DNA from: an uncultured Candidatus Methanogranum sp. | GTDB taxonomy: Archaea; Thermoplasmatota; Thermoplasmata; Methanomassiliicoccales; Methanomethylophilaceae | Direction: 5' to 3' | Length of the DNA: 64,000 nucleotides | NCBI GenBank assembly: GCA_963676045.1 | Contig: OY780938.1 | Coordinates: forward strand, 200,915-264,914 | Shown here: positions 1-64,000 of the stretch, one piece after another | Numbering within the stretch: position 1 is the first letter of the stretch | Layout of the letters: the number at the start of each line of letters is the position of its first letter | Notes under the pieces: generated by a model | Seen by the model: the letters and a program-made list of their open reading frames with translations, nothing else | Told to the model about the DNA's origin: nothing | Database searches by the model: none | Position numbers and translations under genes: made by a program

Positions 1-1212
1 ATAGATCCAGATTCCGGAAAGGTAACAAAGATACTTATTGGGGACCAGGAGAAGACATTCCTGTTCACGGATCTCAACGGCAAGAAGGCAATGGGCAATG
101 TTTTCTCCACGAGGAGAAAGATCGCGGATTCAATGAATATAAAGCCCGAGGATATTGTTAAAAGTCTGATGTTCGCAATAGACAATCCCAAGGATGTGAA
201 GGAAGTAAAGAATCCTGAATTCAAGGCGAACAATTCAAATCTCGATCTTACAAAATTGCCAATACCGAAGTATTTCCCGGAGGATGGTGGGCGCTACATC
301 ACAGCAGGCATAATAATCGCCGAGTTCGAAGGCAAGAGGAACGTATCTTTCCACAGGATGATGATAATGGATAAGGACCATATCGCAGTCCGTCTTGTAC
401 CCAGACATCTATTCACGATGTTCACCGAGTCCAAGAAACTTGGTAAGGAGCTCAATATTTCGATATGCGTGGGTGCACCGATAGAGGTACTGTTGTCCGC
501 GGCCGTATCCATGGACTATGGCTCCGATGAATTGAGGGTCGCATCCTCTTTGAATCAGATAGGTCACGGATCACCTCTGGAAGTCGGAAGGTGCGACAAT
601 GGGATATTGGTCCCCTCATCGTGCGATTATGTCATGGAAGGTAAGATAACCCTTCAAACAACCAAAGAAGGTCCATTCGTGGACATAACGGGCACATATG
701 ATTGTGTGAGGGATCAACCAATAATAAAGATCGATAAGATATGGAACAATTCCGATCCATATTTCCACTTGCTGCTTCCCGGCGGATATGATCACTATCT
801 GTTGATGGGACTTCCCAGGGAGCCGATGATGTTCAAGACCGTAAGACAAGCCGTGCCAAGGGTGAAGAGCGTGCGCCTTACCGAAGGAGGATGTTGCTGG
901 CTCAATGGTGTGGTTTCCATAACGAAGAACAAGGAAGGTGACGGAGTGAATGCCATATTGGCAGCTTTCACCGGTCATCCATCTATGAAGAATGTCATAG
1001 TGGTCGATGAGGATATAGACATTTTCAACGACCGCGAGGTCGAATGGGCTGTGGCCACAAGGATGCAAGGCGACAGGATAATCAAGATCCCCGGTGCCGC
1101 AGGTTCCTCATTGGACCCCAGTACCGATGGTACCACATACAAGGTAGGGTTCGATGCAACGATACCGATGGGCGCCGATAAGAAACTGTTTAAAAAGGCG
1201 ACATTGGAATGA
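1..1212 (+). CDS. UbiD-family decarboxylase, 5' end outside window
   Basis: Frame 1 is open from base 1, with no stop before the listed ATG at 91, so the N-terminus is cut by the window edge. The FPEDGGRYITAGIII...VSFHRMMI core is typical of the UbiD family. The stop overlaps the next start (ATGA at 1209-1212). Confidence 0.8.
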   Translation: MDPDSGKVTKILIGDQEKTFLFTDLNGKKAMGNVFSTRRKIADSMNIKPEDIVKSLMFAIDNPKDVKEVKNPEFKANNSNLDLTKLPIPKYFPEDGGRYITAGIIIAEFEGKRNVSFHRMMIMDKDHIAVRLVPRHLFTMFTESKKLGKELNISICVGAPIEVLLSAAVSMDYGSDELRVASSLNQIGHGSPLEVGRCDNGILVPSSCDYVMEGKITLQTTKEGPFVDITGTYDCVRDQPIIKIDKIWNNSDPYFHLLLPGGYDHYLLMGLPREPMMFKTVRQAVPRVKSVRLTEGGCCWLNGVVSITKNKEGDGVNAILAAFTGHPSMKNVIVVDEDIDIFNDREVEWAVATRMQGDRIIKIPGAAGSSLDPSTDGTTYKVGFDATIPMGADKKLFKKATLE

Positions 1213-2735
1213 CCATGAGATTCGAGGATTTCCGTGAAGCTACATGGAAGTTCCACTGCGGAGAACTGGGTGTAAAGGAATATAAGGGCGTATCAGGTAA
1301 ATTCGGCAGTTACGCCCAGAAAGGCGCGGGCACTCATATGCTGCGCCTTCGTATGACCGGAGGGTCGATAGACAAGAAGGACCTGAAATTCATTGTCGAT
1401 TGCATCGACAGATACAAGATCGATCTTGTGCACATGACAACTTGCCAATCCATACAGTTCCACAATCTCGACAAAGATGAAGTCTGCGAGATCATGGAAT
1501 CCGCATTCGAACATGGGATATCTACATTCGGAGGAGGAGGGGATTTTCCAAGGAATGTGACCGCATCCCCACTTTCAGGGGTTGAGATGGGAGAATTCTT
1601 CGATGTCCTGCCATATGCAAAAGCGACCGAGAGGTATCTTATGCCTTTGATAGGCGATATGGTGTTGCCAAGGAAATTGAAGATTGGATTCTCGAATTCT
1701 TCGAACAACGAAGTGCATGCAACATTCCGGGACCTTGGATTCTTAGCAAGGTCCGATGATAATTTTGATGTCTACAGTGCGGGAGGATTGGGGAACAATC
1801 CTCGCATGGGATTGTTGGTAGCAGAGTCCGTGAGACCATCTGAGGTATTGTATCATGTCAAGGCGATGATCGGTCTTTTCAAAGAACATGGAAATTATGA
1901 GAACAGGGCGAAGGCCAGGACGCGCTACATGCAAGAGACCCTCGGAGAAGAGGGATATAAGATCGCATATCTGGGTAAATTGAAGGAAGCGCTCCTGGAA
2001 GGTGGCCTCGACATTCAGGTCCAAGACAAGTCGAAAAATAAGAAAGCAAGAGGTAATGTCGTGTTAACGTCCCGGGTGCACGTACAGAAACAAGACGGCC
2101 TATATTATGTATCATATCATCCAATAGGTGGAGACCCAGATCCTAATAAGTTCAAGGAAATATACGAGACCATAAAGGATATGCCCGATGTAGAGCTACG
2201 TATATCTCCAGAACAGACGATGTTCATTATAAACTGCAATGCGGAAGAGGTCTCGAAGGTACAATTTGCAACCAGAGATGGTGCGAGGGACATTCTAGAG
2301 ACGTCGATCGCATGTATAGGTTCTAGCATATGTCAGCAGGGATTAAGGGATTCCAATGCCCTTTTGCATCAATTGGTGGAGATGTCGAGAAGGAATCAAT
2401 TTCCAGATGGGGCACTTCCACGTTTGCAGATATCAGGATGCAATTCTTCATGTGCTGCGCACCAGATAGGCACGATCGGATTCCAAGGGACTTCTGCGAA
2501 GAGCACATCCGGTGAATCCTTTTCTGCATTCAATCTGTTCATCAATGGTTCGCATGTTGCAGGAAATGAAAGATTCGGTCAACAAATGGGCAAGATGGCA
2601 CAGGACGATATACCCTCATTCTTGGAAGATATCGGGAAAGCAGTCATAAGTGAAGGAACGGACTTCAGATCTTGGTATGTATCGCACAACGATGATTTCC
2701 TCGACATCGTCGGAAGATTTCTGATAAAAGATTGA
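1209..2735 (+). CDS. siroheme-type sulfite/nitrite reductase-like protein
   Basis: 508 aa. Carries a CX5C (ACIGSSICQQG) plus CX3C (SGCNSSCAAHQ) cysteine pattern, as in siroheme-[4Fe-4S] sites. N-terminal half resembles nitrite/sulfite reductase ferredoxin-like half domains. Confidence 0.75.
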   Translation: MTMRFEDFREATWKFHCGELGVKEYKGVSGKFGSYAQKGAGTHMLRLRMTGGSIDKKDLKFIVDCIDRYKIDLVHMTTCQSIQFHNLDKDEVCEIMESAFEHGISTFGGGGDFPRNVTASPLSGVEMGEFFDVLPYAKATERYLMPLIGDMVLPRKLKIGFSNSSNNEVHATFRDLGFLARSDDNFDVYSAGGLGNNPRMGLLVAESVRPSEVLYHVKAMIGLFKEHGNYENRAKARTRYMQETLGEEGYKIAYLGKLKEALLEGGLDIQVQDKSKNKKARGNVVLTSRVHVQKQDGLYYVSYHPIGGDPDPNKFKEIYETIKDMPDVELRISPEQTMFIINCNAEEVSKVQFATRDGARDILETSIACIGSSICQQGLRDSNALLHQLVEMSRRNQFPDGALPRLQISGCNSSCAAHQIGTIGFQGTSAKSTSGESFSAFNLFINGSHVAGNERFGQQMGKMAQDDIPSFLEDIGKAVISEGTDFRSWYVSHNDDFLDIVGRFLIKD

Positions 2736-2740
2736 TATCA

Positions 2741-2759
2741 GGAGGTGCTAAGCACCTCC
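2741..2759. terminator. 8-bp GC-rich hairpin between convergent genes
   Basis: ggaggtgc-taa-gcacctcc is a perfect inverted repeat lying between the stop at 2735 (+) and the stop at 2767 (-). Confidence 0.4.
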
Positions 2760-2766
2760 ATTAATC

Positions 2767-4074
2767 TTAATTCCACCAATCGCCGTTCCTGCGGTCTATG
2801 GTCTCGTCTCTTTCAGGACCGATGCTGATTATATCCGCTGGAACTTTCAGTTCGTTCTCGATGAATGCGATATAATTCTTCATTTCCTTTGGAAGTTCAT
2901 CATATCCGCCTTTTACAACGGACTTGGTATCATTCCAGGATTTCCATCCTTTCATGTCTTTGTATACAGGTTTGGCCTTCTCAAGTTTTGAGATGGATGC
3001 AGGGAAATATTTCTCTTTCTTTCCATCTATCTCATATGCGATACATACTGGCAAGACCTCATAATCGTTAAGGACATCCAATTTGGTGATAGCGAGAGAT
3101 GTGAATCCGCACATCCTCGATGCATGTTCTGCTACAACAAGGTCCAACCAACCGCATCTCCTTCCCCTTCCAGTCGTTACACCGAATTCGCCACCTTTCA
3201 TCTGTAGCTTCTTCTCGGCCTCTCCGGATAGTTCTGTTACGAACGGTCCTTCTCCGACACGGGTGGTGTACGCCTTCAAACATCCAAGTACCTCATCGAT
3301 CCTGCTTGGGGCTACACCTGCACCTGTGCAGATCCCTCCGCCACATGTAGCGGAAGACGTCACGTAAGGATATGTTCCATGATCTATGTCCAACATTGCT
3401 CCCTGGGCGCCTTCGAACATGACGTTCTTGTTCTCGTCCAACGATTCATTTATGAGCACGGATGTGTCGCATATGTTCTTACCTATGAGTTTCTTCCAGC
3501 CCATCATTTTGTCGAATAAGGACTCTACGGTGCATTCGCATTTCTCCGCGTCCAGCATATCCATGAGGTCCTTTTTGTATGGAAGTACGAATGAGAGCTT
3601 CTCTTTCAGGACATCCTCTTCCTGGAGGTCACCGACCCTAAGCCCTATCCTTGCAATCTTATCTTGATAGGTAGGTCCGATACCTTTCTTCGTTGTACCG
3701 ACCACGTTCTTTCCGCGGTATTTCTCTTCTGCGCCGTCCAATTTCTTATGGTACCCCATGATAAGATGGGCCCTGTCAGATATCCTCAGGCCTTCGATAG
3801 AACAGCCATTCTTCTTGACCTGATCTATCTCCTCGATGAGCTCTTCCATATTGACTACGACACCGTTACCGATGACAGCAATCTTTCCGGGCCTTACGAC
3901 GCCTGAAGGTAGTCCGTGAAGTTTGAAGACCTTGTCACCCACAACGATAGTGTGGCCAGCATTGTTGCCCCCTTGAAAACGAACGATGAGATCAGCGTTC
4001 TCATCCAGATAATCTGTGATTTTTCCTTTACCCTCATCGCCCCATTGGGCTCCAATGATTGCAAGACTCGGCAT
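2767..4074 (-). CDS. purA: adenylosuccinate synthetase
   Basis: 435 aa with N-terminal QWGDEGKGK P-loop and GNNAGHT motif; full-length family match. Confidence 0.95.
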   Translation of the reverse strand: MPSLAIIGAQWGDEGKGKITDYLDENADLIVRFQGGNNAGHTIVVGDKVFKLHGLPSGVVRPGKIAVIGNGVVVNMEELIEEIDQVKKNGCSIEGLRISDRAHLIMGYHKKLDGAEEKYRGKNVVGTTKKGIGPTYQDKIARIGLRVGDLQEEDVLKEKLSFVLPYKKDLMDMLDAEKCECTVESLFDKMMGWKKLIGKNICDTSVLINESLDENKNVMFEGAQGAMLDIDHGTYPYVTSSATCGGGICTGAGVAPSRIDEVLGCLKAYTTRVGEGPFVTELSGEAEKKLQMKGGEFGVTTGRGRRCGWLDLVVAEHASRMCGFTSLAITKLDVLNDYEVLPVCIAYEIDGKKEKYFPASISKLEKAKPVYKDMKGWKSWNDTKSVVKGGYDELPKEMKNYIAFIENELKVPADIISIGPERDETIDRRNGDWWN

Positions 4075-4115
4075 GATTGTACCTATCCCTCTCAGACCGT
4101 CATCGTCTATAAAAG

Positions 4116-5228
4116 TTATCTCTTGGAACGGATAGTCTCAGGGCTTATGGACGAGTATATGGACACAACTTCTTCCGTTGTGAGGTCGGTTTTGAAGGAA
4201 GTGGGGCAAATATGTGTTTTTGATGCATGTCCGCTCATATTGAGTGCATCTATCATATCTTCGAGTTTCGGAGGGGATAGTTTCGTATGCGATGACAGTT
4301 CGCTCATATCATAGAGGAACACCTCATCCAGTTCGTTCTTCCATATGTCCAACATCTTGGTGCATCTTTTCTCGGTGGCCGTGTTCTCGGGGGTCATCCT
4401 GTTGATCGTATCCTTATCATGCAGGGGTCCTAACCAAAAAGGCCCTGCCACATGTCGAGTGTCGTATCTCAAAGAGGTCGACCTTTCAAGGGTCAATGGG
4501 TCATAACCCATGTACCCCAGTTGTGCAAGCGTCCTATCTGCGGCCTCGGCACCTTCCAGCACCTGTATGTATGTTCTGAAGTAGTGGTCGGCGTAGAAGG
4601 AGAGCAACGGCCTCATTCCGCGATCGAATTTCGCCAATTCCTTTGCTATGGTGCACATGAGTATGCGGAGCCCGCCTTCATGGCACATATATCCCCTTAT
4701 GGGTTCGGATTGGTATCTCCTTCTGCATTTTATCGCATGCGCGCCTGCAAGCGGTGCGGTATCCGTAGCGGTTATGGCAAGGATCCCATTCTTCCTGCAG
4801 CCTATTATCGCGGATTGTATGAAAGGCACAGGGGAACCAAAGGGGTCAAGGTCAACATAATCAAAGGATTCCTCAGCAAGCAGGGAATGCATGTTCCTGT
4901 TCGAAGCTTTGCAATTCGAGAGATTGTTGAGCTGGATATTCGCATTTATATAAGGGAGGGCATCCGGGTTGATGTCGTTCGCTGTGACGATGGTATTCGG
5001 TACTTCATTGGCTATGCGCACGGCTCTAGACCCGGTAGCGGTCATCGCATCGCAGACGGTGATCCTATCTTTGGTCAGGGAGCGTAGGAATATCACGCTC
5101 ACATCCCTGTTGAATGCCATCTGTTCATTGAAGAATACATTTCCGTTCTTCGTGCCTGGCCCATGCTTCGAATGGTCTTCAGGCACGATTATCGTGGTGG
5201 GACCCTCTTGTACGGTTGCTTGTATCAT
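4116..5228 (-). CDS. trm1: tRNA (guanine26-N2)-dimethyltransferase
   Basis: 370 aa. FFNEQMAFNRDVSV and DAMTATGSRAVR (SAM site) are typical of archaeal/eukaryal Trm1. Confidence 0.9.
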   Translation of the reverse strand: MIQATVQEGPTTIIVPEDHSKHGPGTKNGNVFFNEQMAFNRDVSVIFLRSLTKDRITVCDAMTATGSRAVRIANEVPNTIVTANDINPDALPYINANIQLNNLSNCKASNRNMHSLLAEESFDYVDLDPFGSPVPFIQSAIIGCRKNGILAITATDTAPLAGAHAIKCRRRYQSEPIRGYMCHEGGLRILMCTIAKELAKFDRGMRPLLSFYADHYFRTYIQVLEGAEAADRTLAQLGYMGYDPLTLERSTSLRYDTRHVAGPFWLGPLHDKDTINRMTPENTATEKRCTKMLDIWKNELDEVFLYDMSELSSHTKLSPPKLEDMIDALNMSGHASKTHICPTSFKTDLTTEEVVSIYSSISPETIRSKR

Positions 5229-5827
5229 TAGACGTTTTCACCGTTCATAAGGCGAATGATCTTGTACGGTAAAAGATTCCTGTTAGTAGGAGTGACTTCG
5301 AGTATCCTCACATCATCTCTCCTTCTGATGTCTTGTAGAAGTGGGTTCCTGGATTTTTTATGAAGTGTTAGTATCATGGGTTTGTTTATGTCAAGCGCAT
5401 CCTTGACAGCATCAATGAAGGCCTGGCTTTCCACCTCGACTTTTCCTACTTCATCGATGACTATGACATCGCATTTCTCACATGCGTCTTTTATGGCGGT
5501 GATGCTGACCTCTTCGAATTTCGATAGGTCCACGCCGATCTTGCCTATCATAATCTTGCTCTCGATCTCTTGACTTGCGAATATCTGTGATTCTCCAGTC
5601 AAAATGTTCTTCACTGTGAAACCTGTTTTGTGTCTGCCATCGGATATCGGTTCGTCTATCATACCGCCAATGGTCAGTTCCTCTTCCTTCAGCATATCTA
5701 TTACGCGAAGCAATGTGTATGTTTTTCCTGAACCCGGAAGTCCTGTAATGCCAATCTTAATGTCGTTAATCATAGTATCGCTTGAAGGAAGTCTGCGTTC
5801 CTGAATGTCGTTAAGAATATAAATCAA
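5228..5827 (-). CDS. P-loop NTPase, THEP1/MJ1559-like
   Basis: Walker A GLPGSGKT and Walker B VIVIDEVGKVE with a ~180 aa core. An alternative ATG lies at 5773. Overlaps neighbours by 1 and 4 nt. Confidence 0.7.
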   Translation of the reverse strand: MIYILNDIQERRLPSSDTMINDIKIGITGLPGSGKTYTLLRVIDMLKEEELTIGGMIDEPISDGRHKTGFTVKNILTGESQIFASQEIESKIMIGKIGVDLSKFEEVSITAIKDACEKCDVIVIDEVGKVEVESQAFIDAVKDALDINKPMILTLHKKSRNPLLQDIRRRDDVRILEVTPTNRNLLPYKIIRLMNGENV

Positions 5828-6204
5828 TTTGTCTGGATATTCGAGATGAACATGAGAGGATAGTTCAATTCCTTGTTAAAACGCATCTCCGCGGTCACAA
5901 TCGTATCATCTATCCTTATTTTCAACACCACGTCTAGCATCTCTCCGGTGAGCGAGCAATAGGAGTATTCATCCTTCTTTTGGGTAAGGGCCCTCCGGTC
6001 TATCTTGACCTTCACGCTCTCAACATAGGGTTGTACCAATACGCCGCTCTCGATGGACCTTTCGAGGACCTCTACGTTATCCGCATTCACAGGCACACCT
6101 ACGAATTGATGATAGATCGTACCCATCTTTATGCCCGCTTCGAAAAGGGCACGTTCTCTGACAGTGCAGTTGAATATATCCGCTGCACAGGCCTCTCTGT
6201 CCAT
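5824..6204 (-). CDS. MptD-type dihydroneopterin aldolase family protein (DUF381-like)
   Basis: 126 aa. ALFEAGIKMGTIYHQFVGVPV resembles the archaeal MptD family consensus as I recall it; this is not search-verified. Confidence 0.55.
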   Translation of the reverse strand: MDREACAADIFNCTVRERALFEAGIKMGTIYHQFVGVPVNADNVEVLERSIESGVLVQPYVESVKVKIDRRALTQKKDEYSYCSLTGEMLDVVLKIRIDDTIVTAEMRFNKELNYPLMFISNIQTN

Positions 6205-6258
6205 ATATTGGGGTAGACAGGCGTAAGATTTAAAGAATGTGTGCTATACTGAGGTTCA

Positions 6259-7161
6259 ATGGTATCTGTTAAGGATCGTATCGAGCAACTAAAGAAAGAG
6301 AAGAACGCAGTGATATTGGCGCACAACTACACATCAGCGGATGTGCAGGACCTGGCCGATTTCGTGGGCGATTCATTGGGCCTTTCAATAAAAGCCTCGA
6401 AGACGGATGCCAAGATAATAGTTTTCTGCGGGGTCTCCTTCATGGGAGAGACCGCGAAGATACTCAGTCCCAACAAGAAGGTGCTGCTTCCAGAACCAGA
6501 GGCCCACTGCGCGATGGCATCGATGTGCAGTGCCGATCAGATAAGACAGATAAAGAAGGAGAATCCCACCTATTCTGTGGTCGGATATGTCAACAGCACG
6601 GCGGAATCAAAGACTGAGATGGATGTATGTTGCACATCGTCTAACGCATTGAATGTCGTGAGGACATTGGATAACGATAAGGTCATATTCGTTCCGGACA
6701 AGAATCTCGGCGCATATGTCAGATCCAATGTTGATAAGGAGATGATAATATGGGATGGTTTCTGCCCAGTGCATCAATGCATAACCGTGAAACAGGTCAA
6801 AGACCTCAAAGAGAAGCACCCGAATGCCAAGGTGCTTGCGCATCCTGAGTGCAGGATGGAGGTATTGGCGCTCGCAGACGGCATAGGGTCGACAGAGAAG
6901 ATATTGTCAGAGGCCAAGGAACTAGATTCTGAGGAGTTCATCATACTCACAGAAGTGGGGATGAGGCACAGACTCGAGAAGGCGTGTCCTGGTAAGCACT
7001 TCTATTTCCCTGTTCAAGCTGTCTGTATGACGATGAAGATGATAGAGCCCGAGTCCATATTGAAGGTACTGGAGGAGGAATGCAATGAGGTCATACTTCC
7101 AGATGATGTCATGAGGAAGGCATACATCCCAGTCAAGAGGATGACGGATATCTCGGGTTGA
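6259..7161 (+). CDS. nadA: quinolinate synthase
   Basis: 300 aa with the AVILAHNY N-terminal motif and conserved Cys residues in three repeats (CGVSFM, HPEC, CMTM). Confidence 0.9.
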   Translation: MVSVKDRIEQLKKEKNAVILAHNYTSADVQDLADFVGDSLGLSIKASKTDAKIIVFCGVSFMGETAKILSPNKKVLLPEPEAHCAMASMCSADQIRQIKKENPTYSVVGYVNSTAESKTEMDVCCTSSNALNVVRTLDNDKVIFVPDKNLGAYVRSNVDKEMIIWDGFCPVHQCITVKQVKDLKEKHPNAKVLAHPECRMEVLALADGIGSTEKILSEAKELDSEEFIILTEVGMRHRLEKACPGKHFYFPVQAVCMTMKMIEPESILKVLEEECNEVILPDDVMRKAYIPVKRMTDISG

Positions 7162-7214
7162 GGGTAATTCACCTTTGTTCTATTCATCCAATATTTTGTT
7201 CAGACAGTAAAAAC

Positions 7215-7222
7215 TTATAATA
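7215..7222 (+). promoter_or_regulatory. TATA-box-like element upstream of trkA
   Basis: ttataata lies 31 nt upstream of ATG 7254 in an AT-rich intergenic region. Confidence 0.35.
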
Positions 7223-7253
7223 TACATGCCTCTCAGGAGTCTAGGCGCTGCTC

Positions 7254-8606
7254 ATGAAGGTGATCATTGTAGGAGGTGGGAATGTTGGATATACTTCTGC
7301 CGAAGCTCTTTGCAAGGTACATGATGTACTCGTTATCGAGAAGGACTCGGTGAAAGCGGATAACATAAAAAGTCTCCTGAATGTATCTGTACTGCATGAG
7401 GATGGAAGCAATCCGAAGGTCCTCAGGTCTGCGATATCGAGGATGGACGCGGACATAATATTCTCTGCGGTCCCGGATGATGGATTGAACCTTTTCATCG
7501 GCATGATCGCCAAGCGTTATAAGCCGACGATAAAGACCGTGGCATGTCTCAGGGACCCAGATTATGAGATAAAGACCGTTTCTGAAGGATTTGAGGGTAT
7601 TGACATGTTCATTTCCCCTGAGCAGATTATGGCCGACAAGATAAGCAAGATAGCTTCTTTGGAGAACGTCGTCCAATACGATTATATCGAGAGTAAAGGC
7701 GCTGCACTCGTCACATTCAAGGTAGAGAATGAGCACGAGGTCGTAGGCAAGGTCGTCATGGAGATAGACATGCCAGATAATTGCTCCATAGTCGCAATAT
7801 ATCGCGGAGATAACACGATCATAAAGACGGAGACCGCACAGATACATGCCGATGACAGGATATGCATGCTGGGCACTCCGGAGGCAATAGTCTCATTCAA
7901 CAAATTGATGGGTATAAAGAGAGAGGCCAAGGAGTACGTCATAATCGGGGCTACCGTATCAGGTATAGCGATTGCGAAAGCGATATCCATGTCGGGTAAG
8001 AGAAAGTTCATAAAGATCATCGACAGGAACGAGGTCAGCTGCAGGAATGCCGCAAGGGTCCTGAATGATGTCATAGTGGTGAACGCAGATATCGCCGATC
8101 CTCAGATAATGAGGGGCGAGAACATCGATAGGGCCGACGTCATAATCAGTGTATCACCGAATGATGAGCGTAATCTCCTGGCATGCATGGCAGGATTGAA
8201 ATTCGGTACCAGGAAGATAATCTCCAAATATTCGACGGAGGAATACGAGGAGATCTTCAAATATACAGGAATCGAATCGATAATCGGTTATCATCGTATA
8301 ATCTCAAATGAGGTCACAAAGAATCTGATATACGACGAGAACGCCATACTCGTCCTCGATCATGAGGATGAATATTTCTTCGGCGCAACCATAGACGATA
8401 AATCGAGCATGGTGAATCGTTGCTATGGAGATATCAAGATTCCAGAAGGAGTTCGTATCGTCGCAATCATAAGGAAGAATAAGATAATATATCCGAGGAT
8501 GAACACGATCTTTTTGAAAGGTGACAAGGTCATGGTCTTTGCTCACAATGCCAATCCAACCAAATTGGTAAAGTTCATGGGGCATGAGACCCCAGTGGAG
8601 TTGTGA
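7254..8606 (+). CDS. trkA: Trk K+ uptake system NAD-binding subunit
   Basis: 450 aa with two Rossmann/RCK repeats (IIVGGGNVG and IIGATVSG). Confidence 0.9.
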   Translation: MKVIIVGGGNVGYTSAEALCKVHDVLVIEKDSVKADNIKSLLNVSVLHEDGSNPKVLRSAISRMDADIIFSAVPDDGLNLFIGMIAKRYKPTIKTVACLRDPDYEIKTVSEGFEGIDMFISPEQIMADKISKIASLENVVQYDYIESKGAALVTFKVENEHEVVGKVVMEIDMPDNCSIVAIYRGDNTIIKTETAQIHADDRICMLGTPEAIVSFNKLMGIKREAKEYVIIGATVSGIAIAKAISMSGKRKFIKIIDRNEVSCRNAARVLNDVIVVNADIADPQIMRGENIDRADVIISVSPNDERNLLACMAGLKFGTRKIISKYSTEEYEEIFKYTGIESIIGYHRIISNEVTKNLIYDENAILVLDHEDEYFFGATIDDKSSMVNRCYGDIKIPEGVRIVAIIRKNKIIYPRMNTIFLKGDKVMVFAHNANPTKLVKFMGHETPVEL

Positions 8607-10171
8607 GGATGTTCAATGATCTGAGGCTACGCCTAAGGCATATGGCGAGATGGAAGAACAGCACCATCAAGATATTGGGTGCTGTGGAATTCACTTTGGG
8701 CCTCCTATTGATCATCCCTTCGATAGTGGCATTGATGTATGGCGAGGATCCATTCTACTTCATCGCCCTCGTGCCTCCGCTCATGATAGCAGGTGGCCTG
8801 CAGTATCTTTTGTTCTCAAAGGATAACAAGATGTCACCTGCAGTAGGCATACTTATGATGACCGTGGCATGGTTCGTGGCGTTCTTCGTCATAGCGGTGC
8901 CATTCTATATTTATGGATTCGAATGGTACGATGCTCTCTTTGAATCTGTGAGCGGATTCACGACCACAGGTTTTTCGATAGTTCCTAATGTGGAGACATT
9001 GCCTCATAGCATGTTGTTCTGGAGATCATTCTCTCAGTGGATAGGAGGTGTGTCGGTGGTCATAGTGTTCATGTTCCTATTGCCAATGATGGGTATAGGC
9101 GGACGTGCATTCATGACAAATGAATTGACAGGTACCGACATGGAGAACTATTCAGTAAGGATGAAGAGCGTGGCAATGAGTTTTGTTTTGATCTATGTCA
9201 TGTTTTCTTTGATGGAGATAGTTCTTCTGATGCTGTCGGGATTGAGTCTTTTCGATTCCACATGTCTAACGATGTCATGCATATCGACGGGAGGATATGC
9301 ATTGTTGTCGAATAGTGTAGCATCATATTCATTCACGGTGCAGTTGATATTGGTCATATTCATGTTCCTAGGAGGAACAAATTTCTATCTGCACTACAGG
9401 ACCTTGTACAAGCGCGACTACAAGGCCTACGTCAGGAGTCAAGAATTCGTCTGGACATTCATATGGTTCGTCATCGCGATATTCCTCATACTCTTGTCGA
9501 TAATAATCTTGCAAGGGAAGATAGGGGACTTCGGCGGCAATGCTTGGAATGCCACGTTCACAGTGGTAACATTCGGTACGGCCACAGGATTCACAAATTG
9601 CGATTACACATTATGGCCTGCCGCGGCCTCGTTAATACTTCTCTTAGTTGCATTCATAGGTGCGATGTCCGGTTCTACAGCCGGAGGTATCAAGATGTAT
9701 AGGCTGATAATACTGAAATCATATGTTTCATATGGTTTCTATAAGATGCTCCACCCGCACGCTATAAGGGATGTGAAATTCGATGGTCGTACAGTGGATA
9801 ATGATGCATTGATGTCAGCGATCGTGATAACATTATCATTCATATTGGTGGCGATCGTAGGAACAGCATTGATAGCATTGGCAGAACCCAACGCTAGTCT
9901 CCTGGATTGTCTGGGGCTCTGCATCCCAAGTATGGGAAACGTAGGTGCAGGATTGGATAATTATGGTCCTACAGGTTCGCTTGTGAATCTTACGCCCTTC
10001 ACGAAGTTAGTCATGGCAGCATTGATGTGGATAGGCCGTCTCGAGGTATTCATGGTCCTGATATTGTTCACAAGGGCATTCTGGGAGGATGTGATATTGA
10101 ACACCAATCACTCGCATAAGCACGTGGACAGAAAGCCTTTGTTCGAGTCAATGTATAGAAAGAGGAGATAA
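8603..10171 (+). CDS. trkH: Trk-type K+ transporter membrane subunit
   Basis: 522 aa polytopic membrane protein with repeated pore-loop-like motifs (GFTTTGFS, ISTGGY, TATGFT). GTG 8603 overlaps the trkA stop; an alternative ATG lies at 8609. Confidence 0.9.
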   Translation: MRMFNDLRLRLRHMARWKNSTIKILGAVEFTLGLLLIIPSIVALMYGEDPFYFIALVPPLMIAGGLQYLLFSKDNKMSPAVGILMMTVAWFVAFFVIAVPFYIYGFEWYDALFESVSGFTTTGFSIVPNVETLPHSMLFWRSFSQWIGGVSVVIVFMFLLPMMGIGGRAFMTNELTGTDMENYSVRMKSVAMSFVLIYVMFSLMEIVLLMLSGLSLFDSTCLTMSCISTGGYALLSNSVASYSFTVQLILVIFMFLGGTNFYLHYRTLYKRDYKAYVRSQEFVWTFIWFVIAIFLILLSIIILQGKIGDFGGNAWNATFTVVTFGTATGFTNCDYTLWPAAASLILLLVAFIGAMSGSTAGGIKMYRLIILKSYVSYGFYKMLHPHAIRDVKFDGRTVDNDALMSAIVITLSFILVAIVGTALIALAEPNASLLDCLGLCIPSMGNVGAGLDNYGPTGSLVNLTPFTKLVMAALMWIGRLEVFMVLILFTRAFWEDVILNTNHSHKHVDRKPLFESMYRKRR

Positions 10172-10173
10172 GG

Positions 10174-11013
10174 TCATTTCCTGCACATGTCCAATATGCG
10201 CACTATCGATTGATGTCCAGGTGCCTGTTCGTTTATGGCGCCAGCGACGATCTTGGCCTCATCTATCTTGCCTTTCTCGATAAGACAAAACGCGAGGGTC
10301 TCCATCGCGCCTATGTGTTTGGGGTCTGTCTTCACAGCCTTAGTGGCATATCCGCCGGCAGCAGATATCTTTCCATTCATCCACATGAAATATGCCGCAA
10401 GGGCATTCGCATCTGCGGAGCTTTTATCATTTTTCAAGATCCCTTTTACAAAAGCCTCAGCTTCCTTACTGTGCCCCCATCTCAGAAGCACAGAGCAACG
10501 GCATCTTTGGACATAGAAATCCGAGGGGGACTCATCAAACAGCCTCCTGCTTTCCTCATCGGCTTCTTTGAACGAGTTCAATGAGCACAAGGCATCAATC
10601 ATGACGATCTCATCGTCCAAGGTCGGCTCTTGTATCAATTCGTATGAATCAATGGTAGCGTTGTAATCCATGAGTCCATAGGAAACGGACATGCGTTCTC
10701 TCTGTATGTCGTCTGTGATCGCAAGGTCCTCCAATGCAATATCCGCTTCTTCGAATCTCCCCAATCCTTTCAAGCCTTTGACCAGTTCGATCCTGGAGTT
10801 CTCATCGGATGGCAGATCATTCACGATCATCTCGAGGATGGCATTCATGTTTTCATCATCCTCTATGACCTTCAGGAGGGATGCGCATTTCAGAAGTGTC
10901 ATAGGTTCATCGCGATGATTGAAAGCGATCTGCATGACCTGCTGTGACGCGGCCATTTTGTTACCAGTGCCTATGTTCCTTTGAACTTCCTTGAAGGCCT
11001 GCTCCTTGTCCAT
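10174..11013 (-). CDS. TPR-repeat protein
   Basis: 279 aa, all-helical, with repeated ~34-aa A/Y/L-rich units. No catalytic motif seen. Confidence 0.6.
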   Translation of the reverse strand: MDKEQAFKEVQRNIGTGNKMAASQQVMQIAFNHRDEPMTLLKCASLLKVIEDDENMNAILEMIVNDLPSDENSRIELVKGLKGLGRFEEADIALEDLAITDDIQRERMSVSYGLMDYNATIDSYELIQEPTLDDEIVMIDALCSLNSFKEADEESRRLFDESPSDFYVQRCRCSVLLRWGHSKEAEAFVKGILKNDKSSADANALAAYFMWMNGKISAAGGYATKAVKTDPKHIGAMETLAFCLIEKGKIDEAKIVAGAINEQAPGHQSIVRILDMCRK

Positions 11014-11085
11014 GTCGAGGTCAATGCGGTCGTTCGAAATAAAGTTTCAGTTGAAACCTATGTATATCTTCACGTTGATTACACC

Positions 11086-12129
11086 ATGCTCATGATGCTA
11101 AGATCGATAAGGGTATACGGATTATTTGGTGAGTACGATTACAATGTTGATCTTAGTGACAACTATGTGACATTCATTCATTCCCAGAACGGATTTGGAA
11201 AATCAACCTTGATGAGGTTGGTCTACAATGTTTTTGTAGGGGACCTACAAGAGGTATATTCCACGCCATTCGATAGGTTGGATCTGGGATTCGATGACGA
11301 TACATTCCTTTTCGTCGAGAACAACAAAGACGATCTATTCATACAGATACAGAGGAACCACGTGGAGGAGGAGCTTCCAGTGGAGGATCTCAGGAAGATA
11401 ATGAAGGTGACCTACATGTCGCCAGAGCGCATGATATTGTCCAAGGATGATTGTCTCGTACCTGCATTGAACGTATATCTGGATGATCTTACGATAAAGA
11501 TGAAGGATGCGGTGGCAAATGCTAAGATCACAGAGAAGTCAGGAAAGACCCTATCCGATATCTCCGATTATGAGTTGGAATCCTGGTGCAAGGATCTGAA
11601 GGCCAAACTAGAATTCATAAAACAGGCAGGATTCGAACCAGAATTGCCTCCAAGCTACAGATTCCCCCCATCAAGGTTCGAGATAATGGGCTACAGGAAA
11701 GATTACATCGATCTGGCATTTTCCATCAAGGAATACACAGACAGATACTACACTCTGGCAGAATCGATAATAGTGTACATGGACATAGTGAACAACATAT
11801 TCGTCAATAAGGTCATCTATGTCAACGAAAGCGGGACACTCACAGCTAAGATGGATAATGGCATAACCTTACCGATATCGAAATTATCATCAGGGGAGAA
11901 GCAGATCCTTGTGATATTCTATCGTCTTCTATTCGATACGGATATAGGTTCGTTGGCCATAATCGATGAGCCCGAGATATCCCTTCATATAGCTTGGCAG
12001 CAGCAGATCGGTAAGATCTTCATGGATGTCGCAAAACTAAGGTCATTGCATATAATCGTGGCCACGCATTCTCCGCAGATAATCCATGATAATTGGGATC
12101 TCGCTGTGGAGCTGAAAGTGGAACAATGA
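11086..12129 (+). CDS. ABC/SMC-type ATPase, AriA-like
   Basis: Walker A SQNGFGKST, ABC signature LSSGEKQ, Walker B LAIIDEPE, H-loop VATHSP, and a ~200 aa helical insert between the lobes. I chose ATG 11086 because the listed TTG 10981 would overlap the divergent TPR gene. Confidence 0.8.
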   Translation: MLMMLRSIRVYGLFGEYDYNVDLSDNYVTFIHSQNGFGKSTLMRLVYNVFVGDLQEVYSTPFDRLDLGFDDDTFLFVENNKDDLFIQIQRNHVEEELPVEDLRKIMKVTYMSPERMILSKDDCLVPALNVYLDDLTIKMKDAVANAKITEKSGKTLSDISDYELESWCKDLKAKLEFIKQAGFEPELPPSYRFPPSRFEIMGYRKDYIDLAFSIKEYTDRYYTLAESIIVYMDIVNNIFVNKVIYVNESGTLTAKMDNGITLPISKLSSGEKQILVIFYRLLFDTDIGSLAIIDEPEISLHIAWQQQIGKIFMDVAKLRSLHIIVATHSPQIIHDNWDLAVELKVEQ

Positions 12130-12983
12130 TAGAGAATTTGACTGCGTCCGATATTGCAAACGAGATCTCAATGCTGAGGTCTGCGTTCAAAGGGACATTT
12201 GTAGTCGTAGAGGGTGTGACCGACAGCAGGCTCTATAGCAAATTCATAGCAAAGGAAGATGTGAGGATAGAGATAGCATATTCCAAGGACAATGTGAAGC
12301 GTTCTGTCATCGATTCAAGAGCCAACAGGGGCGACCTCAAGATAATCGGTATCGTGGACCCGGACCTCGATAGGTTGATGGGTATGGAATGCAGGCATCC
12401 GATATACACGACAGATAAGCGCGACATGGAAAGCATGATATTGTGCACAAAGGCTTTGGACGATCTTTTGACGGAATATTCCGATGCAGATGAATTGAAG
12501 GGTTTCGAGGAGAAACATGGGCCGATCAGGGATGTTGTGGCAAATGCAGCAGCTCCTTTGGGCATGTTGATGTACATATCGTATCGTGATAGCCTAGGAT
12601 TGTGTTTCAAAGACATCAATCATAGGTCTTTCATCAACAGGCGCACACTCGAGAATGACAGATACAAGATGATCGATGAGGTGTTCGCGCTCTCCAGGTC
12701 ACCTAGGATAGGGAAGAAGGACCTCATGGTGAGGCTCAATAAGGAGATGGAGGCGCTAGAGGACCAATGGTTAGCGGTGAGGGGTCATGATGCGGTGGAG
12801 ATATTGACGATAGGTCTGTCCGATTCCTTCGGTTCGTATAATGCATGCGGCATCAAATGCGGGCAGATCGGAGGGTCATTGCGTCTGGCTTTCTCTTATG
12901 ATTATTTCGCCGAGACGCGGCTATATGACGATACATTCCAATGGAGCAAGAAGACGAGCAATCCCCTTTGGGTCAGTCGTTGA
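12126..12983 (+). CDS. DUF4435/Toprim-like (OLD-family type) protein, AriB-like
   Basis: ATG 12126 overlaps the ATPase stop (ATGA). Toprim-like VVVEGVTDSRLY and the acidic IGIVDPDLD motif are present. About 285 aa. Confidence 0.75.
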   Translation: MIENLTASDIANEISMLRSAFKGTFVVVEGVTDSRLYSKFIAKEDVRIEIAYSKDNVKRSVIDSRANRGDLKIIGIVDPDLDRLMGMECRHPIYTTDKRDMESMILCTKALDDLLTEYSDADELKGFEEKHGPIRDVVANAAAPLGMLMYISYRDSLGLCFKDINHRSFINRRTLENDRYKMIDEVFALSRSPRIGKKDLMVRLNKEMEALEDQWLAVRGHDAVEILTIGLSDSFGSYNACGIKCGQIGGSLRLAFSYDYFAETRLYDDTFQWSKKTSNPLWVSR

Positions 12984-13206
12984 TGTTCATGTCCTCTTTG
13001 ACAATCCCGTTCGAGGTCTCCATTATCTTTTGAACTTTGCGATCGCTTTCTTCAAGGATCTTCTTGCAATGCTCTCTCAACGCGATCGCGTCCTCGTATA
13101 TCTTCAGGCTTTGGTCGAGGTCCAATCCACCGTTCTCTAATTTTTTGACCATCTCTTCTAATGCCGTTATGCTCTCTTCAAAGCTCATCTCTTCAATTCC
13201 TTTCAT
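12973..13206 (-). CDS. xseB: exodeoxyribonuclease VII small subunit
   Basis: 77 aa helical protein. FEESITALEEMVKKLENGGLDLDQSLKIYEDAIAL matches the XseB consensus. Confidence 0.85.
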   Translation of the reverse strand: MKGIEEMSFEESITALEEMVKKLENGGLDLDQSLKIYEDAIALREHCKKILEESDRKVQKIMETSNGIVKEDMNIND

Positions 13207-14468
13207 TTCAATCTGATCTCCTTGATCTTCGCGTCGATCTCCCCATCGCGCATACGTACGGTTATCTCCATATCCCTATCAATTGACTTCGCGGACGTCA
13301 ATGGACGTCCATCCTCATCGGTCACCATGCTGTATCCTCTTCCCAAGACCTTGTATGGGTCAAGGGACTCGAGACGGTTGTTAAGGTTCTCCATCTTCCT
13401 GATCTTCGATTGCATCAATTGATCCGATGCGTTTTTCAGTCTCATCTCTACGATGCCGTATCTCCTATGCATGACCTCTACAATATTCCTCAACGACGAT
13501 GCGAGTTTTGTGGAGATATGTTCCAAGAGCATGGTCTTCATAGCCACCATTTCCTCTGCGCGTCTCGGAGAGAGTTTAGAATCTATCTTGTTGAATCTGC
13601 TCCTCATCTTTTCGATACTGTAACTCAATGCCCTGTTGAGGCGTATGGTATCGTTGTTAAGTTGGTTAATTAGTTCTTTCTTATCTTTAAGTGCGATCTC
13701 GGCTGCAGCGGTGGGAGTGGCAGCACGGACGTCCGCGGCCAGATCTGAAAGTGTGAAATCGGACTCATGCCCTACAGCGGATATCGTTGGTATCTTCGAG
13801 GATGCTATCGCTCTCACAGTCGTCTCCTCGTTGAATGCCCAAAGGTCTTCCATCGAGCCTCCGCCTCTTCCAACAATTATAACGTCAACTCCTACGCGGT
13901 TCAGCAGTTCTATGCCTGCCGCAATTGATCTCGAGGCATCATCTCCTTGGACCTTTGCTGGGGCGAGGAGTATATCGGCGGGGAATCTTCTCCCAGTGGT
14001 CGTGACTATGTCATGAATAACAGCTCCGGTCTGTGATGTTACCACACCTATGACCTTCGGATAGATCGGCAATTTCCTCTTTCTTTTTTGATCGAAAAGT
14101 CCTTCTGCTTCGAGTTTCTTTTTCAATTTCTCGAATTCAGCGTAGAGATTGCCGACCCCGCCGCGTCTCATCGTCTGGACCATGAATTGATACGACCCTC
14201 TGTCCACGTATATGTCCACACTTCCAAAGGCGGTGATCTCCATGTTGTCACATGGTTCGAAATCTATTCTCGCCTTTGCCGATTTGAACATAACGCAACG
14301 TATCTCGCTGCCATTGTCCTTCATCGTGAAGTAAGAATGTCCAGAAGTGTAAAGTTTAAAATTGGAGATCTCGCCGGTGACCCAAACATCAGTTACACCT
14401 GGTGCGTTATTGATCAGATTCTTGACGCGTGTGTTCAACTGTGTGACATTAATGGTCTCTTCCATCAT
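13203..14468 (-). CDS. xseA: exodeoxyribonuclease VII large subunit
   Basis: N-terminal OB fold (VWVTGEISNFKLYTSGHSYFTMKD), catalytic core (VIGVVTSQTGAVIHD, VGRGGGSMEDLWAFN, ISAVGHESD) and a C-terminal coiled coil. Start set at ATG 14468, which gives a normal length and a divergent intergenic gap. Confidence 0.85.
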   Translation of the reverse strand: MMEETINVTQLNTRVKNLINNAPGVTDVWVTGEISNFKLYTSGHSYFTMKDNGSEIRCVMFKSAKARIDFEPCDNMEITAFGSVDIYVDRGSYQFMVQTMRRGGVGNLYAEFEKLKKKLEAEGLFDQKRKRKLPIYPKVIGVVTSQTGAVIHDIVTTTGRRFPADILLAPAKVQGDDASRSIAAGIELLNRVGVDVIIVGRGGGSMEDLWAFNEETTVRAIASSKIPTISAVGHESDFTLSDLAADVRAATPTAAAEIALKDKKELINQLNNDTIRLNRALSYSIEKMRSRFNKIDSKLSPRRAEEMVAMKTMLLEHISTKLASSLRNIVEVMHRRYGIVEMRLKNASDQLMQSKIRKMENLNNRLESLDPYKVLGRGYSMVTDEDGRPLTSAKSIDRDMEITVRMRDGEIDAKIKEIRLK

Positions 14469-14514
14469 AATCCCATATGGCAAGCTTTGATTTATCGTTT
14501 GGCTAAAATATGAA

Positions 14515-14961
14515 ATGATGGATACCATGCCCATGGACGTAGAGACTCTTAAAAATATAGTCAGTCCTGAACTGCAAGAGTATTTGCCTCGTATATTGGA
14601 GATGTGCAATGCTCCTTATGCAGTTGCCAATGACATAGAATTGGTCAGTTTGACCCCTGATTGTACACGTATGAAGAAGAAGATCGGTCCGGATGATATG
14701 AACAGCATGGGAAGGGTACATGGTGCCGCATTGTTCGGATTGATTGACCACACCTTTGCGATAGCGGCAAATGTGAAATCCGATGGTACCGGGCAATGCT
14801 GCAACATAATATATCACAGACCTTGCACTGACCTAGAGATCGAATCAGAGGCTAGGCTGATCAATGAGTCAAAATCATTGGTGATATTTGACGTAAAGAT
14901 ATATAGTGGTGGGAAACTCAGGGTATCTGCAACATGCACAGGTTTTAAGATATGCAGGTGA
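14515..14961 (+). CDS. PaaI-family hotdog-fold thioesterase
   Basis: 148 aa with the GRVHGAALFGLIDHTFAIAAN motif. Confidence 0.75.
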   Translation: MMDTMPMDVETLKNIVSPELQEYLPRILEMCNAPYAVANDIELVSLTPDCTRMKKKIGPDDMNSMGRVHGAALFGLIDHTFAIAANVKSDGTGQCCNIIYHRPCTDLEIESEARLINESKSLVIFDVKIYSGGKLRVSATCTGFKICR

Positions 14962-14965
14962 TGGT

Positions 14966-15454
14966 ATGACAAGATTCTGCCCGTATTGTGGGGTAGCAGT
15001 GCCTTCCAATTGTATCACATGTCCCAAGTGTTTTAAGAATATACCCAGCGACAACAATGATACAAATTCCAAGGAAGGTCAGGAACCCTATGTAGATGGC
15101 AACGTGATGAAAGAGAAGACTCAGGAGCAAGAGTCCATCGGTGTGAAGGTTGTAAAGAAGAATAGGACCATAATGACAATACTCGCCATAGTTCCAGCAT
15201 TCGTTGGTATTCTAGGTCTTGCACAGATCTATAGGAATTACCGCAATTCGATGGGCTATGTGTTCCTGGTGGTCGGTCTTTTGCTTTTCATACCGTCCGT
15301 GATCCTCATAATGGGCGTTTGGAATACAGGGGTATTCATGGGAATATTCAGGATAGCGGCGTACATAATATTGACTTTGATATACCTGTCCACAGCTTTG
15401 GCCGCTCTTTTAGATGCCAGACATGGTTCGGTGTTCAAAGTTATAAAGTTTTGA
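14966..15454 (+). CDS. zinc-ribbon membrane protein
   Basis: N-terminal CPYCG...CPKC ribbon followed by 3-4 hydrophobic helices. ATG 14966 follows the upstream stop. Confidence 0.55.
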   Translation: MTRFCPYCGVAVPSNCITCPKCFKNIPSDNNDTNSKEGQEPYVDGNVMKEKTQEQESIGVKVVKKNRTIMTILAIVPAFVGILGLAQIYRNYRNSMGYVFLVVGLLLFIPSVILIMGVWNTGVFMGIFRIAAYIILTLIYLSTALAALLDARHGSVFKVIKF

Positions 15455-15486
15455 AGCGATCACCGGTATGAAATGATAAACTGCTT

Positions 15487-16056
15487 TCAATATTTTCCCC
15501 TGTCCCTCATATGGAACATGAGGCAGGTGGACATCTTTGCAAGGTCAGAGGCGCGTCTGCTCCTCTTAACGTTGGCTGGATCGTTCCTCATGAGTCTGCG
15601 ATATGCTTTGCAAATAGTCTCAGCTTCCTCTGCTGGCTCTTTGCATTTAAGACTGATTGGCATCCTTGATGATATCGACGGCATTATGTTCGTTTCGAAA
15701 GTTATATCCCAGGGAGAACATATCATGTATCTTCCGAATTCCTGTCTGATGTCATAACAGGCGACATTCTCCCCTTTTATTATCTGAAGTACATCTTGTG
15801 CGACCTTTTTCTCAGGTTCTCCAGAATATATCATCTCCGGCATTATCTTGAAATTCTCAGATAGGTAGTCCAGTTTTTTCTTACCTAGGTTCTTAGGTTC
15901 ATAGAATACAAGACTGCTGTACACAATCTCAAAATCAAACGTTTCCAGATTCGCTTTGCAGACGCCAATGTCGATTATCTCATCATAGGGGTAGCCGTTC
16001 GGGCCTGTCGTCACGGTCTGCACTACGTAGATATCATCCGTCATGTTAAAGGTCAA
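15487..16056 (-). CDS. degenerate DnaQ/DEDD exonuclease-like protein, probably inactive
   Basis: DIYVVQTVTTGP aligns with LIYVLDTETTGL of the 24834-25478 exonuclease, but the D and E are replaced by Q and V. No Exo III HxxxD is visible. Confidence 0.45.
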   Translation of the reverse strand: MTFNMTDDIYVVQTVTTGPNGYPYDEIIDIGVCKANLETFDFEIVYSSLVFYEPKNLGKKKLDYLSENFKIMPEMIYSGEPEKKVAQDVLQIIKGENVACYDIRQEFGRYMICSPWDITFETNIMPSISSRMPISLKCKEPAEEAETICKAYRRLMRNDPANVKRSRRASDLAKMSTCLMFHMRDRGKY

Positions 16057-16096
16057 CTCGGTCCTATGTATAAATCCTTAGATTTTCAAATCTTAT

Positions 16097-16522
16097 TCAT
16101 ATATCAAAGAATTCTTTAACGTTGGGTCTGAAAAGATAGTATATCACAACGATGCCCACTACTAGGGTAACGCCCGCGGTCCACTGCTCCATACCTAAAA
16201 GACTTATCAATGATGCTAATATCAAAAGGCCCACCAATATCAATGATATGTACCAGACGAAGGCCCATCCTTTGAAGAATCCAAATCCTATCAAGGCGGT
16301 CACGAATGCCATAATGAAGACCACCACGCTCATTTCATTCACATATTTCACTGCTTCATCGAGAGACATGTCTTTTGGAAGTATCCCTTGATCGATCAGC
16401 TCCTGTGCTATCTGATGCGCTATGTCCGGTATCAAACAGCTAACTGCCGAGATAACCAATGCGATCGTTGCGATAAAGAACAACGCGCCCAATATCGTTA
16501 TCAGAAGAGGCCTCTTGGTCAT
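16097..16522 (-). CDS. membrane protein, 4 TM
   Basis: 141 aa with four hydrophobic segments. No known motif. Confidence 0.5.
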   Translation of the reverse strand: MTKRPLLITILGALFFIATIALVISAVSCLIPDIAHQIAQELIDQGILPKDMSLDEAVKYVNEMSVVVFIMAFVTALIGFGFFKGWAFVWYISLILVGLLILASLISLLGMEQWTAGVTLVVGIVVIYYLFRPNVKEFFDI

Positions 16523-16664
16523 GTTGCCGTATAGACCATAAACCGTATAAGCTTTATTTCAAATGGATTGAATCTTCTTATTGTGTTTTAAATGTGGCAA
16601 TATCAATATTGTATCTGTTCTAATAAAGATTTTAAGAAAATTACACGAATTACAACTTTCAGTT

Positions 16665-16672
16665 TTTATAAT
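16665..16672 (+). promoter_or_regulatory. TATA-box-like element upstream of the addB-like gene
   Basis: tttataat lies 21 nt upstream of ATG 16694, suggesting a leaderless transcript and supporting that start. Confidence 0.35.
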
Positions 16673-16693
16673 GACAACTGCATCGCGGGAATC

Positions 16694-19360
16694 ATGCGGA
16701 AAGCAAAGGGCATCGATGAGATATACGATGAGGTGAAAGACTGCGATATTGTCATAACCAATGATGCCCCGCTTGCAACAGCTTTGAATTCCAGAGTCCG
16801 TAAGGCGAGCATTGGCAGTTTTGCATACACTCCAAGGCAGATCGCTGGTAAAGAAGCAGCGAAGGTATTAGGAAAGGGCACAATCGGCGATCTGAAGATC
16901 ATATCCGCCATCGCAGATGAAACAGGATTCGATTTCAAATACATACACGGTGAGCTTGAGAATATACGCACTATCCGCAGATACAGGGCCAATCCCGATA
17001 ATTATCTTTACTCAAGGGCGGCCAAAGAGGTTTACCGCTCTTTCAATGCATTGCCTACAATAGAGAAGGTCATGTCCAATTTCGACCCTTCGAAGAGTGA
17101 ATTTTATAAGGGCAGGAAGAGGATAGGCGTCATAGGATTGGATCTCTTCGATGATCTGGACAAACATTTCGTACCAATGGATTTCATAGAGGTCGACCTC
17201 TTTGAGAAGGGAGACTACGATATCGATACAATATACCAGATCGGTAATGATAGGCAGATAGCGGATAATATAGTCGAATTGATCAATCCAGATATGGTCG
17301 AGGATACTGCGATAGTGTTAGATACCGAGGGAGCTGTGGCTGATGCGATAAGGGCTGCCCTCTATAGGCGCGGATTGCCATTCAAGAATACTATGGCGGT
17401 CAGGGACCTTTCCCAAATAAGGGATTTTTTGCAATTCGTCACTTTGTCATTGAATTACGATACGATCAGGATAAGGCATGTGAGGGAGATATTCTCCAAT
17501 TACGGGGGATATCTAAGATCCAAACAGGATGAGTATCTGTTATCGAAAAGTCTGCAGAGCATAAAGAATGATAAGGCAATCAAGTTAGCAGAAATGATGA
17601 GGGACATACGCACAATGACCTTCGGAGAAGTCATGGAGAGCATCGTGCATCCTCTTCAGAGACCTCAGATAAAGATACTTTTGCAAGACCTGATGATGGC
17701 GGATAAGAAGGTAACTTCCAGATTGGTGAGCCAAATAACATATGCTGTCAACAATGTTACCGACCTTCATCATAATGAGCAGATCCCCGAAGATGAGAAG
17801 AGAGGAGTATTGCTTGTAAATTGCAATAATTCCGTATACATCGACAGGCCGTTCGTGATCTTCGTAGGTATCGGTCCGGAATGGTCGCCGAGCATAATTG
17901 GGAAGGAATACATAGATAGGGAAACCGAATTCGAGAGGGACCTTACAAGATTCTCCGTTCTGATACAACAGGGCAATTCAAGGCTATATGCGGTGAATTA
18001 TCTAAGAGGGGGAAAGCCTTCCAGGCCATGCAGTATATTTGAACAGATATATCCCGATAGAAAGATAGAGGGATTCGAGGATGTATGCAAGGAAAGCTCC
18101 CATCTCATAAAAGGCCCCTGGCACATTGTAGAGGAAAAGAAATTCTCAGATAAGGGAGAAGAGCATCTGGAACATGTACCAGTATATGATTGGAAATTCT
18201 CAAAGAGCACATACAATCTTTTTCGTCAGTGCCCAAGAGCATACATGTTCGGTGAATTGATGAGGACTCCCGATTCAGAATATACTGTGTTTGGAAGCAT
18301 AATTCACGAGTTCGCTGAACTTTACGTATGCTACCCAGAAATGGTGAGGAAGAAGGGAATAGACCATTATTTGGAGCTCATACAGGACAGGTATTCGGGG
18401 ATATCATGTGGGCAGATGGAATCCATCGATAGGACCGAGATGCGCGTAAGCATGTTGAATGTGATGAGATATCTCGATAGGACTGTCAAGGAGGTCTCGG
18501 ATCTGGACCGTAAGAATTCTGATAGGAAATATCCGAACGAATTGATGGTGCTGGAAGGTTGCGAGATGTACAGTCGGATAACTGAGACCGAATTCAGGTC
18601 TCAGAAAAACCCGATATTCGGTAATTTCGACCTGATACTCGGAGATACGATAACAGATTATAAGACAGGTAAGGCGACCGACATCAAGGGGATAAGAGAT
18701 AAGATGATCAGTCCGCAACATCATCCGGAATTTCAGCCAATGATATATCTGGCACTTTTATACCAATCATCAGGTAGATTGCCTTGCAGGTTCAATCAAT
18801 TCTACGTCAAAGATAGGCTCAGGGATTCGATAGAGATGGAAGATTTCGATGTTATGCTGAACATAAGGACGATCGAATTCATAGACATGAGCTTCGAAGA
18901 ATACATGCAAAGTCCAGATTGTCCGATAAGATCTGATTTCATGTCCAAGACCTATGAGAGATTCCTGATATCCTGGAACACTTTCATCGATACATTGTCT
19001 TCATATGGTTGGGACGATAAGGATAATTGGAGCAGGAATGAGAGATTGAAAGCATCAATACTTGATGCCATTGGTCTCAAACCGAACAAAACAAACATCG
19101 TGAATGTTGAAAGGGCCATGAATAAGGTTGTAAAAGGTACTGTAGGCATGATGTTCTGCGATGGCAATATTTTGACGATACCCAAGGACACGATGGAATC
19201 ATTTTTGATGAAACTGGATTCCGATCATGCAGATGCTTCAAGAATGACCGTTTCAAAGTTTCCAGGTTCACCTTCCAAAGATTGTTCCAAATGCAATTTC
19301 TTGAAGGTATGTACTGCAAGGATAGATGATGCGGAAGACGAGGGTGAGGAAGATGGATGA
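16694..19360 (+). CDS. AddB-like PD-(D/E)XK nuclease subunit with Fe-S cysteines, no Walker A
   Basis: Nuclease motif GNFDLILGDTITDYKTGK. Cas4/AddB-type cysteines are QCPRAY upstream plus a C-terminal CSKCNFLKVC (CX2CX5C). I saw no GxxxxGK[ST] anywhere in the protein. Confidence 0.75.
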   Translation: MRKAKGIDEIYDEVKDCDIVITNDAPLATALNSRVRKASIGSFAYTPRQIAGKEAAKVLGKGTIGDLKIISAIADETGFDFKYIHGELENIRTIRRYRANPDNYLYSRAAKEVYRSFNALPTIEKVMSNFDPSKSEFYKGRKRIGVIGLDLFDDLDKHFVPMDFIEVDLFEKGDYDIDTIYQIGNDRQIADNIVELINPDMVEDTAIVLDTEGAVADAIRAALYRRGLPFKNTMAVRDLSQIRDFLQFVTLSLNYDTIRIRHVREIFSNYGGYLRSKQDEYLLSKSLQSIKNDKAIKLAEMMRDIRTMTFGEVMESIVHPLQRPQIKILLQDLMMADKKVTSRLVSQITYAVNNVTDLHHNEQIPEDEKRGVLLVNCNNSVYIDRPFVIFVGIGPEWSPSIIGKEYIDRETEFERDLTRFSVLIQQGNSRLYAVNYLRGGKPSRPCSIFEQIYPDRKIEGFEDVCKESSHLIKGPWHIVEEKKFSDKGEEHLEHVPVYDWKFSKSTYNLFRQCPRAYMFGELMRTPDSEYTVFGSIIHEFAELYVCYPEMVRKKGIDHYLELIQDRYSGISCGQMESIDRTEMRVSMLNVMRYLDRTVKEVSDLDRKNSDRKYPNELMVLEGCEMYSRITETEFRSQKNPIFGNFDLILGDTITDYKTGKATDIKGIRDKMISPQHHPEFQPMIYLALLYQSSGRLPCRFNQFYVKDRLRDSIEMEDFDVMLNIRTIEFIDMSFEEYMQSPDCPIRSDFMSKTYERFLISWNTFIDTLSSYGWDDKDNWSRNERLKASILDAIGLKPNKTNIVNVERAMNKVVKGTVGMMFCDGNILTIPKDTMESFLMKLDSDHADASRMTVSKFPGSPSKDCSKCNFLKVCTARIDDAEDEGEEDG

Positions 19361-22229
19361 CCTGAACGCATCTCAAAGGAATATAGTGGATCATTTAGAC
19401 GGAATGATAGTGGTAGATGCGGGACCTGGCACAGGCAAGACCAAGACCATCGTCGAACGTTACATCAACATATTGGAACACGGGGTGGACCCAAAGGATG
19501 TGATACTGTTAACATTCACCCGCAACGCAGCACAAGAGATGGAGGACAGGATAAAGGGCAGGATGGTGCATTCCAAGAATTCGGAGAAATCCAAGGACGT
19601 GAGGGCAGGGACCTTCGATTCATTCTGTTTTTCAGTTATAATGGAATCTCCAGAGGCTGTAAGCAGGTTCTTCGGCATCAATGAAAGGTTGACGAGGAGT
19701 GCCAGGACAGTTGAGAACGAGACCCTCAATAAGGTATATTTCTCCGATTTCATGGATCGTTTCCTCGCAGATAAAGGAGTGGATTACGGCGCGTACTCGA
19801 TAATAGCGAGTCAGCATTATGCAGAATTATATGGTGTCATAAACAAGCTGATGTCGCGCGGTGTCACTCCTGTAAGAGATGGATGGTTCGGGGGGGATGA
19901 TGGCAAGGTCCTCTATGGAGATAAGGATCAGATGTCTCGCAGGATCAATGCGTTGAACGATATGTTAGATGGGAATGAGTATGAGCTTTCGAAGTACATG
20001 TCCAGCAATACCGATGGCAAATATGCGCCGATAGATCATGCATTCGATGGGACGATGCCCTTATCCGAAGAAATGATAAACGAGGCGATCAACGACGATC
20101 GGACCCTTTTGATCAAGCTCATACATGATGTCTACTACGATTTCATAAGGCGGTCGATAATAGATGATAGGCTCACATTCGGCCTGGTATCATCTTTTGC
20201 ATTCGTGGTGCTATATTCAGATGAGAACGTCAGAGATAGGATGCGCTGCAGATATCTCATGATCGACGAATTCCAAGATACCAACAGCAATCAGTTCATG
20301 ATCGCTTTGATGCTCTTGAAGGAACCAAACCTATGCGTTGTTGGCGATTGGAAGCAGGGCATATATGGCTTCAGATACGTTTCCACAGAGAACATAACAA
20401 GATTCCACGAAAAAGGCCGTAATTTAAGGACATTCCTGAATGAAGACAAGGCTCGTGTACCTTTTCATATCGATGAATGCGAATCAATGTCGCTGGATAT
20501 GAATTACAGAAGTTCCCAGCAGATCATCGACAAGGCATATGATGCCCTCAAGATACCCGCTTACAATGGAGAGGAAATAATATTGGGAAGTGTGAAAAGG
20601 ATATCCGCAGCAAAGGAATACCTCAACGAGCATACAGGTATCGAATGCATCCTGGCAACTTCATACGAGAATGAGATACAAGAGGTCCTAAGGAGGATAC
20701 AGAAGTATGTTTCCGATGGCAATTACGAGATATGCGATGACGGACCTCCACCGAGGGCAGTCCGTTATGATGATATTGCCATACTCTGTAGGAAGACCTC
20801 GCTGGCTAGAGGGATATTCGAAGCCGCATCATCCGCAGGGATACCGGCCTTCTTACAGGGCGATGTCGACATCATGGGTTCCAGAGAGGGAAAACTATTG
20901 CTCGCATGGCTCCGCTATATAAACAATGAGAGCGACCCATGGGGGATATGCACGATACTCGTGGATCAGGGGTATCCACTGTGCGAGATACGTGAGATCA
21001 ACGAAGCAGGGGCGTCAGCCATACCTTCGGAGATAAGGGAGAAGAGGCGGGAGCTGGTGTTGAAGAAGCGCAGGGTCACCAGTCTCATCTCGTCCATATT
21101 CGATTATTATCAATTGAACAATGACGTAACGCAGACAATAATCTCTGTATTGTCATCGGCGCATAGGAATTCATTGCTCACAGTGTCGGACATAATACGT
21201 ATGATCGAGACGGACATAGAGAGTTCAACGGTATATCCAGTGGACTCATTCCTCAATAGGCAGGCCGTCACTATACAGACGATACACAAATCGAAGGGTC
21301 TCGAATACCCGGTAGTCATCGTTGCAGGGTTCAACAAGAACTCATTCCCTAGTACAAAGGGAGATTCATCAGAATACATATTCAACGATATGACAGGGAT
21401 AAGATCGAAGAGCCAGGTATGTCCTATAGACGGGAACAACTTCAATATAATGGCATCATGGAAGACAAGACTGGTGATGAGATGCATAGACAAGGATTAC
21501 AGTGAGGAGAGAAGGCTCCTATTCGTCGCGATATCCAGGGCAAAGCAATATGTGGCGATCACATCATCCAACCCCTCCTCGTTCTTCGTCGGGCTGTCAG
21601 AGGGAGTAGGTATTACCAGTTCAGGAAAAGAAAAGGTATGTTTGCCGTACAATGAATATTCGGAGTCGATGATCGACCCTCCTGAGATCAAGGGATTCAC
21701 AAAGAGAAGGAGGAACATCGGCGTCCATGATATACTCCGTTTCGAAGGGGAGGATGCACCTCCAGAGGGTTCGGATCAGGTTTGCGGGAAAGGCATGGAA
21801 TACGGGATAAAGGTCCATCATGCCGCGGAGTTGATGGCGAGGGGTATACAGTTAGACAGCGAATATTCAAAGCTGCCTGAGGTCGAGGAGATCGGAAGGG
21901 TGCTTGATTCTGTGAAGGATGCAGTTTATATTGAATCGGAGATAGAATGCGCCTTGCCATTCAATGATATGAACATAACGTTGAGGGGCATAATAGACCT
22001 ATATGCGGAATTCTCAGACCACGTGGAGATACATGATTACAAGACGGACGTATCCGATGTGTTCGAGGGCGAGTACAAGATGCAGTTGAGCGTATATGCT
22101 CATGCAGCTGCAGAGGTCACAGGCAAGAAAGTACTATGCATAATCGATTATGTATCACAAGGTAGGAGCATATCGTTCTCTCCGTTGGAAAAAAGGTATA
22201 TAGAGATCCGTTTGGCGGATTACTCATAA
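19353..22229 (+). CDS. AddA/UvrD-like SF1 helicase with C-terminal RecB-type nuclease
   Basis: Helicase motifs GPGTGKT, LMIDEFQDTN, VGDWKQGIYGFR, NYRSS, TIHKSKGLEYPVV and LLFVAISRAK. C-terminal nuclease GIIDLY...EIHDYKTD...QLSVY. ATG 19353 overlaps the upstream stop by 8 nt; an alternative ATG lies at 19326. Confidence 0.85.
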   Translation: MDDLNASQRNIVDHLDGMIVVDAGPGTGKTKTIVERYINILEHGVDPKDVILLTFTRNAAQEMEDRIKGRMVHSKNSEKSKDVRAGTFDSFCFSVIMESPEAVSRFFGINERLTRSARTVENETLNKVYFSDFMDRFLADKGVDYGAYSIIASQHYAELYGVINKLMSRGVTPVRDGWFGGDDGKVLYGDKDQMSRRINALNDMLDGNEYELSKYMSSNTDGKYAPIDHAFDGTMPLSEEMINEAINDDRTLLIKLIHDVYYDFIRRSIIDDRLTFGLVSSFAFVVLYSDENVRDRMRCRYLMIDEFQDTNSNQFMIALMLLKEPNLCVVGDWKQGIYGFRYVSTENITRFHEKGRNLRTFLNEDKARVPFHIDECESMSLDMNYRSSQQIIDKAYDALKIPAYNGEEIILGSVKRISAAKEYLNEHTGIECILATSYENEIQEVLRRIQKYVSDGNYEICDDGPPPRAVRYDDIAILCRKTSLARGIFEAASSAGIPAFLQGDVDIMGSREGKLLLAWLRYINNESDPWGICTILVDQGYPLCEIREINEAGASAIPSEIREKRRELVLKKRRVTSLISSIFDYYQLNNDVTQTIISVLSSAHRNSLLTVSDIIRMIETDIESSTVYPVDSFLNRQAVTIQTIHKSKGLEYPVVIVAGFNKNSFPSTKGDSSEYIFNDMTGIRSKSQVCPIDGNNFNIMASWKTRLVMRCIDKDYSEERRLLFVAISRAKQYVAITSSNPSSFFVGLSEGVGITSSGKEKVCLPYNEYSESMIDPPEIKGFTKRRRNIGVHDILRFEGEDAPPEGSDQVCGKGMEYGIKVHHAAELMARGIQLDSEYSKLPEVEEIGRVLDSVKDAVYIESEIECALPFNDMNITLRGIIDLYAEFSDHVEIHDYKTDVSDVFEGEYKMQLSVYAHAAAEVTGKKVLCIIDYVSQGRSISFSPLEKRYIEIRLADYS

Positions 22230-22242
22230 ATAATCGTAAGTG

Positions 22243-24855
22243 ATGTTCTGGTTGATGGCACCCGATGGACTCACCGAGAAGGAAGTGAAAGACAGAGAGG
22301 ACATTGGGAATGTGAATTCCTTCGAATCCGCAGTAAGTCGGAGTTATGCCGATATCATCATCAAGAATCTCTGTACATCCTTCAACCTCATACTTCTCAT
22401 ACTGGGTGTAGCGCTCATATGCTTTGGCGAATATTTGAATGCCATTGCGGCCACAGGTATCATCCTGATCAACGTGCTCATCTCCACAATACAGGAGATG
22501 AGGGCCAAAAGAAGGTTGGACAAGATAGCATTGCTTTTGAGACCTAAGGTAAAGGTCATAAGGGAAGGCATCGAGAAGAACATCGATCCTTCGAAGATAG
22601 TGATGGACGATACTATACGGATGGAATCCGGGGACCAGGCCCAGGTTGATGGGACCGTGTTGGAATGCAATTCCTTCGAAATGGACGAATCCCTCCTCAC
22701 AGGAGAGTCCAGCACACGTAGGAAACACGAAGGGGATACCATTTATTCAGGTGCGTTCTGTGTCACCGGGGATTGCTATTACAAGGTAACAGCACTCGGA
22801 CAGGACACATTCGCATCCAAGATGTTATCGAGTGCCAAGAAGTTTGAAAAGAAGAAGACGCCGCTTCAAAGGGAGACCACGACCGTCACCGAGATGCTGA
22901 TGGGTATCGCATTCGTCTATCTCGCTCTGATGGTGATAATGAACATGATCGTCGGCAAGCATGCCGTGGACTCTTTGATAGACTCAGTGATAATATTGGA
23001 CATAGTGCCGATCGCACTGTTCCTTCTGATAACCATAACCTACATGATAGCCGCTGTGCGGATGGCGGATAGCGGAGTGCTATTGCAGAATTCGAGTTCT
23101 GTGGAATCAATGAGTCACGTGGATACCGTCTGCATGGATAAGACAGGTACGATAACAACCAACAATCTATTGTTCGAAGGTGCGGAGTATTTCATTCCAG
23201 AGGATGAAGCGAGATCGGCGATATCCGCATTCGTCTCTGTCACCGGCAGTAAGAATCATACGATAAAAGCGATAGAGAAGGAATATGGTGCATTGCCTTC
23301 TGAATTGATCGATGAGATACAGTTCTCGTCCGACAGGAAGTTCAGCGCTGTCAGGGTGATCAGGTCTGGAGAAGAATGTTCGATATTCATGGGCGCTTAT
23401 CCAATGTTGAGGTCCAGGATAGATTCGGAGATAGACATTGAAGGATTGGTATCGAAATATTCCAAAATGGGACTCAGGACCGTGTTGGTATGCAAAGCCA
23501 AGACCCCAGAATTGTACGAAGGGGATGTGCCAGCCAATTCACGTTTGGAACCGGTGGCACTGATATACATTAAAGACGAGGTAAGGCCTGACTGCAGGGA
23601 GATAATTGGGAAATTCATCGATAACGGAATGGATCTGAAAGTAATATCGGGTGATGACCCAGAGACCGTGGATGCGATATTCTCCCAGGCCAAGATACCA
23701 GGCGATAGGAAGATAATCTCCGGAGAGGAGCTTGATTCCCTACAGGGAAGCGAGAAGGTGGATGCGATACTCAGTACCAACATATTCGGTCGTATGAAGC
23801 CAGATCAAAAGAGCGAGGTCATAAAGACCTTGAAAGAGAATGGAAGATATGTCGCAATGGTCGGTGACGGTGTAAACGATGTAAAATCTCTCAAGACCGC
23901 GCATGTCGGCGTGGCACTGCAAAGTGGTTCCGGTGCAACAAGAGGTGTTGCTGACATGGTTCTTATGGACGACCGTTTCAGTGCGTTGCCAAAGGCGATC
24001 ATTGAAGGTAAGAGGACCGTTACAGGTATGCGCGACATCTTGAAACTATATCTTACAAGGAATTTCGTTCTAGCAATATTGGTCGGCATATTGCTCTTGA
24101 TGTTTCACAGACTTCCACTTTTACCAGTGCAGAACACGTTCTATGCTCTCGTGACGGTTTCATTGGCGGCCTTCCTTATGGCCATATGGGCTAAACCTTC
24201 GGATAACAAGGAGATGATACTTCCAGGGGTGTTGAGGTTCTGTATACCGATGGCGGTTTCAATAGCCGTATTTGGATTGATAATATACTTAGTATTCAAT
24301 CTGGGTGTCTCCAATGGATGGTTCTCAGACATCAACCTATCGGCTACCTGGGATGCATACCATTCGCTCTTCCCCAATAACACCTACAGCGATTTCCTTG
24401 ACCACATGTCCGGATATAAGGGGACCTCTGATGACGTAGCTACGCTTGCGGAGATAACTGCGAGGAATGCCATGCTATTCTTCATTGTGATAGCGGGAAT
24501 AATGGAAATGTTCCTGATATATCCAATATTCGCATTCATGGATCCGAATGGCAGATCCAACAGACAGATATTGCCCATATTGCTGGCATTCCTGTTGTTC
24601 GGCCTTGTGTTCCTGGCATATGACATACCGATCGCATCCGTCGGGTTGTTATCCATCATATATCTGCCTGTGGGATATTACATAATCCTTATCGCATGCC
24701 TCGGAGTGTGGTTCCTCATCGCAATGCTGATGTTGCGTAGCAGATACAGTTCTTTCATGGTAGAGGTTACAGAGAAATCATTCAATAAACAGCTTCAAAA
24801 GGACATTGAAAAGGAGAATAATGGAAAGAGCGATCACAAGTTCTGGAAGCGTTGA
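22243..24855 (+). CDS. cation-transporting P-type ATPase
   Basis: TGES actuator motif, phosphorylation site CMDKTGTITTN, hinge MVGDGVNDV, and multiple TM helices at both ends. Confidence 0.9.
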   Translation: MFWLMAPDGLTEKEVKDREDIGNVNSFESAVSRSYADIIIKNLCTSFNLILLILGVALICFGEYLNAIAATGIILINVLISTIQEMRAKRRLDKIALLLRPKVKVIREGIEKNIDPSKIVMDDTIRMESGDQAQVDGTVLECNSFEMDESLLTGESSTRRKHEGDTIYSGAFCVTGDCYYKVTALGQDTFASKMLSSAKKFEKKKTPLQRETTTVTEMLMGIAFVYLALMVIMNMIVGKHAVDSLIDSVIILDIVPIALFLLITITYMIAAVRMADSGVLLQNSSSVESMSHVDTVCMDKTGTITTNNLLFEGAEYFIPEDEARSAISAFVSVTGSKNHTIKAIEKEYGALPSELIDEIQFSSDRKFSAVRVIRSGEECSIFMGAYPMLRSRIDSEIDIEGLVSKYSKMGLRTVLVCKAKTPELYEGDVPANSRLEPVALIYIKDEVRPDCREIIGKFIDNGMDLKVISGDDPETVDAIFSQAKIPGDRKIISGEELDSLQGSEKVDAILSTNIFGRMKPDQKSEVIKTLKENGRYVAMVGDGVNDVKSLKTAHVGVALQSGSGATRGVADMVLMDDRFSALPKAIIEGKRTVTGMRDILKLYLTRNFVLAILVGILLLMFHRLPLLPVQNTFYALVTVSLAAFLMAIWAKPSDNKEMILPGVLRFCIPMAVSIAVFGLIIYLVFNLGVSNGWFSDINLSATWDAYHSLFPNNTYSDFLDHMSGYKGTSDDVATLAEITARNAMLFFIVIAGIMEMFLIYPIFAFMDPNGRSNRQILPILLAFLLFGLVFLAYDIPIASVGLLSIIYLPVGYYIILIACLGVWFLIAMLMLRSRYSSFMVEVTEKSFNKQLQKDIEKENNGKSDHKFWKR

Positions 24856-25478
24856 TCCTTTTGATAAGGATAATTTCCATTATTGTGCATTTCCACCATC
24901 ACATATGACGCCATTCTCGCATCCGACAATGCGCGATGGTCCTGTTTACCATTGATGCATGCTGGGTCATTATCTTTCAATATCATTTTATATGCTATTT
25001 CGAGTTTTGGCCATCTGTAGTCATCAAAATAATTCATCGATCTGAGTTTGCATACATAAGTTGCTGCCAACATTATGTCCTGGCACTGATTGAATCTGCC
25101 TCTCATGTCCCATGGCGTTTTGAACAGGAATTTGTTAAAATCATATCCTGTATTGTATGATGTGACATTCTTGTCACATAGTATCGATCTTACTTCTTGG
25201 AGCACTTTTTCAAATGGACGACCGCCGTCTACCATTTCAAGGGTCATATCTGTATTTTGGAATATCCAAGCATTCTTTCTATAATCATTCCATGTGCCAG
25301 TGTCATATCCCACAACAGTGGAATATACATCATCCACCGTTCCATTCTCAAGATCGACAGCGCAAATGCCTATATCCACGACGACGTCATCGGGCGCTCC
25401 GAGAAGCCCTGTGGTCTCAGTATCAAGTACATATATCAGGTTCTTAGGTCCTTCATCGAATGAGAACAGATCTTTCAT
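24834..25478 (-). CDS. DEDDh 3'-5' exonuclease (DnaQ-like)
   Basis: Exo I VLDTETTG, Exo II SYNTGYDFNKF, Exo III HRALSDA. Confidence 0.8.
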   Translation of the reverse strand: MKDLFSFDEGPKNLIYVLDTETTGLLGAPDDVVVDIGICAVDLENGTVDDVYSTVVGYDTGTWNDYRKNAWIFQNTDMTLEMVDGGRPFEKVLQEVRSILCDKNVTSYNTGYDFNKFLFKTPWDMRGRFNQCQDIMLAATYVCKLRSMNYFDDYRWPKLEIAYKMILKDNDPACINGKQDHRALSDARMASYVMVEMHNNGNYPYQKDQRFQNL

Positions 25479-26089
25479 TATGTGTCATCTTCCAATTTTT
25501 TTGATATAAGGGAATATTCTTTGAAACAGATTATAACAAGCAACACGGATATGATCAGCGCAATAATCCCAAGAGAAAGGTTCATATCTAATCCGATGTC
25601 AATCTTATTTGCACTGTCGTTGACTTCGGTCGTGGTCTCCCCATCAGGATTTTCGGTATCAGGAGCATAATCGGAAGGGTATTCCAATGTATCTGTGAAT
25701 ATTATCTCAATATCCTCATATACATTGTATATTGTGAAATATGAGTAATAGCCAGATAGATAGGGGGTTTCATATTCGGTGAATCTATAATTGGTGCCAG
25801 TATCCATTTTATCTGTTTCTGGATCATAACTGTAGAACATTATTCCTGATTGGGAAAGGTCATACTTTTCTGAATGGGCCTTAAAGGATAGGATGCCGTT
25901 GCTTATCTGGACCGCATTATTGTCCAGGGGCGTTCCGGTTGTAAAGGTCACTGTTATACCGTCAATGTTCGTATAGTGTATGGTATGGGTCGAGCTATCT
26001 GCATCGACCTCTTCAATAGCGTAAAGGCAAGGGGTCAATAAGGCAACCAAGATGATAATGGAAAGGGCCCCCGATCTCATATTTGGCAC
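25478..26089 (-). CDS. secreted, C-terminally membrane-anchored protein of unknown function
   Basis: Signal-like N-terminus (ALSIIILVALLTPCLYA) and a C-terminal TM (LGIIALIISVLLVIICF). No domain recognised. Confidence 0.45.
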   Translation of the reverse strand: MPNMRSGALSIIILVALLTPCLYAIEEVDADSSTHTIHYTNIDGITVTFTTGTPLDNNAVQISNGILSFKAHSEKYDLSQSGIMFYSYDPETDKMDTGTNYRFTEYETPYLSGYYSYFTIYNVYEDIEIIFTDTLEYPSDYAPDTENPDGETTTEVNDSANKIDIGLDMNLSLGIIALIISVLLVIICFKEYSLISKKLEDDT

Positions 26090-26152
26090 GATGAATTACT
26101 GCTATATAATAAAGGCGCAAATAAGATATTAATGAATTGTCATTGACCTTTG

Positions 26153-26347
26153 ATGTCAGCTACAATAAGAATTGGCAAGGATAACAAGGATGTTCGGATG
26201 GGAGTAACCATTGAATCGGCAATGAGGTCCCTGGGTTTTCATCCCGATTCTTTCTTGTATCTTTTGAATGGGGTCCCAATTCCAATGGACACACCCATAG
26301 AGGATGGAATGGCCATCAAAGCATTGAAAGTAGCATCAGGTGGATGA
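26153..26347 (+). CDS. ThiS/MoaD/SAMP-like small beta-grasp protein ending in Gly-Gly
   Basis: 64 aa. LLNGVPIPMDTPIEDGMAIKALKVASGG is followed directly by the stop, the hallmark C-terminal GG of sulfur-carrier/ubiquitin-like proteins. Confidence 0.6.
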   Translation: MSATIRIGKDNKDVRMGVTIESAMRSLGFHPDSFLYLLNGVPIPMDTPIEDGMAIKALKVASGG

Positions 26348-27178
26348 ACCTCTGGCAATCTCATTGATGGAGGTCAGATCGAGTCCACTTTCAATTGATA
26401 TTTTCAAAAGTTCATCAAGATTATCCATAAATGCCATTCTTATGTCCTTCCCTTCTAGTTTCCCTTCCTTATCTGACATCGAGTCTTCTTCTGGGAATTT
26501 AAGATACATGTAGGGCAGGACCCCTAGGCATTTCATTCCTGTAAGTTCTTCAATGCGATCGATCCCACTTTTCAATATGGACCTTTCTCCTCTGAACCTG
26601 TTTATTATGAAACCCTTCATCAGAGGTTTTTGTTCATCTGGTATCAGTCTCCAAGTACCATAAATGGCTGCGAACACTCCGCCCCTTTCAATATCGCCTA
26701 CAATTATTGCCGGTATGGAACGCGATCTAAGCATTCCGATGTTTGCGATGTCACTGTCCATGATATTCAATTCCACTGGCGACCCTGAACCTTCGCATAC
26801 GACGGCATCGTATTTATCGATCAACCTATCATAGGATTCTTCTACCTTTCTCATGACCATCTTTCTATCCATCGGATCATTTTTTGTGATGTCTTTGACA
26901 GGTTCTCCCCTTATTATCAATTGGATCGAGTTATTTCCAGACGGCTTAAGGAGTACAGGATTCATATCTTCAGTTGGTTCTATTCCTGCAGCCCAAGCTT
27001 GGAACGCCTGTCCCATGCCGATCTCTTTGCCACTTTTTGTGACGTATGAATTCAAAGAAAGATTCGAGGCTTTGAATGGTGCCACTGAGATCCCCATGTT
27101 GTGAAGGTATCTGCAATACAATGCAGATATCGTAGTCTTCCCTGCTCCAGAGGAAGTGCCTAGGAATATTATGTTCAT
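26336..27178 (-). CDS. CobQ/CbiP-like synthetase domain protein lacking the glutamine amidotransferase domain
   Basis: GTSSGAGKT P-loop, FKASNLSLNS, MNPVLLKP and CEGSGSPVELN align with the N-terminal half of the adjacent cobQ. The protein ends at 280 aa without a GATase Cys or His. Confidence 0.7.
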   Translation of the reverse strand: MNIIFLGTSSGAGKTTISALYCRYLHNMGISVAPFKASNLSLNSYVTKSGKEIGMGQAFQAWAAGIEPTEDMNPVLLKPSGNNSIQLIIRGEPVKDITKNDPMDRKMVMRKVEESYDRLIDKYDAVVCEGSGSPVELNIMDSDIANIGMLRSRSIPAIIVGDIERGGVFAAIYGTWRLIPDEQKPLMKGFIINRFRGERSILKSGIDRIEELTGMKCLGVLPYMYLKFPEEDSMSDKEGKLEGKDIRMAFMDNLDELLKISIESGLDLTSINEIARGSST

Positions 27179-28992
27179 TTTTTCACCCCTACAATGTCCA
27201 TCAATCTAGGCATATCTAATCCTGATTCGAATACGTTTGCCATTTTGATTATATTCTCTTCAAGTATGTCATCGTAGTCCTTGACCGCTTCCAATTTTAC
27301 CGGCCTTCCATTGTGCTTTATGAATGACATGAAATATCTTCTAAAAGCAGGTTTATCAAGGCATCCATGAAGATACGTCCCGAACAACATCTCATCCTCT
27401 CTCACGGAGCCTTCGAATTCATTCTTGGGATATCTGGTGATATCAAACAAGGGCTTCTCCTTAACTTCGGATAATCCCATGTGGATCTCATAGCCAACGA
27501 CCTGTTCACCATTGCATATGAGCGTCCCTTCGCTTTGGATGACCCTCTTTTTGTATTCGTTCCATTCTGTGATATTATCGAACAATCCCAATCCTTCCGT
27601 GTCTCCTGGTTCTTTGCCTTCGATGCCGCGCGGATCCCTCATGAGTCTCCCCATCATCTGATATCCGCCGCATATTCCCAGTATCGGGACTTTCCCTCTC
27701 ATTCTCTTGATCCCATCACCGATACCGTTCGAGGCCATCCATCTCATATCGTCGATCGTGTTCTTCGTTCCGGGAAGTATTATGGCATCGCAGCCTTCCA
27801 ATTCTTTCGGGTCTTCAATGTATTTTATAGTTGTATCTTCGAGGTAAAGCGGATCGATATCGGTGAAGTTCGCGATCCTCGGGAATTTTATAACCGCGAT
27901 AACGATGTTACCATTTCCTACGGTGCTCTTTCCTCTGAATGCTTCAGAATCCTCGGATGGAAGGAAAAGGTCCGCGTGAGGTATTATGCCTATCACAGGT
28001 ATCCCTAACATCTCCTCGAGCTTATCCGCTCCAGGCTTTATGTTATCTGGATTTCCACGGATGTTGTTCAGTATGATTCCTTTGATCCTCTTACGGTCCT
28101 TCTCTGGAATGAGTTCTACCGTACCGAGCGCGTATGCGAAAGAGCCTCCCCATTCTACATTGACCACCAAAATGCAATCCGCGTCCGCGATCTCGGCAGC
28201 GCGCATATTGGCGATGTCCTTGTCATAGATGTTGATCTCTGCGGGTGAACCAGCTCCTTCCATTATCACATAATCATAACGGTTCTTCAGGAATTCGATG
28301 TTCCTACGGACTATGTCCTTTCCTGGGCCAGGGACGAATTCATTGTAATATCCTTCCACATCATAATCTCTGAATGGTTCGCCCTCCACCATGACCTGCG
28401 ACCTCGTATCTCCTTTCGGTTTTAGAAGTATGGGATTCATGTGATGGTCGGGGTTCTTCAATCCTGCAGCCTTCGCCTGCAGCACTTGTATCATTGCTAT
28501 CTCTGAGCCTTTCGAGGTTACCTTCGAATTAAGGCTCATGTTCTGTGATTTGAATGGACATACGAGATATCCTTTGTTATGGAGTATGCGGCATATGGCT
28601 GCAACTGTTATCGATTTACCGGCATCGGATGTGGCACCGACCACCATCATCGCTTTGCCTGGATGGAAGAATTTATTCTTTGCGATCGGCAATATGTCCT
28701 TGATAAGCGGGTCCTTTGGGTCGATGATATTTTGCCTCTTCATCTCCGAAATGACGAATCTTCCAACCTCTGGCCGATGGATGAAAAGACAGAAGGTACA
28801 ATTCCAAACATTCTTGTTATGTTTTGATATTATATTTTCTCCAAGATCGGGATCATTGCATGGGTAAAATGGGCAATAGCAGAATGTGCAGTCTTGTCCG
28901 GTGAAATGACAGGGATGATAGGGGCAATCAATATTCGATCCGATCCATCCCTGGTTCATCTCTTCTTTGACCTTGTTGGTTATATTGTCCAT
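27175..28992 (-). CDS. cobQ: cobyric acid synthase with N-terminal cysteine-rich domain
   Basis: GATSDAGKS P-loop, FKSQNMSLNS and MNPILLKP. GATase domain with ILGICGGYQMMG and GTYLHG. The first ~95 aa hold 9 Cys (CPYHPCHFTGQDCTFCYCPFYPC...CTFC). Confidence 0.85.
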   Translation of the reverse strand: MDNITNKVKEEMNQGWIGSNIDCPYHPCHFTGQDCTFCYCPFYPCNDPDLGENIISKHNKNVWNCTFCLFIHRPEVGRFVISEMKRQNIIDPKDPLIKDILPIAKNKFFHPGKAMMVVGATSDAGKSITVAAICRILHNKGYLVCPFKSQNMSLNSKVTSKGSEIAMIQVLQAKAAGLKNPDHHMNPILLKPKGDTRSQVMVEGEPFRDYDVEGYYNEFVPGPGKDIVRRNIEFLKNRYDYVIMEGAGSPAEINIYDKDIANMRAAEIADADCILVVNVEWGGSFAYALGTVELIPEKDRKRIKGIILNNIRGNPDNIKPGADKLEEMLGIPVIGIIPHADLFLPSEDSEAFRGKSTVGNGNIVIAVIKFPRIANFTDIDPLYLEDTTIKYIEDPKELEGCDAIILPGTKNTIDDMRWMASNGIGDGIKRMRGKVPILGICGGYQMMGRLMRDPRGIEGKEPGDTEGLGLFDNITEWNEYKKRVIQSEGTLICNGEQVVGYEIHMGLSEVKEKPLFDITRYPKNEFEGSVREDEMLFGTYLHGCLDKPAFRRYFMSFIKHNGRPVKLEAVKDYDDILEENIIKMANVFESGLDMPRLMDIVGVKK

Positions 28993-29124
28993 ATGTCATA
29001 CCTTACGATAAAAAGGTGTAAGCTTAATCATAATAAGTAGTTTTCAGATGATATGGGGTGATTTGTACATCATACAATCGATATTTTTTCACTTTCGCTC
29101 ATATTCGGTAATCCTGTTGTATAC

Positions 29125-29131
29125 TTTATAA
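29125..29131 (+). promoter_or_regulatory. TATA-box-like element upstream of the mre11-like gene
   Basis: tttataa lies 22 nt upstream of GTG 29154. Confidence 0.35.
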
Positions 29132-29153
29132 GCTGATTCTCAAATCACGGTAT

Positions 29154-30344
29154 GTGGCCACTTTCAAATTCATACACTGTTCAGATCTGCATCTTGGAAG
29201 CAGGGCATATGGTATCCTCAGCAGAGACCCGGAGTTAGGTAAGAGGATGACAGAGGCGACCTTCAAGTCGTTCTCAAGGATAATGGACCGTGCCATAAAG
29301 GACAATGTGGATTTTATCGTAATCTCGGGTGACATATTCGATGAGACTACGGAGACACCGGCGACACGTTATAGATTCTCTATGGAACTTTCAAGGACTG
29401 ACATCCCGATATTCATCTGTCTTGGAAATCATGACTATATGATGTCATGGACAGATAGCATACCTTATCCAAAGAATGTACATGTTTTCAATAAAGAACC
29501 AGAGAGCATCGTGCTAAGTTTATCAAACGGTGCTGTGGAGATAATCGGTAGGAGTTTTCCTTCAGCTCATTCCTCTTTGAATCCCATTCAAGACATAAAG
29601 GGTAAAGATGGTATCTTCTCTGTAGCGCTCGTCCATTGCAGTGTTGATGTGGTTGCAATGGATGACGAATACGGACCGTGTAGACTTTCAGATATGTTGA
29701 ACAGATCCGTGGATTATTGGGCCTTGGGACATATACACAAGAGGTCCGAATTGAGCAGGGATCCATGCGTGGTGTATCCCGGTAATATTCAGGGCAGGAG
29801 CAGGAGGGAGATAGGCCCCAAGGGTGCATATATGGTCCGCGTCACCAATGATCAGGTTCAAGGTCTGGAATTCTTCCCAACACAAGAGGTTCTATGGGAG
29901 GATGTTTGTTGCGATATATCCGACAAGACCATGAGTTCTTTGATGAAAGATATAATCGCCTCTGTTAAAAGAGGGTCCATTGTCAACCTGACATTATCCG
30001 GACGTGGTCTTCTAGATAACATATTACGTTTAGATACATATGCGGTAATACAACAGATAGAACTGATATCTGGTTGTTATTTAGCAGATGTTCGTATCAA
30101 TACCTATCCTTCAATAGATAGGAATGAGTTGTCAAAAGGTAATGATATACGTTCCAAGATAATACAATCATCAGATAGCATCTCTCTGCTTGGGCGGGAG
30201 GAGATCATAGATATGATATGCTCCACGAAACAATCAGCTTCGATAAGGTATATGCTGGAGTGGTTGGACGATGATGAATTGAAGGCTTTGGTCCACGATT
30301 CGGAAGCACTTCTCATCGATAAGCTGACGGGGGTATCGAGATGA
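29154..30344 (+). CDS. Mre11/SbcD-family metallophosphoesterase nuclease (YhaO-like)
   Basis: Phosphoesterase motifs HCSDLHLG, SGDIFD, LGNHD and LGHIH. 396 aa. The stop overlaps the next start (ATGA 30341-30344). Confidence 0.8.
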   Translation: MATFKFIHCSDLHLGSRAYGILSRDPELGKRMTEATFKSFSRIMDRAIKDNVDFIVISGDIFDETTETPATRYRFSMELSRTDIPIFICLGNHDYMMSWTDSIPYPKNVHVFNKEPESIVLSLSNGAVEIIGRSFPSAHSSLNPIQDIKGKDGIFSVALVHCSVDVVAMDDEYGPCRLSDMLNRSVDYWALGHIHKRSELSRDPCVVYPGNIQGRSRREIGPKGAYMVRVTNDQVQGLEFFPTQEVLWEDVCCDISDKTMSSLMKDIIASVKRGSIVNLTLSGRGLLDNILRLDTYAVIQQIELISGCYLADVRINTYPSIDRNELSKGNDIRSKIIQSSDSISLLGREEIIDMICSTKQSASIRYMLEWLDDDELKALVHDSEALLIDKLTGVSR

Positions 30345-32542
30345 GGATATCATCAATCCGCATCGGTTCATTCGGTGAGCTGAGGGATAGGAGATTGGAC
30401 CCTGGCCATAATCTCACTCTGATATATGGAAAGAATGAGACAGGCAAGACAACAATAATGGAATTCACAAGGAGTACGATGTTTCCAGACAACCAGAGGA
30501 AACATTATCCGGAGTACAGGAGCACCGATCAAGGCGAGCTTGATTATGAGGACTGCTCTGGGGAGAGATTCACGATATTCCGTGAGGGTAAGAAGGTGAG
30601 GTCTGATCATATGCCTTCAGAATCCGTGCATATGGAACCACAGCTGTACAGATCGTTGTTTGCAATGTCGCCCGACGATCTCAGGGATTCGAAGGTAATC
30701 TCTTCGGGAGATATCAAAAATCGTTTCCTCACGATACCTGGCGGGGACCTATTGCCCAAGACGATCGATGATATCGATTCTGAGATGAAAGAGATAATGA
30801 GCGTTGATAGAAAATCGTCGTCAACAAAAATATCCAAATTAATGTTCGATATAGAAGACAACAACAGGGAAATCATCGCATTCAAGGAGAAGGACGATCA
30901 ATATTATCAGAAGGTATCTGAGAGAAACGATCTTTTGAGAACCTTCGAGTCTTTAAAGGATGAGAAGAGTAAAAACGATACGGAAGTGGTCAAATACAAG
31001 GTACAAAGTTCGCAAAATGAGAACGTGTCCAGACTGGATGGTCTGAAAGCAAAGAAAGAGGGGCTGTCAGTATCCGCGATAGTATCTGATGGCGACATAG
31101 GAAGATACGATCTATTGAAGAGGGACCTAAAGGCAGCCGCGAGGCAGGCAGATGTTGCCCGTTCGGATTATGAGGGTTACAAGGATTCCACCGAGGGTAT
31201 AGACCATGCCCAATTATTGGTACATCGTTCTACTATAGAGGACTTGAAACAGAAGGAGCAGTATTACTCTCAGATCTCCAGGCAGAAACAGGAATTCATT
31301 TCCAATGAAGAAAAGGCAAGGGATGATGCGAACAGGCGGGTCATTCGGAGGGATGATTCAAGTTCAAAGGATTTTGATAGAAGACCAATATTATTGGGCA
31401 TACTTGGACTGATCGTTTTCACGATGATCGGAATATTATCGAATATCCTGGTCTCGTTTATCGGAGTGGCGATATTGGCAATCTCCATCTGGTTCTCTTT
31501 CAACGGCAGTACCAAGAAACAAGATCCGAAAACGGACACCGTCGATAATACGCAGGTAGAATATTGGCATGATAAGGCAGCAGTAACGGACAGAGAGATC
31601 TCCGAGATGGATAGGACCCTGAACAATCTGTCCAAAAGATTGGGTCTGGAGAGGTCGTCGTTCATCATGGACGTGGACCACATCCATTCATTGCTGGGAA
31701 ATGCGATGGGCGTGAACAGGGCAATAGAGAATAAGGAAAGATCGGAGATCTCAGAGAGCAAAGCCCAATCGGATCTAAATCTCTTCATCTCCAAGTTCGG
31801 TTCCGAGGAGAGGTTCATGGAACTATGCAAGATGAAGAAGGAATACGATTCCGTATGCGGTCAGATAGGTGTATTGGAAGAGAGCATAAGGTCGTCAGGT
31901 TATGTAAACGATGCTCCAATGGTGGAGATCCAGGACGGGTCCGAGATCCAGGGGAGGATCGAGGACATACAAAGGAAGATAGGCGATATTGATAGACAGA
32001 TAACCTCCATACGCGAAGAGAATCAAATGGAAAGGTTGCTGGATATGCGCACGATATTGACGACCGACCTATACAACGCAGTGAAGAGATGGGCCGTTCT
32101 ATCGATGGCGAGGTCGATGGTCGAGAATGCATGCGATTCAATATATTCTGATGTACAGCCAGGTGTAATATGCACCGCCGACGGTCTTGTAAGGTCCATG
32201 ACATGTGGAAGATACGGGCTTGAGATGGACATACGTACAAACGAAGTGAAGGTGGTCTCGGGGACCACAGGCAAGAAAGAGGGAGAATGGAGCACGGGTC
32301 TGGGGGATCAGGTCTATCTGTCAATAAAACTGGCGATCGCAAAAGAAATGTCGCGCGAGGAACCTCTGCCGATAATTTTGGATGATGTACTGCTCATGTT
32401 CGATTCAGATAGGAAGAAGAGCGCCTGCGATGCATTGATCGGTTTGTCGAACGAGATGCAGATCCTATTCTTCACGTGTGATGCAGAGACCTTGTCGATC
32501 ATGCGTGATTGCAATGCATGTAAGATAGTGGAAATACTGTAA
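30341..32542 (+). CDS. Rad50/SbcC-like SMC-type ATPase with central transmembrane hairpin (YhaN-like)
   Basis: Walker A GKNETGKTT. C-terminal signature STGLGDQVYLSIKLA and Walker B LPIILDDVL. Long charged helical arms flank two hydrophobic helices at 31381-31505 (ILLGILGLIVFTMIGILSNILVSFIGVAILAISIWF). No CxxC hook. Confidence 0.8.
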   Translation: MRISSIRIGSFGELRDRRLDPGHNLTLIYGKNETGKTTIMEFTRSTMFPDNQRKHYPEYRSTDQGELDYEDCSGERFTIFREGKKVRSDHMPSESVHMEPQLYRSLFAMSPDDLRDSKVISSGDIKNRFLTIPGGDLLPKTIDDIDSEMKEIMSVDRKSSSTKISKLMFDIEDNNREIIAFKEKDDQYYQKVSERNDLLRTFESLKDEKSKNDTEVVKYKVQSSQNENVSRLDGLKAKKEGLSVSAIVSDGDIGRYDLLKRDLKAAARQADVARSDYEGYKDSTEGIDHAQLLVHRSTIEDLKQKEQYYSQISRQKQEFISNEEKARDDANRRVIRRDDSSSKDFDRRPILLGILGLIVFTMIGILSNILVSFIGVAILAISIWFSFNGSTKKQDPKTDTVDNTQVEYWHDKAAVTDREISEMDRTLNNLSKRLGLERSSFIMDVDHIHSLLGNAMGVNRAIENKERSEISESKAQSDLNLFISKFGSEERFMELCKMKKEYDSVCGQIGVLEESIRSSGYVNDAPMVEIQDGSEIQGRIEDIQRKIGDIDRQITSIREENQMERLLDMRTILTTDLYNAVKRWAVLSMARSMVENACDSIYSDVQPGVICTADGLVRSMTCGRYGLEMDIRTNEVKVVSGTTGKKEGEWSTGLGDQVYLSIKLAIAKEMSREEPLPIILDDVLLMFDSDRKKSACDALIGLSNEMQILFFTCDAETLSIMRDCNACKIVEIL

Positions 32543-32819
32543 ATGGATTCAAAACACCAAAAATGATTTAAATATCGGATACCTATGGAATGTCAAGGGA
32601 AGCATACTGTTCCCTGTTCACTGATTCACTATCACAATCACATACCCTTGCCAGGAAGCGGGGAAGTACTACGCCGTGCCACACAGCAAAGATCTGTCTG
32701 GCTCAAAGATAAACGGCATTCAAAGATGGGAAGCGCAGGATGCACACAGCCATATGGAAGATAAAATCCATTCGTGTGCTCAGGTAAAAGATAACAGCAG
32801 AGCAGGAAATTGTATTTTT

Positions 32820-32838
32820 CCCTCCAACCCGTGGAGGG
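32820..32838 (+). promoter_or_regulatory. hairpin enclosing the dnaG Shine-Dalgarno sequence
   Basis: ccctcca-acccg-tggaggg is a perfect 7-bp stem. Its 3' arm contains GGAGG, 6 nt before ATG 32844. Confidence 0.3.
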
Positions 32839-32843
32839 TTCAT

Positions 32844-34736
32844 ATGAATATTGATCCAAACGCAACAAAATATATGATCAAAGCCAAGATAACCGCTGAT
32901 GGCATCGTTGAGAAACCAGATGTCGTCGGCGCGATATTCGGGCAGACAGAAGGACTTCTTGGAGACGATCTCGATCTGAGAGACCTTCAAAAATCAGGCA
33001 GAATCGGAAGGATAGAGGTAGATATTGTCTCGAAGGGCGGGAAGTCTGAGGGAATAGTCTACATGGCATCATCACTCGACCAGGTAGAGACAGTTGTTCT
33101 CGCATCCGCACTCGAGACGATCGACCGTGTCGGACCTTGCAAGGCAGCGATCCGTGTCCTCGGAATAGAGGATGTGCGCATAACCAAGAGGGAGAAGGTC
33201 GTAGAGCGTGCAAAGGAACTTTTGAATGATCTGATAGCGCAATCCAAGGGAACATCCTCGGATCTTACGCAGAGTATAAGGCAGTCAATACAGGTTGAGG
33301 AGATAACCACATACGGAAAGGACAAATGTCCTGCCGGTCCAGCGGTCAAGGATTCAGAATCCATTATAATCGTTGAGGGAAGGTCAGATGTCCTCAATCT
33401 GCTAAGAGCAGGTATCAAGAACGCCATCGCAGTAGAGGGTACGAACATACCCAAGACGGTCCAGGACCTTTCAAGGGAAAGGGTCGCTACTGCTTTCACA
33501 GATGGGGACAGAGGAGGCGAATTGATCCTCAGGGAACTTTTCCAGACATCGGAGATTGATTTCGTCGCTCGCGCACCTCGTGCTCACGAGGTAGAGGAGC
33601 TGAGTTCCAAACAGATAGTGAAATGCCTTCGCAACAAGGTCCCCGGTGACCAATACATGGAGATGAACGGCCTCAGTTATGAGGAGAAGGAACTAGGCGA
33701 GACATCTGAGCGCGACCTCCGTGAGGGTGAGCGCGAAGACCGCCATGAGCGTACCAAGGAGAGCCGCGACCGCGAGGAAGAGAGGCCAAGAAGGGACCGC
33801 GATTCACGTGGCGACGAACGTCGCGAGCGCAGAACCGACAGGACAGAGAGGCCAGAAAGGTCTGAAAGACCGGAGAGGGCTGAGAGGACCACTGAGAGGA
33901 CCACTGAGAGAACCGACAGGCCAACCGAGAGGACCGACAGGAACGACAGGACAGAGAGGCCAGAAAGGTCTGAAAGACCGGAGAGGGCTGAGAGGACCAC
34001 TGAGAGAACCGACAGGCCAACCGAGAGGACCGACAGGAACGACAGAAGGAAAGAAAGGACGACGACAAGGGATTCTTCCGAGTCCGATCAAGATGAACGT
34101 CGCGAGCGCAAAGAGAGATTCAACAGCGAGAACGCCGAGAGATTCAAGAAGAAGGTATCACGCGAGGAAGTGGCCGAGGAAAGCTCCGAACATGCGGATG
34201 AGTCTGCAGAGTCTGAGAACAAGATAGCAGAGATCAAAGAATCCACAGTAGTGGAGAAGTCTACAGAGTCATTCGACAGGTCCGAATCCTCAGAGGAAAC
34301 AAGGGTAAATGATTTCCAGGATGATTCCAAGAAGAAGAGGGTACGCGAGAAATCCGAGAAGACGGAGAGGGCACCGAGGGATGAGGAGAAATCTGGAAGG
34401 ACACTCCGCTCCAAGAAGGACAGGAACACAAAGACCCTGTCTCCGGAGCAGGAGATATTCAGGGACATGCTCCTCGATATGTCATCGACCCATAATGCGA
34501 AGATACTCTCAACGGACAACTCCGTCATAAAAGAGGTAGCTGTCAAAGGACTCGTCAATTCACTCAAGGAAGAGTCCGAGGGAATATCCACAATAATCTT
34601 CGACGGCGTCATTTCCCAGAGGATACTTGATGTATCTGCTGAGAAAGGAATAGGCACCATAGTCGGTACTCGCAAGGGAAACATCACTAAGATGCCTGCT
34701 AATATAGTCATCTGGACCAAAGAGGACCTCTATTGA
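32844..34736 (+). CDS. dnaG: archaeal DnaG (Toprim primase/exosome-associated) with large charged insertion
   Basis: N-terminal KYMIKAKITADGIVEKPDVVGAIFGQTEGLLG and Toprim motifs IIIVEGRSDV and TDGDRGGE. The C-terminal domain resumes near FRDMLLDM. I rejected the listed start at 32676 in favour of the SD-preceded ATG 32844. Confidence 0.85.
   Translation: MNIDPNATKYMIKAKITADGIVEKPDVVGAIFGQTEGLLGDDLDLRDLQKSGRIGRIEVDIVSKGGKSEGIVYMASSLDQVETVVLASALETIDRVGPCKAAIRVLGIEDVRITKREKVVERAKELLNDLIAQSKGTSSDLTQSIRQSIQVEEITTYGKDKCPAGPAVKDSESIIIVEGRSDVLNLLRAGIKNAIAVEGTNIPKTVQDLSRERVATAFTDGDRGGELILRELFQTSEIDFVARAPRAHEVEELSSKQIVKCLRNKVPGDQYMEMNGLSYEEKELGETSERDLREGEREDRHERTKESRDREEERPRRDRDSRGDERRERRTDRTERPERSERPERAERTTERTTERTDRPTERTDRNDRTERPERSERPERAERTTERTDRPTERTDRNDRRKERTTTRDSSESDQDERRERKERFNSENAERFKKKVSREEVAEESSEHADESAESENKIAEIKESTVVEKSTESFDRSESSEETRVNDFQDDSKKKRVREKSEKTERAPRDEEKSGRTLRSKKDRNTKTLSPEQEIFRDMLLDMSSTHNAKILSTDNSVIKEVAVKGLVNSLKEESEGISTIIFDGVISQRILDVSAEKGIGTIVGTRKGNITKMPANIVIWTKEDLY
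33837..34040 (+). repeat. in-frame tandem duplication (108 bp + 96 bp) inside dnaG
   Basis: Unit 1 (33837-33944) and unit 2 (33945-34040) are identical except for an extra 12-nt gaccactgagag in unit 1. They encode DRTERPERSERPERAERTTER(TTER)TDRPTERTDRN. Confidence 0.85.
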
Positions 34737-34746
34737 GCTGATCCAA

Positions 34747-36264
34747 ATGGTCAAGAAGAAACTAGTGGATGTCTGGGATGATGTGGCCTCTTTGAAGAGC
34801 ACCGCTGAGATCCAGATACCTCAAAACCCCTTAGATAGGGTCCTAGGGCAGGAGGAGGCCATAGAGCTTGCCAAGATCGCTGCAATACAGCGCAGGCATC
34901 TTCTACTGGTCGGCCCACCAGGGACAGGAAAGTCGATGATCGCTCGCGCGATATCGATGAACCTTCCCAAGCCCACACAGGAGATAAGGGTGGTCAAGAA
35001 TCCGGAGAACTCCGAAAGGCCGTTCTTGGAGATCTTGAATGAGGGGCAGGTTAACGAGGAGGAGGACATAAGGGCCGAATCCGTTGGAAAGCTGTTGGAT
35101 CCAGACAAGGCACCGCAGAATGTCGCAGAGCGTCTCGGATACATGTGCAGATACTGCAAGGCATATTCTTCACCCGCTGAAGTAGTATGCCCAACATGTC
35201 AGAAGAGCAAGATGGATGTCGGTACGAACAACAATCCCTTCGGTGATCTCATCGGAGGATTGCTCGAATCTGCGATGCCTCAGGTCGTTGCAGGCAAGGA
35301 CAAGGTCCATACGACACGTGTCCTTGCAGATGGTACTGAGGAGACTGTCGTGTTCGAGCGCGCAGGCGACAAGATAAGGATGCTGGACAACAAATCCTTG
35401 CAAAAGAGGAGTCAGTTGAACAAGAAATCCAATCAGAAGGTGCTTGTGAAACTCAACAGGGACCCATTCGTGATGGCCACCGGTGCATCGGAGACCGAAT
35501 TGCTGGGTGATGTGAAGCACGATCCTTATGGGGGACATGAGAAGCTCGGAACCCCCGCATATGAGAGGGTGGTCGCAGGTTCGATACACGAGGCCCACGA
35601 GGGCGTCCTCTTCATCGATGAGATATCCCATATAGGGAATCTCCAAAGGTTCATACTCACTGCGATGCAGGATAAGAAATTCCCGATAGCTGGAAGGAAT
35701 TCGCAGTCTGCAGGTGCGAGCGTGAAGGTCGATAACGTACCTTGCGATTTCATACTTGTAGCGGCCTGTAACATACAGGACCTCGAGAACATATTGTCTC
35801 CGTTGAGGTCGAGGGTGATCGGCTGCGGATACGAGGTACTCGTCGACGTTGCGATGCCTGATACGCCTCACAATCGTGCGAGATACGCGCAATTCGTCGC
35901 TCAGGAGATACAGATGGATGGTCGCATACCGCCTGCGACGATAGAGGCTGTAGAACTCATAATCGAGGAAGGCAAGAAGCGTGCCAAGATTGACAATCAA
36001 CTCAATGCCCTCACTCTCAGATTGAGGGAGATGGGCGGATTGATCAGAGCCGCCGGCGACATAGCTGTGATGGAAAAATCCAAGGTGATAACCGCAGAGC
36101 ACATCAGGATGGCCGAGAGGAGATCGAGACCAGCTGAGGACCAGATCAAGGAGAGATACGGTTCATATCAGAGAGGGGTCTCCAAGGATATGTCAAAGGC
36201 ACAGAATGAGAAGTCTGAATATTATCTCGAGAATGAGCATATCGGCGACACGATGTACAATTAA
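34747..36264 (+). CDS. LonB-type AAA+ ATPase lacking TM anchor and S16 protease domain
   Basis: LDRVLGQEEAIELAKIAAIQRRHLLLVGPPGTGKSM, HEGVLFIDEI and LRSRV match the LonB ATPase module. The Walker A-B insert carries CRYC...CPTC instead of TM helices. The ORF ends ~25 aa after the ATPase module and is followed by a terminator. Confidence 0.75.
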   Translation: MVKKKLVDVWDDVASLKSTAEIQIPQNPLDRVLGQEEAIELAKIAAIQRRHLLLVGPPGTGKSMIARAISMNLPKPTQEIRVVKNPENSERPFLEILNEGQVNEEEDIRAESVGKLLDPDKAPQNVAERLGYMCRYCKAYSSPAEVVCPTCQKSKMDVGTNNNPFGDLIGGLLESAMPQVVAGKDKVHTTRVLADGTEETVVFERAGDKIRMLDNKSLQKRSQLNKKSNQKVLVKLNRDPFVMATGASETELLGDVKHDPYGGHEKLGTPAYERVVAGSIHEAHEGVLFIDEISHIGNLQRFILTAMQDKKFPIAGRNSQSAGASVKVDNVPCDFILVAACNIQDLENILSPLRSRVIGCGYEVLVDVAMPDTPHNRARYAQFVAQEIQMDGRIPPATIEAVELIIEEGKKRAKIDNQLNALTLRLREMGGLIRAAGDIAVMEKSKVITAEHIRMAERRSRPAEDQIKERYGSYQRGVSKDMSKAQNEKSEYYLENEHIGDTMYN

Positions 36265-36272
36265 TCAATTTC

Positions 36273-36297
36273 CTGTCCGTGAGGACAGTCTTTTTTA
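36273..36297 (+). terminator. hairpin plus T-tract terminator
   Basis: ctgtcc-gtga-ggacag followed by tcttttttatttc, 9 nt after the stop at 36264. Confidence 0.55.
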
Positions 36298-36395
36298 TTT
36301 CTTTCAATAGTATTGAATTTATTTTCAACATTCTTCAATTACCTCTGTATCATTTTCATTCAATTTATCCTAATTAGGAATTTATTTCCGAAAAG

Positions 36396-36403
36396 TATAA
36401 TAA
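36396..36403 (+). promoter_or_regulatory. TATA-box-like element of the CoM-associated operon
   Basis: tataataa lies 22 nt upstream of ATG 36426, suggesting a leaderless transcript. Confidence 0.4.
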
Positions 36404-36425
36404 AACCTATCAAACATATAGGATT

Positions 36426-37205
36426 ATGACTGAGATATCAGACCCGATAGTCATAACAGTGTATCCTGGTAGGACAAAAGATGGAAGATCAGAGAATTTC
36501 GAGCCAATAAACATCAGTCTCGGCGATACGATATCTATCGTAGGGCCTACAGGTTCTGGAAAGACAGCATTCATTAATGATATAGAGGTTTTCGCACAGC
36601 GGGACACGATAACGAACCGTCTTGTGAAGGTCAACGGGGAAATGCCATCTGAGGAACTGATCAGGGACCCCGCGCATAAACCTATAGCGATGATAACGCA
36701 GAATACTAAGTGCCTTGCCGATCTCAACGTCAAAGATTTCTTGACCATGCATGCAAGGACGAGGAACAACCTCAACGAAGGCATCGTTCAGAAGGTCATA
36801 TCGCTTGCAAATCAGTTCACAGGCGAAGAGATCAGAGAGGATTACAAGATGTCATCTCTTTCTGGTGGACAGACACGTTCACTCATGATATCCGATGCGG
36901 TCCTGATATCTAATACTCCGATATTGCTATTGGACGAGATAGAGAGTGCGGGAATATTCAAGGACAGGGTCATAACGAAATTGAAGGAACTCAACAAGGC
37001 GGTGATCTTCGTGACACACGACCCATATGTATCGCTGCTATCCGACCGCAGGATAGTGATGAGGGGAGGCGAAGTGATATCGGTACTATATCCGAACGAG
37101 GTCGAGAAGGAGGCGCGTGAGAAGATCCGCGACCTCGATATAGTGTTGTTCACAGTGCGTGAAAGGATAAGGACCGGGGAATTGATCAGGGGCGGATCGA
37201 TTTGA
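36426..37205 (+). CDS. ABC-type ATPase (no permease partner in window)
   Basis: Walker A GPTGSGKT, signature LSGGQ, Walker B ILLLDE, H-loop VTHD. Confidence 0.7.
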   Translation: MTEISDPIVITVYPGRTKDGRSENFEPINISLGDTISIVGPTGSGKTAFINDIEVFAQRDTITNRLVKVNGEMPSEELIRDPAHKPIAMITQNTKCLADLNVKDFLTMHARTRNNLNEGIVQKVISLANQFTGEEIREDYKMSSLSGGQTRSLMISDAVLISNTPILLLDEIESAGIFKDRVITKLKELNKAVIFVTHDPYVSLLSDRRIVMRGGEVISVLYPNEVEKEAREKIRDLDIVLFTVRERIRTGELIRGGSI

Positions 37206-37216
37206 ATGTCAAATTG

Positions 37217-37915
37217 ATGGTGGTGGCAGGACCTCCGAGTTCAGGAAAGACAGCGGTCATAAAGAAGATGATCGAGCACCTTCAACCTGATAAAAAGGTG
37301 GCATACCTGAAGGTCGACGTGGTCGTTGCCTTCGAAGATGAAGAATTGCACAGGGAGTACGGCATACCTACAAAGAAGGTCTATTCTGGGGATATGTGCC
37401 CCGACCACATGGGCATAATGGTTGTCCGCGATGCATTGGACTGGGCAGAGAGGAATGGTGCGGACGTCCTCATATACGAAAGTGCCGGATTATGTCTCAG
37501 ATGCACGCCATATCTGACAGATTCCCTCGGGATATGCGTCATGTCTGCGTTGTCAGGGACCCATGCGCCATTGAAGATGGCCCCGATGATAGCTCTCGCG
37601 GACGCATGCGTCGTCACAAAGACGGACCTCATATCCCAGGCAGAGAAGGAGGTGTTCAGGGAATCCATACGCAAAGTATCACCTCAGATGGACATAGTGG
37701 AGACAAATGCAGTCCAGGGAACGGGGATGAAGTATCTTTTCCGCATAATGGATTCAGTGGAACCCATCGAGGATTTCTCGAAGATGGAACTCAGAGGCGT
37801 GCCACCATTGGGAGTATGCACGATATGTATAGGTAAGAGGAACATCGGATGGCAGAATCATTTCGGCGTGATAAGGAGGATCGAAGATGCAGACAACATC
37901 TATCGCGGAGAATGA
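37217..37915 (+). CDS. G3E/SIMIBI-type P-loop GTPase (UreG/HypB/CobW-like metallochaperone fold)
   Basis: GPPSSGKT, the YESAG switch and a TKTD specificity motif. GDMCPDH resembles the UreG CPH metal site. C-terminal CTIC pair. An alternative TTG start at 37202 overlaps the upstream stop. Confidence 0.6.
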   Translation: MVVAGPPSSGKTAVIKKMIEHLQPDKKVAYLKVDVVVAFEDEELHREYGIPTKKVYSGDMCPDHMGIMVVRDALDWAERNGADVLIYESAGLCLRCTPYLTDSLGICVMSALSGTHAPLKMAPMIALADACVVTKTDLISQAEKEVFRESIRKVSPQMDIVETNAVQGTGMKYLFRIMDSVEPIEDFSKMELRGVPPLGVCTICIGKRNIGWQNHFGVIRRIEDADNIYRGE

Positions 37916-38531
37916 TTGGATCCCCCCAGGCAAGAACTGCGGAGCATGCGGTCTCAATTCATGCGATGATTTTTCAAAGGCATTGAAGGAGGGTAAAGCG
38001 AACCAATACCTTTGCCCGTTCTTCACGACAACTAAGAAAATCTCCGATATAAACATAATACCCAGATACACGGGTCGCGATGTAGTGGGACAGAGCTATT
38101 CCTTTGTTCTGCGCCCTATGCCCGGAGAGATCTCTGCAAGGAAGATCGTTCTTCCGTTCAGGTCGGATCTGGTAGAGAAATGGGACATCAAAGAGGGCGA
38201 TATAGTCGTGGGACGTCCGGCGGGAGCAGGATGTCCAGTACAGCATGTTCTCCGGGTCATCGAGGCCGATCAGGTCACCGGAGTGATAACAGGCCATGTG
38301 GTGGGGCCTTCCTTCTCACGTGGAAAGGATGTAAAAGATGTGAAGTGCTATCATATGCTGGGATTCGAAGGGGGAGTGCTGCCGATCACTGAAGAACCGC
38401 AATTCGGCATGAGGTATCATTTCCTTCCTGGATTCTGTATGCTTGACAGAGCGCATACAGGTTTGGTAAACACTGTGATAAAGAAACCTTGGGGATTGCA
38501 AATACGCATAGAGAACATACTAATCTTGTGA
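37887..38531 (+). CDS. protein with N-terminal RnfB/CdhD-type 4Fe-4S domain, C-terminal domain unknown
   Basis: GKNCGACGLNSCDDFSKAL...YLCPF cysteine pattern. The remaining ~150 aa are unassigned. Confidence 0.55.
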   Translation: MQTTSIAENDWIPPGKNCGACGLNSCDDFSKALKEGKANQYLCPFFTTTKKISDINIIPRYTGRDVVGQSYSFVLRPMPGEISARKIVLPFRSDLVEKWDIKEGDIVVGRPAGAGCPVQHVLRVIEADQVTGVITGHVVGPSFSRGKDVKDVKCYHMLGFEGGVLPITEEPQFGMRYHFLPGFCMLDRAHTGLVNTVIKKPWGLQIRIENILIL

Positions 38532-38535
38532 TAAT

Positions 38536-39771
38536 ATGAGAGACATAGACAGCATTCAAAGTAAGATATCAGAGAGAAAGGCCAAAGTGTACACTGCGAA
38601 GGAGTTCAAGGAAAAGATACGAAATGGCGAGAAGATCGAACTCAAGGATGTGGATGCGATAACATGCGGTACGTTCGGAATAATGTCCGGTACCATGATG
38701 ATACTCACAGTGCCTGTGGCGGGAACAGCAGAATTCAAAAAGGCCGACCGCATCGAATTGAATGGAGTCCCAGGTACTGTGGGGCCATGTCCGAACGAAT
38801 CCCTAGGTGTCGTCGACTGCATTGTGTATGGCACGTCCCATAGGGATGAGGATTACGGGGGAGGGCATCTTTTCAGGGACATCGTCGAAGGAAACGAGAT
38901 CGAAGTGAAGGTCTGGTCAGGAGACCGGCTCTTCATGAGGAACATAACGAAGAAGGACCTGGTATTCTCCAGGATGATCCTCACTCGCGGCGCATTCAAG
39001 AACTACACATGTTTCTTCAATGATACCCAGGAGACATACGACACCATATTCTCCGGAAAGGGAGGCATAAAAGGCAACATGTCCGAGGCCACAGTGAGCG
39101 GATGCGGCGAGATAAATCCACTTCAGAACGACCCAGAGATGAGATACATACGTCCCGGTGCATCCGTCCTGTTGAACGGTTCACCAGGAATGGTGATCGG
39201 TACAGGTTCCAGGAGCAGCGAGCATAAGCCCAATCTGTCCATAGCTGCAGATGTCAAGGACATGATCCCTGAGTACATGGGAGGATTCAGGACATCAGAA
39301 GGTCCAGAATGTCTGACCTCTGTCGGATTTGTAATACCCATCACAGATGAGAAGGCCTTGACCGATGCATCCATACTGGATGAATATTCGGCATTACCTC
39401 TGGCGGACATACACGACAGGATACCCAGATCAAAGGACCTATACTCTTCCGTCTGGAGAGGAACCGATCACGACATATGTGCAGACGGGTCGAAATGCAT
39501 ACATTGCGATTTTTGCGAGGCAGAGGAGATGTGCCCCCTCGATGCATTGAGTCCAGGAGGAGAGATCGACAGGACCCTTTGCATGTCCTGTGGGTATTGC
39601 ACATCCACATGCGTGGGCAATGTCTTCAGTGCGGAACTCGGGAGCATAAGATACGAGGGAAAGGAGATCCCGATAACACTCAGACAGTCATCCCGTACCA
39701 AGGGTGAAGAGCTTTGCGAGGTCCTGAAGAAGAGGACGGCAGAGGGTAAATGGGACCTCAGGGTGTTCTGA
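38536..39771 (+). CDS. COG1900/DUF39 domain protein fused to 2x[4Fe-4S] ferredoxin domain
   Basis: KVYTAKEF...VDAITCGTFGIMSGT is the N-terminal DUF39 pattern. The C-terminus has CIHCDFCEAEEMCP and CMSCGYCTSTC. Confidence 0.75.
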   Translation: MRDIDSIQSKISERKAKVYTAKEFKEKIRNGEKIELKDVDAITCGTFGIMSGTMMILTVPVAGTAEFKKADRIELNGVPGTVGPCPNESLGVVDCIVYGTSHRDEDYGGGHLFRDIVEGNEIEVKVWSGDRLFMRNITKKDLVFSRMILTRGAFKNYTCFFNDTQETYDTIFSGKGGIKGNMSEATVSGCGEINPLQNDPEMRYIRPGASVLLNGSPGMVIGTGSRSSEHKPNLSIAADVKDMIPEYMGGFRTSEGPECLTSVGFVIPITDEKALTDASILDEYSALPLADIHDRIPRSKDLYSSVWRGTDHDICADGSKCIHCDFCEAEEMCPLDALSPGGEIDRTLCMSCGYCTSTCVGNVFSAELGSIRYEGKEIPITLRQSSRTKGEELCEVLKKRTAEGKWDLRVF

Positions 39772-41018
39772 TGGGGGAATACAGGCTCAAATGTCTCGAT
39801 GGAGGAGAATCCATAGAGGATGATTATTCGCTCATCTGCCCTAACGGTCACATCGGATTGCTAAGGACGGAATATGCGAATAAACGTCTGGAATTGACAG
39901 ACGCGAGCGGGATCTTCAAGTTCTATGAATGGCTCCCTGTTCATTCGATCATAAGGACATCCTCTGCCCCCGTGGTATTCAGGAACGATGAGCTTTCCAG
40001 AGAGCTTGGTCTGAAGGACCTATGGATAGGGTTCACAGGTTACTATCCGGAGAGAGGTGCATATGTGACATCTGGGTCCTTCAAGGAGATGGAGGCATTC
40101 CCGACCTATGCCCGCCTAAATGACCACGGCGGCGGTACGATACTCTTGGCATCTGCTGGCAATACTGCGAGGGCATTCGCACAGGTGGCAGAGGAGACCG
40201 GTCATAGGTGCGCGATCGTCGTACCTAGAAGGTCCAAGGATAGATTGAAGGTCACCAAGGATACAGGAAAGGTCAGCCTATTCACAGTGGATGGGGATTA
40301 TACCGATGCCATACAGATGTCGGACCGGATATCCTCCTTAGGTGGTTTCGTGTCCGAAGGAGGTGCCAAGAACGTGGCAAGGAGGGATGGCATGGGAACC
40401 GTGATGTTGGAGGCCGCGCTGTCCATGAAGAGTCTGCCTGACCATTATTTTCAGGCTGTAGGCAGTGGCACAGGGGGCATAGCGGCTTGGGAAGCATCCA
40501 TGCGCCTCTTGGCGGACGGACGTTTCGGTGACAGGTTACCAGTATTGGACCTCGCACAGAACATGCCATTCGCACCAATGGCGAAGGCATGGAATGCGGG
40601 ACGCAGGGAGATATCTTCAGAGGACCTAGGGGATGCGACAGCGGATGAGAAGGCCGTATATGCGGATGTACTGACCAATCGCAAACCCCCCTACGGGATC
40701 AAGGGCGGCGTGTTCGATGCCATGACCGATTGCAGAGGAAGGTTCTTCGGAATATCTAACGATGAGGCATTATACGCAGAAAAGCTATGGTCCTCCATGG
40801 AATCCGTACATCTAGATCCTGCCGCAGCAGTGGCATTGGCAGCATTGATAAAGGCTGTAGATGAAGGCAAGGTCTCGAAGTATGACAAGATCCTCCTCAA
40901 TATGACCGGCGGAGGCATAGACCGTGCAGAGAAGGACCTTGGGATGAGGACCATAAGGCCCAAGGCCGATCTAGACAAGGACATATCCAAAGAAGAGCTG
41001 GAGGAGATCGTCAGATGA
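39771..41018 (+). CDS. cysteate synthase (threonine synthase-like PLP enzyme)
   Basis: ThrC-fold with GSFKEMEA (PLP lysine region) and GNTARAF. It sits immediately upstream of fused comDE, as in the Methanosarcinales CoM cluster. TGATG start/stop overlap. Confidence 0.7.
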   Translation: MGEYRLKCLDGGESIEDDYSLICPNGHIGLLRTEYANKRLELTDASGIFKFYEWLPVHSIIRTSSAPVVFRNDELSRELGLKDLWIGFTGYYPERGAYVTSGSFKEMEAFPTYARLNDHGGGTILLASAGNTARAFAQVAEETGHRCAIVVPRRSKDRLKVTKDTGKVSLFTVDGDYTDAIQMSDRISSLGGFVSEGGAKNVARRDGMGTVMLEAALSMKSLPDHYFQAVGSGTGGIAAWEASMRLLADGRFGDRLPVLDLAQNMPFAPMAKAWNAGRREISSEDLGDATADEKAVYADVLTNRKPPYGIKGGVFDAMTDCRGRFFGISNDEALYAEKLWSSMESVHLDPAAAVALAALIKAVDEGKVSKYDKILLNMTGGGIDRAEKDLGMRTIRPKADLDKDISKEELEEIVR

Positions 41019-42121
41019 ACGAGCAAAAGGTAATTGACATGATAAGGTCCGAAGGCGTCGATCTCATAGCGAGCCTGCCTTGTGACCGCAACAGGTCATT
41101 CACATCCATGATACATGAGCAATTCGATGTCGTGGACCTCACTCGTGAAGAGGACGGAGTGGGTGTTTGCGCAGGTGCATTCATGGGCGGACGCAAGCCC
41201 ATGATATCGATACAGAGCTCCGGTCTAGGGAACATGATGAATGCGCTCATGTCGTTGACAGCATTCTACGGCCTTCCACTTCCAATAATGGCAAGTTGGA
41301 GAGGTGTCGACAACGAGACAATAGAGGCGCAGAAGATGTTCAACACCAAGATTCCAGACATGTTGGACGTTTTCAGGATCGAGCACGTAGTGATCAGATC
41401 CGAAGACGATTCAGATTCGATAAGGGGCGCCATCAGGAGAGCCTTCGATGAGAACAGGATAGTCGTCATGCTGGTCTATCCAAGTTTTTGGGAACCACAA
41501 TCAGAGGTCGGATCCGCATATCCGTCCAGGGCGCGCGAGATACATGCATCTCTGAGTAAGCGGACAAAGGAGCCGAAGATGACGAGGTTGGAAGCGATAG
41601 GGAAGATAATGTCATCGATATCCGACGAGGATATCGTGGTTTCCAATATCGGCATCCCTTCCAAGGAGGTATTCGCTTCAAAGGACCGGTGTCTGAACTT
41701 CTACATGCTTGGGAGTTACACTCAGGCGACGCCAGTGGGCCTCGGATTGGCCATTTCTACCGATAGGCACGTCTACGTCATCGATGGTGATGGGAGTTTG
41801 TTGGGCTCTTCCATATTGTCGGTTGTGGCCGATATCTCGCCAGACAATATGACCATAATATGCCTTGACAATGGAACATACGGCTCCACAGGCAATCAGA
41901 TCACGCAGGCGTATTCCATATTGGATATGGAGCTGTTAGCAATCGCATATGGTATAGAGAACACAACATCGATAAATGACATCGAAGAGATAGGGCCCAG
42001 GGTCCTGACCAGAGGCGGCCCGGCATTCATACAGGTCCTGATAGTGCCTTTCAATTCGAAATCACCGAACATCGGATATTCTGCTCAAGAGATAAGGGAC
42101 AGGTTCATGGGAAATCTATGA
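41015..42121 (+). CDS. comDE: sulfopyruvate decarboxylase, fused alpha-beta
   Basis: 368 aa, with a ThDP-enzyme N-terminal half (GVDLIASLPCD...EEDGVGVCAG) and C-terminal half (GDGSLLG...DNGTYGSTGNQ). ATGA overlaps on both sides. Confidence 0.85.
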   Translation: MNEQKVIDMIRSEGVDLIASLPCDRNRSFTSMIHEQFDVVDLTREEDGVGVCAGAFMGGRKPMISIQSSGLGNMMNALMSLTAFYGLPLPIMASWRGVDNETIEAQKMFNTKIPDMLDVFRIEHVVIRSEDDSDSIRGAIRRAFDENRIVVMLVYPSFWEPQSEVGSAYPSRAREIHASLSKRTKEPKMTRLEAIGKIMSSISDEDIVVSNIGIPSKEVFASKDRCLNFYMLGSYTQATPVGLGLAISTDRHVYVIDGDGSLLGSSILSVVADISPDNMTIICLDNGTYGSTGNQITQAYSILDMELLAIAYGIENTTSINDIEEIGPRVLTRGGPAFIQVLIVPFNSKSPNIGYSAQEIRDRFMGNL

Positions 42122-42810
42122 AGAAACGCATGCATCTGCATATCGAGGAGTCTGAGATCAGCGTATCTGCGGACGAGCTCTTCTTCGAAAAGATAAACGA
42201 TTCGGTAAGGGAGGCACGTGGGATCATAAAAAGGAAGATCCGCGAAGACCCCTTTTTCGGCATAACCTACGACCCATATCCGCCGACCCCATCGGACGAC
42301 CTCCTGATAAGGAGGATGTGCCTGGCGTCGGTATCCGCTGGAGTAGGGCCGATGGCGGCTGTTGCCGGCGCTGTCGCAACATACGTGATAGAAGCATTGA
42401 TCGAATCAGGTTGCAAAGATGCGGTGATAGACAATGGCGGGGACATTGCATTGATATCAGAGAACGGAACGGTAATAAAGATATACTCCGGTAATGACGA
42501 TACGGAAGGTATCGGCCTTAGGATACCGAATACCGAACATATATTGGGCATATGCACCTCTTCCGGAAGGATAGGACATTCCATATCGTTCGGGAATGCG
42601 GATGTCGCGACTGTGATATCTGAAGATCCGATACTCGCAGATGCTTGCGCCACGGCTCTCGGGAATATGATATCCGATGAATCGAACCTTTCATCTGCCG
42701 TCGAGAGAATATGCAGGATCGAGGGCGTCAAGGGTTGTTTCGCATTCATGGATGGTTCTGTGGCATCCTGCGGCGATGTACCTGAGTTCATAAGTTTGGA
42801 AAGGGAATGA
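42118..42810 (+). CDS. UPF0280/COG2122 ApbE-like protein
   Basis: GPMAAVAGAVATYV...VIDNGGDIAL pattern of the ApbE-like superfamily; ~230 aa, as in the UPF0280 family. Confidence 0.6.
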   Translation: MKKRMHLHIEESEISVSADELFFEKINDSVREARGIIKRKIREDPFFGITYDPYPPTPSDDLLIRRMCLASVSAGVGPMAAVAGAVATYVIEALIESGCKDAVIDNGGDIALISENGTVIKIYSGNDDTEGIGLRIPNTEHILGICTSSGRIGHSISFGNADVATVISEDPILADACATALGNMISDESNLSSAVERICRIEGVKGCFAFMDGSVASCGDVPEFISLERE

Positions 42811-43478
42811 TGTCAATGAAGTATGGTGGATTGGATCCGAAGGAATTCGATAAGAGGGCGGTTGTTACCATACCGTTCTACAACGAGTTGCATGAGAATG
42901 TAATAGAGGTTATAAGCCATTCAGGAGTCACTCCCAATGTCTGGTTGGACACCGGATGCGGCACAGGGAAGCTTTTATCTCTTTCAATGGGGAGATTCAA
43001 GGATACGGAGTTCATAATGGCGGATCCGATGGAAGGGATGCTTGATATCGCCAAGGAGAGATCAGGCGAACGTCCAAAATACATCTGTTCTCCGACAGAC
43101 GCATTGAAGATCCCCGATTCCAGCGTCGACGTCATAACGGCCGTGCTCTCCCACCATTATTATTCTCCCGAGGACAGGATGAAGGCTGAAAGTAATTGTT
43201 TCAGGATGCTCCGTCCAGGAGGAATCTTCGTCACTGTCGAGAATACGGCCCCATTGACGGATGTCGGATTGAATATGGGACTGGAAACATGGAAGGATAA
43301 GCAGATGTCGGCAGGAAGACCGGAATGCGAGGCCGACGAGCATATGAGGAGATACGGCACCGAATTCTTCCCGATAACCGCCCCTCAGCACATAGAGCAA
43401 TTGAAAAAGATAGGATTCAGTGTAGTCGAGTTGTTCAGGTACACGTACATGCAGGCAGGGTTCTACGCAATAAAGTGA
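42807..43478 (+). CDS. class I SAM-dependent methyltransferase
   Basis: Motif I WLDTGCGTGKL and post-I/II motifs (ADPMEGML, DVITAVLSHHY). ATGA overlap with the upstream gene. Confidence 0.75.
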   Translation: MMSMKYGGLDPKEFDKRAVVTIPFYNELHENVIEVISHSGVTPNVWLDTGCGTGKLLSLSMGRFKDTEFIMADPMEGMLDIAKERSGERPKYICSPTDALKIPDSSVDVITAVLSHHYYSPEDRMKAESNCFRMLRPGGIFVTVENTAPLTDVGLNMGLETWKDKQMSAGRPECEADEHMRRYGTEFFPITAPQHIEQLKKIGFSVVELFRYTYMQAGFYAIK

Positions 43479-43524
43479 ATCCTCTTATGCGATGTTTTTT
43501 CTCGTCGTACGTCGATATGGACTC

Positions 43525-43842
43525 ATGGCAGTGAAACAGGTCAACAAGCTCGTGCGTGACAAGATACCCGCTATAATAATGGAGTCGGGGGCTTTCCCGG
43601 ATTTCAGGATATTGAATGAGGAAGAGTTCTTCAAGGCATTGGAGGACAAGCTCTTCGAAGAGGTGGAGGAGTACAGGAAAGACAGAACTCTGGAAGAATT
43701 GGCGGACATATATCAGATGGTCGTCTGTTTGGCAGAGGTCCTGGGCGGAGGACGGAGGGAATTGGAATACATCGCAGACGAGAAAAGGATACAGCGTGGA
43801 AAATTCGATGCACGCATATTCTTGGAATCCGTTTCTGATTGA
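43525..43842 (+). CDS. MazG-like all-alpha NTP pyrophosphohydrolase
   Basis: KLVRDKIPAII...EEVEEY...ELADIYQMV pattern. ATG 43525 chosen over the listed 43492. Confidence 0.65.
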   Translation: MAVKQVNKLVRDKIPAIIMESGAFPDFRILNEEEFFKALEDKLFEEVEEYRKDRTLEELADIYQMVVCLAEVLGGGRRELEYIADEKRIQRGKFDARIFLESVSD

Positions 43843-43843
43843 T

Positions 43844-44290
43844 TCATGAATTCTGATGCGGGGAGGCCATCATCCTGAAGGCGTTACCATGGTCGGTGTA
43901 GAAATCCTCCAGGAACTCCGTCTCGATGAATCCTCTCCTCTTGTAGAACATTATGGTCTCTGGATCTGTATCCCTGACCTCCAGTTGGATCATGGAGCAT
44001 CCTCTCACCACGGATGCTATCTTGAATTCCTTCAGCAATTCGTTGCCCACTCCCATGCCCCTGTGCTGCTCATCTACGGCGAAAAGGGAGATAGTGGCCC
44101 GGTTGTTCTCCAACAATGCACCGCATATGTATCCGATGACCCTGCCGGTCAGATCGCATGAGACCAATTGTCCGTTCGGCCATTGGGCTATGAAGAAACT
44201 GAATACCTCAGGGACATAATACTGGTCTAGACTGGCGCATGTTATCCTATATACGGCGCCCGCATCCTCGTTCCTCATCCTTCTGATCAT
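43844..44290 (-). CDS. GNAT N-acetyltransferase (RimI-like)
   Basis: Acetyl-CoA site HRGMGVGNELL. ATG 44290 avoids overlap with the upstream gene, which ends at 44298. Confidence 0.8.
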   Translation of the reverse strand: MIRRMRNEDAGAVYRITCASLDQYYVPEVFSFFIAQWPNGQLVSCDLTGRVIGYICGALLENNRATISLFAVDEQHRGMGVGNELLKEFKIASVVRGCSMIQLEVRDTDPETIMFYKRRGFIETEFLEDFYTDHGNAFRMMASPHQNS

Positions 44291-44297
44291 ATGGAAA

Positions 44298-46340
44298 TCA
44301 ACCGTTCCTTCTCTTGATCGCAACCAATGTGCCGACGATGGCGATGGCCACAGCGGAGATGCCTGCCAAGAGACCTTTGCCATCCGACAGAAGATCGCCA
44401 TCAGATCCGTTCTGTGCATCGCTGACGGTGAATGAGCAATAGGTCGTATTTATGGTATCCTGTATGCTGACCTTCATCTTATGCTCACCCGGGGGCAATC
44501 CATTCAGTGCAAGTCTCGGTATATCGGTCGTGATAGATTCTCCGTCATCAAGTGACCAGATATATGTAAGCGATCCTGGGGCATTCACGGCGAATATATA
44601 GAAACCTTCGAAATCCGATGTACCTTTTTCGACAGTTATCTCGATATCATCCAGTTCTGCGGTGTTATTGTCCTTCCAATCCTTCATGAAATATCCTGTG
44701 AAGAATCCATTCACCTCCGTTGAGTAGATCACGACTGCCGTCTCACGATTGTCAAGGAATGAAGTCTCAGTCCAATTGACGGAGCCGACCCATGTGATGT
44801 CACCATCGATGAGCACACCTTTGTTATGCGTGGTCTGGAATCCATCTCCGCCGTCTATCGAACAGGCCTTCACATCTGTAGTTGTGTTGATCAGATTTAT
44901 CATCGGGGAGACATCATCAATGGAGCCGTCGAGTATGAATCTGCATTGAACTCCTCTGTTGGCAGCGTCATTCATCCATGAGATCGGAGAATCATCATCT
45001 ATCTTCGAGTATGAATTTCCAAGGTCCAGTTGTTCTGAGGATATGCTATGGTCGGCTCCCTCCATCAGTTCCTTCAATGCATCGTAGGAGTTATCAGGCG
45101 ATAATATAGGCACTACTTCGGATTGATAATGGCCCATTTCGTATTCTTTTGCCGGCGAGGTGTAGGAAAGGTCTCCACGGTAAGGTTTCAAGTCAGGGAA
45201 TCTTTCCATGAGCGGGACCGCATCTCCATACGAGGCATCATGGTCATTCTCCCATATATCCATCATATATTGGGCATATTCATCGCTTTCGATCATCACG
45301 CCCCATCCACGATTTGCATATCTGGATCCGCTCATGTTGTCTGTGGTCCAATTCTCTGAAGTGATTATGACTTTATCTCCATCAATGATCGCGTATTTGT
45401 TGTGGAAAAAGGAGAATCTCTCATAGTTCCCTGATTCAGGCGTATTTATGGTCCAAACTTCTCCGCCTGACATGACTATGGATCCCATCAACGATAGTTC
45501 GGTGCTCATATCATAGTTCAGAGGATCCCCTTCGATGATGATTTTAACATCCACATGTTCATCCCCCGTTCTTTCTTCCAGGTCTATCAAAAGCCCTACA
45601 AGATTCTTGCTGGTCAGTTGATATATGGAGATCAATACCTCATCATCGGCCTGTTCTATCGCCCTGTATATCGGTATGCCCTCTGATTCGGGGAATGTGA
45701 ATGGTGACACAATGCAGTCCATGGGCTCATCAGGGTCAAATTCACGGTTGGTCAGTCCGGGTTTCGTCTTTATCCAGTCAGCTGAGGTGTCAGTATCCAA
45801 CACGCCTGTTCTTAATATGTAGGAATTCGATGAGATAGGCACAGGGGATCCTGACCAGCCAATGGAGGCGGTCTTGTTTCCATAGCATACGGAATCCATC
45901 AACATCGAATCTGATGACAATGTGACATCATCGCCAGAGTTGTTCAATATGAAACTACCTGTTTTGGTTACACCGTTGGTGTTCACATGGATAACTGGAT
46001 CCCTCGATGAGAACCAATCATCATCGGCGTCCCCTATCACGACCGTAAGACGTGAACGAGAGGCTATCGTCAACGACTTCGTGAACGAGATCGTCCCTTC
46101 ACCGTCCGTGACCTTCATTCCAAGCAGATCCACGTCGGTGGAACCATAATTGTAAAGTGAGAATCCTTCGTTACCATATGGGTCCACCTCATAGATCCTC
46201 ACGAGACAGGTAGAATCGCCATCAGAATAATCGATGAATAAAGGTATGGAAAAGATGCATGATGCGATTATGATGAGGATGGATGCCTTTCGGACGATGT
46301 TCGATCCGATCATCGAGCGTAAGGCCATCCGATCACTCAA
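44298..46340 (-). CDS. membrane-anchored extracellular protein: lamin-tail domain + two PLD HKD motifs (Nuc-like) + Ig-like domain
   Basis: N-terminal TM/signal and an LTD-like VRIYEVDPYGNEGFSLYNYGSTDVDLLGMKVTDGEG. HKD motifs are HNKYAIIDGDKVIITSENWT and HNKGVLIDGDITWVGSVNWT. C-terminal TM is LLAGISAVAIAIVGTLVAIKRR. Confidence 0.75.
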   Translation of the reverse strand: MSDRMALRSMIGSNIVRKASILIIIASCIFSIPLFIDYSDGDSTCLVRIYEVDPYGNEGFSLYNYGSTDVDLLGMKVTDGEGTISFTKSLTIASRSRLTVVIGDADDDWFSSRDPVIHVNTNGVTKTGSFILNNSGDDVTLSSDSMLMDSVCYGNKTASIGWSGSPVPISSNSYILRTGVLDTDTSADWIKTKPGLTNREFDPDEPMDCIVSPFTFPESEGIPIYRAIEQADDEVLISIYQLTSKNLVGLLIDLEERTGDEHVDVKIIIEGDPLNYDMSTELSLMGSIVMSGGEVWTINTPESGNYERFSFFHNKYAIIDGDKVIITSENWTTDNMSGSRYANRGWGVMIESDEYAQYMMDIWENDHDASYGDAVPLMERFPDLKPYRGDLSYTSPAKEYEMGHYQSEVVPILSPDNSYDALKELMEGADHSISSEQLDLGNSYSKIDDDSPISWMNDAANRGVQCRFILDGSIDDVSPMINLINTTTDVKACSIDGGDGFQTTHNKGVLIDGDITWVGSVNWTETSFLDNRETAVVIYSTEVNGFFTGYFMKDWKDNNTAELDDIEITVEKGTSDFEGFYIFAVNAPGSLTYIWSLDDGESITTDIPRLALNGLPPGEHKMKVSIQDTINTTYCSFTVSDAQNGSDGDLLSDGKGLLAGISAVAIAIVGTLVAIKRRNG

Positions 46341-47044
46341 ATGTATTTCACAAGGTCAAGTATGGTTGCGCGTGGGTCTTTCGATTTAATAACGCCGGAT
46401 GCCAAAAGCACTCCGTCCACACCAAGCTCCAATGCAACCTTTACATCTTGTCCTGTTTTGATGCCGGCACCGCATAGGACCGATATCTTACCATTTACTG
46501 ATTTCACCGACTCGACGGTATTCTCTACAATTTGAGGGTTTGCAGAGGTCACCGAGATGTCACCGCCAATAAGTTCCGGCGGTTCTACGGCGATGAAATC
46601 AGGATGATGGTGTGCGATCTGTGTCGCTGCCAGTACAGTATTTGCACATACAACTGTCACAAGTTCGCATCCTTTGGCAAGTTCCAGGCATTCTTCGATG
46701 GCACTTATGGATATCTGATGCTCAGAATGGTTTATCAACGTACCCACTGCACCAGTGGCCTTTACCATCGATGGGGTTACCCATCCTGTGGAAGAACCAG
46801 GTGCGCGGGGGTCTATGTTCTGTGAAAGGACAGGGATGTTAACTTCCCTGGCTATCATTCCGAGCTCTACCATCGGAGGGCATACGGAGATCCTTATCCC
46901 CGATTCTTCTGAGACGGATTCGCAGATCTTCGCTATCTCTAGCGATCTCTGGCCATCGACCTCATGATAGGCCTTGAAATTCACTATTATGGCCGGCTTG
47001 GATATCGGTCTGTTGTTCAAGGTTTCGCCCCGATCACTCAACAT
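46337..47044 (-). CDS. tpiA: triosephosphate isomerase (archaeal type)
   Basis: PAIIVNFKAY, LINHSEH and a GAGIKTGQD phosphate loop. ATG 47044 avoids overlap with fbp. Confidence 0.85.
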   Translation of the reverse strand: MLSDRGETLNNRPISKPAIIVNFKAYHEVDGQRSLEIAKICESVSEESGIRISVCPPMVELGMIAREVNIPVLSQNIDPRAPGSSTGWVTPSMVKATGAVGTLINHSEHQISISAIEECLELAKGCELVTVVCANTVLAATQIAHHHPDFIAVEPPELIGGDISVTSANPQIVENTVESVKSVNGKISVLCGAGIKTGQDVKVALELGVDGVLLASGVIKSKDPRATILDLVKYI

Positions 47045-48224
47045 CTTTATTCTTGCAGCAACATTTCTTCGGCTGTTCGGAATCAAGGTCTACGAACCTG
47101 TCTTTGAGTTCCCTCAATACTTCTGGTCTTGATGTGTATTCCATCTCTTCTGCACCGAGGATCGAAGGCACGAATGGTCCTTGCGATCTCATGAACTTGC
47201 TTGCTTTTATCGAATTGCTGCGGGCAAGGTCGAATGTGGGAGATCCGAAGAAGTCGACCGGTATGTGTTCTCCGCCTTTGGAGTTCATAGGTTCAAGTCC
47301 CTGCAAATGTCCGTTGTTCAATTGGAATCCGAGACAGCATATTCTTGGAGGTCCATCGAAGTACGTGGGATCGGAATCCTCTGGTGAGCACGGGTACAAT
47401 GCACCGATGTGCGACCCTCTCATCCATCCTGCCACCAGCATTGTTTGGTTTATGAAAGGCTGTGTGTATTCCCCTACTGATGGAAGTCCACTCTGGCACC
47501 TGCATATGCATACAGGATCATCCTTTCCGATGTATTTTCCTGCAGTGAGGTTGAGCTTATCTGTGGATACCACGCATGCAGGGCCGACACCAGATCTTGC
47601 AATAACTCTTTTGATAGCGTATCTTGAGGTGTCACCTAGGAGCGAGAGTATGCTCCAGGATTCCTCAGGTGCTGACATAACTACCTTTTTGTTGTCCATC
47701 ACATCTTGGATCTCGATATCGAATCCCAGTTTAGCTCTGGCATCGATAACGAGGCCAGTCGTAGTGAATGGATCTAGGAACACCCTTGAAAGAGGTAATG
47801 AGTATGCGGACGGCTCTGTTTTGTCTGCCATAAAGAAGAGAAGAGGTTCAGATCCCCTTTCGACAAATGACATCTCAGCAGAACCTGGGCCTGCACCTTT
47901 GACATTACCGGAGAAGGCATCCGTGAGGATATCTTGTCCTGCAGCGTAGAGTTTCATGGATTTTGCGATCTTGGTAGCTTTCTGGAAACATTCCCAGGCA
48001 GCGCCGTGAACCTCTTTGTTGTTCTCGCCTTTGTAATGAGTCATGTAAAGATTGATGTCATCTCCAACACGCGTCACATAGAAATCCTCTATGACTCCGG
48101 CCTTCTGCTGTTCCTTTAGGACATCCATCGATGCCTGAAGCATGGATGGGTGAGGTCTGGAGTGTCCGACAACGGACCCGACATCTGCTTTTATTATTGA
48201 TACAGTGACTTTTTCTGCAGCCAT
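47034..48224 (-). CDS. fbp: fructose-1,6-bisphosphate aldolase/phosphatase (class V)
   Basis: N-terminal VTVSIIKADVGSVVGHSRPHP; 396 aa, full-length family match. Confidence 0.9.
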   Translation of the reverse strand: MAAEKVTVSIIKADVGSVVGHSRPHPSMLQASMDVLKEQQKAGVIEDFYVTRVGDDINLYMTHYKGENNKEVHGAAWECFQKATKIAKSMKLYAAGQDILTDAFSGNVKGAGPGSAEMSFVERGSEPLLFFMADKTEPSAYSLPLSRVFLDPFTTTGLVIDARAKLGFDIEIQDVMDNKKVVMSAPEESWSILSLLGDTSRYAIKRVIARSGVGPACVVSTDKLNLTAGKYIGKDDPVCICRCQSGLPSVGEYTQPFINQTMLVAGWMRGSHIGALYPCSPEDSDPTYFDGPPRICCLGFQLNNGHLQGLEPMNSKGGEHIPVDFFGSPTFDLARSNSIKASKFMRSQGPFVPSILGAEEMEYTSRPEVLRELKDRFVDLDSEQPKKCCCKNKDVE

Positions 48225-48351
48225 GAATTCACCATTGTTTTATTGGGTGTCGGTTAGCGTTGTGAATTATAATAATGTTTTTCATACAGTTATTAGAAAA
48301 TCCATCAGATCCATCATATGGCGTCGGTAGAACAAAATATCGGGACGTTAT

Positions 48352-48543
48352 ATGTCCACATATTGGGACGCACAGCGTCCGGATGTGATTGACATGATGG
48401 AGAACATGAAGGCCAAAATGGTAGAAAAATGGTCCAAAGAGAAGACAAAAAAAGAGAAGAACTATACGCTCCACGTAATAGGCGCGATAGTCGTCATAGC
48501 TCTGGTCATCACAGCATTGAGTTATTGGTTCCCCCTCAACTGA
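48352..48543 (+). CDS. small tail-anchored membrane protein (hypothetical)
   Basis: 63 aa with a lysine-rich middle and a single C-terminal TM. Lies in an otherwise empty intergenic region. Weak support. Confidence 0.3.
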   Translation: MSTYWDAQRPDVIDMMENMKAKMVEKWSKEKTKKEKNYTLHVIGAIVVIALVITALSYWFPLN

Positions 48544-48614
48544 TTCTTTATTAACGGCGTGTCCTGCAGATGTAGGTTTTATATTAGAGGCAGGACTACG
48601 TCTGTTAGTTTAAC

Positions 48615-49919
48615 ATGACAGCCATTAGAGACTCTAGTAATATTGCGGTGACCGATGGTACGGCGACCGTCAAAGGTTGGGTCCAGGACATCAGGAATCT
48701 GGGGGGAATTTCCTTCTTGACACTGAGGGACAGGTTCGGGACCATTCAGGTTACGATGCCGAAGAAAAAGATAGATCCTGTTCTTTTTGACAGTATAACG
48801 AGACTTTCTAGAGAATCCGTGATATCCGTAACAGGCGAGGTAAAGGCGAGCAATCAGACAGCTCTGGGTCTTGAGTTGATACCCATATCCTTCGAAGTAT
48901 ATTCCGAGGCAGCGGTACCTCTCCCGATGGGAGTGATAGATAAGGTGAATGTCGAGATGGACACTCGTCTAAACAACAGATTCATGGACCTAAGGAAACC
49001 TGAGATAAAGGCAATTTTTGAGCTCAGGTCAATGATGGTCGCTCTGATCAACGAGGTAATGCAGGCAAAGGGATTCACATGTGTCAGCACACCAAAGATC
49101 GTAGCATCGGGTGCAGAGGGGGGTTCCACATTGTTCAGTGTGGATTATTTCGGAAGACCTGCATATTTGGCACAGAGCCCTCAGTTGTACAAGCAGATAC
49201 TCATGTCTACAGGTCTTGACAGGGTCTACGAGTTGGGCCCAGCATTCCGTGCAGAGCACTCCAACACCAACCGCCATGTGACAGAGTTCATATCATTCGA
49301 TGGTGAGATGTGCTGGATAGAGAAGGAGGAGGATGTGATGGCGATGATCGAGAGCATCATCGACCATGTCCTGAAAGGATTGAAGGACAGGGGCAGTAAA
49401 CAGCTCGCGGTACTGGGGAAAGAGATCAATGTACCGGCATTACCATATCCGATATTGACATATTCCGATTGCCTGAAAATGGTCCAGGACTCTGGAATGC
49501 CTTTGAAGAATGGCGACGACCTTGGTACGGAGGGCGAGAAGGTCATAGGCGATATAATGGCCGAGAAAGGATACGACCTCTATTTCATAGCCGAATACCC
49601 AGAAGAGGCCAAACCATTCTACATCATGGAGAAGGACGGTACTGAACACTCATTCTCGTTCGATCTCGACTACAGAGGTCAGGAGATATCTTCGGGCGGT
49701 CAGAGAGAGCACAGGTATGAAAGACTTGTCGCCAGAATGGAAAAGAAAGGGTTGAATCCAGATGATTTCGGTTTCTATCTCGATGCATTCAAATACGGCA
49801 TACCTCCGCATGGTGGATGGGGAATAGGCATCGACAGGTTGATCGTTAAGATGCTGGATCTTCCCAATGTCAGGGAAGCGATACTCTTCCCAAGGGACAT
49901 GAGTAGATTATCGCCTTGA
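48615..49919 (+). CDS. aspS: aspartyl-tRNA synthetase (archaeal/eukaryal type)
   Basis: N-terminal OB fold (VKGWVQDIRNLGGISFLTLRD) and class II motifs (FRAE, GGQRE, GWGIGIDRL). Confidence 0.9.
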   Translation: MTAIRDSSNIAVTDGTATVKGWVQDIRNLGGISFLTLRDRFGTIQVTMPKKKIDPVLFDSITRLSRESVISVTGEVKASNQTALGLELIPISFEVYSEAAVPLPMGVIDKVNVEMDTRLNNRFMDLRKPEIKAIFELRSMMVALINEVMQAKGFTCVSTPKIVASGAEGGSTLFSVDYFGRPAYLAQSPQLYKQILMSTGLDRVYELGPAFRAEHSNTNRHVTEFISFDGEMCWIEKEEDVMAMIESIIDHVLKGLKDRGSKQLAVLGKEINVPALPYPILTYSDCLKMVQDSGMPLKNGDDLGTEGEKVIGDIMAEKGYDLYFIAEYPEEAKPFYIMEKDGTEHSFSFDLDYRGQEISSGGQREHRYERLVARMEKKGLNPDDFGFYLDAFKYGIPPHGGWGIGIDRLIVKMLDLPNVREAILFPRDMSRLSP

Positions 49920-49934
49920 TGATTTTAAATCAAT

Positions 49935-49968
49935 GGGGGTCAGATTCGGTCATTTTCGGGTGACCCCC
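49935..49968 (+). terminator. G5/C5 hairpin downstream of aspS
   Basis: gggggtca-18 nt-tgaccccc, followed by the T-rich gattcgtttta. Confidence 0.4.
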
Positions 49969-50004
49969 TGATTCGTTTTAATATACTCAGGCAATCCATT
50001 GTTC

Positions 50005-50541
50005 ATGGCGGCATCAGGTGACATCTATGAGAGGGAATTGAAGTACTTGCTCACAGGGGATCGGAAGACAATTGCCAAGATGGTAAAGACATGCAATGCT
50101 AACGAAAATCAGGCGTACAGCACGATGCTATCGGACCCATTCATGGTCGTTAGGGCAGCCGGTTCTTTGGGCGTGGACCTTGTCGCATTGAGATGGGATT
50201 TTTCATTTCCGATAGAGGTAAAGAGTTCAGGGGAGGAAGTGATGCATTTCAGTAAGAATCCCAGGCTCGGAGAGCAGGCGGAGAAGATGAGATGTGAATG
50301 CGCCACATGCCATGTCATACCGATATACGCATACAGGTTGAAGAGCATCAGGGGAGACCCTTGGAGGATATTCACGATCCCTTCGGACACAAAGTTGAAA
50401 GGCCGTAATGCTTTGTTGAAGAGAAGGATACCTGAATTCGAGATAACATCCAATGGGAATTACATCATGAGATGGGGCGAAGGCATGAAGCTTAGCGAAT
50501 TCATATCATACATGGGCATGAGTGAATTCGACAGCGAGTGA
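50005..50541 (+). CDS. hjc: Holliday junction resolvase Hjc-like
   Basis: YERELKYLL...VVRAAGSLGVDLVAL...PIEVKSS matches the Hjc catalytic core (E, D, EVK). It has an insertion and a longer C-terminus than typical Hjc. Confidence 0.65.
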   Translation: MAASGDIYERELKYLLTGDRKTIAKMVKTCNANENQAYSTMLSDPFMVVRAAGSLGVDLVALRWDFSFPIEVKSSGEEVMHFSKNPRLGEQAEKMRCECATCHVIPIYAYRLKSIRGDPWRIFTIPSDTKLKGRNALLKRRIPEFEITSNGNYIMRWGEGMKLSEFISYMGMSEFDSE

Positions 50542-50732
50542 GACGACCGTCAGTACTCATAGGGTTCATCATGAATCAGCCGAATAATCTCTTCATCCGG
50601 TCAAGTCTCAAGCGTTAATGGTAATTTTACATAAAAGTATGGTGGGTGTTCAAGACCATTCGATGCACCTTATTTTTTCTTTCCGCGCGTGGTTTAGCTA
50701 AATATATAACCGAGTAGTGGATTCGAAAAAAC

Positions 50733-51995
50733 ATGTCGTGGAAGCAAGTCGACGAGAATTTTTGGAAAGATAATCGTGCATCAAAAGTTGATTCAGTCAT
50801 CGATACCGTTCAAGGTATAATCGACCAGGTCAGCAAGGATGGAGATAAGGCTCTGATAGAGCTTACGAAGAAGTTCGATAAGATCGACCTAAAGTCCTTG
50901 GCTGTCACCAGAGATGACATAGACGAGGCATATGATAAGGTAGACCAGGACCTTGTAGACGAGTTAGAAGAGGCAGCATACCGCATCGAGCGCTTCCATG
51001 AGATGCAGGTGCCGCCAGACCTATGGACCCGCGAGGTCGAACCAGGAATAACCCTGGGCGTCAAGAGCACCCCCTTCTCCAGAGTAGGTTGTTACATTCC
51101 AGGCGGCAGGGCGTCATATCCTTCGACCGCCCTCATGTGCGTCATACCCGCTCGCGTCGCCGGTGTGGATGAGATCGTATGTTGCACACCAGCACCGATA
51201 AACCCGATAACGCTTGTAGCACTCGACATAGCAGGGGTCGATGAGATATACATGGTCGGAGGCGCACAGGCGATAGCCGCAATGGCACTGGGCACAGAGT
51301 CCATCGAACCGGTTCAGAAGATAGTCGGACCGGGTAACGTGTATGTCACCGCTGCAAAGACTATATTGAGGAAGAACGTCGAGATAGACTTCCCCGCAGG
51401 TCCAAGCGAGATAGGCGTATTGGCAGATTCCTCCGCGAATCCATTGTTCGTGGCATCGGACCTCATCGCACAGGCTGAGCACGATCCCTCCTCCGCATGT
51501 CTCCTAATAACGGATGATCCGAAATTCCCTGACAGGGTGTGGAAGGAGATGGAAGCCATGATCAAGGTGGCATCAAGGAAAGGCATCATCGAGAAGGCCT
51601 TGAACAATTCAGGGTACATCATTGTCGAGGATATGGAACTGGGCATAGAGATGATGAACACCATAGCCCCCGAGCACCTTTCAATACAGACCAGGGACAC
51701 CTTCGATACGTTGTCGAAGATCACCAACGCAGGGTCCATATTCATAGGCCCGTACACACCCGTGGCCGCAGGGGATTACGCATCAGGCACCAATCATGTA
51801 TTGCCGACCGCAGGGCACGCGGCCACATCATCGGGATTGAACGTGGCCCATTTCCGCAAGACATCCACTGTGCAGATATTGACGAAGCAGGGGCTTTCGA
51901 CACTCGCTCCAACGATCGAGATGATAGCTACCGCGGAAGGTCTCGATGCGCACAGTGAGTCGGTTAAAGTAAGGGAATCCGAAGAAGAAGAGTGA
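50733..51995 (+). CDS. hisD: histidinol dehydrogenase
   Basis: 420 aa with GGAQAIAAMA, QAEHD and APEHL motifs. Confidence 0.9.
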   Translation: MSWKQVDENFWKDNRASKVDSVIDTVQGIIDQVSKDGDKALIELTKKFDKIDLKSLAVTRDDIDEAYDKVDQDLVDELEEAAYRIERFHEMQVPPDLWTREVEPGITLGVKSTPFSRVGCYIPGGRASYPSTALMCVIPARVAGVDEIVCCTPAPINPITLVALDIAGVDEIYMVGGAQAIAAMALGTESIEPVQKIVGPGNVYVTAAKTILRKNVEIDFPAGPSEIGVLADSSANPLFVASDLIAQAEHDPSSACLLITDDPKFPDRVWKEMEAMIKVASRKGIIEKALNNSGYIIVEDMELGIEMMNTIAPEHLSIQTRDTFDTLSKITNAGSIFIGPYTPVAAGDYASGTNHVLPTAGHAATSSGLNVAHFRKTSTVQILTKQGLSTLAPTIEMIATAEGLDAHSESVKVRESEEEE

Positions 51996-52000
51996 GGCCA

Positions 52001-54082
52001 ATGTCCGACCCCATCGATCTCTACGACCATTCGTTGTACATCAACAGGGAGCTATCCTGGTTGGAGTTCAATAGACGCTGTCTCCTTGAGGCCGAGGACA
52101 AGACCAATCCTTTGTTGGATAGGGTGAAGTTCCTTGCCATAGCATATGGTAACATGGATGAATTCTTCATGATACGCATCCCAGGCATGATCTCCAGGGA
52201 GATCATGGATGCGATGGCATCCGCCGGTCCGGATTCATATGACAATCACGATGACTTCGTGAAGGATGTGAATAAGAAGGTGGAGTCCCTCGTCTCAGGT
52301 TACGATACATGTTGGAACGATCTCAATGCGGACCTATACGAGAAGAACATACGCATACGCACCATCGATTCCTTAAACAAGATCCAGAGGAGCTGGGTGG
52401 ATGATTACTATAAACAGAGGGTCCATGCATTGCTGACCCCTCTTGCATTGGATGTGTCGCATCCGTTCCCCTTCATATCCAACAACTCATTGAATCTGGC
52501 CGTGAAGGTGAGGAAGAACGAGGACGAGTTCCTATACGCCAGGGTGAAGGTGCCGACCAGCATATTGCCGAGGTTCGTCAAGATACCCTCGGACAAGGCA
52601 GGGGTCGACTTCATCCTGATGGAGAATATAATCAAGGCCAATATGAAGGAGCTTTTCCCCGGGATCGATGTCGTCGGGGTCTACAATTTCCGGGTCACAA
52701 GGAATGCGGATGTTAAGGTCACTATCGATGAGGCGTGCGACCTCATGTCCGCAGTCGAGACATCATTGGATTCACGTGACATGGGATTCCCAGTCAGGAT
52801 GATGGTGGAGGAGGACATGCCGCAGGAGATGATCGATCTTTTCGGTCGCAACCTGAAGCTCACGGGATACCAGATACACAAGGTATCAGTCGGAGGGATG
52901 ATGCTCACCGATCTTTGGGAAGTAGCAGGATTGAACTATCCGAAGCTCAAGGAGAAACCGTTCCTCCCGTTCTGCCCACCGGAATTCGGGGAGGACGCAT
53001 CCATCTTCAATACTCTGAGGGAGAAGGATTGGATACTTTTCCACCCCTACGAGTCGTTCGACGCAATAATACATTTCCTCAACGAGGCCGCCGACGATCC
53101 CAAGGTCCAGAGCATAAAGATCTGCCTCTACAGGATAGGTAAGGACCCGTCGATAATACGCGCGTTGATGAGGGCGAAGGAGAAGGGAAAGGCAGTATCG
53201 GTGCTCATGGAGCTCCGTGCGAAGTTCGATGAGACCAACAACATCCATCTTGCGAGGGAATTGGAGAAGATGGGGGTGCATGTGGTATACGGACCGGTCG
53301 AGCTCAAGGTCCATTCCAAGCTGCTGCAGGTCGTCAGACTGGAGGGGGAGCATCTGATGAGATACACCCATCTCAGTTCAGGAAATTACAATACCAGCAC
53401 CGCCAAGCAGTACGGAGACATATCGTACTTCACAGCGAACCAGACGATAGGCAAGGACGTGGGGGAGCTCTTCAACGCGCTAACAGGATTCTTCGGACCG
53501 AGGGATTACACGTATCTCCTGGTCGCACCCCTCACATTGAAGAGCGAGGTGCTCCGCAAGATAAGGCGCGAGGCGGACAACCAGCGCGCAGGCAAGACAG
53601 GTTACATAGCGATCAAGGTCAACGGTCTTGTGGATTCGGACATAATCGCGGAACTCTACAGGGCCTCTCAGGCAGGCGTGAAGATAGACCTGATCATAAG
53701 GGGACTCTGCTGTCTGCGTCCAGGCATACCGGGGGTATCGGACAACATACGCGTAACCAGCGTGGTGGACATGTTCCTGGAGCATTCTAGGATATACTAT
53801 TTCGAGAACGGAGGGGACCCGGAGATGTACATGGGGTCCTCGGATATGATGCCCCGCAATCTCATCGCAAGAGTGGAGGTCCTTTTCCCAATATTGGACA
53901 AGGAGATGATGGTCAGCATAAGGGACAACATATTGAACATACATCTGAACGACAACGTGAAGGCCAAGATCCTGAACTCATCTGGCGAGTACATCCCAGT
54001 GGTCAGGAAGAGCAGGGCTAAGAAGCTCCGTTCTCAGAAATGGTTCATAGAGCACAGAGGTGTCTGGCATGGACAACATTGA
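52001..54082 (+). CDS. ppk1: polyphosphate kinase 1
   Basis: ~690 aa with N-terminal YINRELSWLEFNRRCL and two PLD-like C domains (VHSKLL). ATG 52001 is preferred; GTG 51992 overlaps the hisD stop. Confidence 0.9.
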   Translation: MSDPIDLYDHSLYINRELSWLEFNRRCLLEAEDKTNPLLDRVKFLAIAYGNMDEFFMIRIPGMISREIMDAMASAGPDSYDNHDDFVKDVNKKVESLVSGYDTCWNDLNADLYEKNIRIRTIDSLNKIQRSWVDDYYKQRVHALLTPLALDVSHPFPFISNNSLNLAVKVRKNEDEFLYARVKVPTSILPRFVKIPSDKAGVDFILMENIIKANMKELFPGIDVVGVYNFRVTRNADVKVTIDEACDLMSAVETSLDSRDMGFPVRMMVEEDMPQEMIDLFGRNLKLTGYQIHKVSVGGMMLTDLWEVAGLNYPKLKEKPFLPFCPPEFGEDASIFNTLREKDWILFHPYESFDAIIHFLNEAADDPKVQSIKICLYRIGKDPSIIRALMRAKEKGKAVSVLMELRAKFDETNNIHLARELEKMGVHVVYGPVELKVHSKLLQVVRLEGEHLMRYTHLSSGNYNTSTAKQYGDISYFTANQTIGKDVGELFNALTGFFGPRDYTYLLVAPLTLKSEVLRKIRREADNQRAGKTGYIAIKVNGLVDSDIIAELYRASQAGVKIDLIIRGLCCLRPGIPGVSDNIRVTSVVDMFLEHSRIYYFENGGDPEMYMGSSDMMPRNLIARVEVLFPILDKEMMVSIRDNILNIHLNDNVKAKILNSSGEYIPVVRKSRAKKLRSQKWFIEHRGVWHGQH

Positions 54083-55592
54083 CGGAGAGGTAGTCGGGTT
54101 CATAGATGTCGGCACAAATTCGGTGCATGTACTCGTGGTGAAATATTACGAGGGTTCGATGGGAACGACGATATTCCAGGACAAGGAGGTGATACGCCTA
54201 GGCCAGAATCTCTATTCCAACGGGTATATCGATAAGGACACCATAGAGAAGGCGCGTCTGGTGATCTCCAATTTCACAGAGACTGCCAGGAACATGGGCG
54301 CTGACAAGGTCATAGCGATGGCCACATGCGCGGCGAGGGAGGCGAACAACAAGAAGGAACTTCTCGACGCGATAAGGTCGGACGGCGTGGATGTGAGCAT
54401 CATCCCAGGTTACGAGGAGGCAAGGCTCATACGTCTGGGGTTGTTCGGGCCCGTCGCGCCGAAGGAGAACACTCTCGCGATAGACATCGGCGGAGGAAGC
54501 ACAGAGATAATACTGTGCCGTGAGAAGGAGGACATATACCTGGACAGCCTCAGCATGGGGGCCGTGAGGTTCGCATACGGATGCGGGATACCCCCGGACA
54601 AGGCGTTGTCCTTCTCGGAGTACGATCAGCTGAGAAGGGAGGTCGACATGAGGTCGAGCCATACCTGCAGGAAGATAAGGGAATACGGTTTCATCCACGC
54701 CTATGGCTCTTCCGGCACCATGATCGCACTGGCAGAGATGTGTGCGGCAAAAAGGGGGGACAGCGATTCGTCGTACATGATGTACTACGAGCTCGTGGCC
54801 CTCATGAAGGAACTCTACACCAAGGACATCAAGGGCAGATGCACAGTGCCGGGCATGAACCCCTCCAGAGCGGACATAATAGTCAGCGGGGGAGCGATAG
54901 TGGAGGAGTTGATGTATCTGCTCAACATAGATCGCATAGAGATAAGCTTCAATGGTCTGAAGCAGGGGATGCAGATAGATTACATGATGAAACACGGGTA
55001 TTCCGATTTCAATGTGAGGGAATCGTCCGTGAGGGGTCTCGCGGGCAGATGCCAATACGATAAGCAGCATGCGGATTTCGTTCGCAAGTACGCGCTATAT
55101 CTCTTCGATAGGATGAAGGAACAGAACGTGCACAGGATGGATGAGGAGATGAGGGAGCTGCTTGCATATGCATGCACCTTGCATGATATCGGGGAATTCA
55201 TAAATTATCCAAAACATCACATACATTCTTTCATAATAATAACCAATTCGAACCTCGGAGGTTTCACGACCGATGAGCTGAGGATAATGGGGCTCATCGC
55301 AAGGTTCCATCACAAGAAGTTCCCAGAGAGGGACTCCAAGGTGTTCGGCGACATGTTACCCAAGCAGATCAACAACATACGCGAATGCGCGCTGATGCTG
55401 AAGATGGCGGACATATTCGATAGACGCCATGGTTCTTCCATCGAAGATGTGAAGGTCGATGTGGATGGGGACATATTGATGCTGGACCTAAAATCTGAAT
55501 TGGACATAAGCATGGAGACGTGGAAGCTGGCATCGATCGAGATCGATATCCTCGATGTTTTCGGTCTGAGGCTCAAGACGATAAAATCTTAA
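54069..55592 (+). CDS. ppx: exopolyphosphatase Ppx/GppA with HD domain
   Basis: ASKHA motifs FIDVGTNSVHVLV and DIGGGSTE, with a C-terminal HD region LHDIGEFINYPKHH. Overlaps ppk1 by 14 nt. Confidence 0.85.
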   Translation: MDNIDGEVVGFIDVGTNSVHVLVVKYYEGSMGTTIFQDKEVIRLGQNLYSNGYIDKDTIEKARLVISNFTETARNMGADKVIAMATCAAREANNKKELLDAIRSDGVDVSIIPGYEEARLIRLGLFGPVAPKENTLAIDIGGGSTEIILCREKEDIYLDSLSMGAVRFAYGCGIPPDKALSFSEYDQLRREVDMRSSHTCRKIREYGFIHAYGSSGTMIALAEMCAAKRGDSDSSYMMYYELVALMKELYTKDIKGRCTVPGMNPSRADIIVSGGAIVEELMYLLNIDRIEISFNGLKQGMQIDYMMKHGYSDFNVRESSVRGLAGRCQYDKQHADFVRKYALYLFDRMKEQNVHRMDEEMRELLAYACTLHDIGEFINYPKHHIHSFIIITNSNLGGFTTDELRIMGLIARFHHKKFPERDSKVFGDMLPKQINNIRECALMLKMADIFDRRHGSSIEDVKVDVDGDILMLDLKSELDISMETWKLASIEIDILDVFGLRLKTIKS

Positions 55593-56242
55593 TGGGAGGA
55601 TAGATGCGAGGAATCGCAGAACGGCATATTCTTGGACCTTCCGCACCTGCATAGTGCGATGCGATTCCTCACTTCATATCCCTTACCTTCGGGCGAGACC
55701 ACGGGTATGCCGCCTCTTACCCATATGGGGCCGACCGTGTGGACATCGTTGGTGATGGAGATCTCCTTCCTGAGCGCAGGTTCGTATTTCACACCGCCGA
55801 TGACAAGTGTAAGACTGCCGCCAGGGCAGTTATCGCACTGTTCACGTGCCTCATCCAGGTATTTTTCTTTCTTTATAGATTGCTCTATCTTCCTACCGGA
55901 GTGACAGAATCCTGCACCAGTGCATAATATCGGCCTCTGCATCAACTCCACGTTTTCGCACCCTTTCGTAATCGTGACATTCTCATCATAGAGATCAGGT
56001 TCTGCGATCTTATGATCCCTGAAGCCTGCATCCATATGCGTTCCGTCACAGAATGGCGTCGATGTCGTCTTTCCGCATCTGCACAGGGCATATATGTCGT
56101 CCGTGCGGTACTCTTTGTCCTTCGTCCAACCTATGGGTTTGCCCATGGGATCTACTTTGACGGATATCTCATTCAAAGGGATGTTCCCGTGGACCATGTA
56201 AGGTCCGTCCCTCATAACATTGATCCTTTGTTCATCCGTCAT
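55589..56242 (-). CDS. CDGSH iron-sulfur domain protein (two CDGSH modules plus central Cys cluster)
   Basis: CRCGKTTSTPFCDGTH and CRCGRSKNMPFCDSSH, plus central CTGAGFCH...CDNCP. Confidence 0.8.
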   Translation of the reverse strand: MTDEQRINVMRDGPYMVHGNIPLNEISVKVDPMGKPIGWTKDKEYRTDDIYALCRCGKTTSTPFCDGTHMDAGFRDHKIAEPDLYDENVTITKGCENVELMQRPILCTGAGFCHSGRKIEQSIKKEKYLDEAREQCDNCPGGSLTLVIGGVKYEPALRKEISITNDVHTVGPIWVRGGIPVVSPEGKGYEVRNRIALCRCGRSKNMPFCDSSHLSSH

Positions 56243-56480
56243 TCGATCCCAACTATCATTATCTCATTTAGCAATATATAAAGGCTTTTGAAATTTAGTT
56301 TAGACTAAATGATATTCTTCAAATCCAACAGCATCTTGAAGGATATGCCAGATATCATATGGAATAATGCGAAATATCACAAATCTGATATTTCTATTCG
56401 TAACAAAATAAGTGATTTTTTAATCAAAGACGTAAAAAAGTACCTAGTTTTTTATATTCAAATATAGATGCAGGATTTAT

Positions 56481-56528
56481 AGCAGGAATCAACCCCTTGC
56501 ACATGGTTTCGACCTGTTGATTCCTGCT
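56481..56528 (+). promoter_or_regulatory. perfect 13-bp inverted repeat in the leader of the nre gene
   Basis: agcaggaatcaac-22 nt-gttgattcctgct. It lies ~25 nt downstream of the TATA-like ttttatatt (56450) and 35 nt upstream of ATG 56563. Confidence 0.4.
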
Positions 56529-56562
56529 GAACACCTATCAATACCAATGTTTTTGTCATATC

Positions 56563-57858
56563 ATGTCTTACAATGGAACGATGTCCGGTACAAGCTTCTT
56601 CGACGACATGGCCGCATATAACAAGGCCCCCACAGAAACGGGGTTGTGTTCGATATGCAAGGGATCTAGGAGGCTTTGTGGTAAGGACAGATGTCCCCTT
56701 ATGATAAAATTCTATTCTCAGCAGAGGACAATGCCATTGATAAATGTCAAGGACCTCGCAGGATGCAGTCCCCCGGCGGTCTTCGTTGGAAGATACGGGT
56801 ATCCAAAGGTTGACATCGGCCCGCTCCTGCCTCCTGAGTTCGGGGATACCTCCATCATGGACAAACCCGAACTTTGGGTTGGGAAATCGATAGATGAGAT
56901 CGTGGATATGAGGTTCAGACTTGTCCGCGGCAAATACAGGATAGACGCTACCAACTTCAAGGCAGCCGGCAGGATAGTCGACAGCGTTCAGGAACTCGCG
57001 CTAACGGAGAAGCCGGTCGAGATAGAGGCGAATTTCAGACAGAAGCCTAGCGGAAGGGTGATATTGGACGACGAGGTCCAGCCATTCGGACCCTCTGCAC
57101 GCATGGATGACATGAAGATGGGCAATGGAAGATTCGAAAGGAATCTAGAGAAGTCATATTACGACACCGACCTAAATGCCACCGGGGCTGTGATAAATGC
57201 CTACAAGAACGGGACCTTCATCTCCGAGATCCAAAAGGCATTCTCAGTAGGCACAATGGGCGTCGACAAGAGAAGACGGTTCGTCCCCACCAGATGGAGC
57301 ATAACCGCAGTGGACGACATAATCGGGAAGGACCTTCTCAAGACCACGAAATTCTTCGATACGATAGATGATTTCAGGATATACCATTGGGAGCAATTGG
57401 ACAACAGGTGGTGCATACTCATGATGCCAACCACCTGGAGGTACGAGCTGATCGAGGCTTGGTACCCCAACACAACATGGAATCCTACGGGAAAACAGAT
57501 AGACATAATATCCGATTGCGAGTTCTTCGACGGTCGCTCGGAATACGCGCACATAGGCGGCTGTTACTATGCCGCAAGGATGGCGGTCAACGAACTCCTG
57601 ACGAAGGAGAGGAGGACCGCAGGCGTGGTGATAATGAGGGAGGCGCATCCCGGATATGTCATGCCGGTGGGTGTCTGGAATGTCAGGGAGAATGTAAGGG
57701 CCGCATTGGGTCAGACAGTCCCCCACCATTTCGAAGGATTGGACCAGGCCCTCTCTTTCGTGGACGGCGTCATGGACATAAAGCATCGCACATGGATACA
57801 GAATTCCGGGATCTTGAACGATTATCTCACGCAGAGGAGGATCGATGACTATTACTGA
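56563..57858 (+). CDS. nreA: Nre-family archaeal DNA repair protein with C-terminal PIP box
   Basis: N-terminal CSICKGSRRLCGKDRCP cysteine cluster, typical of Nre_N. The last 8 residues, QRRIDDYY (57832-57855), fit the PCNA-interacting consensus Qxx[ILM]xx[FY][FY]. Confidence 0.7.
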   Translation: MSYNGTMSGTSFFDDMAAYNKAPTETGLCSICKGSRRLCGKDRCPLMIKFYSQQRTMPLINVKDLAGCSPPAVFVGRYGYPKVDIGPLLPPEFGDTSIMDKPELWVGKSIDEIVDMRFRLVRGKYRIDATNFKAAGRIVDSVQELALTEKPVEIEANFRQKPSGRVILDDEVQPFGPSARMDDMKMGNGRFERNLEKSYYDTDLNATGAVINAYKNGTFISEIQKAFSVGTMGVDKRRRFVPTRWSITAVDDIIGKDLLKTTKFFDTIDDFRIYHWEQLDNRWCILMMPTTWRYELIEAWYPNTTWNPTGKQIDIISDCEFFDGRSEYAHIGGCYYAARMAVNELLTKERRTAGVVIMREAHPGYVMPVGVWNVRENVRAALGQTVPHHFEGLDQALSFVDGVMDIKHRTWIQNSGILNDYLTQRRIDDYY

Positions 57859-58627
57859 CCTCTCCGAGTACAGCAATGTCGACGAGTGGGACGGACCATA
57901 CAGGATCATCGAATGCAAACGAGCCCTCTCATCATCTGGACTTCCGGGGATAAACTATGCGCTCAATCCTTACGGGGGATGTGAGCATGGCTGCATATAC
58001 TGTTATGCGCCAGAGGTGCTTCATACGAATTGGAGGGATTGGAGGGTCGTCAAGGTCCGCTCCAATATAGTGGAGAGGTTGGCCATGGAATTGCCGCATC
58101 TCTCGGGGACTGTAGGGATAGGGACTGTAACGGACCCGTATCAAGGGGCGGAGAGGAGATTCATGTTGACCAGGCACTGTCTCGAGGAGTTGAAGGGGCA
58201 CGATATCAGGGTACACATACATACGAAATCCGATCTGGTCCTCCGCGACATAGGATTGATCGCGCCAATGAGAGGCGAGATAGGGATAACGATAACAGGA
58301 TTGGATGAAAGGCGTTCGAAGATGACCGAACCGGGTGCACCTATGCCTGCCAAGAGATTGATGGCATTGAAGGAATTGACAGAGGCGGGGATCGACACAT
58401 ATGCATTGATCGGCCCTGTATTGGATCATCTGGAAGGGAATGAGCGTGAATTCGTCGACGCCATCATCGCTACAGGTGTTAAGAGGGCAGTGATCGATTC
58501 TTTGAATCTGAGGCCTCAATTGGGAGACCGCCTCGAGAGGATGAACATACACGGGTCCGACAAGGCGAGGGACAGGATCAGACAGATGCTGCGCGAGTCA
58601 GGACTCGGCGTGGAGAATGTATTCTGA
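57845..58627 (+). CDS. radical SAM protein, SplB/COG1533-like
   Basis: CX3CX2C in GCEHGCIYCYA near the N-terminus. 260 aa. Overlaps nre by 14 nt. Confidence 0.8.
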   Translation: MTITDLSEYSNVDEWDGPYRIIECKRALSSSGLPGINYALNPYGGCEHGCIYCYAPEVLHTNWRDWRVVKVRSNIVERLAMELPHLSGTVGIGTVTDPYQGAERRFMLTRHCLEELKGHDIRVHIHTKSDLVLRDIGLIAPMRGEIGITITGLDERRSKMTEPGAPMPAKRLMALKELTEAGIDTYALIGPVLDHLEGNEREFVDAIIATGVKRAVIDSLNLRPQLGDRLERMNIHGSDKARDRIRQMLRESGLGVENVF

Positions 58628-59245
58628 TCAATTCTTGCTGTAGAGCCTCAGCCACGCTTCAGCCACATACAGCTTGTTGCGCATCATGATGAGCTCCTTC
58701 TTGTCGACGTTCGGAGCATTCCTTCTTTTCAGTATGGACGATGATTCCCATTTCATCTTGAGGACCGACGATAGCTTGTCTATGCTGGAAAGGTAGGCAT
58801 CTGTGAATTCATTGTATGCCATGCATATGGCGCATCCGTTCTCCACCTTGGAGATCGATTCCTTCAGTTCTTCCCAGGTGTTCTTCGTCGCCTCATAGGG
58901 TATGGACCCCACACGATGACAGAACTCATTCGTGTCATTGGCATATTTGGCTCTGCAGTCACGGAATTTATCTCCGTATCTCATGAAGCGGGTCTGCATA
59001 GATTCCTTAATCCTTTGTATATCCGATGCTTCCGTGATCTTCTCGTGATTGAGTTCTTCAACAATGTCGTTCATGGTCTTCTCGACATCGCTGTCCGTAT
59101 CAATCCTGTCGGTGCTCAGAAGCCTTATCCAGACAAGACTGTTCTTGACCTTCAATCCGCAATAGACGCAAAAACCTTCCTTCCATTGCTCCTCTAGTTT
59201 TACTTGCCCGCCGCATTTTGGACATTTATGTACAACTAGTGTCAA
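58628..59245 (-). CDS. zinc-ribbon protein of unknown function (start uncertain)
   Basis: CPKCGG...CVYCG ribbon at the N-terminus and a helical remainder. The listed start at 59485 runs through a hairpin and the upstream gene. TTG 59245 is the first plausible start after the AT-rich promoter-like stretch. Confidence 0.4.
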   Translation of the reverse strand: MTLVVHKCPKCGGQVKLEEQWKEGFCVYCGLKVKNSLVWIRLLSTDRIDTDSDVEKTMNDIVEELNHEKITEASDIQRIKESMQTRFMRYGDKFRDCRAKYANDTNEFCHRVGSIPYEATKNTWEELKESISKVENGCAICMAYNEFTDAYLSSIDKLSSVLKMKWESSSILKRRNAPNVDKKELIMMRNKLYVAEAWLRLYSKN

Positions 59246-59291
59246 GTGATCACTAACATACGTGATTATTTTTTGAAGTATTAATAGTAAT

Positions 59292-59307
59292 GGGGGCAAA
59301 TGCCCCC
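59292..59307 (-). terminator. G5/C5 hairpin downstream of the membrane protein gene
   Basis: gggggca-aa-tgccccc, 40 nt past the stop at 59347. Confidence 0.4.
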
Positions 59308-59346
59308 TGAGTAATAACGAAAACGAATGAGGTCCCTGCTGGAAAA

Positions 59347-59859
59347 TCATCTGTTGTTCTTTTTCATAATCGAATGCATCATCTCGATCGTACCGAATAG
59401 AAGGATGAGTATGGAACCAAGGATCGAGAGCCATATCCCTATGCCTGCATTGTCGAATATCTCGCCTACATATTTCGTGTCCCATACACCGAATATTATG
59501 GTCGTTATCAATATGACCAGACCAAGCACCGGTATCAGGATTTCCAATCTGGTCATTTTATCAGGCAATGCGACCTTGATCGATATAAGCAAAGTTCCGA
59601 CCAGGGACATGAGGAATACCGCGATCGGTATGTATCTCTGCATATCGTCAAGACCGAACTGGCCCACATTGTCCGAGGTTGTAAGGTACCAGCCCGATAT
59701 CCCAAGTACTGCATCGTTGAAACTGATGCTGATCCAAAGGGTGAAAAGACTCACTAGTCCCATGAGGAATCCGGCTATTATGAAAAATTGATTTATGGAG
59801 ATTTTTGGCTCTGTAATCGCTCTCATTTGAACATCAAGGTCGATACCGTCATGATTCAT
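59347..59859 (-). CDS. membrane protein, 4-5 TM
   Basis: 170 aa, strongly hydrophobic. No known motif. Confidence 0.5.
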   Translation of the reverse strand: MNHDGIDLDVQMRAITEPKISINQFFIIAGFLMGLVSLFTLWISISFNDAVLGISGWYLTTSDNVGQFGLDDMQRYIPIAVFLMSLVGTLLISIKVALPDKMTRLEILIPVLGLVILITTIIFGVWDTKYVGEIFDNAGIGIWLSILGSILILLFGTIEMMHSIMKKNNR

Positions 59860-60049
59860 ATTTATCTTTTTTAATATCCATAGGTCGATGTAAGATGAAC
59901 AGTTTTAATACGGTCATAAAAATGTGTGGGTGTCATCGTTTAATGGTATTTTCTAAGGTCTTTACAATGTCATCAAATTATGGTCAATCTAGATAAGTTA
60001 ATATAGAAGAACAAAATTACTGTAACTAATCAATTAGGAGGAAAATCCT

Positions 60050-61681
60050 ATGTACGGAAATTCAAACCAGCCAATTATTGTGCTAAGAGAAGGCACCGAG
60101 AGAACAAAGGACAAGGAGGCTCAGTACAACAATATTGCAGCCGCCAAAGCCGTTGCTGATGCAGTGAGGTCAACGTTAGGACCTAAAGGTATGGACAAGA
60201 TGCTAGTCAACACGATCGGTGATGTAGTCATCACAAATGATGGTGTTACCATTCTGAAAGAGATCGATGTTCAGCACCCCGCAGCCAAGATGGTAGTGGA
60301 GGTCGCAAAGACCCAGGATGCAGAGTGCGGTGACGGTACGACAACTGCCGTAATACTAGCAGGAGAACTTTTGAAACAGTCTGAGGAATTGATCAATTCC
60401 AATGTTCACCCAACAGTGATCACGAACGGATTCAACATGGCAGCTGTCAAGGCAAACGAGATACTCAACAGCATCGCAATAGATGCATCCAAAGACGAGG
60501 TCCTCAAGAAAGTAGCTACAACTTCACTCACCGGTAAATCTGTCGGAGAGGAAGAGGGTAAGCTTTCAGACATAGTCGTAAAGGCTTGCAAGACAGTATC
60601 GGACAATGGAAAGGTAGAGACCAAGAACATACGCATCCAGAAGAAAGTCGGTGGCGTCATCGGTGACACCTACATGATCCAGGGTGTAGTAATCGACAAA
60701 GAGTCCGTCCACTCCCGCATGCCAAAGAAGGTCGAGAAGGCCAAGATCGCTCTGTTCGAGTGCTCGTTAGAGGTCAAGAAGACCGAGTTCGATGCACAGA
60801 TCCAGATAACCGACCCAACAAAGATGGCATCCTTCCTCGCAGAGGAAGAGAGGTCCATGAAGGTCATAGTCGACAATATAAAGAAGACAGGTGCAAACGT
60901 CGTCTTCTGCTCCAAAGGAGTAGATGAGCTCGTTCAGCATTATATGGCAAAGGAAGGCATCCTCGGATACAGGAGATGCAAGCAGAGTGACCTAGAGGCA
61001 GTCTCCAAGGCAACTGGTGCAAACATAGTCGGCGGAGCGATGGAGCTCACAAAGGACGACCTTGGAACAGCAGGATGTGTAGAGGAGAAGCTCGTCGGAG
61101 AGGATGGAATGGCATTCATAACTGGATGTAAGAACCCTAAGGCGATCACCATATTCGTCCGCGGCGGAACAGAGCATGTTCTCGAAGAGGTCGAGAGAGC
61201 CCTCAATGATGCAATCCGCACAGTAGGAGTCACAATCGAGGATGGAAAGGTAGTTGCAGGTGCAGGTGCACCTGAGATAGAGCTCGCACAGAGACTCAGA
61301 GAGTACGCCTCATCCGTAGGTGGAAGGGAACAGCTCGCAATAGAGAAGTTCTCAAAAGCCATGGAGATCATCCCATGGACCCTTGCTGAGAATGCAGGTA
61401 TCGATCCAATCGATAGCATAATCAAGCTCAAGAACGCCCATGACAAGAAGAAGGACGGAAAGTACTACGGTATCGATCTGAACACCGGAGAGGCCGTCGA
61501 TATGTACAAGGCGAACGTCATAGAGCCTTTGAGAGTAAAGACCCAGGCAATCAACTCTGCAAACGAGGTTGCCAACATGATCCTCAGGATCGATGACGTC
61601 ATTGCATCCCGCAGGTCCGCACCCCCACAGGGAGCCGGTGGCGGAATGCCCGGAATGGGCGGAATGCCCGGAATGATGTAA
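60050..61681 (+). CDS. ths: thermosome subunit (group II chaperonin)
   Basis: [18 protein letters not shown] and GDGTTTAV motifs, with a [13 protein letters not shown] tail. AGGAGG lies 8 nt upstream of the ATG. Confidence 0.95.
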
Positions 61682-61695
61682 ATCTTAAACAATCA

Positions 61696-61711
61696 GGGGG
61701 TATACACCCCC
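61696..61711 (+). terminator. G5/C5 hairpin plus T-tract downstream of the thermosome gene
   Basis: gggggt-atac-accccc followed by tataaattttt. Confidence 0.45.
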
Positions 61712-61776
61712 TATAAATTTTTCATATCGATTTTTCTTACACAATATTTTCATACTTGCTATTACGATTGGCCTTC

Positions 61777-62067
61777 ATGGACGCGAGTATCAGCTGTTGC
61801 GGTGTGGATTGTTCCAGGTGCGAGCATCATCTGAAGAGTTGTAACGGTTGTACCGCTCAAAAGGGGCAGGTATTCTGGACAGAGCAGATATCTTTGAAGG
61901 TATGTCCGATATACGGGTGCTGCAGACAGAAGAAGCAGATGGATCATTGTGGACTTTGCAAGCAGATACCTTGTACTATATTCACAGAGATGAAGGACCC
62001 TTCATGGACCGACGAAAAGCATCAGGAAAGTATACGTTCCAGGGTGGATTTTTTAAAACGCATCTAA
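61777..62067 (+). CDS. cysteine-rich DUF3795-like protein
   Basis: CCGVDCSRCEHHLKSCNGC...CPIYGCC...HCGLCKQIPC pattern. Confidence 0.6.
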   Translation: MDASISCCGVDCSRCEHHLKSCNGCTAQKGQVFWTEQISLKVCPIYGCCRQKKQMDHCGLCKQIPCTIFTEMKDPSWTDEKHQESIRSRVDFLKRI

Positions 62068-62164
62068 GCTCTTCGAGTCCAAAGAATCGGACATTCCCTG
62101 TTCAAATCGAGGAATACGAATTTCGATGTAAGGATGTATATATGGATAGACGCATCATTAGACT

Positions 62165-62626
62165 GTGATTTTCAGGTCATCGCTAATTGCTGTTAAGAAT
62201 ATAGATGCATCGAAAAAATTTTATCATGATATCCTGGATCAAGAGGTGGTCGTAGATCTTGGTGCCAATGTAACACTCAGTGGAGGTATCGCATTGCAAC
62301 AGGATTTTGATAGATTACTGGGAATAACTGAGGATTCGATCAAGTATCATGGTAACGATGCGGAATTGTATTTCGAGACCGAGGACATAGATTCTTTTTT
62401 AAAAAAGATAGAATCCTTGGATATCCATCTTGTGCACCCTCCAAAAAGACACGAATGGGGGCAAATGGTCGTTAGATTTTACGACCCAGACGGACACATT
62501 ATTGAGGTGGGGGAGAATATCGTCATAGTTGCAAAGCGTATATTCTCTCAATGTGGTTCAGAAGAAGAAACGGCGATTTTGATGGATTGTCCTCTAGATG
62601 TGATCAAAGTTTGGTTGGATTCATAA
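62165..62626 (+). CDS. VOC/glyoxalase-bleomycin resistance family protein
   Basis: 153 aa. IAVKNIDASKKFYHDIL in the N-terminal beta-alpha-beta module and a second module with RFYDPDGHIIEV. GTG start. Confidence 0.7.
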   Translation: MIFRSSLIAVKNIDASKKFYHDILDQEVVVDLGANVTLSGGIALQQDFDRLLGITEDSIKYHGNDAELYFETEDIDSFLKKIESLDIHLVHPPKRHEWGQMVVRFYDPDGHIIEVGENIVIVAKRIFSQCGSEEETAILMDCPLDVIKVWLDS

Positions 62627-62763
62627 GTTTCTGCAATGGTCAGAAGATTTTTTCATGTCTGATTATGAGGATGTGCATAAAAAATAGATATTGTTCCATC
62701 TGGATTCAAATATGCCTATATTTTTAAACAAGTAGGATGATACGAGAGGTGGATGGGGATCCA

Positions 62764-63534
62764 ATGAGGGCAGCACTCTACGTGAGGGTGTCGACTGAAG
62801 ACCAGGCAAACGAAGGTTTCTCTCTCGACGCTCAGACAAAGAGATTGAAGGCATACTGCAATGTGCGTGGTTGGGAGATAGCTGACACATATCGTGACGA
62901 GGGTTTTTCAGGCCGCAGGGCGGACCGTCCCGAGTATCAGCGCATGATGAGGGAATCCGATAGATGGGATGTCCTTTTGGTCCTCAAGATGGATAGGATA
63001 CACAGGAACAGCGTTAATTTTACGTTGATGATGGACGACCTTCGCAGGAAGGGAAAGGAGTTCAATTCTGTCCAAGAGAAATTTGACACCACGACCGCGA
63101 TGGGCAGATTCGTCATGGATATAATGCAAAGGATCGCTCAATTAGAGAGTGAGCAGATAGGCGAAAGAGTGAAGATAGGCATGACGCGCAAGGCTCAATG
63201 CGGCACAGGCTATCTTGGTTCGGGTCATCCGTTCGGATACGTATACAGCAAAGGCACGTTACTGGTCGTAGAGAATGAGGCCGAGGTTGTAAGGGAGATA
63301 TATTCCATGTATGGTCACGGAATGTCCATGTCATTGATAGCCGATGATCTGAACAATAGGATGGTTCCTGCCAAACGTAGCGGAAGATGGAATAAGCAAT
63401 CCGTATGCAATATACTGCACAATCCGTTGTATACGGGATACATCGAATGGGACGGCATAATCCGTAAAGGCGATCACGAACCGATCCTAGATAAGGATTC
63501 ATTCGAGGCTGTAAACGGTCCATTAAAGGTGTGA
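62764..63534 (+). CDS. serine recombinase (resolvase catalytic domain + recombinase domain, no zinc-ribbon/coiled-coil tail)
   Basis: MRAALYVRVSTEDQ contains the catalytic Ser. YRDEGFSG and LKMDRIHRN follow. The recombinase-domain segment is GYLGSGHPFGY...ILHNPLYTGY. 257 aa. Confidence 0.85.
   Translation: MRAALYVRVSTEDQANEGFSLDAQTKRLKAYCNVRGWEIADTYRDEGFSGRRADRPEYQRMMRESDRWDVLLVLKMDRIHRNSVNFTLMMDDLRRKGKEFNSVQEKFDTTTAMGRFVMDIMQRIAQLESEQIGERVKIGMTRKAQCGTGYLGSGHPFGYVYSKGTLLVVENEAEVVREIYSMYGHGMSMSLIADDLNNRMVPAKRSGRWNKQSVCNILHNPLYTGYIEWDGIIRKGDHEPILDKDSFEAVNGPLKV
62965..63011 (+). repeat. 47-nt block identical to 63737-63783 (copy 1)
   Basis: tgggatgtccttttggtcctcaagatggataggatacacaggaacag occurs in both recombinase genes, whereas the flanking codons differ. 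Confidence 0.85.
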
Positions 63535-63535
63535 G

Positions 63536-64000
63536 ATGAGGGCCGCCATCTATGTCAGGGTATCCACCGAGGAGCAGGCCTTAGAAGGTTATTCTCTGGA
63601 TGCTCAGACAGCTATGCTCAATGATTATTGCGTGTCCGAGGACTGGGAAGTGGCGGACATCTATCGCGATGATGGTTATTCGGGTACGAATGTCAAGCGT
63701 CCCGCTTATCAGAGGATGATGGCAGAATCGGAGAAGTGGGATGTCCTTTTGGTCCTCAAGATGGATAGGATACACAGGAACAGTCGTAATTTCATGAATA
63801 TGATGGATGAGCTCAACAAGAAAGATAAGAAGTTCGTCTCATGCATGGAATCACTCGATACCACAAATGCCCTTGGAAGATTCGTTGTGGACATGATCCA
63901 AAGACTTGCCCAGTTGGAAAGTGAGCAGATAGGTGAAAGGACCTACATGGGCATGAAAGAGAAGGCCGAGACCCTGCAGAACACGCCTGAGGTGAATAAG
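63536..64000 (+). CDS. second serine recombinase, 3' end outside window
   Basis: Not in the ORF track because it runs off the window edge. My own translation from ATG 63536 gives MRAAIYVRVSTEEQALEGYSLDAQ...YRDDGYSG...LKMDRIHRN...RFVVDMIQRLAQLESEQIGER, open to base 64000. Confidence 0.85.
   Translation, partial: MRAAIYVRVSTEEQALEGYSLDAQTAMLNDYCVSEDWEVADIYRDDGYSGTNVKRPAYQRMMAESEKWDVLLVLKMDRIHRNSRNFMNMMDELNKKDKKFVSCMESLDTTNALGRFVVDMIQRLAQLESEQIGERTYMGMKEKAETLQNTPEVNK
63737..63783 (+). repeat. 47-nt block identical to 62965-63011 (copy 2)
   Basis: Same 47-mer, read directly from the sequence. Confidence 0.85.

What the first reader, a model, noticed from the sequence alone, without database searches (positions are those of the whole stretch)
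11044..12983. PARIS-like two-gene module (ABC ATPase + DUF4435/Toprim) in a methanogenic archaeon
Two genes are fused by an ATGA overlap (12126-12129). Gene 1 is an ABC/SMC-type ATPase with GFGKST, LSSGEKQ, LAIIDEPE and ATHSP motifs and a ~200-aa helical insert between its lobes. Gene 2 has the Toprim-like VVVEGVTD and DPDLD acidic motifs of DUF4435/OLD-family nucleases. This is the architecture of the bacterial PARIS abortive-infection system, in which the AriA ATPase scaffold releases the AriB Toprim effector; AbiL- and OLD-related modules are similar. Here it sits between trkAH plus a TPR gene and xseBA, with no integrase nearby. The ATPase is shorter than the bacterial AriA proteins I remember, so an archaeal version could differ in both trigger and target. 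A 6-bp palindrome, GTTTCA-GT-TGAAAC (11044-11057), lies just upstream of the TATA-like tgtatatc and could be an operator.
Basis: partly seen in the sequence, partly recalled or inferred. Interest (0 to 1): 0.7.

Follow-up and report, generated by a model that had tools for sequence, protein, structure and literature searches.

The report
PARIS-like nuclease pair fixed in archaea
Two overlapping genes really do encode relatives of the bacterial PARIS anti-virus system (an ATPase plus a Toprim nuclease), but here the pair is a shortened, strongly conserved, vertically inherited core feature of a whole group of gut methanogens, not a mobile defence island, so it may be hard-wired immunity or a repurposed cellular function.

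Summary
An ABC ATPase gene (conserved start 11092, end 12129) overlaps a DUF4435/Toprim gene (12126-12983) by ATGA. Both are homologous to PARIS AriA/AriB. AriA is the top PADLOC hit, the top PDB sequence hit and the top 16 fold hits. AriB is the only significant fold match for gene 2. All ATPase and Toprim catalytic residues are invariant.

In 67 of 71 informative loci, sampled without reference to the pair, it sits beside the same TPR gene. No empty site was found, and xseBA follows in 39 of 43 loci. Its divergence tracks TrkH, XseA and TPR (Mantel r 0.89-0.96). dN/dS is about 0.10-0.13, with no fast-evolving window. No relatives were found on viral contigs, and all neighbours are housekeeping genes.

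The ATPase is about 100-120 residues shorter than canonical AriA (447-464 aa); the loss lies in the middle sensor/oligomerisation region. It carries a lineage-specific invariant apex motif. The 6-bp palindrome is real but at chance frequency and not conserved.

Verdict: a new, fixed variant of a PARIS-family ATP-gated nuclease. Whether it serves immunity or a housekeeping role is unresolved.

The parts
11061..11068 (+). TATA-like box of the ATPase/nuclease operon. Its centre lies about 26 nt upstream of the conserved ATG at 11092, which suggests a leaderless or near-leaderless mRNA.
   Evidence: Read directly from the sequence. A T/A-rich box (TTCATATA-like) lies at the same distance from the ATG in many orthologous intergenic regions. 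The function is inferred.
11077..11082 (+). GATTAC motif between the TATA box and the start codon. It recurs as (C)GATTA(C) in many orthologues.
   Evidence: Seen by eye in the orthologous upstream sequences printed. Its role (initiator or regulatory site) is unknown.
11092..12129 (+). AriA-like ABC ATPase, 345 aa. An in-frame ATG at 11086 would give 347 aa. It has Walker A, signature, Walker B, D-loop and H-loop motifs. It also has a short helical insert with the invariant apex motif KDLKAKLxFIKxAGFEPxxPxxYRFPPSRFE.
   Evidence: Pfam AAA_21 6.4e-17 and AAA_15 1.5e-14. PADLOC AriA PDLC04164 2.3e-26. PDB top sequence hit is AriA 8ux9/8v45 at 1.6e-17. The AF2 model (pLDDT 90) gives AriA as the top 16 Foldseek hits, best E 7.7e-20. 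Invariant catalytic residues are listed.
12126..12129 (+). ATGA overlap of the ATPase stop codon and the nuclease start codon (translational coupling).
   Evidence: In orthologues the arrangement is a 4-11 nt overlap or a 10-nt gap.
12126..12983 (+). AriB-like DUF4435/Toprim nuclease, 285 aa. The Toprim acidic residues E29, D33, D78, D80, D100 and E102 and the RGHD motif (G220, D222) are invariant.
   Evidence: Pfam DUF4435 31.7 bits (gathering cutoff 27). PADLOC AriB 1.3e-12. The AF2 model (pLDDT 95.5) has only two significant PDB fold hits, both AriB: 8ux9_A at 4.8e-6 and 8v46_D at 2.1e-5, over the full length. Invariant columns are listed.
12973..12983 (.). 11-bp convergent overlap of the 3' ends of the nuclease gene and xseB.
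   Evidence: The same 8-21 bp tail-to-tail overlap occurs in L002, L003, L085, L086, L087 and L172.
10174..11013 (-). Lineage-specific TPR protein gene, transcribed divergently from the pair. It is the conserved left-hand neighbour and was used as the anchor for sampling without reference to the pair.
   Evidence: Pfam TPR_19 2.6e-10. It is adjacent to the pair in 67 of 71 informative metagenomic loci.
12973..14468 (-). xseB (12973-13206) and xseA (13203 to about 14465), exonuclease VII. This is the conserved right-hand neighbour.
   Evidence: Exonuc_VII_S and Exonuc_VII_L Pfam hits on the orthologues. xseB is adjacent to the pair in 39 of 43 loci that have enough flanking sequence.

Best explanation
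The two genes encode a PARIS-family complex: an AriA-like ABC ATPase and an AriB-like two-metal Toprim nuclease. The pair was acquired once, then fixed as a single-copy core chromosomal module in the Methanomethylophilus/Methanoplasma/BRNA1 clade of the Methanomassiliicoccales. It has been inherited vertically at one locus (TPR | pair | xseBA) under strong purifying selection.

Inferred mechanism, by homology with E. coli PARIS: the ATPase oligomer holds the nuclease inactive. When a cue is recognised, an ATP-dependent change releases or activates the nuclease. The nuclease then cuts nucleic acid, most likely RNA or tRNA as AriB does, and arrests growth or translation.

What differs from canonical PARIS: the ATPase lacks about 100-120 residues of the middle region. 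In E. coli AriA that region carries the trigger-binding pore loops and IS1, and the hexamerisation insert IS2. In its place is a short helical hairpin whose apex motif is as conserved as Walker B and has the lowest dN/dS in the protein. The cue is therefore most likely a conserved one. It could be a host factor or process that the system guards, or a physiological signal. It is unlikely to be a fast-evolving viral protein bound directly.

Shown here: homology, intact catalytic sites, fixation, synteny, co-divergence with host genes and purifying selection. Inferred: complex formation, gating, substrate, and the nature of the cue. I rate 'hard-wired sentinel or guard immunity' and 'exapted housekeeping role' as about equally likely within this explanation.
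For: Homology.

Catalytic residues: invariant across 51-53 orthologues. All 45 complete metagenomic pairs lack internal stops and keep the motifs, apart from one H-loop His-to-Gln change.

Fixation and synteny: 11 of 11 individually inspected contexts (the window and the loci) have the pair next to xseBA. In the TPR-anchored sample, taken without reference to the pair, 67 of 71 informative loci have the pair and no empty site was found. xseB is adjacent in 39 of 43.

Vertical descent: identity to M. termitum is 55.9% for the AriA-like and 55.4% for the AriB-like protein, against TrkA 55.8%, XseA 57.2% and XseB 59.7%. Mantel r is 0.89-0.96 against TrkH, XseA and TPR, p=0.001.

Selection: median dN/dS is 0.10 (ATPase) and 0.13 (nuclease), against 0.03 for XseA and 0.20 for TrkH. 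No 30-codon window exceeds 0.18. The ATPase insert 166-240 is lowest at 0.03-0.045.

No mobile-element signal: GC content is native, neighbours are housekeeping, and no relatives were found in IMG/VR or the phage collection.

Contrast with relatives: bacterial relatives at 26-38% identity pair with 447-460-aa ATPases (P0106 and P0107 at 34% and 28% with 454- and 450-aa partners; the B. mycoides plasmid copy at 30.5% with a 447-aa partner). Some sit beside type I R-M or a recombinase, or on plasmids.

ATPase shortening: the shortfall maps to the middle of the protein. IS1, IS2 and pore-loop coordinates come from PMC11464382.
Against: No experiment exists, and no complex model could be run. The substrate and the gating are extrapolated from an E. 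coli system whose AriB is only 14% identical; a sequence profile does not detect that AriB at all.

The mapping of the missing residues onto IS1/IS2 is uncertain. The alignment to L088 gives one block of about 80 aa, while the alignment to an E. coli-like AriA spreads the gaps.

Universality was tested only in lineages that carry the TPR or XseA orthologue.

Four TPR loci end before the pair could be seen.

Many dS values exceed 1, so the dN/dS figures are approximate.

The adjacency to xseBA/addBA may only reflect a block of at least 20 kb of conserved gene order and need not indicate a functional link.
Confidence: 0.6

Rival explanations
1. Classical PARIS abortive-infection defence. The ATPase binds a viral anti-defence protein directly and releases the tRNA-cleaving nuclease. 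The system simply happens to be widely retained in this lineage.
For: Both subunits have PARIS proteins as their closest sequence and structure relatives. The catalytic sites are intact. The nearest bacterial relatives are in defence or mobile contexts. DefenseFinder- or PADLOC-style rules (AAA_15/21 plus DUF4435) would call it PARIS.
Against: The distribution is the opposite of an accessory defence system. It has a fixed locus, no empty sites and co-diverges with housekeeping genes. No fast-evolving surface exists, and the putative sensor insert is the most constrained part. In PARIS the trigger-binding pores are poorly conserved (PMC11464382). About 100-120 residues of the sensor/oligomerisation region are missing. 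There are no viral or mobile-element copies.
Confidence: 0.22
2. A selfish toxin-antitoxin-like addiction module. It persists because losing the ATPase unleashes the nuclease, and it gives the host no benefit.
For: The two-gene operon has translational coupling. PDB depositors name AriA an 'antitoxin'. AAA_21 is described in Pfam as a putative AbiEii toxin domain of type IV TA systems.
Against: Addiction modules are usually multi-copy, mobile and often decayed. This pair is single-copy at one locus, and all 45 complete copies are intact with dN/dS around 0.1 in both genes across about 50% protein divergence. In E. coli, AriB alone is only modestly toxic and needs AriA for activation (PMC11464382).
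Confidence: 0.06
3. An ABC-transporter ATPase with an unrelated neighbour. This is what public annotations imply (BtuD, EcfA2, cytochrome c biogenesis ATPase).
For: Names given by sources. There are weak ABC_tran and NCBIfam transporter hits, all far below their cutoffs.
Against: ABC_tran scores 22.5 bits, below its 25-bit cutoff. No NCBIfam transporter model comes near its cutoff. There is no permease partner. The fold and sequence place it with AriA, Rad50 and PtuA. The partner is a Toprim nuclease.
Confidence: 0.01

Closest known systems
PARIS (AriA/AriB) of E. coli B185 P4-like satellites. Structures 8UX9 and 8V45-8V49. References PMC11464382, PMC10802264, PMC12409363.
   Same: The gene order is the same: an ABC ATPase followed by an overlapping DUF4435/Toprim gene. 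AriA is the best sequence and fold match for gene 1, and AriB is the only significant fold match for gene 2. The Toprim acidic set corresponds (E26/D30/D88/E90/E122 in E. coli against E29/D33/D78/D80/E102 here). All ATPase motifs are present. A near-invariant SK(D/E)NV(K/R)(K/R) helix lies where E. coli AriB has the K60/K64 'tweezers'; this positional correspondence is inferred.
   Different: The ATPase is 345 aa, not 464; the deficit lies in the middle region that holds IS1, IS2 and the pore loops. It has a new invariant apex motif (YRFPPSRFE). AriB identity is only 14%, and a sequence profile does not detect E. coli AriB. The pair is chromosomal, core, syntenic and vertically inherited across an archaeal clade, not located in mobile-element hotspots. 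There is no hypervariable sensor surface. The trigger, oligomeric state and substrate are untested.
Canonical-length bacterial AAA_15/21 + DUF4435 pairs. Examples: L088 contig beside type I R-M, Bacillus mycoides plasmid L173, Clostridium botulinum WP_085293401.
   Same: These are the closest relatives outside the archaeal clade (26-38% identity for the nuclease, 29% for the ATPase of L088). The operon layout and nuclease length are the same.
   Different: Their ATPases are 447-454 aa. They sit in defence-island, plasmid or recombinase contexts and are sporadically distributed. They lack the archaeal apex motif.
OLD-family nucleases and Gabija GajA
   Same: An ABC ATPase is combined with a Toprim nuclease. 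There are weak ATPase-domain hits (GajA 3.2e-9; OLD 6p74 at 0.0049).
   Different: In these families the two domains are fused in one polypeptide with a Toprim_OLD domain. Here there are two proteins, and the nuclease matches DUF4435/AriB, not Toprim_OLD.
Septu and retron PtuA, and Rad50
   Same: The ATPase fold with a coiled-coil insert is shared. PtuA HMM hits reach 4.5e-21, and Rad50 and PtuA follow AriA in the fold ranking.
   Different: The partner nuclease is different (HNH PtuB, or Mre11). Those matches cover only the C-terminal ATPase lobe.
AbiL (AbiLi/AbiLii)
   Same: It is also an ABC ATPase plus Toprim two-gene anti-phage system, grouped with PARIS in PMC11464382.
   Different: The AbiLi hit is weak (4.5e-9), and gene 2 has no AbiLii hit.

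Membership tests
PARIS (AriA/AriB) | Adjacent, co-oriented genes: an AAA_15/AAA_21 ABC ATPase followed by a DUF4435 protein (the DefenseFinder/PADLOC rule) | tested here: met
   AAA_21 63 bits, AAA_15 54.9 bits and DUF4435 31.7 bits, all above their gathering cutoffs. PADLOC AriA 2.3e-26 and AriB 1.3e-12. The genes overlap by ATGA.
PARIS (AriA/AriB) | The ATPase is an AriA homologue with intact Walker A, signature, Walker B and H-loop motifs | tested here: met
   The top PDB sequence hit is AriA at 1.6e-17. The top 16 fold hits are AriA. The motifs are invariant in 51 sequences.
PARIS (AriA/AriB) | The effector has the AriB fold (Toprim plus a helical DUF4435 C-domain) with the two-metal acidic residues | tested here: met
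   The only significant PDB fold matches are AriB 8ux9_A and 8v46_D, over the full length, with TM 0.54-0.57. E29, D33, D78, D80, D100 and E102 are invariant. Sequence-level similarity to E. coli-type AriB is not detectable.
PARIS (AriA/AriB) | AriA insertion sequences IS1 (trigger recognition) and IS2 (hexamerisation), and a propeller-shaped A6B3 assembly | tested here: inconclusive
   The ATPase is about 117 aa shorter, and all of the deficit lies between the N-lobe and the signature motif. The exact correspondence to IS1/IS2 is not resolved. The oligomeric state could not be modelled because no structure-prediction jobs remained.
PARIS (AriA/AriB) | Accessory, patchy distribution in mobile-element hotspots or defence islands (typical of the family, not strictly defining) | tested here: not met
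   The pair is present in 67 of 71 loci sampled without reference to it, with no empty site. Distance matrices correlate with those of housekeeping genes (r 0.89-0.96). Neighbours are housekeeping genes, and no viral copies were found.
PARIS (AriA/AriB) | Anti-phage activity triggered by a viral anti-restriction protein, with tRNA cleavage by released AriB | not testable with these tools
   This needs infection, toxicity and tRNA-sequencing experiments.
OLD family / Gabija GajA | A single polypeptide with an N-terminal ABC ATPase and a C-terminal Toprim_OLD domain | tested here: not met
   There are two separate ORFs. Gene 2 has no Toprim_OLD Pfam hit, and the GajA hit covers only the ATPase lobe.
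AbiL | An AbiLi ATPase plus an AbiLii partner | tested here: not met
   AbiLi scores 4.5e-9, far weaker than AriA. Gene 2 has no AbiLii hit.
ABC transporter ATPase (BtuD / EcfA / CcmA, as in public annotation) | Score above the family cutoff, and a membrane permease partner | tested here: not met
   ABC_tran scores 22.5 bits against a 25-bit cutoff. The best NCBIfam transporter hit is 28.7 bits against a cutoff of 264.85. There is no adjacent permease.

The most novel reading that the evidence does not exclude
A PARIS-derived ATPase-nuclease pair has been domesticated in an archaeal lineage. It lost the viral-trigger sensor, gained an invariant partner-binding apex, and now acts as a core cellular factor. 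Possible roles are a regulated tRNA/RNA-processing or stress-arrest nuclease, or a checkpoint coupled to the bacterial-type repair genes around it (ExoVII, AddAB). This would be an example of an abortive-infection system exapted into housekeeping and retained across family-level divergence.
Probability: 0.3. Interest if true: 0.75.

Novelty: new variant of a known kind. Interest (0 to 1): 0.6.

Why it matters
Defence systems are normally accessory genes with rapid turnover. This PARIS homologue is fixed at one locus, co-diverges with housekeeping genes and evolves slowest in its supposed sensor. That makes it an unusual natural experiment.

Either outcome is informative. It may show how an abortive-infection module becomes hard-wired, for example by guarding a conserved host process. 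Or it may show how such a module is repurposed for a cellular function.

There is also a practical point. DefenseFinder- or PADLOC-style rules would probably label this pair 'PARIS' in these methanogen genomes where it occurs, while genome annotations call the ATPase a transporter subunit. Both labels may mislead.

The shortened ATPase is a natural minimal AriA, which could help separate the gating core from the trigger-sensing and hexamerisation inserts.

I found no paper that mentions this module.

Tried and rejected
1. The single genome-contig scan, with XseA as a pair-independent anchor, was swamped by bacterial XseA (80 loci at 36-43% identity, only one of them a Thermoplasmatota archaeon). 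It gave no denominator for the order. It did show that none of those 80 loci carries the pair within the flanks fetched (up to 10 kb).

2. An exact-sequence look-up of the window's own nuclease found no record.

3. Neither a sequence search nor a profile search of the PDB with the nuclease found AriB. Only the fold search did.

4. hhalign of the nuclease profile against an E. coli-type AriB from Pseudoalteromonas gave only 37% probability.

5. Precise mapping of the missing ATPase residues onto IS1/IS2 failed because two alignments disagree.

6. The palindrome as an operator was rejected: it is at chance frequency and is not conserved.

7. The sigma-70 promoter and terminator scan gave nothing above the shuffled expectation, and it does not apply to archaea anyway.

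8. Rfam and tRNA scans of the window were empty.

9. Viral-contig, phage and literature searches for this module were all empty.

10. I considered a functional link to xseBA. I do not claim it, because the whole block of at least 20 kb is syntenic and four loci keep the pair without xseBA.

Full report
1. WHAT IS THERE

Two + strand genes are present as described. The first ORF frame (10981-12129) has in-frame ATG codons at 11086, 11092 and 11095. In an alignment of 51 orthologues most proteins begin MMLK/MKLR. In orthologous upstream regions the window's 11086 ATG aligns with non-ATG sequence, while 'CTCATG' (11092) is conserved. I therefore place the start at 11092, giving 345 aa.

The second gene is 12126-12983 (285 aa). 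It overlaps the first by ATGA at 12126-12129. Its stop overlaps the stop of the convergent xseB gene by 11 bp (12973-12983).

The helical insert is about 112 residues (127-238 in the AF2 model), not about 200.

2. HOMOLOGY TO PARIS IS REAL FOR BOTH SUBUNITS

Gene 1 matches Pfam AAA_21 (6.4e-17) and AAA_15 (1.5e-14). Its best PADLOC hit is a dedicated AriA model (PDLC04164, 2.3e-26). Its best PDB sequence hit is AriA of the E. coli PARIS complex (8ux9/8v45, 1.6e-17). Its AF2 model (pLDDT 90) has AriA chains as the top 16 Foldseek hits (best E 7.7e-20), followed by Rad50 and retron PtuA.

Gene 2 passes the Pfam DUF4435 gathering threshold (31.7 bits against 27) and hits PADLOC AriB (1.3e-12). 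At sequence level it is too far from E. coli AriB to be detected. Its AF2 model (pLDDT 95.5) has exactly two significant PDB matches, both AriB (8ux9_A at 4.8e-6, 8v46_D at 2.1e-5). The matches cover the full length at 14% identity.

Across 53 orthologues E29, G30, D33, G75, D78, D80, D100, E102, G220 and D222 are invariant. The acidic residues correspond in order to the E26/D30/D88/E90/E122 two-metal Toprim site of AriB (PMC11464382).

Across 51 ATPase orthologues the Walker A (N35, G36, G38, K39), signature (S268, G270, E271), Walker B (D294-E297), D-loop His301 and H-loop (T327, with H328 in at least 90% of sequences) residues are invariant or nearly so.

OLD/Gabija, AbiL and transporter assignments fail their defining features.

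3. THE DISTRIBUTION IS THE OPPOSITE OF A DEFENCE ISLAND

The nuclease has 107 clusters of close homologues. Nearly all named ones are from Methanomassiliicoccales, almost all are about 285 aa, and identity grades smoothly from 74% to 41%. The best 120 ATPase homologues behave the same way, most at 343-349 aa.

In Ca. Methanoplasma termitum the order is trkA-trkH-TPR(-)-ATPase-DUF4435-xseB(-)-xseA(-), identical to the window. BRNA1 has the pair next to xseBA. Three contigs chosen through XseA, because their lengths did not appear in the pair's hit lists, all carry the pair. The two most divergent clade members (41-43% identity) have the same order as far as addB/addA.

For a larger sample I anchored a metagenome scan on the lineage-specific TPR neighbour, so that sampling did not depend on the pair. 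Of the 80 loci:
- 45 contain the complete pair.
- 22 end inside the pair.
- 9 have too little flank to judge.
- 4 have 1.0-2.1 kb of another gene before the contig ends.

That gives 67 of 71 informative loci with the pair, and no locus where TPR abuts xseB. One of the four undetermined loci (L099) carries a YhcG-like insertion. L110 has part of a related gene in the same position, with the ATPase beyond it.

xseB is adjacent to the pair in 39 of 43 loci that have room for it. Four loci (L120, L126, L154, L166) keep the pair but have no xseBA nearby. All 45 complete pairs lack internal stops and keep the catalytic motifs, apart from one H-loop His-to-Gln change.

4. VERTICAL DESCENT UNDER HOUSEKEEPING-LEVEL CONSTRAINT

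Identity to M. termitum is 55.9% (ATPase) and 55.4% (nuclease), against TrkA 55.8%, XseA 57.2%, XseB 59.7%, TPR 48.2% and TrkH 44.5%.

For 23 genomes, pairwise distance matrices of the two proteins correlate with those of TrkH, XseA and TPR (Mantel r 0.89-0.96, p=0.001). Mean distances (0.45 and 0.485) fall between XseA (0.375) and TrkH (0.557).

NG86 dN/dS medians are 0.10 (ATPase), 0.13 (nuclease), 0.03 (XseA), 0.20 (TrkH) and 0.12 (TPR). Many dS values exceed 1, so these figures are approximate. The unsaturated pairs (dS below 1) give 0.04-0.07 for both genes.

In a sliding-window analysis no 30-codon window exceeds 0.18. The ATPase helical insert (166-240) is the most constrained part, at 0.03-0.045. 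Column conservation of residues 166-195 (0.79-0.81) is close to that of Walker B (0.83).

GC content matches the flanks. The large ORFs scanned between window positions 91 and 30344 are housekeeping genes: UbiD, sulfite-reductase-like, PurA, Trm1, NadA, TrkAH, ExoVII, AddBA-like, P-type ATPase and cobalamin genes. None is an integrase or transposase. The pattern-based IMG/VR scan and the phage collection contain no relative.

5. HOW IT DIFFERS FROM CANONICAL RELATIVES

Outside the archaeal clade, full-length homologues of the nuclease are abundant: 2090 cluster representatives at E<=1e-3 and 111 at E<=1e-30. The few that could be named are bacterial, from Clostridium botulinum, C. sporogenes and Tumebacillus, at 28-38% identity.

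Where context could be read, these relatives pair with longer ATPases, and some sit in typical accessory settings:
- L088: 454-aa ATPase, beside a type I R-M system.
- L089: 450-aa ATPase.
- Bacillus mycoides plasmid: 447-aa ATPase, beside XerS and another ATPase pair.
- Pseudoalteromonas: 460-aa ATPase.

The archaeal ATPase is about 100-120 residues shorter. The phmmer alignment to E. coli AriA is collinear to residue 83 and resumes at residue 350, which corresponds to query residue 251. So the deficit lies wholly in the middle of the protein.

Against L088 it appears as one block of about 80 residues between query residues 80 and 93. Against an E. coli-type AriA the gaps are spread out.

In E. 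coli AriA this middle region holds the pore loops (113-124, 161-174), IS1 (122-180, predicted trigger recognition) and IS2 (242-289, hexamerisation) (PMC11464382). I infer, but could not show, that the sensor and oligomerisation inserts are reduced.

The invariant apex motif KDLKAKLxFIKxAGFEPxxPxxYRFPPSRFE lies in and next to the loop between the two long helices of the insert. The YRFPPSRFE part has no counterpart in the L088 ATPase.

6. REGULATION

The palindrome at 11044-11057 is real but unremarkable. There are 27 perfect 6+6 inverted repeats with a 2-nt spacer in the window, and about 50 orthologous intergenic regions have no counterpart. Its left arm abuts what aligns with the TPR gene's own A/T box.

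What is conserved is a TATA-like box (window 11061-11068) followed by (C)GATTA(C) (11077-11082), about 26 nt from the box centre to the conserved ATG. This is compatible with a leaderless archaeal transcript (an inference).

The TPR|ATPase spacer has taken up different insertions in different lineages.

7. INTERPRETATION

At the molecular level the best model remains that of PARIS: an ATPase scaffold gates a two-metal Toprim nuclease. In E. coli the released nuclease cleaves tRNA anticodon loops (PMC11464382, PMC12409363).

This is a single-copy, fixed, vertically inherited module. Its putative sensor is the slowest-evolving part, which points to a conserved cue. That cue could be a guarded host process or a physiological signal. 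A rapidly evolving viral ligand is less likely.

I cannot separate 'hard-wired immunity' from 'exapted housekeeping function' with these tools, and I give them similar weight. The accessory-defence reading gets about 0.2, and the selfish addiction module gets less.

The adjacency to ExoVII and AddAB-like genes is suggestive. These genes appear to be of bacterial type; XseA is 36-43% identical to the XseA of Clostridia and other bacteria. However, the adjacency is part of a larger syntenic block, so I do not claim a functional link.

8. NOVELTY AND SCORE

No paper in the searchable library mentions this module. It is a new variant of a known kind: the family membership is clear, but the evolutionary mode is atypical and the sensor subunit is trimmed.

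Interest is 0.6. A specialist would be surprised by a PARIS homologue that behaves as a core gene, and the question is directly testable. No function has been demonstrated, and the breadth of the pair across the whole order remains to be established.

Noticed in passing
window 12973-12983; also L002, L003, L085-L087, L172: The nuclease gene and xseB converge, and their 3' ends overlap by 8-21 bp in every inspected genome. There is no room for a terminator, so the two transcripts should be antisense at their ends.
   Followed up: partly
window 13203-14468 and 16592-22229: This archaeon carries bacterial-type repair genes. XseA is 36-43% identical to the XseA of Clostridia and other bacteria (Oscillospiraceae most often). 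The region also holds an AddB-like PD-(D/E)XK gene and an AddA-like UvrD/PD-(D/E)XK gene. This suggests old transfer from bacteria. None of the 80 XseA loci fetched in that scan has the PARIS-like pair within the flanks fetched (up to 10 kb).
   Followed up: partly
window 11014-11091; L003, L090, L095, L099, L110, L115, L117, L122, L124: The short divergent spacer between the TPR gene and the ATPase gene is an insertion hot spot. Different lineages carry different insertions: a gene of about 1.5 kb (449 aa in BRNA1), a YhcG/DUF1016-like nuclease, a 288-aa membrane protein, or 1.7 kb of other sequence.
   Followed up: partly
window 11061-11082: A conserved TATA-like box plus a (C)GATTA(C) motif lies upstream of the ATPase start in many orthologues. 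The role of the second motif is unknown.
   Followed up: partly
P0158, P0110, P0176, P0503 (orthologues of window 11092-12129): Public records name the ATPase as BtuD, EcfA2 or a cytochrome c biogenesis ABC ATPase. These transporter names are not supported by any model cutoff or by gene context.
   Followed up: yes
L138 (ATPase, C-terminal region): One lineage has Gln instead of the H-loop His (ATQSP instead of ATHSP). This could be a real catalytic variant or an assembly error.
   Followed up: no
L120, L126, L154, L166: One subclade keeps trkH-TPR-pair but has no xseBA within 2.6-6 kb. In comparisons involving this group the nuclease diverges more than the ATPase (58-65% against 75-84% identity).
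   Followed up: no
L088 6637-8888; L173 3655-5930: Canonical-length bacterial relatives sit in typical accessory contexts. One is beside a type I R-M system. The other is on a Bacillus mycoides plasmid beside XerS and a second AAA-ATPase pair.
   Followed up: partly
window 1-64000: No tRNA gene and no Rfam family at gathering threshold were found in the whole 64-kb window.
   Followed up: no
window 15487-16056 (-) and 16097-16522 (-): Two small genes with no Pfam hit lie between xseA and addB. Similarly sized unannotated genes occupy that interval in M. termitum, BRNA1 and metagenomic loci, so they may be conserved components of unknown function. Homology between them was not tested.
   Followed up: no
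window 29154-30344: A Metallophos (Mre11-like) gene lies about 16 kb downstream. The genome may therefore also keep an archaeal-type Mre11/Rad50 alongside the bacterial-type AddAB and ExoVII.
   Followed up: no

Follow-up and report, generated by a model that had tools for sequence, protein, structure and literature searches.

Identification of a coupled nuclease-ATPase gene pair

The window analysed here, a 64,000-nucleotide stretch of DNA from an uncultured Candidatus Methanogranum sp. (GCA_963676045.1, OY780938.1:200915-264914), encodes a nuclease with the Mre11/SbcD fold followed by a Rad50/SMC-like ABC ATPase (Table 1). The stop codon of the nuclease gene and the start codon of the ATPase gene share an ATGA overlap, and the two genes are translationally coupled. 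The same type of overlap is present in many archaeal loci with clean ORF ends, in which the nuclease ORF ends 3 nt past the ATPase start. A TTTATAA sequence located 23-29 nt 5' of the GTG start codon of the nuclease might be an archaeal TATA-like box, and its spacing would suggest a leaderless or near-leaderless transcript. The first-pass annotation of the window had described both ORFs and their overlap, which were found exactly as claimed, as were all the motifs that it quoted (DLH, GDIFD, GNHD and GHIH in the nuclease; GKNETGKTT, STGLGDQ and LPIILDD in the ATPase).

Table 1. Positions of the genes, motifs and predicted structural features of the SbcF-SbcE type pair, counted from the first nucleotide of the window.
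Feature	Position (nt)	Strand	Residues (aa)	Basis or remark
Possible archaeal TATA-like box TTTATAA	29125-29131	+		sequence
SbcF/YhaO-type Mre11/SbcD-fold nuclease	29154-30344	+	396 aa	GTG start
Five phosphoesterase motifs, together	29184-29738	+		sequence motifs
DLH	29184-29192	+	11-13	phosphoesterase motif
GDIFD	29328-29342	+	59-63	phosphoesterase motif
GNHD	29424-29435	+	91-94	phosphoesterase motif
VHCS (motif IV)	29631-29642	+	His161	phosphoesterase motif
GHIH	29727-29738	+	192-195	phosphoesterase motif
ATGA stop/start overlap, nuclease to ATPase	30341-30344	+		4 bp, read in sequence
SbcE/YhaN-type Rad50/SMC-like ABC ATPase	30341-32542	+	733 aa	
Walker A GKNETGKTT	30428-30454	+	30-38	sequence motif
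N-terminal coiled-coil arm	30827-31336	+	163-332	long AF2 helices, heptads
Charged low-confidence linker RVIRRDDSSSKDFDR, before helix 1	31337-31381	+	333-347	pLDDT
Predicted transmembrane helical hairpin	31382-31507	+	348-389	hydrophobicity, AF2, conservation
Charged low-confidence linker NGSTKKQDPKTDTVDN, after helix 2	31502-31549	+	388-403	pLDDT
C-terminal coiled-coil arm	31550-32146	+	404-602	long AF2 helices, heptads
C-terminal head motifs, whole block	32291-32482	+		sequence motifs, alignment
Signature STGLGDQ	32291-32311	+	651-657	sequence motif
Walker B LPIILDD	32366-32386	+	676-682	D-D, not D-E
D-loop LMFD	32393-32404	+		sequence motif
H-loop position FFTCD	32468-32482	+		Asp in place of His

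Nuclease and ATPase heads

Residues D11, H13, D60, D63, N92, H93, H161, H193 and H195 of the nuclease, distributed over the five phosphoesterase motifs, are invariant among 32 homologues, and the predicted di-metal active site is complete. The earlier description of this protein as an Mre11-like metallophosphoesterase was borne out by the Pfam Metallophos family (E = 8.3e-17), by PDB sequence searches, in which the matches are Mre11 and SbcD, with E-values against solved Mre11 of only ~1e-13, and by fold comparison. The AF2 model (pLDDT 89.6, pTM 0.78) displays the phosphoesterase core and capping domain of the Mre11 fold, and its best 50 Foldseek matches in the PDB consist entirely of Mre11 and SbcD structures, the target-normalised TM-scores not exceeding 0.72. 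The best NCBIfam matches are archaeal Mre11 models (4.8e-17), but these are partial and fall far below the model cutoffs (Mre11_Pyroc, 61.9 bits versus 600; Mre11_Sulfo, 51 versus 500), and the cutoff of the sbcd subfamily model is not reached either (52.7 versus 77.65). The nuclease is much closer to the Bacillaceae YhaO (37% identity over 257 aa, E = 2e-56) and belongs to a separate branch within the superfamily, that of YhaO; it is not an orthologue of Mre11 or SbcD.

In the ATPase, Walker A residues G30, N32, E33, G35 and K36 are invariant in the alignment of archaeal homologues (A1). Canonical Rad50 and SbcC combine a D-E Walker B with an H-loop histidine, and the ATPase departs from them at both positions: the Walker B D-D is family-wide in SbcE/YhaN, and at the H-loop position the archaeal clade typically has aspartate, the Bacillaceae orthologue asparagine and many other bacterial members histidine. 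The N-terminal 56 residues match the Pfam family AAA_27 (PF13514; E = 5.1e-08, 33.2 bits versus a cutoff of 22), which is carried by all homologues, including those named YhaN; the protein also matches AAA_23 and, at its C-terminus, SMC_N. The AF2 model (pLDDT 82.4) shows a head with a Rad50-like fold into which an antiparallel coiled coil is inserted, in agreement with the initial assignment to the Rad50/SMC-like ATPases. Its best Foldseek match is the Rad50 of C. thermophilum (7zr1, E = 8.8e-17), and the PDB profile search retrieves Rad50 as well (3tho, 7.7e-10).

Coiled-coil arms and a predicted membrane hairpin at the apex

The two arms of the ATPase, ~170-200 aa each, are modelled as long helices, and heptad periodicity in the protein is confined to them (a/d contrast against shuffles, z = 3.2 for the N-terminal and 4.3 for the C-terminal arm). 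The apical CxxC zinc hook that characterizes canonical Rad50 and SbcC is absent: there is no CxxC between residues 73 and 723 and no match to Pfam Rad50_zn_hook at E <= 0.1, the sole CxxC (CNAC, aa 724-727) lying in the C-terminal head, where it is not conserved. The midpoint of the protein is instead occupied by an uncharged hydrophobic stretch of ~41 aa, at 0.47-0.53 of its length, modelled as helix 1 (aa 348-367), an L-S-N turn and helix 2 (aa 369-387). AF2 confidence in this hairpin is only moderate (10-residue block means of ~56-73), and pLDDT falls below 50 in the adjoining linkers (aa 332-345 and 388-401). The first-pass annotation had recognized the long helical arms devoid of CxxC as well as the two central hydrophobic helices; the position that it gave for the latter (31381-31505) was essentially right, the peptide quoted there corresponding to aa 350-385 (nt 31388-31495) within the whole stretch of ~31382-31507.

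Two hydrophobicity scales favour insertion of this segment into the membrane. From aa 357 to aa 379 the Kyte-Doolittle mean over 19 residues (KD19) exceeds 2.1, peaking at 2.49, and a summed Hessa-type insertion scale is negative in 14 windows. Among 21 proteins encoded in the analysed DNA stretch, only the ATPase, the two known membrane proteins (TrkH and a P-type ATPase) and a hypothetical protein anchored at its C-terminus are so hydrophobic, and none of the remaining 17 soluble-type proteins attains the hydrophobicity of the ATPase midpoint. The feature is conserved among relatives and does not arise by chance. A midpoint hydrophobic stretch is found in 14 of 14 archaeal homologues (28-91% identity), and a profile search against 1.84 billion representatives, of which the best 150 matches were taken, yielded 134 full-length bacterial and archaeal proteins, all with a mid-protein hydrophobic hairpin and with only one stray case of a mid-protein CxxC. 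Nearly all relatives have KD19 values of 2-3.1, which fall among those of the window's bona fide membrane proteins. No hook-bearing orthologue aligns across the segment, and the Bacillaceae counterpart itself is a hydrophobic hairpin. The observations that the first-pass annotation had named as counting against a membrane hairpin were not made.

The hydrophobic segments comprise 40-55 residues, with a median uncharged length of 43 aa and a polar turn at relative position 0.52; in 191 cores, D, E, K and R together make up 1.3%, ~72% of residues are A, L, V, G or I, and proline occurs among the first six core residues in 105 sequences. Both flanks are basic, with family mean net charges of +1.75 (N-terminal) and +1.49 (C-terminal) and 3.6 and 3.4 Lys/Arg per 15 aa, respectively, compared to 2.1 expected. 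The hairpin sequence is poorly conserved in alignment A1 and its hydrophobicity is retained, as expected of lipid-facing helices. GxxxG-like small-xxx-small motifs, which would have suggested tight lateral dimerisation, are not enriched; small residues repeat with a spacing of i+7 (z = 6.5). Furthermore, the distance from Walker A to the hairpin and that from the hairpin to the signature are tightly correlated across 151 relatives (r = 0.976), as well as among the short forms alone (r = 0.95, slope 0.95), and this co-variation of arm lengths supports the apex position of the hairpin. Taken together, we predict that the hairpin is inserted in the membrane.

Distribution, genomic context and provenance

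The archaeal pair was found across the Methanomassiliicoccales, always as nuclease then ATPase, with the nuclease gene directly upstream in every locus with enough flanking sequence; the patterns used in this genome scan for archaeal relatives were tuned to the Methanomassiliicoccales clade. Of 64 archaeal-type loci, 51 have dnaG downstream and 48 a LonB-like gene, while 40 have CobQ on the upstream side. The pair resides in a fixed core locus of this order, CobQ-CbiA/nuclease-ATPase/dnaG-lonB, which is retained down to ~28% identity. A search of 2.9 million viral contigs gave no relatives, and plasmids carried no full-length ones; plasmid-borne relatives are named 'YhaN family protein' by NCBI.

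The nearest non-archaeal relatives come from Negativicutes and Synergistaceae. In a rough, unbootstrapped neighbour-joining tree of the heads (~290 columns), the archaeal clade is placed beside these two groups, within the bacterial YhaN radiation, suggesting that the archaeal pair was probably acquired from bacteria. Most likely, the genes were acquired once, by an ancestor of the Methanomassiliicoccales, and the arms would have been shortened later and symmetrically, bringing the ATPase from ~980 to ~700 aa.

As a reference for YhaN, we used a Bacillaceae protein (P0015, from Sediminibacillus) standing in for the B. subtilis sequence. Its locus has the arrangement Metallophos-YhaN-(GbsR)-OB/HD (YhaM)-...-YhaL (Spore_YhaL), and its Metallophos gene encodes the YhaO with which the archaeal nuclease shares 37% identity. 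The archaeal profile A1 aligns with P0015 from end to end (1-729 versus 1-970; hhalign probability 99.9%, E = 6.5e-34, 711 columns), the two hairpins falling opposite each other. Whereas it had been noted at the outset that the layout recalls YhaO/YhaN, the profile and nuclease alignments permit a stronger statement: the pair is an orthologue of Bacillus YhaO/YhaN (SbcF/SbcE) and not a new kind of system.

The B. subtilis proteins have been studied experimentally. The central domain of SbcE was described as 'unique', hydrophobic, insoluble and without CxxC, and its conserved proline was noted (Krishnamurthy et al. 2009/2010, PMC2811018). SbcE interacts physically with SbcF, its loss impairs break repair and transformation, and both proteins gather at the pole bearing the DNA-uptake machinery (PMC2811018). 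The authors reported no membrane pattern, nor did they interpret the central domain as a transmembrane one (PMC2811018). Given that the hairpin is a trait of the whole SbcE/YhaN family and that the central domain was described in 2009 (PMC2811018), this feature is less novel than the first-pass annotation implied.

Alternative readings and proposed mechanism

We consider it quite likely that the two genes encode the archaeal version of the SbcF-SbcE (YhaO-YhaN) complex, which would be a diverged offshoot of the Mre11-Rad50/SbcCD family, whose members process DNA ends, and would have a membrane hairpin at its apex. Among the alternatives, the central segment could be a soluble hydrophobic dimerisation core that serves as a hinge or takes the place of the hook and becomes buried through pairing with a second SbcE, leaving the complex free on the nucleoid, as in the case of Rad50/SbcC. 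Such an arrangement would fit the discrete SbcE-YFP foci 'on the nucleoids' of growing B. subtilis, which move from pole to pole within a minute, and the isolated central domain was merely reported to be insoluble (PMC2811018); moderate AF2 confidence is compatible with it too, as are the i+7 small residues, which fit helix-helix packing of any kind. However, we regard this as unlikely, given an almost chargeless segment of this length, hydrophobicity at the level of genuine membrane proteins, enrichment of basic residues in both flanks, which is the positive-inside pattern, and a sequence that varies freely while staying hydrophobic, as is usual for helices that face lipid but not for a specific contact between proteins. 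Least credible is a canonical archaeal Mre11-Rad50 that was vertically inherited, diverged strongly and lost its hook. The archaeal Mre11 models are indeed the best NCBIfam matches of the nuclease, and among solved structures the pair comes closest to archaeal Mre11 and to Rad50 from bacteria or archaea, but this identity is contradicted by the low and partial equivalog scores, by the YhaO alignment and that with YhaN, hairpin included, by the lack of herA and nurA among the window ORFs scanned with Pfam, and by the nesting of the clade among bacterial YhaN; we consider it highly improbable.

The pair might also constitute a membrane-sited defence against phages or plasmids that combines an ABC/SMC-like ATPase with a nuclease, as do Lamassu, Gabija, PARIS, Septu and Wadjet, and that intercepts incoming DNA instead of having a housekeeping role in repair. 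A membrane-tethered end-nuclease would be well placed for this, and a PARIS-like pair is encoded ~17 kb upstream in the window. PADLOC returned weak matches of the ATPase to AriA (2.5e-10), mad3, GajA, PtuA and LmuB and a match of the nuclease to the 'Effector endonuclease' model (4.3e-05), and Lamassu LmuB and JetC are among the Foldseek matches of the ATPase. However, most of the ATPase matches, and every one of the weaker ones, extend no further than the generic ABC P-loop region of ~40-70 N-terminal residues; those to AriA (aa 1-471, 38.7 bits) and mad3 (aa 2-491, 27.7 bits) span further but are weak and cover partial profiles, and the matches of the nuclease are weak and partial throughout. 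No PADLOC model is matched over its full length by either protein, and the matches of the ATPase are spread over several systems. A core locus kept order-wide is unlike a variable defence island, viral contigs yielded no relatives and plasmids no full-length ones, and in B. subtilis the phenotypes of the orthologue concern repair and transformation (PMC2811018). A defence function appears rather improbable.

For the SbcF-SbcE complex, a mechanism can be proposed by analogy with Mre11(2)-Rad50(2) and SbcCD, from which the stoichiometry is borrowed. Two SbcE heads would engage upon ATP binding and, together with a dimer of the nuclease, would grip DNA ends or hairpins and cut them. Putative ATP turnover is probably slow, because of the D-D Walker B and the H-loop aspartate of the archaeal clade. 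At the tip of each intramolecular antiparallel arm (~25 nm), the hairpin would be embedded in the cytoplasmic membrane; both linkers would face the cytoplasm, and hardly any of the protein would reach the exterior. The flexible linkers (~15 aa) that join the arms to the hairpin are short, so that the nuclease head would be held within ~30 nm of the membrane. The membrane, possibly along with lateral pairing of two hairpins, would replace the zinc hook in joining the apices. In light of the B. subtilis SbcE/SbcF phenotypes and localisation (PMC2811018), the likely role is processing of double-strand breaks or ends close to the membrane, possibly including that of incoming DNA.

Comparison with known systems

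The pair resembles the defence pairs PARIS AriAB, Gabija GajAB and Septu PtuAB, as well as Lamassu LmuB, in the two-gene combination of a nuclease and an ATPase with an ABC-type P-loop and, in some cases, in coiled-coil insertions, along with weak N-terminal and structural similarity. It differs from them in its core, syntenic, order-wide location and in the Mre11-fold nuclease, in contrast to the TOPRIM, HNH or Cap4 nucleases of the defence pairs. To our knowledge, a membrane hairpin at the coiled-coil apex has not been described for PARIS, Gabija, Septu or Lamassu.

With Mre11-Rad50 of archaea and eukaryotes and bacterial SbcCD, the pair shares the di-metal nuclease with five motifs, the ABC head into which a long antiparallel coiled coil is inserted, the operon of nuclease and ATPase and, presumably, the ATP-driven clamp-and-cut mechanism on DNA ends. 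Unlike these systems, it has a predicted transmembrane hairpin in place of the hook, a D-D Walker B, no H-loop histidine and much shorter arms; its scores stay well short of the equivalog cutoffs for Mre11 and SbcD, and no HerA or NurA partner was seen among the window ORFs scanned.

The closest resemblance is to SbcE/SbcF (COG4717 'YhaN', PF13514), in gene order, in the AAA_27 N-terminal P-loop, in the head-arm-central domain-arm-head layout without CxxC, in the D-D Walker B and in the hydrophobic midpoint domain, often with a starting proline. The archaeal pair differs from the Bacillus one in its host, in the 4-bp gene overlap, in its neighbours (dnaG and the lonB-like gene versus yhaM and yhaP/Q), in the H-loop residue (Asp, as opposed to Asn in Bacillaceae and His in many bacterial members) and in the size of the ATPase, which is ~250 residues shorter than bacterial YhaN (733 versus ~960-990 aa), with both arms shortened in step. 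Overall, the SbcE/YhaN family is already known, if little studied; the novelty lies in finding it in archaea and in explicitly reading its apex as a predicted membrane hairpin.

Nuclease and ATPase of the SbcF/SbcE type

The first-pass annotation had described a Mre11-like nuclease gene coupled to that of a Rad50/SMC-like ATPase, and reading of the sequence and its ORFs reproduced the coordinates of both genes and their ATGA overlap exactly (see the table below). All of the motifs named there are present, namely, DLH, GDIFD, GNHD and GHIH in the nuclease, and GKNETGKTT (Walker A), STGLGDQ (signature) and LPIILDD (Walker B) in the ATPase; the nuclease additionally carries the motif IV histidine (His161). 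The nuclease matches the Pfam Metallophos domain (8.3e-17), and its relatives among solved structures are, by sequence, Mre11 and SbcD (P. furiosus Mre11, 4.3e-13). Consistently, the best 50 PDB matches of its AlphaFold2 model (32 homologues, pLDDT 89.6) are all Mre11 or SbcD, and the metal-binding residues are invariant across the 32 homologues. Given that its scores fall far below the curated equivalog cutoffs of the archaeal Mre11 and bacterial SbcD models, the nuclease is a separate branch of the Mre11/SbcD superfamily.

Pfam places AAA_27 (above cutoff) at the N-terminal end of the ATPase and SMC_N at its C-terminal end, and the best solved relatives of a profile of 15 archaeal homologues are Rad50 heads. 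Its AlphaFold2 model (pLDDT 82.4) was computed from a shallow alignment, which stayed at 15 sequences because a repeat database search with the alignment of archaeal homologues yielded no proteins beyond those already known. The model contains long helices at residues 163-332 and 404-602, two helices at 348-367 and 369-387, and low-confidence linkers at 332-345 and 388-401, with the pairing of the arms and the geometry of the hairpin between them being judged from secondary structure and pLDDT alone. In the fold comparison, C. thermophilum Rad50 ranks first (E 8.8e-17), ahead of Smc5/6, MukB, Lamassu and SbcC. The long charged helical arms proposed previously are supported: they coincide with the long helices of the model, and heptad a/d periodicity exceeds that of shuffled controls in both arms (z = 3.2 and 4.3), with no such excess in the heads. 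The Walker B motif is D-D almost everywhere in the SbcE/YhaN family. At the H-loop position, almost every archaeal protein has Asp (FTCD), Megasphaera has Ser (FTCS) and the Bacillaceae orthologue has Asn, while His is found in many of the remaining bacterial YhaN proteins. The ATPase probably still binds ATP and engages its heads, and the combination of a D-D Walker B with replacement of the H-loop His suggests that hydrolysis may be slow.

The ATPase homologues fall into two groups, an archaeal one from Methanomethylophilaceae and relatives (697-783 aa) and a bacterial one with proteins named 'YhaN' (857-994 aa). In Sediminibacillus (Bacillaceae), the YhaN-type gene is flanked by a Metallophos gene on one side and an OB+HD gene on the other, and Spore_YhaL is close by, which corresponds to the yhaO-yhaN-yhaM-yhaL arrangement of B. 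subtilis. The archaeal profile aligns with the Sediminibacillus protein from one end to the other (hhalign probability 99.9%, E 6.5e-34, 711 columns), with the hydrophobic hairpins of the two superposed, and the window nuclease shares 37% identity with YhaO from the same locus (E 2e-56), to which it is far closer than to any Mre11. Judged by these alignments, the pair is an SbcF/SbcE (YhaO/YhaN) orthologue, so that what had been noted as a resemblance in layout to YhaO/YhaN proves to be orthology.

Features of the window, by window position
Feature	Position	Strand	Remarks
PARIS-like ABC ATPase	10981-12129	+	Pfam AAA_21/AAA_15; PADLOC AriA 2.8e-26, C-terminal half only
PARIS-like partner, DUF4435 protein	12093-12983	+	PADLOC AriB 1.5e-12
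Exonuclease VII large subunit	13203-14609	-	upstream end-processing group
AddB-like PD-(D/E)XK protein	16592-19360	+	922 aa; upstream end-processing group
UvrD-helicase + PD-(D/E)XK protein	19326-22229	+	967 aa; best NCBIfam match Gram-positive AddA, below cutoff
203-aa protein	25478-26089	-	no Pfam match; hydrophobic N-terminus; C-terminal segment with mean Kyte-Doolittle hydropathy over 19 residues up to 3.13
Nuclease (SbcF/YhaO type)	29154-30344	+	396 aa, GTG start
ATPase (SbcE/YhaN type)	30341-32542	+	733 aa; co-directional with the nuclease gene, ORFs overlapping in ATGA
Hydrophobic stretch of the ATPase	about 31382-31507	+	aa 348-389
H-loop position of the ATPase	32468-32482	+	aa 710-714
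Archaeal DnaG primase	32844-34736	+	NF003108, 3.3e-153
Tandem repeats in dnaG	~33836-34060	+	period 108, 2.1 copies; sub-periods 9, 12 and 21
680-aa protein	44298-46340	-	Lamin Tail Domain and two PLD-like domains

A predicted transmembrane hairpin at the coiled-coil apex

The two hydrophobic helices predicted earlier at the midpoint of the ATPase, where a zinc hook would be expected, were recovered, and the arms are free of CxxC; the protein's sole CxxC, the CNAC of the C-terminal head, is not conserved. Two hydrophobicity scales favour insertion of this stretch into the membrane, as had been anticipated: the mean Kyte-Doolittle hydropathy over 19 residues exceeds 2.1 throughout residues 357-379 (peak 2.49), and a summed insertion scale of the Hessa type (after Hessa et al. 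2005) falls below zero in 14 windows. When 21 proteins of the window were used for calibration, the four that reached comparable values were the ATPase itself, TrkH, the P-type ATPase and a hypothetical protein with a C-terminal anchor; all 17 soluble-type proteins stayed below.

A hydrophobic stretch of 40-55 residues lies at 0.43-0.54 of the length in each of the 14 archaeal homologues and in the four YhaN-type bacterial ones, and a central CxxC is absent from all of them; four larger, more distant proteins (1150-1200 aa) have no mid-protein hydrophobic stretch. When 1.84 billion cluster representatives were searched with a profile, 3855 proteins scored E < 1e-30; the best 150 of these include 134 full-length proteins, every one of which has the stretch. 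In a set of 191 non-identical sequences, the median length of the uncharged core is 43 residues. The core consists to ~72% of A, L, V, G or I with 1.3% charged residues, and is interrupted by a polar turn at relative position 0.52. Its flanks are net positive (+1.75 and +1.49), with an excess of Lys/Arg. The hydrophobicity of the core is invariant and its sequence poorly conserved. GxxxG-like small-xxx-small motifs, a sign of lateral dimerisation, are not enriched in the hairpin (z = -2.7), and small residues instead repeat with i+7 and i+3 spacing, the z-scores in both cases being inflated by the kinship of the sequences. The spacing between Walker A and the hairpin co-varies with that between the hairpin and the signature motif (r = 0.976, n = 151 related sequences, so that the correlation is partly phylogenetic), and within the short forms r and slope are both 0.95. 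An antiparallel coiled coil formed within one chain and tipped by the hairpin requires such co-variation. By every sequence criterion available, the central domain of SbcE is predicted to be a transmembrane hairpin at the apex of the coiled coil.

Distribution, genomic neighbourhood and origin

With each GTDB species represented by one genome, the scan yielded 77 loci. The short form of SbcE is found throughout Methanomassiliicoccales, including Methanomethylophilaceae, Methanomassiliicoccaceae, Methanoplasma, Methanogranum, Methanarcanum and Methanomicula. Some members from sediment and brine (loci L056, L058-L060, L062 and L063) encode a long SbcE of 960-982 aa, as in bacteria; the other, largely host-associated members mostly encode proteins of 660-810 aa, with the shortening symmetric about the hairpin. 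The next relatives in the scan are from Megasphaera and other Veillonellaceae, and one Synergistaceae genome. The nuclease gene lies directly upstream of the ATPase gene at every locus with enough flank. The archaeal surroundings are conserved, with CbiA and CobQ genes upstream on the other strand, and dnaG and a gene for a LonB-like AAA protein downstream (dnaG in 51, LonB-like in 48 and CobQ in 40 of 64 loci). This synteny extends to a 1.66-Mb chromosome with merely 37% ATPase identity, and the remainder of the window is ordinary core genome, including genes for a thermosome, class II aminoacyl-tRNA synthetase, FBPase, histidinol dehydrogenase and PurA.

When the head domains were arranged in a rough neighbour-joining tree, the short archaeal forms made up one clade, sister to the long archaeal forms and then to those of Negativicutes and Synergistaceae, all nested inside bacterial YhaN. 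This nesting suggests a single bacterial-to-archaeal transfer, presumably followed by matched shortening of both arms. Five loci (L012, L021, L023, L042 and L050) are labelled Eggerthellaceae, Faecalibacterium, Acutalibacteraceae or Bacteroides salyersiae ('cleanbin' assemblies), yet carry the short-form archaeal pair. Archaeal dnaG and lonB-like genes accompany it at four of the five, and CobQ/CbiA at L012 (as the only such neighbours), L023 and L042; these contigs almost certainly belong to Methanomassiliicoccales and were mis-binned or mislabelled.

Several other genes of the window deserve mention. About 7 kb upstream of the pair lie bacterial-type end-processing genes, of which the AddA-like one is syntenic in the relative with 37% ATPase identity; together, the AddAB-like genes, ExoVII and SbcEF give the impression of an archaeon equipped with a bacterial-style toolkit for break repair. 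DnaG probably starts at the ATG tabulated rather than at the GTG of the mechanical ORF (32676), and contains an Arg/Glu/Thr/Asp-rich insertion encoded by tandem repeats; its orthologue in L001 is ~90 aa shorter. The 203-aa protein is kept at the same position in only a few relatives, and the syntenic counterpart of the Lamin Tail/PLD protein in L001 is a 676-aa PLDc_2 protein.

Alternative explanations

Descent of the pair from a vertically inherited, diverged Mre11-Rad50 is contradicted by the orthology tests, namely, the equivalog scores, the identity to YhaO, the alignment with YhaN and the position in the tree. A role in defence is disfavoured: the PADLOC matches are generic in nature, relatives of the pair were not found in a scan of viral contigs, and a plasmid scan returned only distant partial matches of 'YhaN family protein' to the C-terminal head. 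Together with the conserved core synteny, these results favour a housekeeping role with vertical inheritance over a mobile defence island. The hydrophobic segment might instead be a soluble dimerisation core, which would agree with the nucleoid-associated foci in B. subtilis; its composition, length, flank charge and weak sequence conservation make this the less favoured reading compared to a membrane hairpin.

Proposed mechanism and comparison with known systems

We propose a Rad50-type machine held to the membrane by its tip, on the basis of the hairpin's presence in every full-length protein inspected, the positive-inside flanks and the co-varying arms. If the analogy with Mre11-Rad50 and SbcCD holds, DNA ends would be clamped and cut by a dimer of SbcF seated on two SbcE heads that ATP has brought into engagement. 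Arms of ~170 residues (roughly 25 nm) would lead through flexible linkers of ~15 residues to the membrane-inserted hairpin, with both hairpin ends in the cytoplasm and an outer turn of just 2-5 residues; the hairpin would thus be an anchor and not a sensor. A further, rather unlikely joint proposition is that the hairpin functionally replaces the zinc hook and that SbcEF, with the AddAB-like pair, may have displaced Mre11-Rad50-HerA-NurA in Methanomassiliicoccales. If it were true, SbcEF would be a membrane-tethered Mre11-Rad50 with its two arms joined within the bilayer, DNA-end processing would be restricted to a sub-membrane shell of ~30 nm, acting, for instance, on incoming DNA or membrane-attached chromosome regions, and an archaeal order would run bacterial-style break repair.

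Within the searchable literature, we found no statement that the central domain of SbcE/YhaN is transmembrane and nothing relevant on Rad50 or Mre11 in Methanomassiliicoccales; repair genes are absent from the discussion in a comparative-genomics paper on this order. Relative to that literature, the reading of the central domain as a transmembrane apex hairpin is new, as is the occurrence of bacterial SbcEF across a whole archaeal order, at a conserved locus near an AddAB-like pair. An order of host-associated and sediment methanogens with bacterial-type end-processing genes (SbcEF, AddAB-like pair and ExoVII) at a conserved core locus bears on break repair in these archaea and on gene flow from gut bacteria.

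The sole functional study of SbcEF dates from 2009 and concerns B. subtilis (PMC2811018), and a later survey calls the complex 'poorly characterized' (PMC6452273). In B. subtilis, SbcE lacks CxxC and has a 'unique central domain', the first half of which is hydrophobic, with a conserved proline, and which is insoluble on its own; SbcE binds SbcF, contributes to double-strand-break repair and transformation and, like SbcF, collects at the pole when cells are competent, an accumulation that depends on ComK (PMC2811018). The word 'transmembrane' is absent from that paper (PMC2811018). Membrane anchoring could account for the gathering of both proteins at the DNA-uptake pole. Among SMC-like repair complexes, SbcEF is, to our knowledge, the one understood least. 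Because it belongs to a known family, the Methanogranum pair is a new archaeal member of that family and not a new kind of system.

Follow-up and report, generated by a model that had tools for sequence, protein, structure and literature searches.

The association of coenzyme M (CoM) biosynthesis genes with an ABC-type ATPase, a G3E GTPase and an Fe-S protein raises the question of whether such an operon encodes one machine for a single sulfur-insertion step or several functions. This was analysed in a 64,000-nucleotide stretch of DNA (the window) from a gut methanogen, an archaeon of the Methanomethylophilaceae, in which the original prediction had joined eight genes in a multi-component machinery for the last step of CoM synthesis. 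The region is read here as a CoM biosynthesis operon; as a whole explanation, including the roles proposed below for the three upstream genes (the trio) and for the COG2122 protein, this has about an even chance of being correct.

Layout and boundaries of the operon

An open reading frame check recovered eight plus-strand genes between 36426 and 43478, with the coordinates and tight same-strand packing described earlier, the junctions being overlaps of 1-29 nt or gaps of 4-11 nt. They were assigned to a soluble ABC-type ATPase of 259 aa (g1, 36426..37205), a G3E-family GTPase (g2, 37202..37915, alternative start 37217), a 'COG2000' Fe-S protein (g3, 37887..38531), the methanogenesis marker 16 metalloprotein and CoM synthase MMP16/ComF (g4, 38536..39771), cysteate synthase (CS; g5, 39750..41018, alternative start 39771), a fused sulfopyruvate decarboxylase ComDE (g6, 41015..42121), a COG2122/UPF0280 ApbE-like protein (g7, 42118..42810) and a class I SAM-dependent methyltransferase (g8, 42807..43478). 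HMM searches agreed with the original assignment for every family named. The TTG start of g2 at 37202 results in a 4-nt overlap with g1, and the ATG at 37217 in an 11-nt gap. The g2 and g3 genes overlap by 29 nt, with a GGAGG 8 nt 5' of the g3 ATG, and a gap of 4 nt separates g3 from g4. The start of g5 is likely the ATG at 39771, overlapping g4 by 1 nt, rather than the ATG at 39750 (22-nt overlap), and the g5/g6, g6/g7 and g7/g8 junctions are 4-nt overlaps of the ATGA type. The g1-g6 arrangement is not a chance one, since 52 of the 54 archaeal loci whose flanks were long enough keep the same order.

The promoter predicted at 36396 was located as the TATA box TATAATAA (36396-36403, plus strand), 22 nt 5' of the g1 ATG and preceded by a BRE-like GAAAAG (36390..36403 for both elements). 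A T.A.A box occupies the same position in 13 related loci, in which the distance from the A/T box to the ATG is kept and the sequence between them is not conserved. The 22-nt distance implies a predicted g1 mRNA that is leaderless or nearly so. Approximately 16 nt 5' of the TATA box, the palindromic element TTATCCTAATTAGGAA (36365..36380, plus strand) is likely an operator, judging from sequence and position: TTATCC is invariant or near-invariant in 13 Methanomethylophilaceae loci with varying flanks, and a second, TTATCC-like half-site lies 3' of the palindrome. No genome-wide enrichment of the motif was seen. The upstream limit of the unit is a terminator-like hairpin CTGTCCGTGAGGACAG followed by a T-run TCTTTTTTAT (36273..36298, plus strand), which ends the preceding LonB-like AAA+ gene. 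The T-tract expected near 43495 was found 3' of the g8 stop as seven thymines (43494..43500, plus strand) and probably serves as the archaeal terminator of this unit; a weakly MazG-like ORF (43531-43842) begins beyond it. A single predicted promoter would drive all eight genes.

The coenzyme M enzymes and the genes downstream

The g4 product exceeded the cut-off of the MMP16 model TIGR03287 (481 bits versus 364) and scored 296 bits on PF01837, on which L-ASST types score ~500, placing it as predicted in the CoM-linked clade and not in the homocysteine clade. A 2x[4Fe-4S] ferredoxin with eight invariant cysteines is inserted into its COG1900 domain. The genome has no other COG1900 gene, and L-ASST was not found in it. 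Cysteate synthase was identified by TIGR03844 (584 bits versus 325), and g6 fuses ComD and ComE halves, passing TIGR03845 (187 bits versus 148) and scoring 206 bits on TIGR03846, under the cut-off of 221.5. The earlier reading of a CoM operon held, its core being the type-2 CoM pathway already known, with CS, fused ComDE and MMP16/ComF. By family models and literature, CS joins sulfite to phosphoserine to give cysteate, a housekeeping aminotransferase encoded elsewhere yields sulfopyruvate, ComDE decarboxylates this to sulfoacetaldehyde, and MMP16 converts sulfoacetaldehyde to the CoM thiol. The last step had been considered not firmly assigned; it is now assigned, because genetics has shown MMP16 to be the principal CoM synthase (PMC12068725). 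The CS of this genome needs sulfite, yet tblastn detected no ATP sulfurylase; ComA was also not detected by tblastn.

The g7 product, encoded by a single-copy gene, matched PRK04334/UPF0280 and, weakly, ApbE, and contains an invariant Cys146. In other genomes its counterpart lies behind L-ASST and a ferredoxin; the Phosphitispora gene at this position is 33% identical to g7. Within the order, COG2122 was present in 54/54 genomes with any COG1900 and in 0/7 without (61 genomes; Fisher p = 2e-9, no phylogeny correction). In 47 genomes of the order it follows L-ASST on the same strand at a distance of <1 kb, and in 5/5 MMP16-only genomes, including this one, it flanks the CoM cluster at ~2.4 kb from MMP16. 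Bacteria have the same L-ASST-ferredoxin-COG2122 order, and a DUF39 gene adjoining COG2122 has been reported (PMC4045070). Because this genome lacks L-ASST, COG2122 most likely works here with MMP16. The predicted coupling of COG2122 to CoM enzymes was upheld in having a likely partner in the operon, but as a general linkage it was not, being confined to Methanomassiliicoccales.

The L-ASST system, MA1821 (COG1900), MA1822 (NIL-ferredoxin) and MA1715 (COG2122), likewise combines an aldehyde-to-thiol enzyme, a ferredoxin module and COG2122. In the present operon, by contrast, the COG1900 protein is of the MMP16 type, the ferredoxin is fused, the substrate is sulfoacetaldehyde, COG2122 is parted from MMP16 by CS and ComDE, and the genome is without L-ASST. 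COG2122 is probably a generic sulfide-trafficking partner of COG1900 sulfurtransferases, and g7 would supply sulfide-derived sulfur to ComF here, because L-ASST, the homocysteine enzyme, would have been lost in this lineage and the single COG2122 kept and moved into the CoM operon. COG2122 thus appears to be linked to ComF; against this, adjacency is not interaction, and MMP16 and L-ASST may differ in their use of sulfur donors (PMC12068725).

The methyltransferase gene followed g7 in only one other locus (L002), from a related genus. The g8 gene is read as a recent passenger, a lineage-specific tail gene, and not part of a conserved machinery as had been proposed. Since g7 linkage is order-limited and g8 is shared with only one other genus, the eight genes do not form a single conserved machinery.

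Protein families of the trio

The co-localization of an ATPase, a Ni2+-binding GTPase and a COG2000 Fe-S protein with CoM genes, their role given as unknown, was already present in PLoS Genet 2025 (PMC12068725, Fig. 2B legend), so that the machinery cannot be called undescribed as far as the trio is concerned. The clusters of Chadwick, Williams, Shalvarjian and Nayak share MMP16, CS, ComDE and the trio with ours; there the trio appears in the figure legend only, and in the window the operon additionally contains g7 and g8. PMC12068725 does not report a COG2122 gene within a CoM cluster, the deep split of the trio into two subfamilies or bacterial trios that stand alone.

The g1 ATPase matched ABC_tran (50 bits) and contains Walker A GPTGSGKT, LSGGQ, Walker B LLLDE and VTHD motifs. 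SufC, PhnK/PhnL of C-P lyase and component A2 of methyl-CoM reductase activation are soluble ABC ATPases that power enzyme complexes. Like these, g1 is a ~250-aa single nucleotide-binding domain with no membrane partner and with Fe-S or metal-protein neighbours, but its partner proteins are unrelated, and no sequence kinship closer than that to generic importer nucleotide-binding domains was found. The g2 GTPase matched cobW/G3E (56 bits); its CPDH motif (C66-P-D-H69) is invariant, as are C98, C101, C206-x2-C209 and H220. It shares with HypB and UreG (PDB 2hf8, 4hi0) the P-loop, a Cys-x-x-His metal motif between Walker A and B, Cys residues after the ExxG Walker B and an [N/T]KxD motif. It differs from them in that it reads TKTD where they have NKxD and carries an additional invariant CxxC...H at the C-terminus; it also falls below both equivalog cut-offs (HypB, its best match, 78.6 versus 121; UreG, 34 versus 204), and its partners are the ABC ATPase and a novel Fe-S protein rather than HypA or UreEFD. 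The g3 protein matched PF04060 (38 bits) through its first 45 residues, a four-cysteine [4Fe-4S] domain of the type at the N-terminus of the CFeSP large subunit and RnfB (profile E = 1.8e-5; fold match to PDB 4djd, 2ycl and 7zc6 with Foldseek probability 0.98 and rmsd ~1 Å). The remaining 150 residues, unlike CFeSP/RnfB, make up a domain rich in beta structure. It carries a Cys2His2 set that is invariant (C116, H120, C184, H190), and no relatives of this domain were detected in Pfam, PDB sequences or PDB folds.

Distribution and possible roles of the trio

Co-conservation of the first three genes with CoM genes was confirmed: the trio was contiguous in 61/61 archaeal loci, and g1 adjoined g2 in 72 of the 73 loci, archaeal and bacterial together, whose upstream flank was long enough. 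In ~50 type-A loci, as in the window, the g3 stop lies 4 nt before MMP16. Type-B clusters are arranged CS-g1-g2-g3-ComD-ComE, with MMP16 on the opposite strand as a separate convergent unit. Methanothrix carries a CS-g1-g2-g3 operon alone, without MMP16; single loci showed CS-trio (L112), trio-CS-ComDE without MMP16 (L050), trio-MMP16-ComA-ComB-ComC-ComDE (L037) and the trio with MMP16 only (L070). The trio was missing from 38 L-ASST-positive archaea and from four MMP16-positive ones (G032, G045, G069, G057), the first of which has an MMP16-CS-ComDE-COG2122 cluster. Full-length g3 in the order tracked MMP16-type COG1900 (14/15 versus 4/46, p = 2e-9, uncorrected for phylogeny) and not L-ASST.

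The bacterial survey covered 251 genomes of one phylum (Bacillota), 17 of them trio-positive; as everywhere here, co-occurrence statistics were uncorrected for phylogeny, and the bacterial trio sequences are one clade. ComA was present in 16/17 trio-positive genomes versus 79/234 others (p = 9e-7), and COG1900 in 14/17 versus a background of 30% (p = 3e-5); the latter association persisted inside the ComA-positive subset and in ComA-positive, ATP sulfurylase-negative genomes (10/13 versus 5/47). None of the 103 genomes with neither ComA nor COG1900 had the trio. Bona fide ComDE was found in no genome of the survey and CS in 0/10 checked, and there are trio-positive bacteria with neither MMP16 nor ComDE. 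Trio and ATP sulfurylase tended to exclude each other in ComA- and COG1900-containing genomes (3/13 versus 13/18; p = 0.011, post hoc). COG1900 failed as a proxy for genomes without sulfate activation (OR 1.6). Seventy COG1900-positive bacteria lacked the trio; three trio-positive bacteria lacked any COG1900, as did an Auribacterota genome, whose trio adjoins a 4,6-dehydratase-like SDR inside a pseudaminic-acid operon. A stand-alone three-gene operon with no conserved neighbour was found at eight Bacillota loci and at L107 and L099.

The original prediction made the trio, COG2122 and MMP16 one sulfur-insertion machine. In such a machine, the ABC ATPase and Fe-S protein would push electrons of low potential into ComF, or the GTPase would equip it with a metal or sulfur centre. 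Activation of methyl-CoM reductase by component A2 and Fe-S proteins provides the analogy. The 4-nt spacing of g3 and MMP16, the locus with only these genes, the tracking of MMP16-type COG1900 by g3 and the bacterial COG1900 association all favour support of ComF, as do family priors for accessory or activation roles (G3E metallochaperone, soluble ABC ATPase, low-potential PF04060 cluster domain). However, the trio is predicted to be transcribed with CS and ComDE, apart from MMP16, in type-B clusters, stands with CS alone in Methanothrix, occurs in bacteria without COG1900 or without MMP16 and ComDE, and is missing from many COG1900-positive bacteria, L-ASST-positive archaea and the four MMP16-positive genomes. 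No g3-COG1900 fusion was found among 1.84 billion representatives, and M. jannaschii MMP16 alone enables E. coli to convert sulfoacetaldehyde to CoM (PMC12068725). The trio shows no specific tie to the thiolation enzyme, and its membership in a thiolation machine is unlikely.

Less likely again is that the trio assembles and repairs metallocentres or Fe-S clusters in general, serving neither CS/ComA nor COG1900 but perhaps another enzyme common to these anaerobes, its location in CoM operons then reflecting co-regulation or hitch-hiking. Solitary trio operons, CoM producers that do without the trio, the resemblance of g1 to SufC in size and motifs, and the abundance of Cys and His in g2 and g3 would suit such an assembly module; the tight placement inside CoM operons in two independent arrangements, with both CS and ComA pathways, and the absence of the trio where ComA and COG1900 are both missing speak against it. 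It is highly improbable that g1 energizes a sulfonate, sulfite or metal transporter with its permease elsewhere and that g2 is the HypB of [NiFe]-hydrogenase maturation. Best matches to importer domains and HypB, the status of g2 as the sole G3E gene in the genome and a TauE/SafE-family gene 5 kb from one bacterial trio suggest it, but none of ~95 loci inspected has a permease or binding-protein gene beside the trio, and g2, with sub-cut-off scores and an extra CxxC...H tail, never occurs apart from g1 and g3.

We lean towards provisioning of inorganic sulfur for sulfonate synthesis over support of ComF, with sulfite or an equivalent for CS or ComA the foremost candidate, a tentative reading that we hold at somewhat under even odds. 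In its favour are the archaeal arrangements that join the trio to CS or ComA, the bacterial ComA association, the post hoc exclusion between trio and ATP sulfurylase, the sulfite need of CS in a genome with no ATP sulfurylase by tblastn, and the Auribacterota trio in a genome free of COG1900. Against it are the observations that favour ComF support and the failure of COG1900 as a proxy; moreover, none of the three protein families points to a six-electron oxidation of sulfide, and the pairing of an ABC ATPase with a G3E GTPase is more reminiscent of chaperone or activation machinery. The trio is also dispensable, given the trio-less CoM cluster of G032 and the 47 of 95 ComA-positive bacteria with neither trio nor ATP sulfurylase. 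Under sulfite provisioning, the trio would be a self-contained, NTP-driven metallo/Fe-S module in which g1 would be the conformational motor, g2 would contribute a Cys/His metal site and g3 a [4Fe-4S] domain with a new Cys2His2 domain. It would hand sulfite or a sulfite equivalent to CS or ComA, outside the thiolation step.

Layout and identity of the coenzyme M operon

Eight co-directional genes, designated g1 to g8, occupy 36426-43478 of the forward strand. They encode an ABC ATPase (g1), a G3E GTPase (g2), a 'COG2000' Fe-S protein (g3), the coenzyme M (CoM) synthase MMP16, also called ComF (g4; COG1900/DUF39), cysteate synthase (g5), the sulfopyruvate decarboxylase ComDE (g6), a COG2122 protein (g7) and a methyltransferase (g8); g1-g2-g3 are referred to as the trio. 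ORF listing and junction analysis confirmed the original prediction that the eight genes overlap or are closely spaced. The g5/g6, g6/g7 and g7/g8 junctions are three ATGA-type 4-nt overlaps, g2/g3 overlap by 29 nt with a GGAGG 8 nt upstream, g4/g5 overlap by 1 or 22 nt, and g3/g4 are separated by 4 nt. The g1/g2 junction is a 4-nt overlap with a TTG start or an 11-nt gap with an ATG start.

The upstream boundary of the operon is a hairpin and T-run at the end of the preceding gene (36273-36298), and the downstream boundary is a T7 tract after g8 (43494-43500). The 160-bp spacer before g1 is AT-rich (GC 0.40) and contains a TATA-type box, TATAATAA, at 36396-36403, 22 nt from the g1 ATG. When the 70 nt upstream of g1 were aligned for 13 Methanomethylophilaceae loci of several genera, the position of this A/T box was constant, the stretch from box to ATG was unconserved, and a TTATCCT-N4-AGGAA palindrome about 16 nt upstream of the box was nearly invariant. 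Within this element, shortly before the TATA box, is a perfect 12-nt palindrome, TCCTAATTAGGA (36365-36380). Because the box and the palindrome are both conserved in the 13 loci, the promoter call is supported and an operator is suggested, the candidate being the conserved element TTATCCTAATTAGGAA. The palindrome was not enriched genome-wide (16 sites against about 20 expected), and its conservation suggests that the CoM operon has a regulator of its own, for which it is a candidate site. Taken together, the overlapping junctions and the conserved promoter support a single predicted transcription unit. A scan for sigma-70 promoters and intrinsic terminators returned 12 promoter-like sites against 12.1 expected and was uninformative, as the model is bacterial and the host archaeal.

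An XRE-type HTH_3 regulator gene is divergent from, and just upstream of, the CoM/trio cluster at the Methanothrix loci L101/L102 (4576-5091; type B trio) and likewise in another archaeal contig, L109 (4953-5441; type A trio); no such gene adjoins the CoM cluster in the window. The T-tract is followed by a 103-aa ORF with weak MazG-like similarity (43531-43842) and a GNAT acetyltransferase gene on the minus strand (43844-44419), neither of which is kept beside the cluster elsewhere.

Pfam and NCBIfam models identified the families of g1-g8, and the family assignments originally predicted proved correct, that of g7 as probable, its model score lying below the cut-off. The g5 product is cysteate synthase (equivalog TIGR03844, 583.8 bits against a cut-off of 324.9). 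The g6 product is a fusion of ComD and ComE; its alpha part scored 187.3 bits with TIGR03845 (cut-off 148), and its beta part, at 205.8 bits with TIGR03846, fell slightly below the cut-off of 221.5 but is fused and syntenic with cysteate synthase. The aminotransferase step between cysteate and 2-oxoglutarate is ascribed in the literature to a general aspartate aminotransferase, whose gene lies outside the cluster. The g8 product is a class I SAM methyltransferase; among the best 80 loci of g3 relatives, g8 recurred only in the closest genus (L002) and is a passenger.

The g4 protein is MMP16 (TIGR03287, 481.4 bits against 363.95) with a fused 2x[4Fe-4S] ferredoxin module containing eight invariant cysteines (residues 321-359). 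PF01837 scores in 61 genomes of the order were bimodal, at 284-345 bits for the MMP16 type and 480-523 bits for L-ASST, the homocysteine-type COG1900 enzyme; g4 scored 296, which places it, on the question of a CoM-linked or a homocysteine clade, with the MMP16 type. In M. acetivorans, genetic evidence identified MMP16 as the main CoM synthase (PMC12068725, PLoS Genet 2025), and conversion of sulfoacetaldehyde to CoM by g4 is predicted from this orthologue, to which the genetic proof is limited (PMC12068725).

The window's own genome is a complete 1.59-Mb chromosome with exactly one gene each for COG1900, COG2122, G3E and g3. Since the single COG1900 gene is of the MMP16 type, the genome lacks L-ASST. 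Four other genomes of the family likewise have MMP16 as sole COG1900 and no L-ASST. Homocysteine may be supplied in the window's genome by a bifunctional MMP16 or by another route, or there may be a methionine requirement. An MMP16-type rather than L-ASST-type COG1900 score (314 bits) was also obtained in one bacterial genome that has no trio (G244:C14:194195-195388).

Conservation of the cluster and of the trio

Scanning a single genome of each species with a degenerate pattern recovered g3 relatives from 348 species, and the best 80 loci were analysed. Among these, the trio was contiguous in all 61 archaeal loci with room for it, and MMP16, cysteate synthase and ComDE followed it in 52 of 54 archaeal loci; g7 was within 10 kb only in Methanomassiliicoccales (14/26 loci), where it followed ComDE or lay upstream of g1 in divergent orientation. 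The closest g3 relatives of the window's genome were in Ca. Methanoplasma and Methanogranum. With g7 restricted to Methanomassiliicoccales and g8 to the closest genus, the conserved unit comprises six genes and not the eight first proposed; g7 is a clade-specific recruit.

Earlier work noted frequent adjacency of DUF39 genes to COG2122 and a second DUF39 gene beside cysteate synthase and ComDE (PMC4045070). The CoM core and its co-localisation with the trio, the latter in PMC12068725, are thus already published; their mechanism is not. The window operon is thus the published CoM cluster with the trio, to which COG2122 and the methyltransferase are appended. The original interpretation, that a CoM operon here carries an undescribed sulfur-insertion machinery, held for the CoM operon and not for the novelty of the trio beside CoM genes. 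A literature search for a characterised trio, or for a stated sulfite source, returned nothing beyond PMC12068725. The present analysis adds the co-occurrence of COG2122 with COG1900 and its relocation, two trio subfamilies with their arrangements, the bacterial distribution of the trio, and the promoter palindrome.

The trio falls into two subfamilies. Type A was found in the window, Methanomicrobiales, Methanimicrococcus and Bacillota, and type B, about 30% identical in g3, in Methanomassiliicoccaceae, Methanothrix and Methanolobus (L092-L094, L100-L102 and L110-L113, compared with window 36426-38531). Identity between the types is about 30% for g3 and about 41% for g1 and g2, whereas within a subfamily it exceeds 50% across orders. 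The two families of Methanomassiliicoccales therefore have different trio types. Methanomethylophilaceae g3 nests in the Methanocorpusculum/Methanimicrococcus clade (99/96 support), and this position of the window-type trio suggests lateral acquisition of the cluster.

Complete archaeal CoM clusters, 55-60% identical to that of the window, were also present on five contigs labelled Dialister hominis (L016), Faecalibacterium sp. (L018), Acutalibacteraceae (L022), Eggerthellaceae (L023) and Bacilli (L035). The only one of the five placed in the tree, L016, had its g3 inside the Methanomassiliicoccales sequences. All five are probably mis-binned methanogen contigs.

The trio is dispensable. A close relative, G032, has MMP16-CS-ComDE-COG2122 (CS, cysteate synthase) and no trio (L095, G032:C4, 7484-11917). 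The only trace of the trio there is a weak g1-like remnant overlapping the MMP16 start. The converse decay was seen in G066 (L096), where g2, g3 and ComDE are present and g1 is reduced to a truncated copy, with neither CS nor MMP16.

COG2122 as a probable partner of COG1900

The g7 protein scored 236 bits with the PRK04334 model NF003324 (cut-off 275) and matched the UPF0280 structure PDB 2o34 at E = 2.8e-27; its ApbE match was weak (E = 0.007). The 61 genomes of the order were searched for PF01837, g7 and g3. COG2122 was single-copy, present in exactly the 54 genomes with any COG1900 gene and absent from the other seven. In 52 of these genomes it adjoined COG1900, either the gene or its cluster, and in the remaining two its position was unclear because of fragmented assemblies. 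In 47 genomes COG2122 followed L-ASST in the same orientation at a distance of about 0.5 kb, a gap that fits a small ferredoxin gene; in Phosphitispora the order was L-ASST-ferredoxin-COG2122, with COG2122 33% identical to g7. In all five MMP16-only genomes (the window's own, G032, G036, G040 and G062), COG2122 flanked the CoM cluster, with about 2.4 kb between it and MMP16.

MMP16-linked and L-ASST-linked copies were alike in identity to g7 (47-52% in the family) and are thus one orthologous group. This perfect co-occurrence, together with the move into the CoM operon where L-ASST was lost, argues for COG2122 as a general COG1900 partner beyond homocysteine synthesis. On these comparative grounds we infer that COG2122 partners COG1900 enzymes in general and would serve ComF here.

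Gene contexts and possible function of the trio

The g1 product has an ABC nucleotide-binding domain (PF00005, 50.3 bits against 25) with an LSGGQ signature. No permease or binding-protein gene accompanied it in the loci inspected, where the conserved neighbours were g2, g3 and the CoM enzymes. The g2 product (PF02492, 56.1 bits against 20.7) conserves the motifs GPPSSGKT, C66PDH69, ESAGLC98LRC101 and TKTD in 80 sequences; CPDH, the cysteine pair following Walker B and a CxxC...H at the C-terminus are invariant among them. In an alignment with M. jannaschii HypB it matches around the metal site; HypB is also its nearest family, with a score below cut-off (TIGR00073, 78.6 against 121.2; UreG, 34 against 204). 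A transporter subunit and the cell's HypB were considered as identities for these two proteins and rejected: g1 has no permease at any locus inspected, and g2 is below the cut-offs and never apart from g1 and g3. We regard either as highly improbable.

The g3 product, equated with 'COG2000' by description in PMC12068725 and not by COG number, has an N-terminal PF04060 domain (37.9 bits against 23), a four-Cys CFeSP/RnfB-type domain matched in both sequence (E = 1.8e-5) and fold (rmsd about 1 Å). Both subfamilies retain C18, C21, C26 and C43, and C116, H120, C184 and H190, without exception. The beta-rich C-domain was modelled at pLDDT >90 over most of residues 60-214; a model-based search gave no PDB fold match at E <= 0.001, and no match was found in a profile search of PDB sequences or a permissive Pfam search. 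The family is tiny; a search of 1.84 billion proteins yielded 210 representatives at 50% clustering. None of the 210 is fused to a partner enzyme, the long matches being PF04060 repeats.

The archaeal gene orders place the trio with both CoM pathway variants. Type A loci read trio-MMP16-CS-ComDE; type B loci read CS-trio-ComD-ComE, with MMP16 convergent on the opposite strand. Methanothrix has a four-gene CS-trio operon, L112 has CS-trio and then an IS element, L050 has trio-CS-ComDE and L070 has trio-MMP16. The ComA-type variant is represented by L037 (trio-MMP16-ComA-ComB-ComC-ComDE). Judged from gene order, the trio is apparently always co-transcribed with a sulfoacetaldehyde-forming gene set, L070 excepted, and only sometimes with MMP16.

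Eight Bacillota loci have the trio by itself, without a constant neighbour. Ten bacterial genomes with the trio (nine Bacillota and an Auribacterota MAG) were checked: by PF01837, an L-ASST-type COG1900 gene was present elsewhere in nine, and cysteate synthase was found in none. Among 251 genomes of the bacterial phylum, 17 had the trio, 84 COG1900, 95 ComA, 52 ATP sulfurylase and none a bona fide ComDE. A hidden CoM pathway in the trio bacteria was ruled out by the counts for ComDE (0/251) and cysteate synthase (0/10). The trio occurred in 13 of the 31 genomes with both ComA and COG1900, in 3 of 64 with ComA only, in 1 of 53 with COG1900 only and in none of the 103 with neither. It was thus associated with ComA (16/17; OR 31, p = 9e-7) and with COG1900 (14/17; OR 11, p = 3e-5). 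ComA and COG1900 were independent of each other (OR 0.94). ATP sulfurylase was anticorrelated with the trio in the genomes with both ComA and COG1900 (3/13 against 13/18; p = 0.011, post hoc), and the trio-COG1900 association was kept in ComA-positive, ATP sulfurylase-negative genomes. COG1900 as a proxy for a lack of sulfate activation was unsupported (OR 1.6 with ATP sulfurylase, not significant). All of these statistics ignore kinship and may include clade effects, the bacterial trios being one clade.

In the Auribacterota MAG, which lacks COG1900, the trio genes lie within a pseudaminic-acid operon (PseB-PseC...PseF-PseG-PseH; L053, 7037-16088) in the order PseB, PseC, g3, SDR, g1, g2, PseF, PseG, GNAT and B12-radical SAM, the SDR being 4,6-dehydratase-like. 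One stand-alone bacterial trio has, about 5 kb upstream, a CBS-domain gene and a member of the TauE/SafE sulfite exporter family (L107, 1-874), possibly by coincidence.

We know of no resolved sulfite source for sulfide-grown methanogens. Provisioning of sulfite, or of inorganic sulfur, is tentatively our reading of the trio. Its association with ComA and cysteate synthase, the ComA-type operon at L037, a complementarity with ATP sulfurylase that is weak and in the right direction, and the absence of ATP sulfurylase from the window's own genome are consistent with it. However, the association with COG1900 is equally real, and the protein families resemble a chaperone or activation device. Support of ComF/COG1900 by the trio would draw on the COG1900 association, and the inconstant linkage to MMP16 counts against it; we consider it somewhat unlikely. 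A general metallocentre factor would match the protein families, and we hold it improbable beside the associations with ComA and COG1900. The remaining weight is unassigned.

The sulfite reading extends to a broader proposal, rather doubtful as a whole, in which the trio would be a nucleotide-driven metalloenzyme system that has so far gone unrecognised in strict anaerobes. Where sulfide is the sole sulfur source assimilated and sulfate activation is missing, it would generate sulfite for, or hand it over to, sulfonate synthases (cysteate synthase, ComA and possibly sugar sulfonation). The trio may split S-S/S-O species and so serve both a sulfite-using enzyme and the COG1900/COG2122 thiolation enzymes; such a dual role would explain why the bacterial trio is nearly confined to genomes with both ComA and COG1900.

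Methanogenesis cannot proceed without CoM, and methane mitigation takes gut Methanomethylophilaceae as targets. The window operon brings together, in one predicted transcription unit, candidate genes for two steps of CoM synthesis, namely the provision of sulfite to cysteate synthase or ComA in sulfide-grown methanogens and the supply of sulfur and electrons to ComF.
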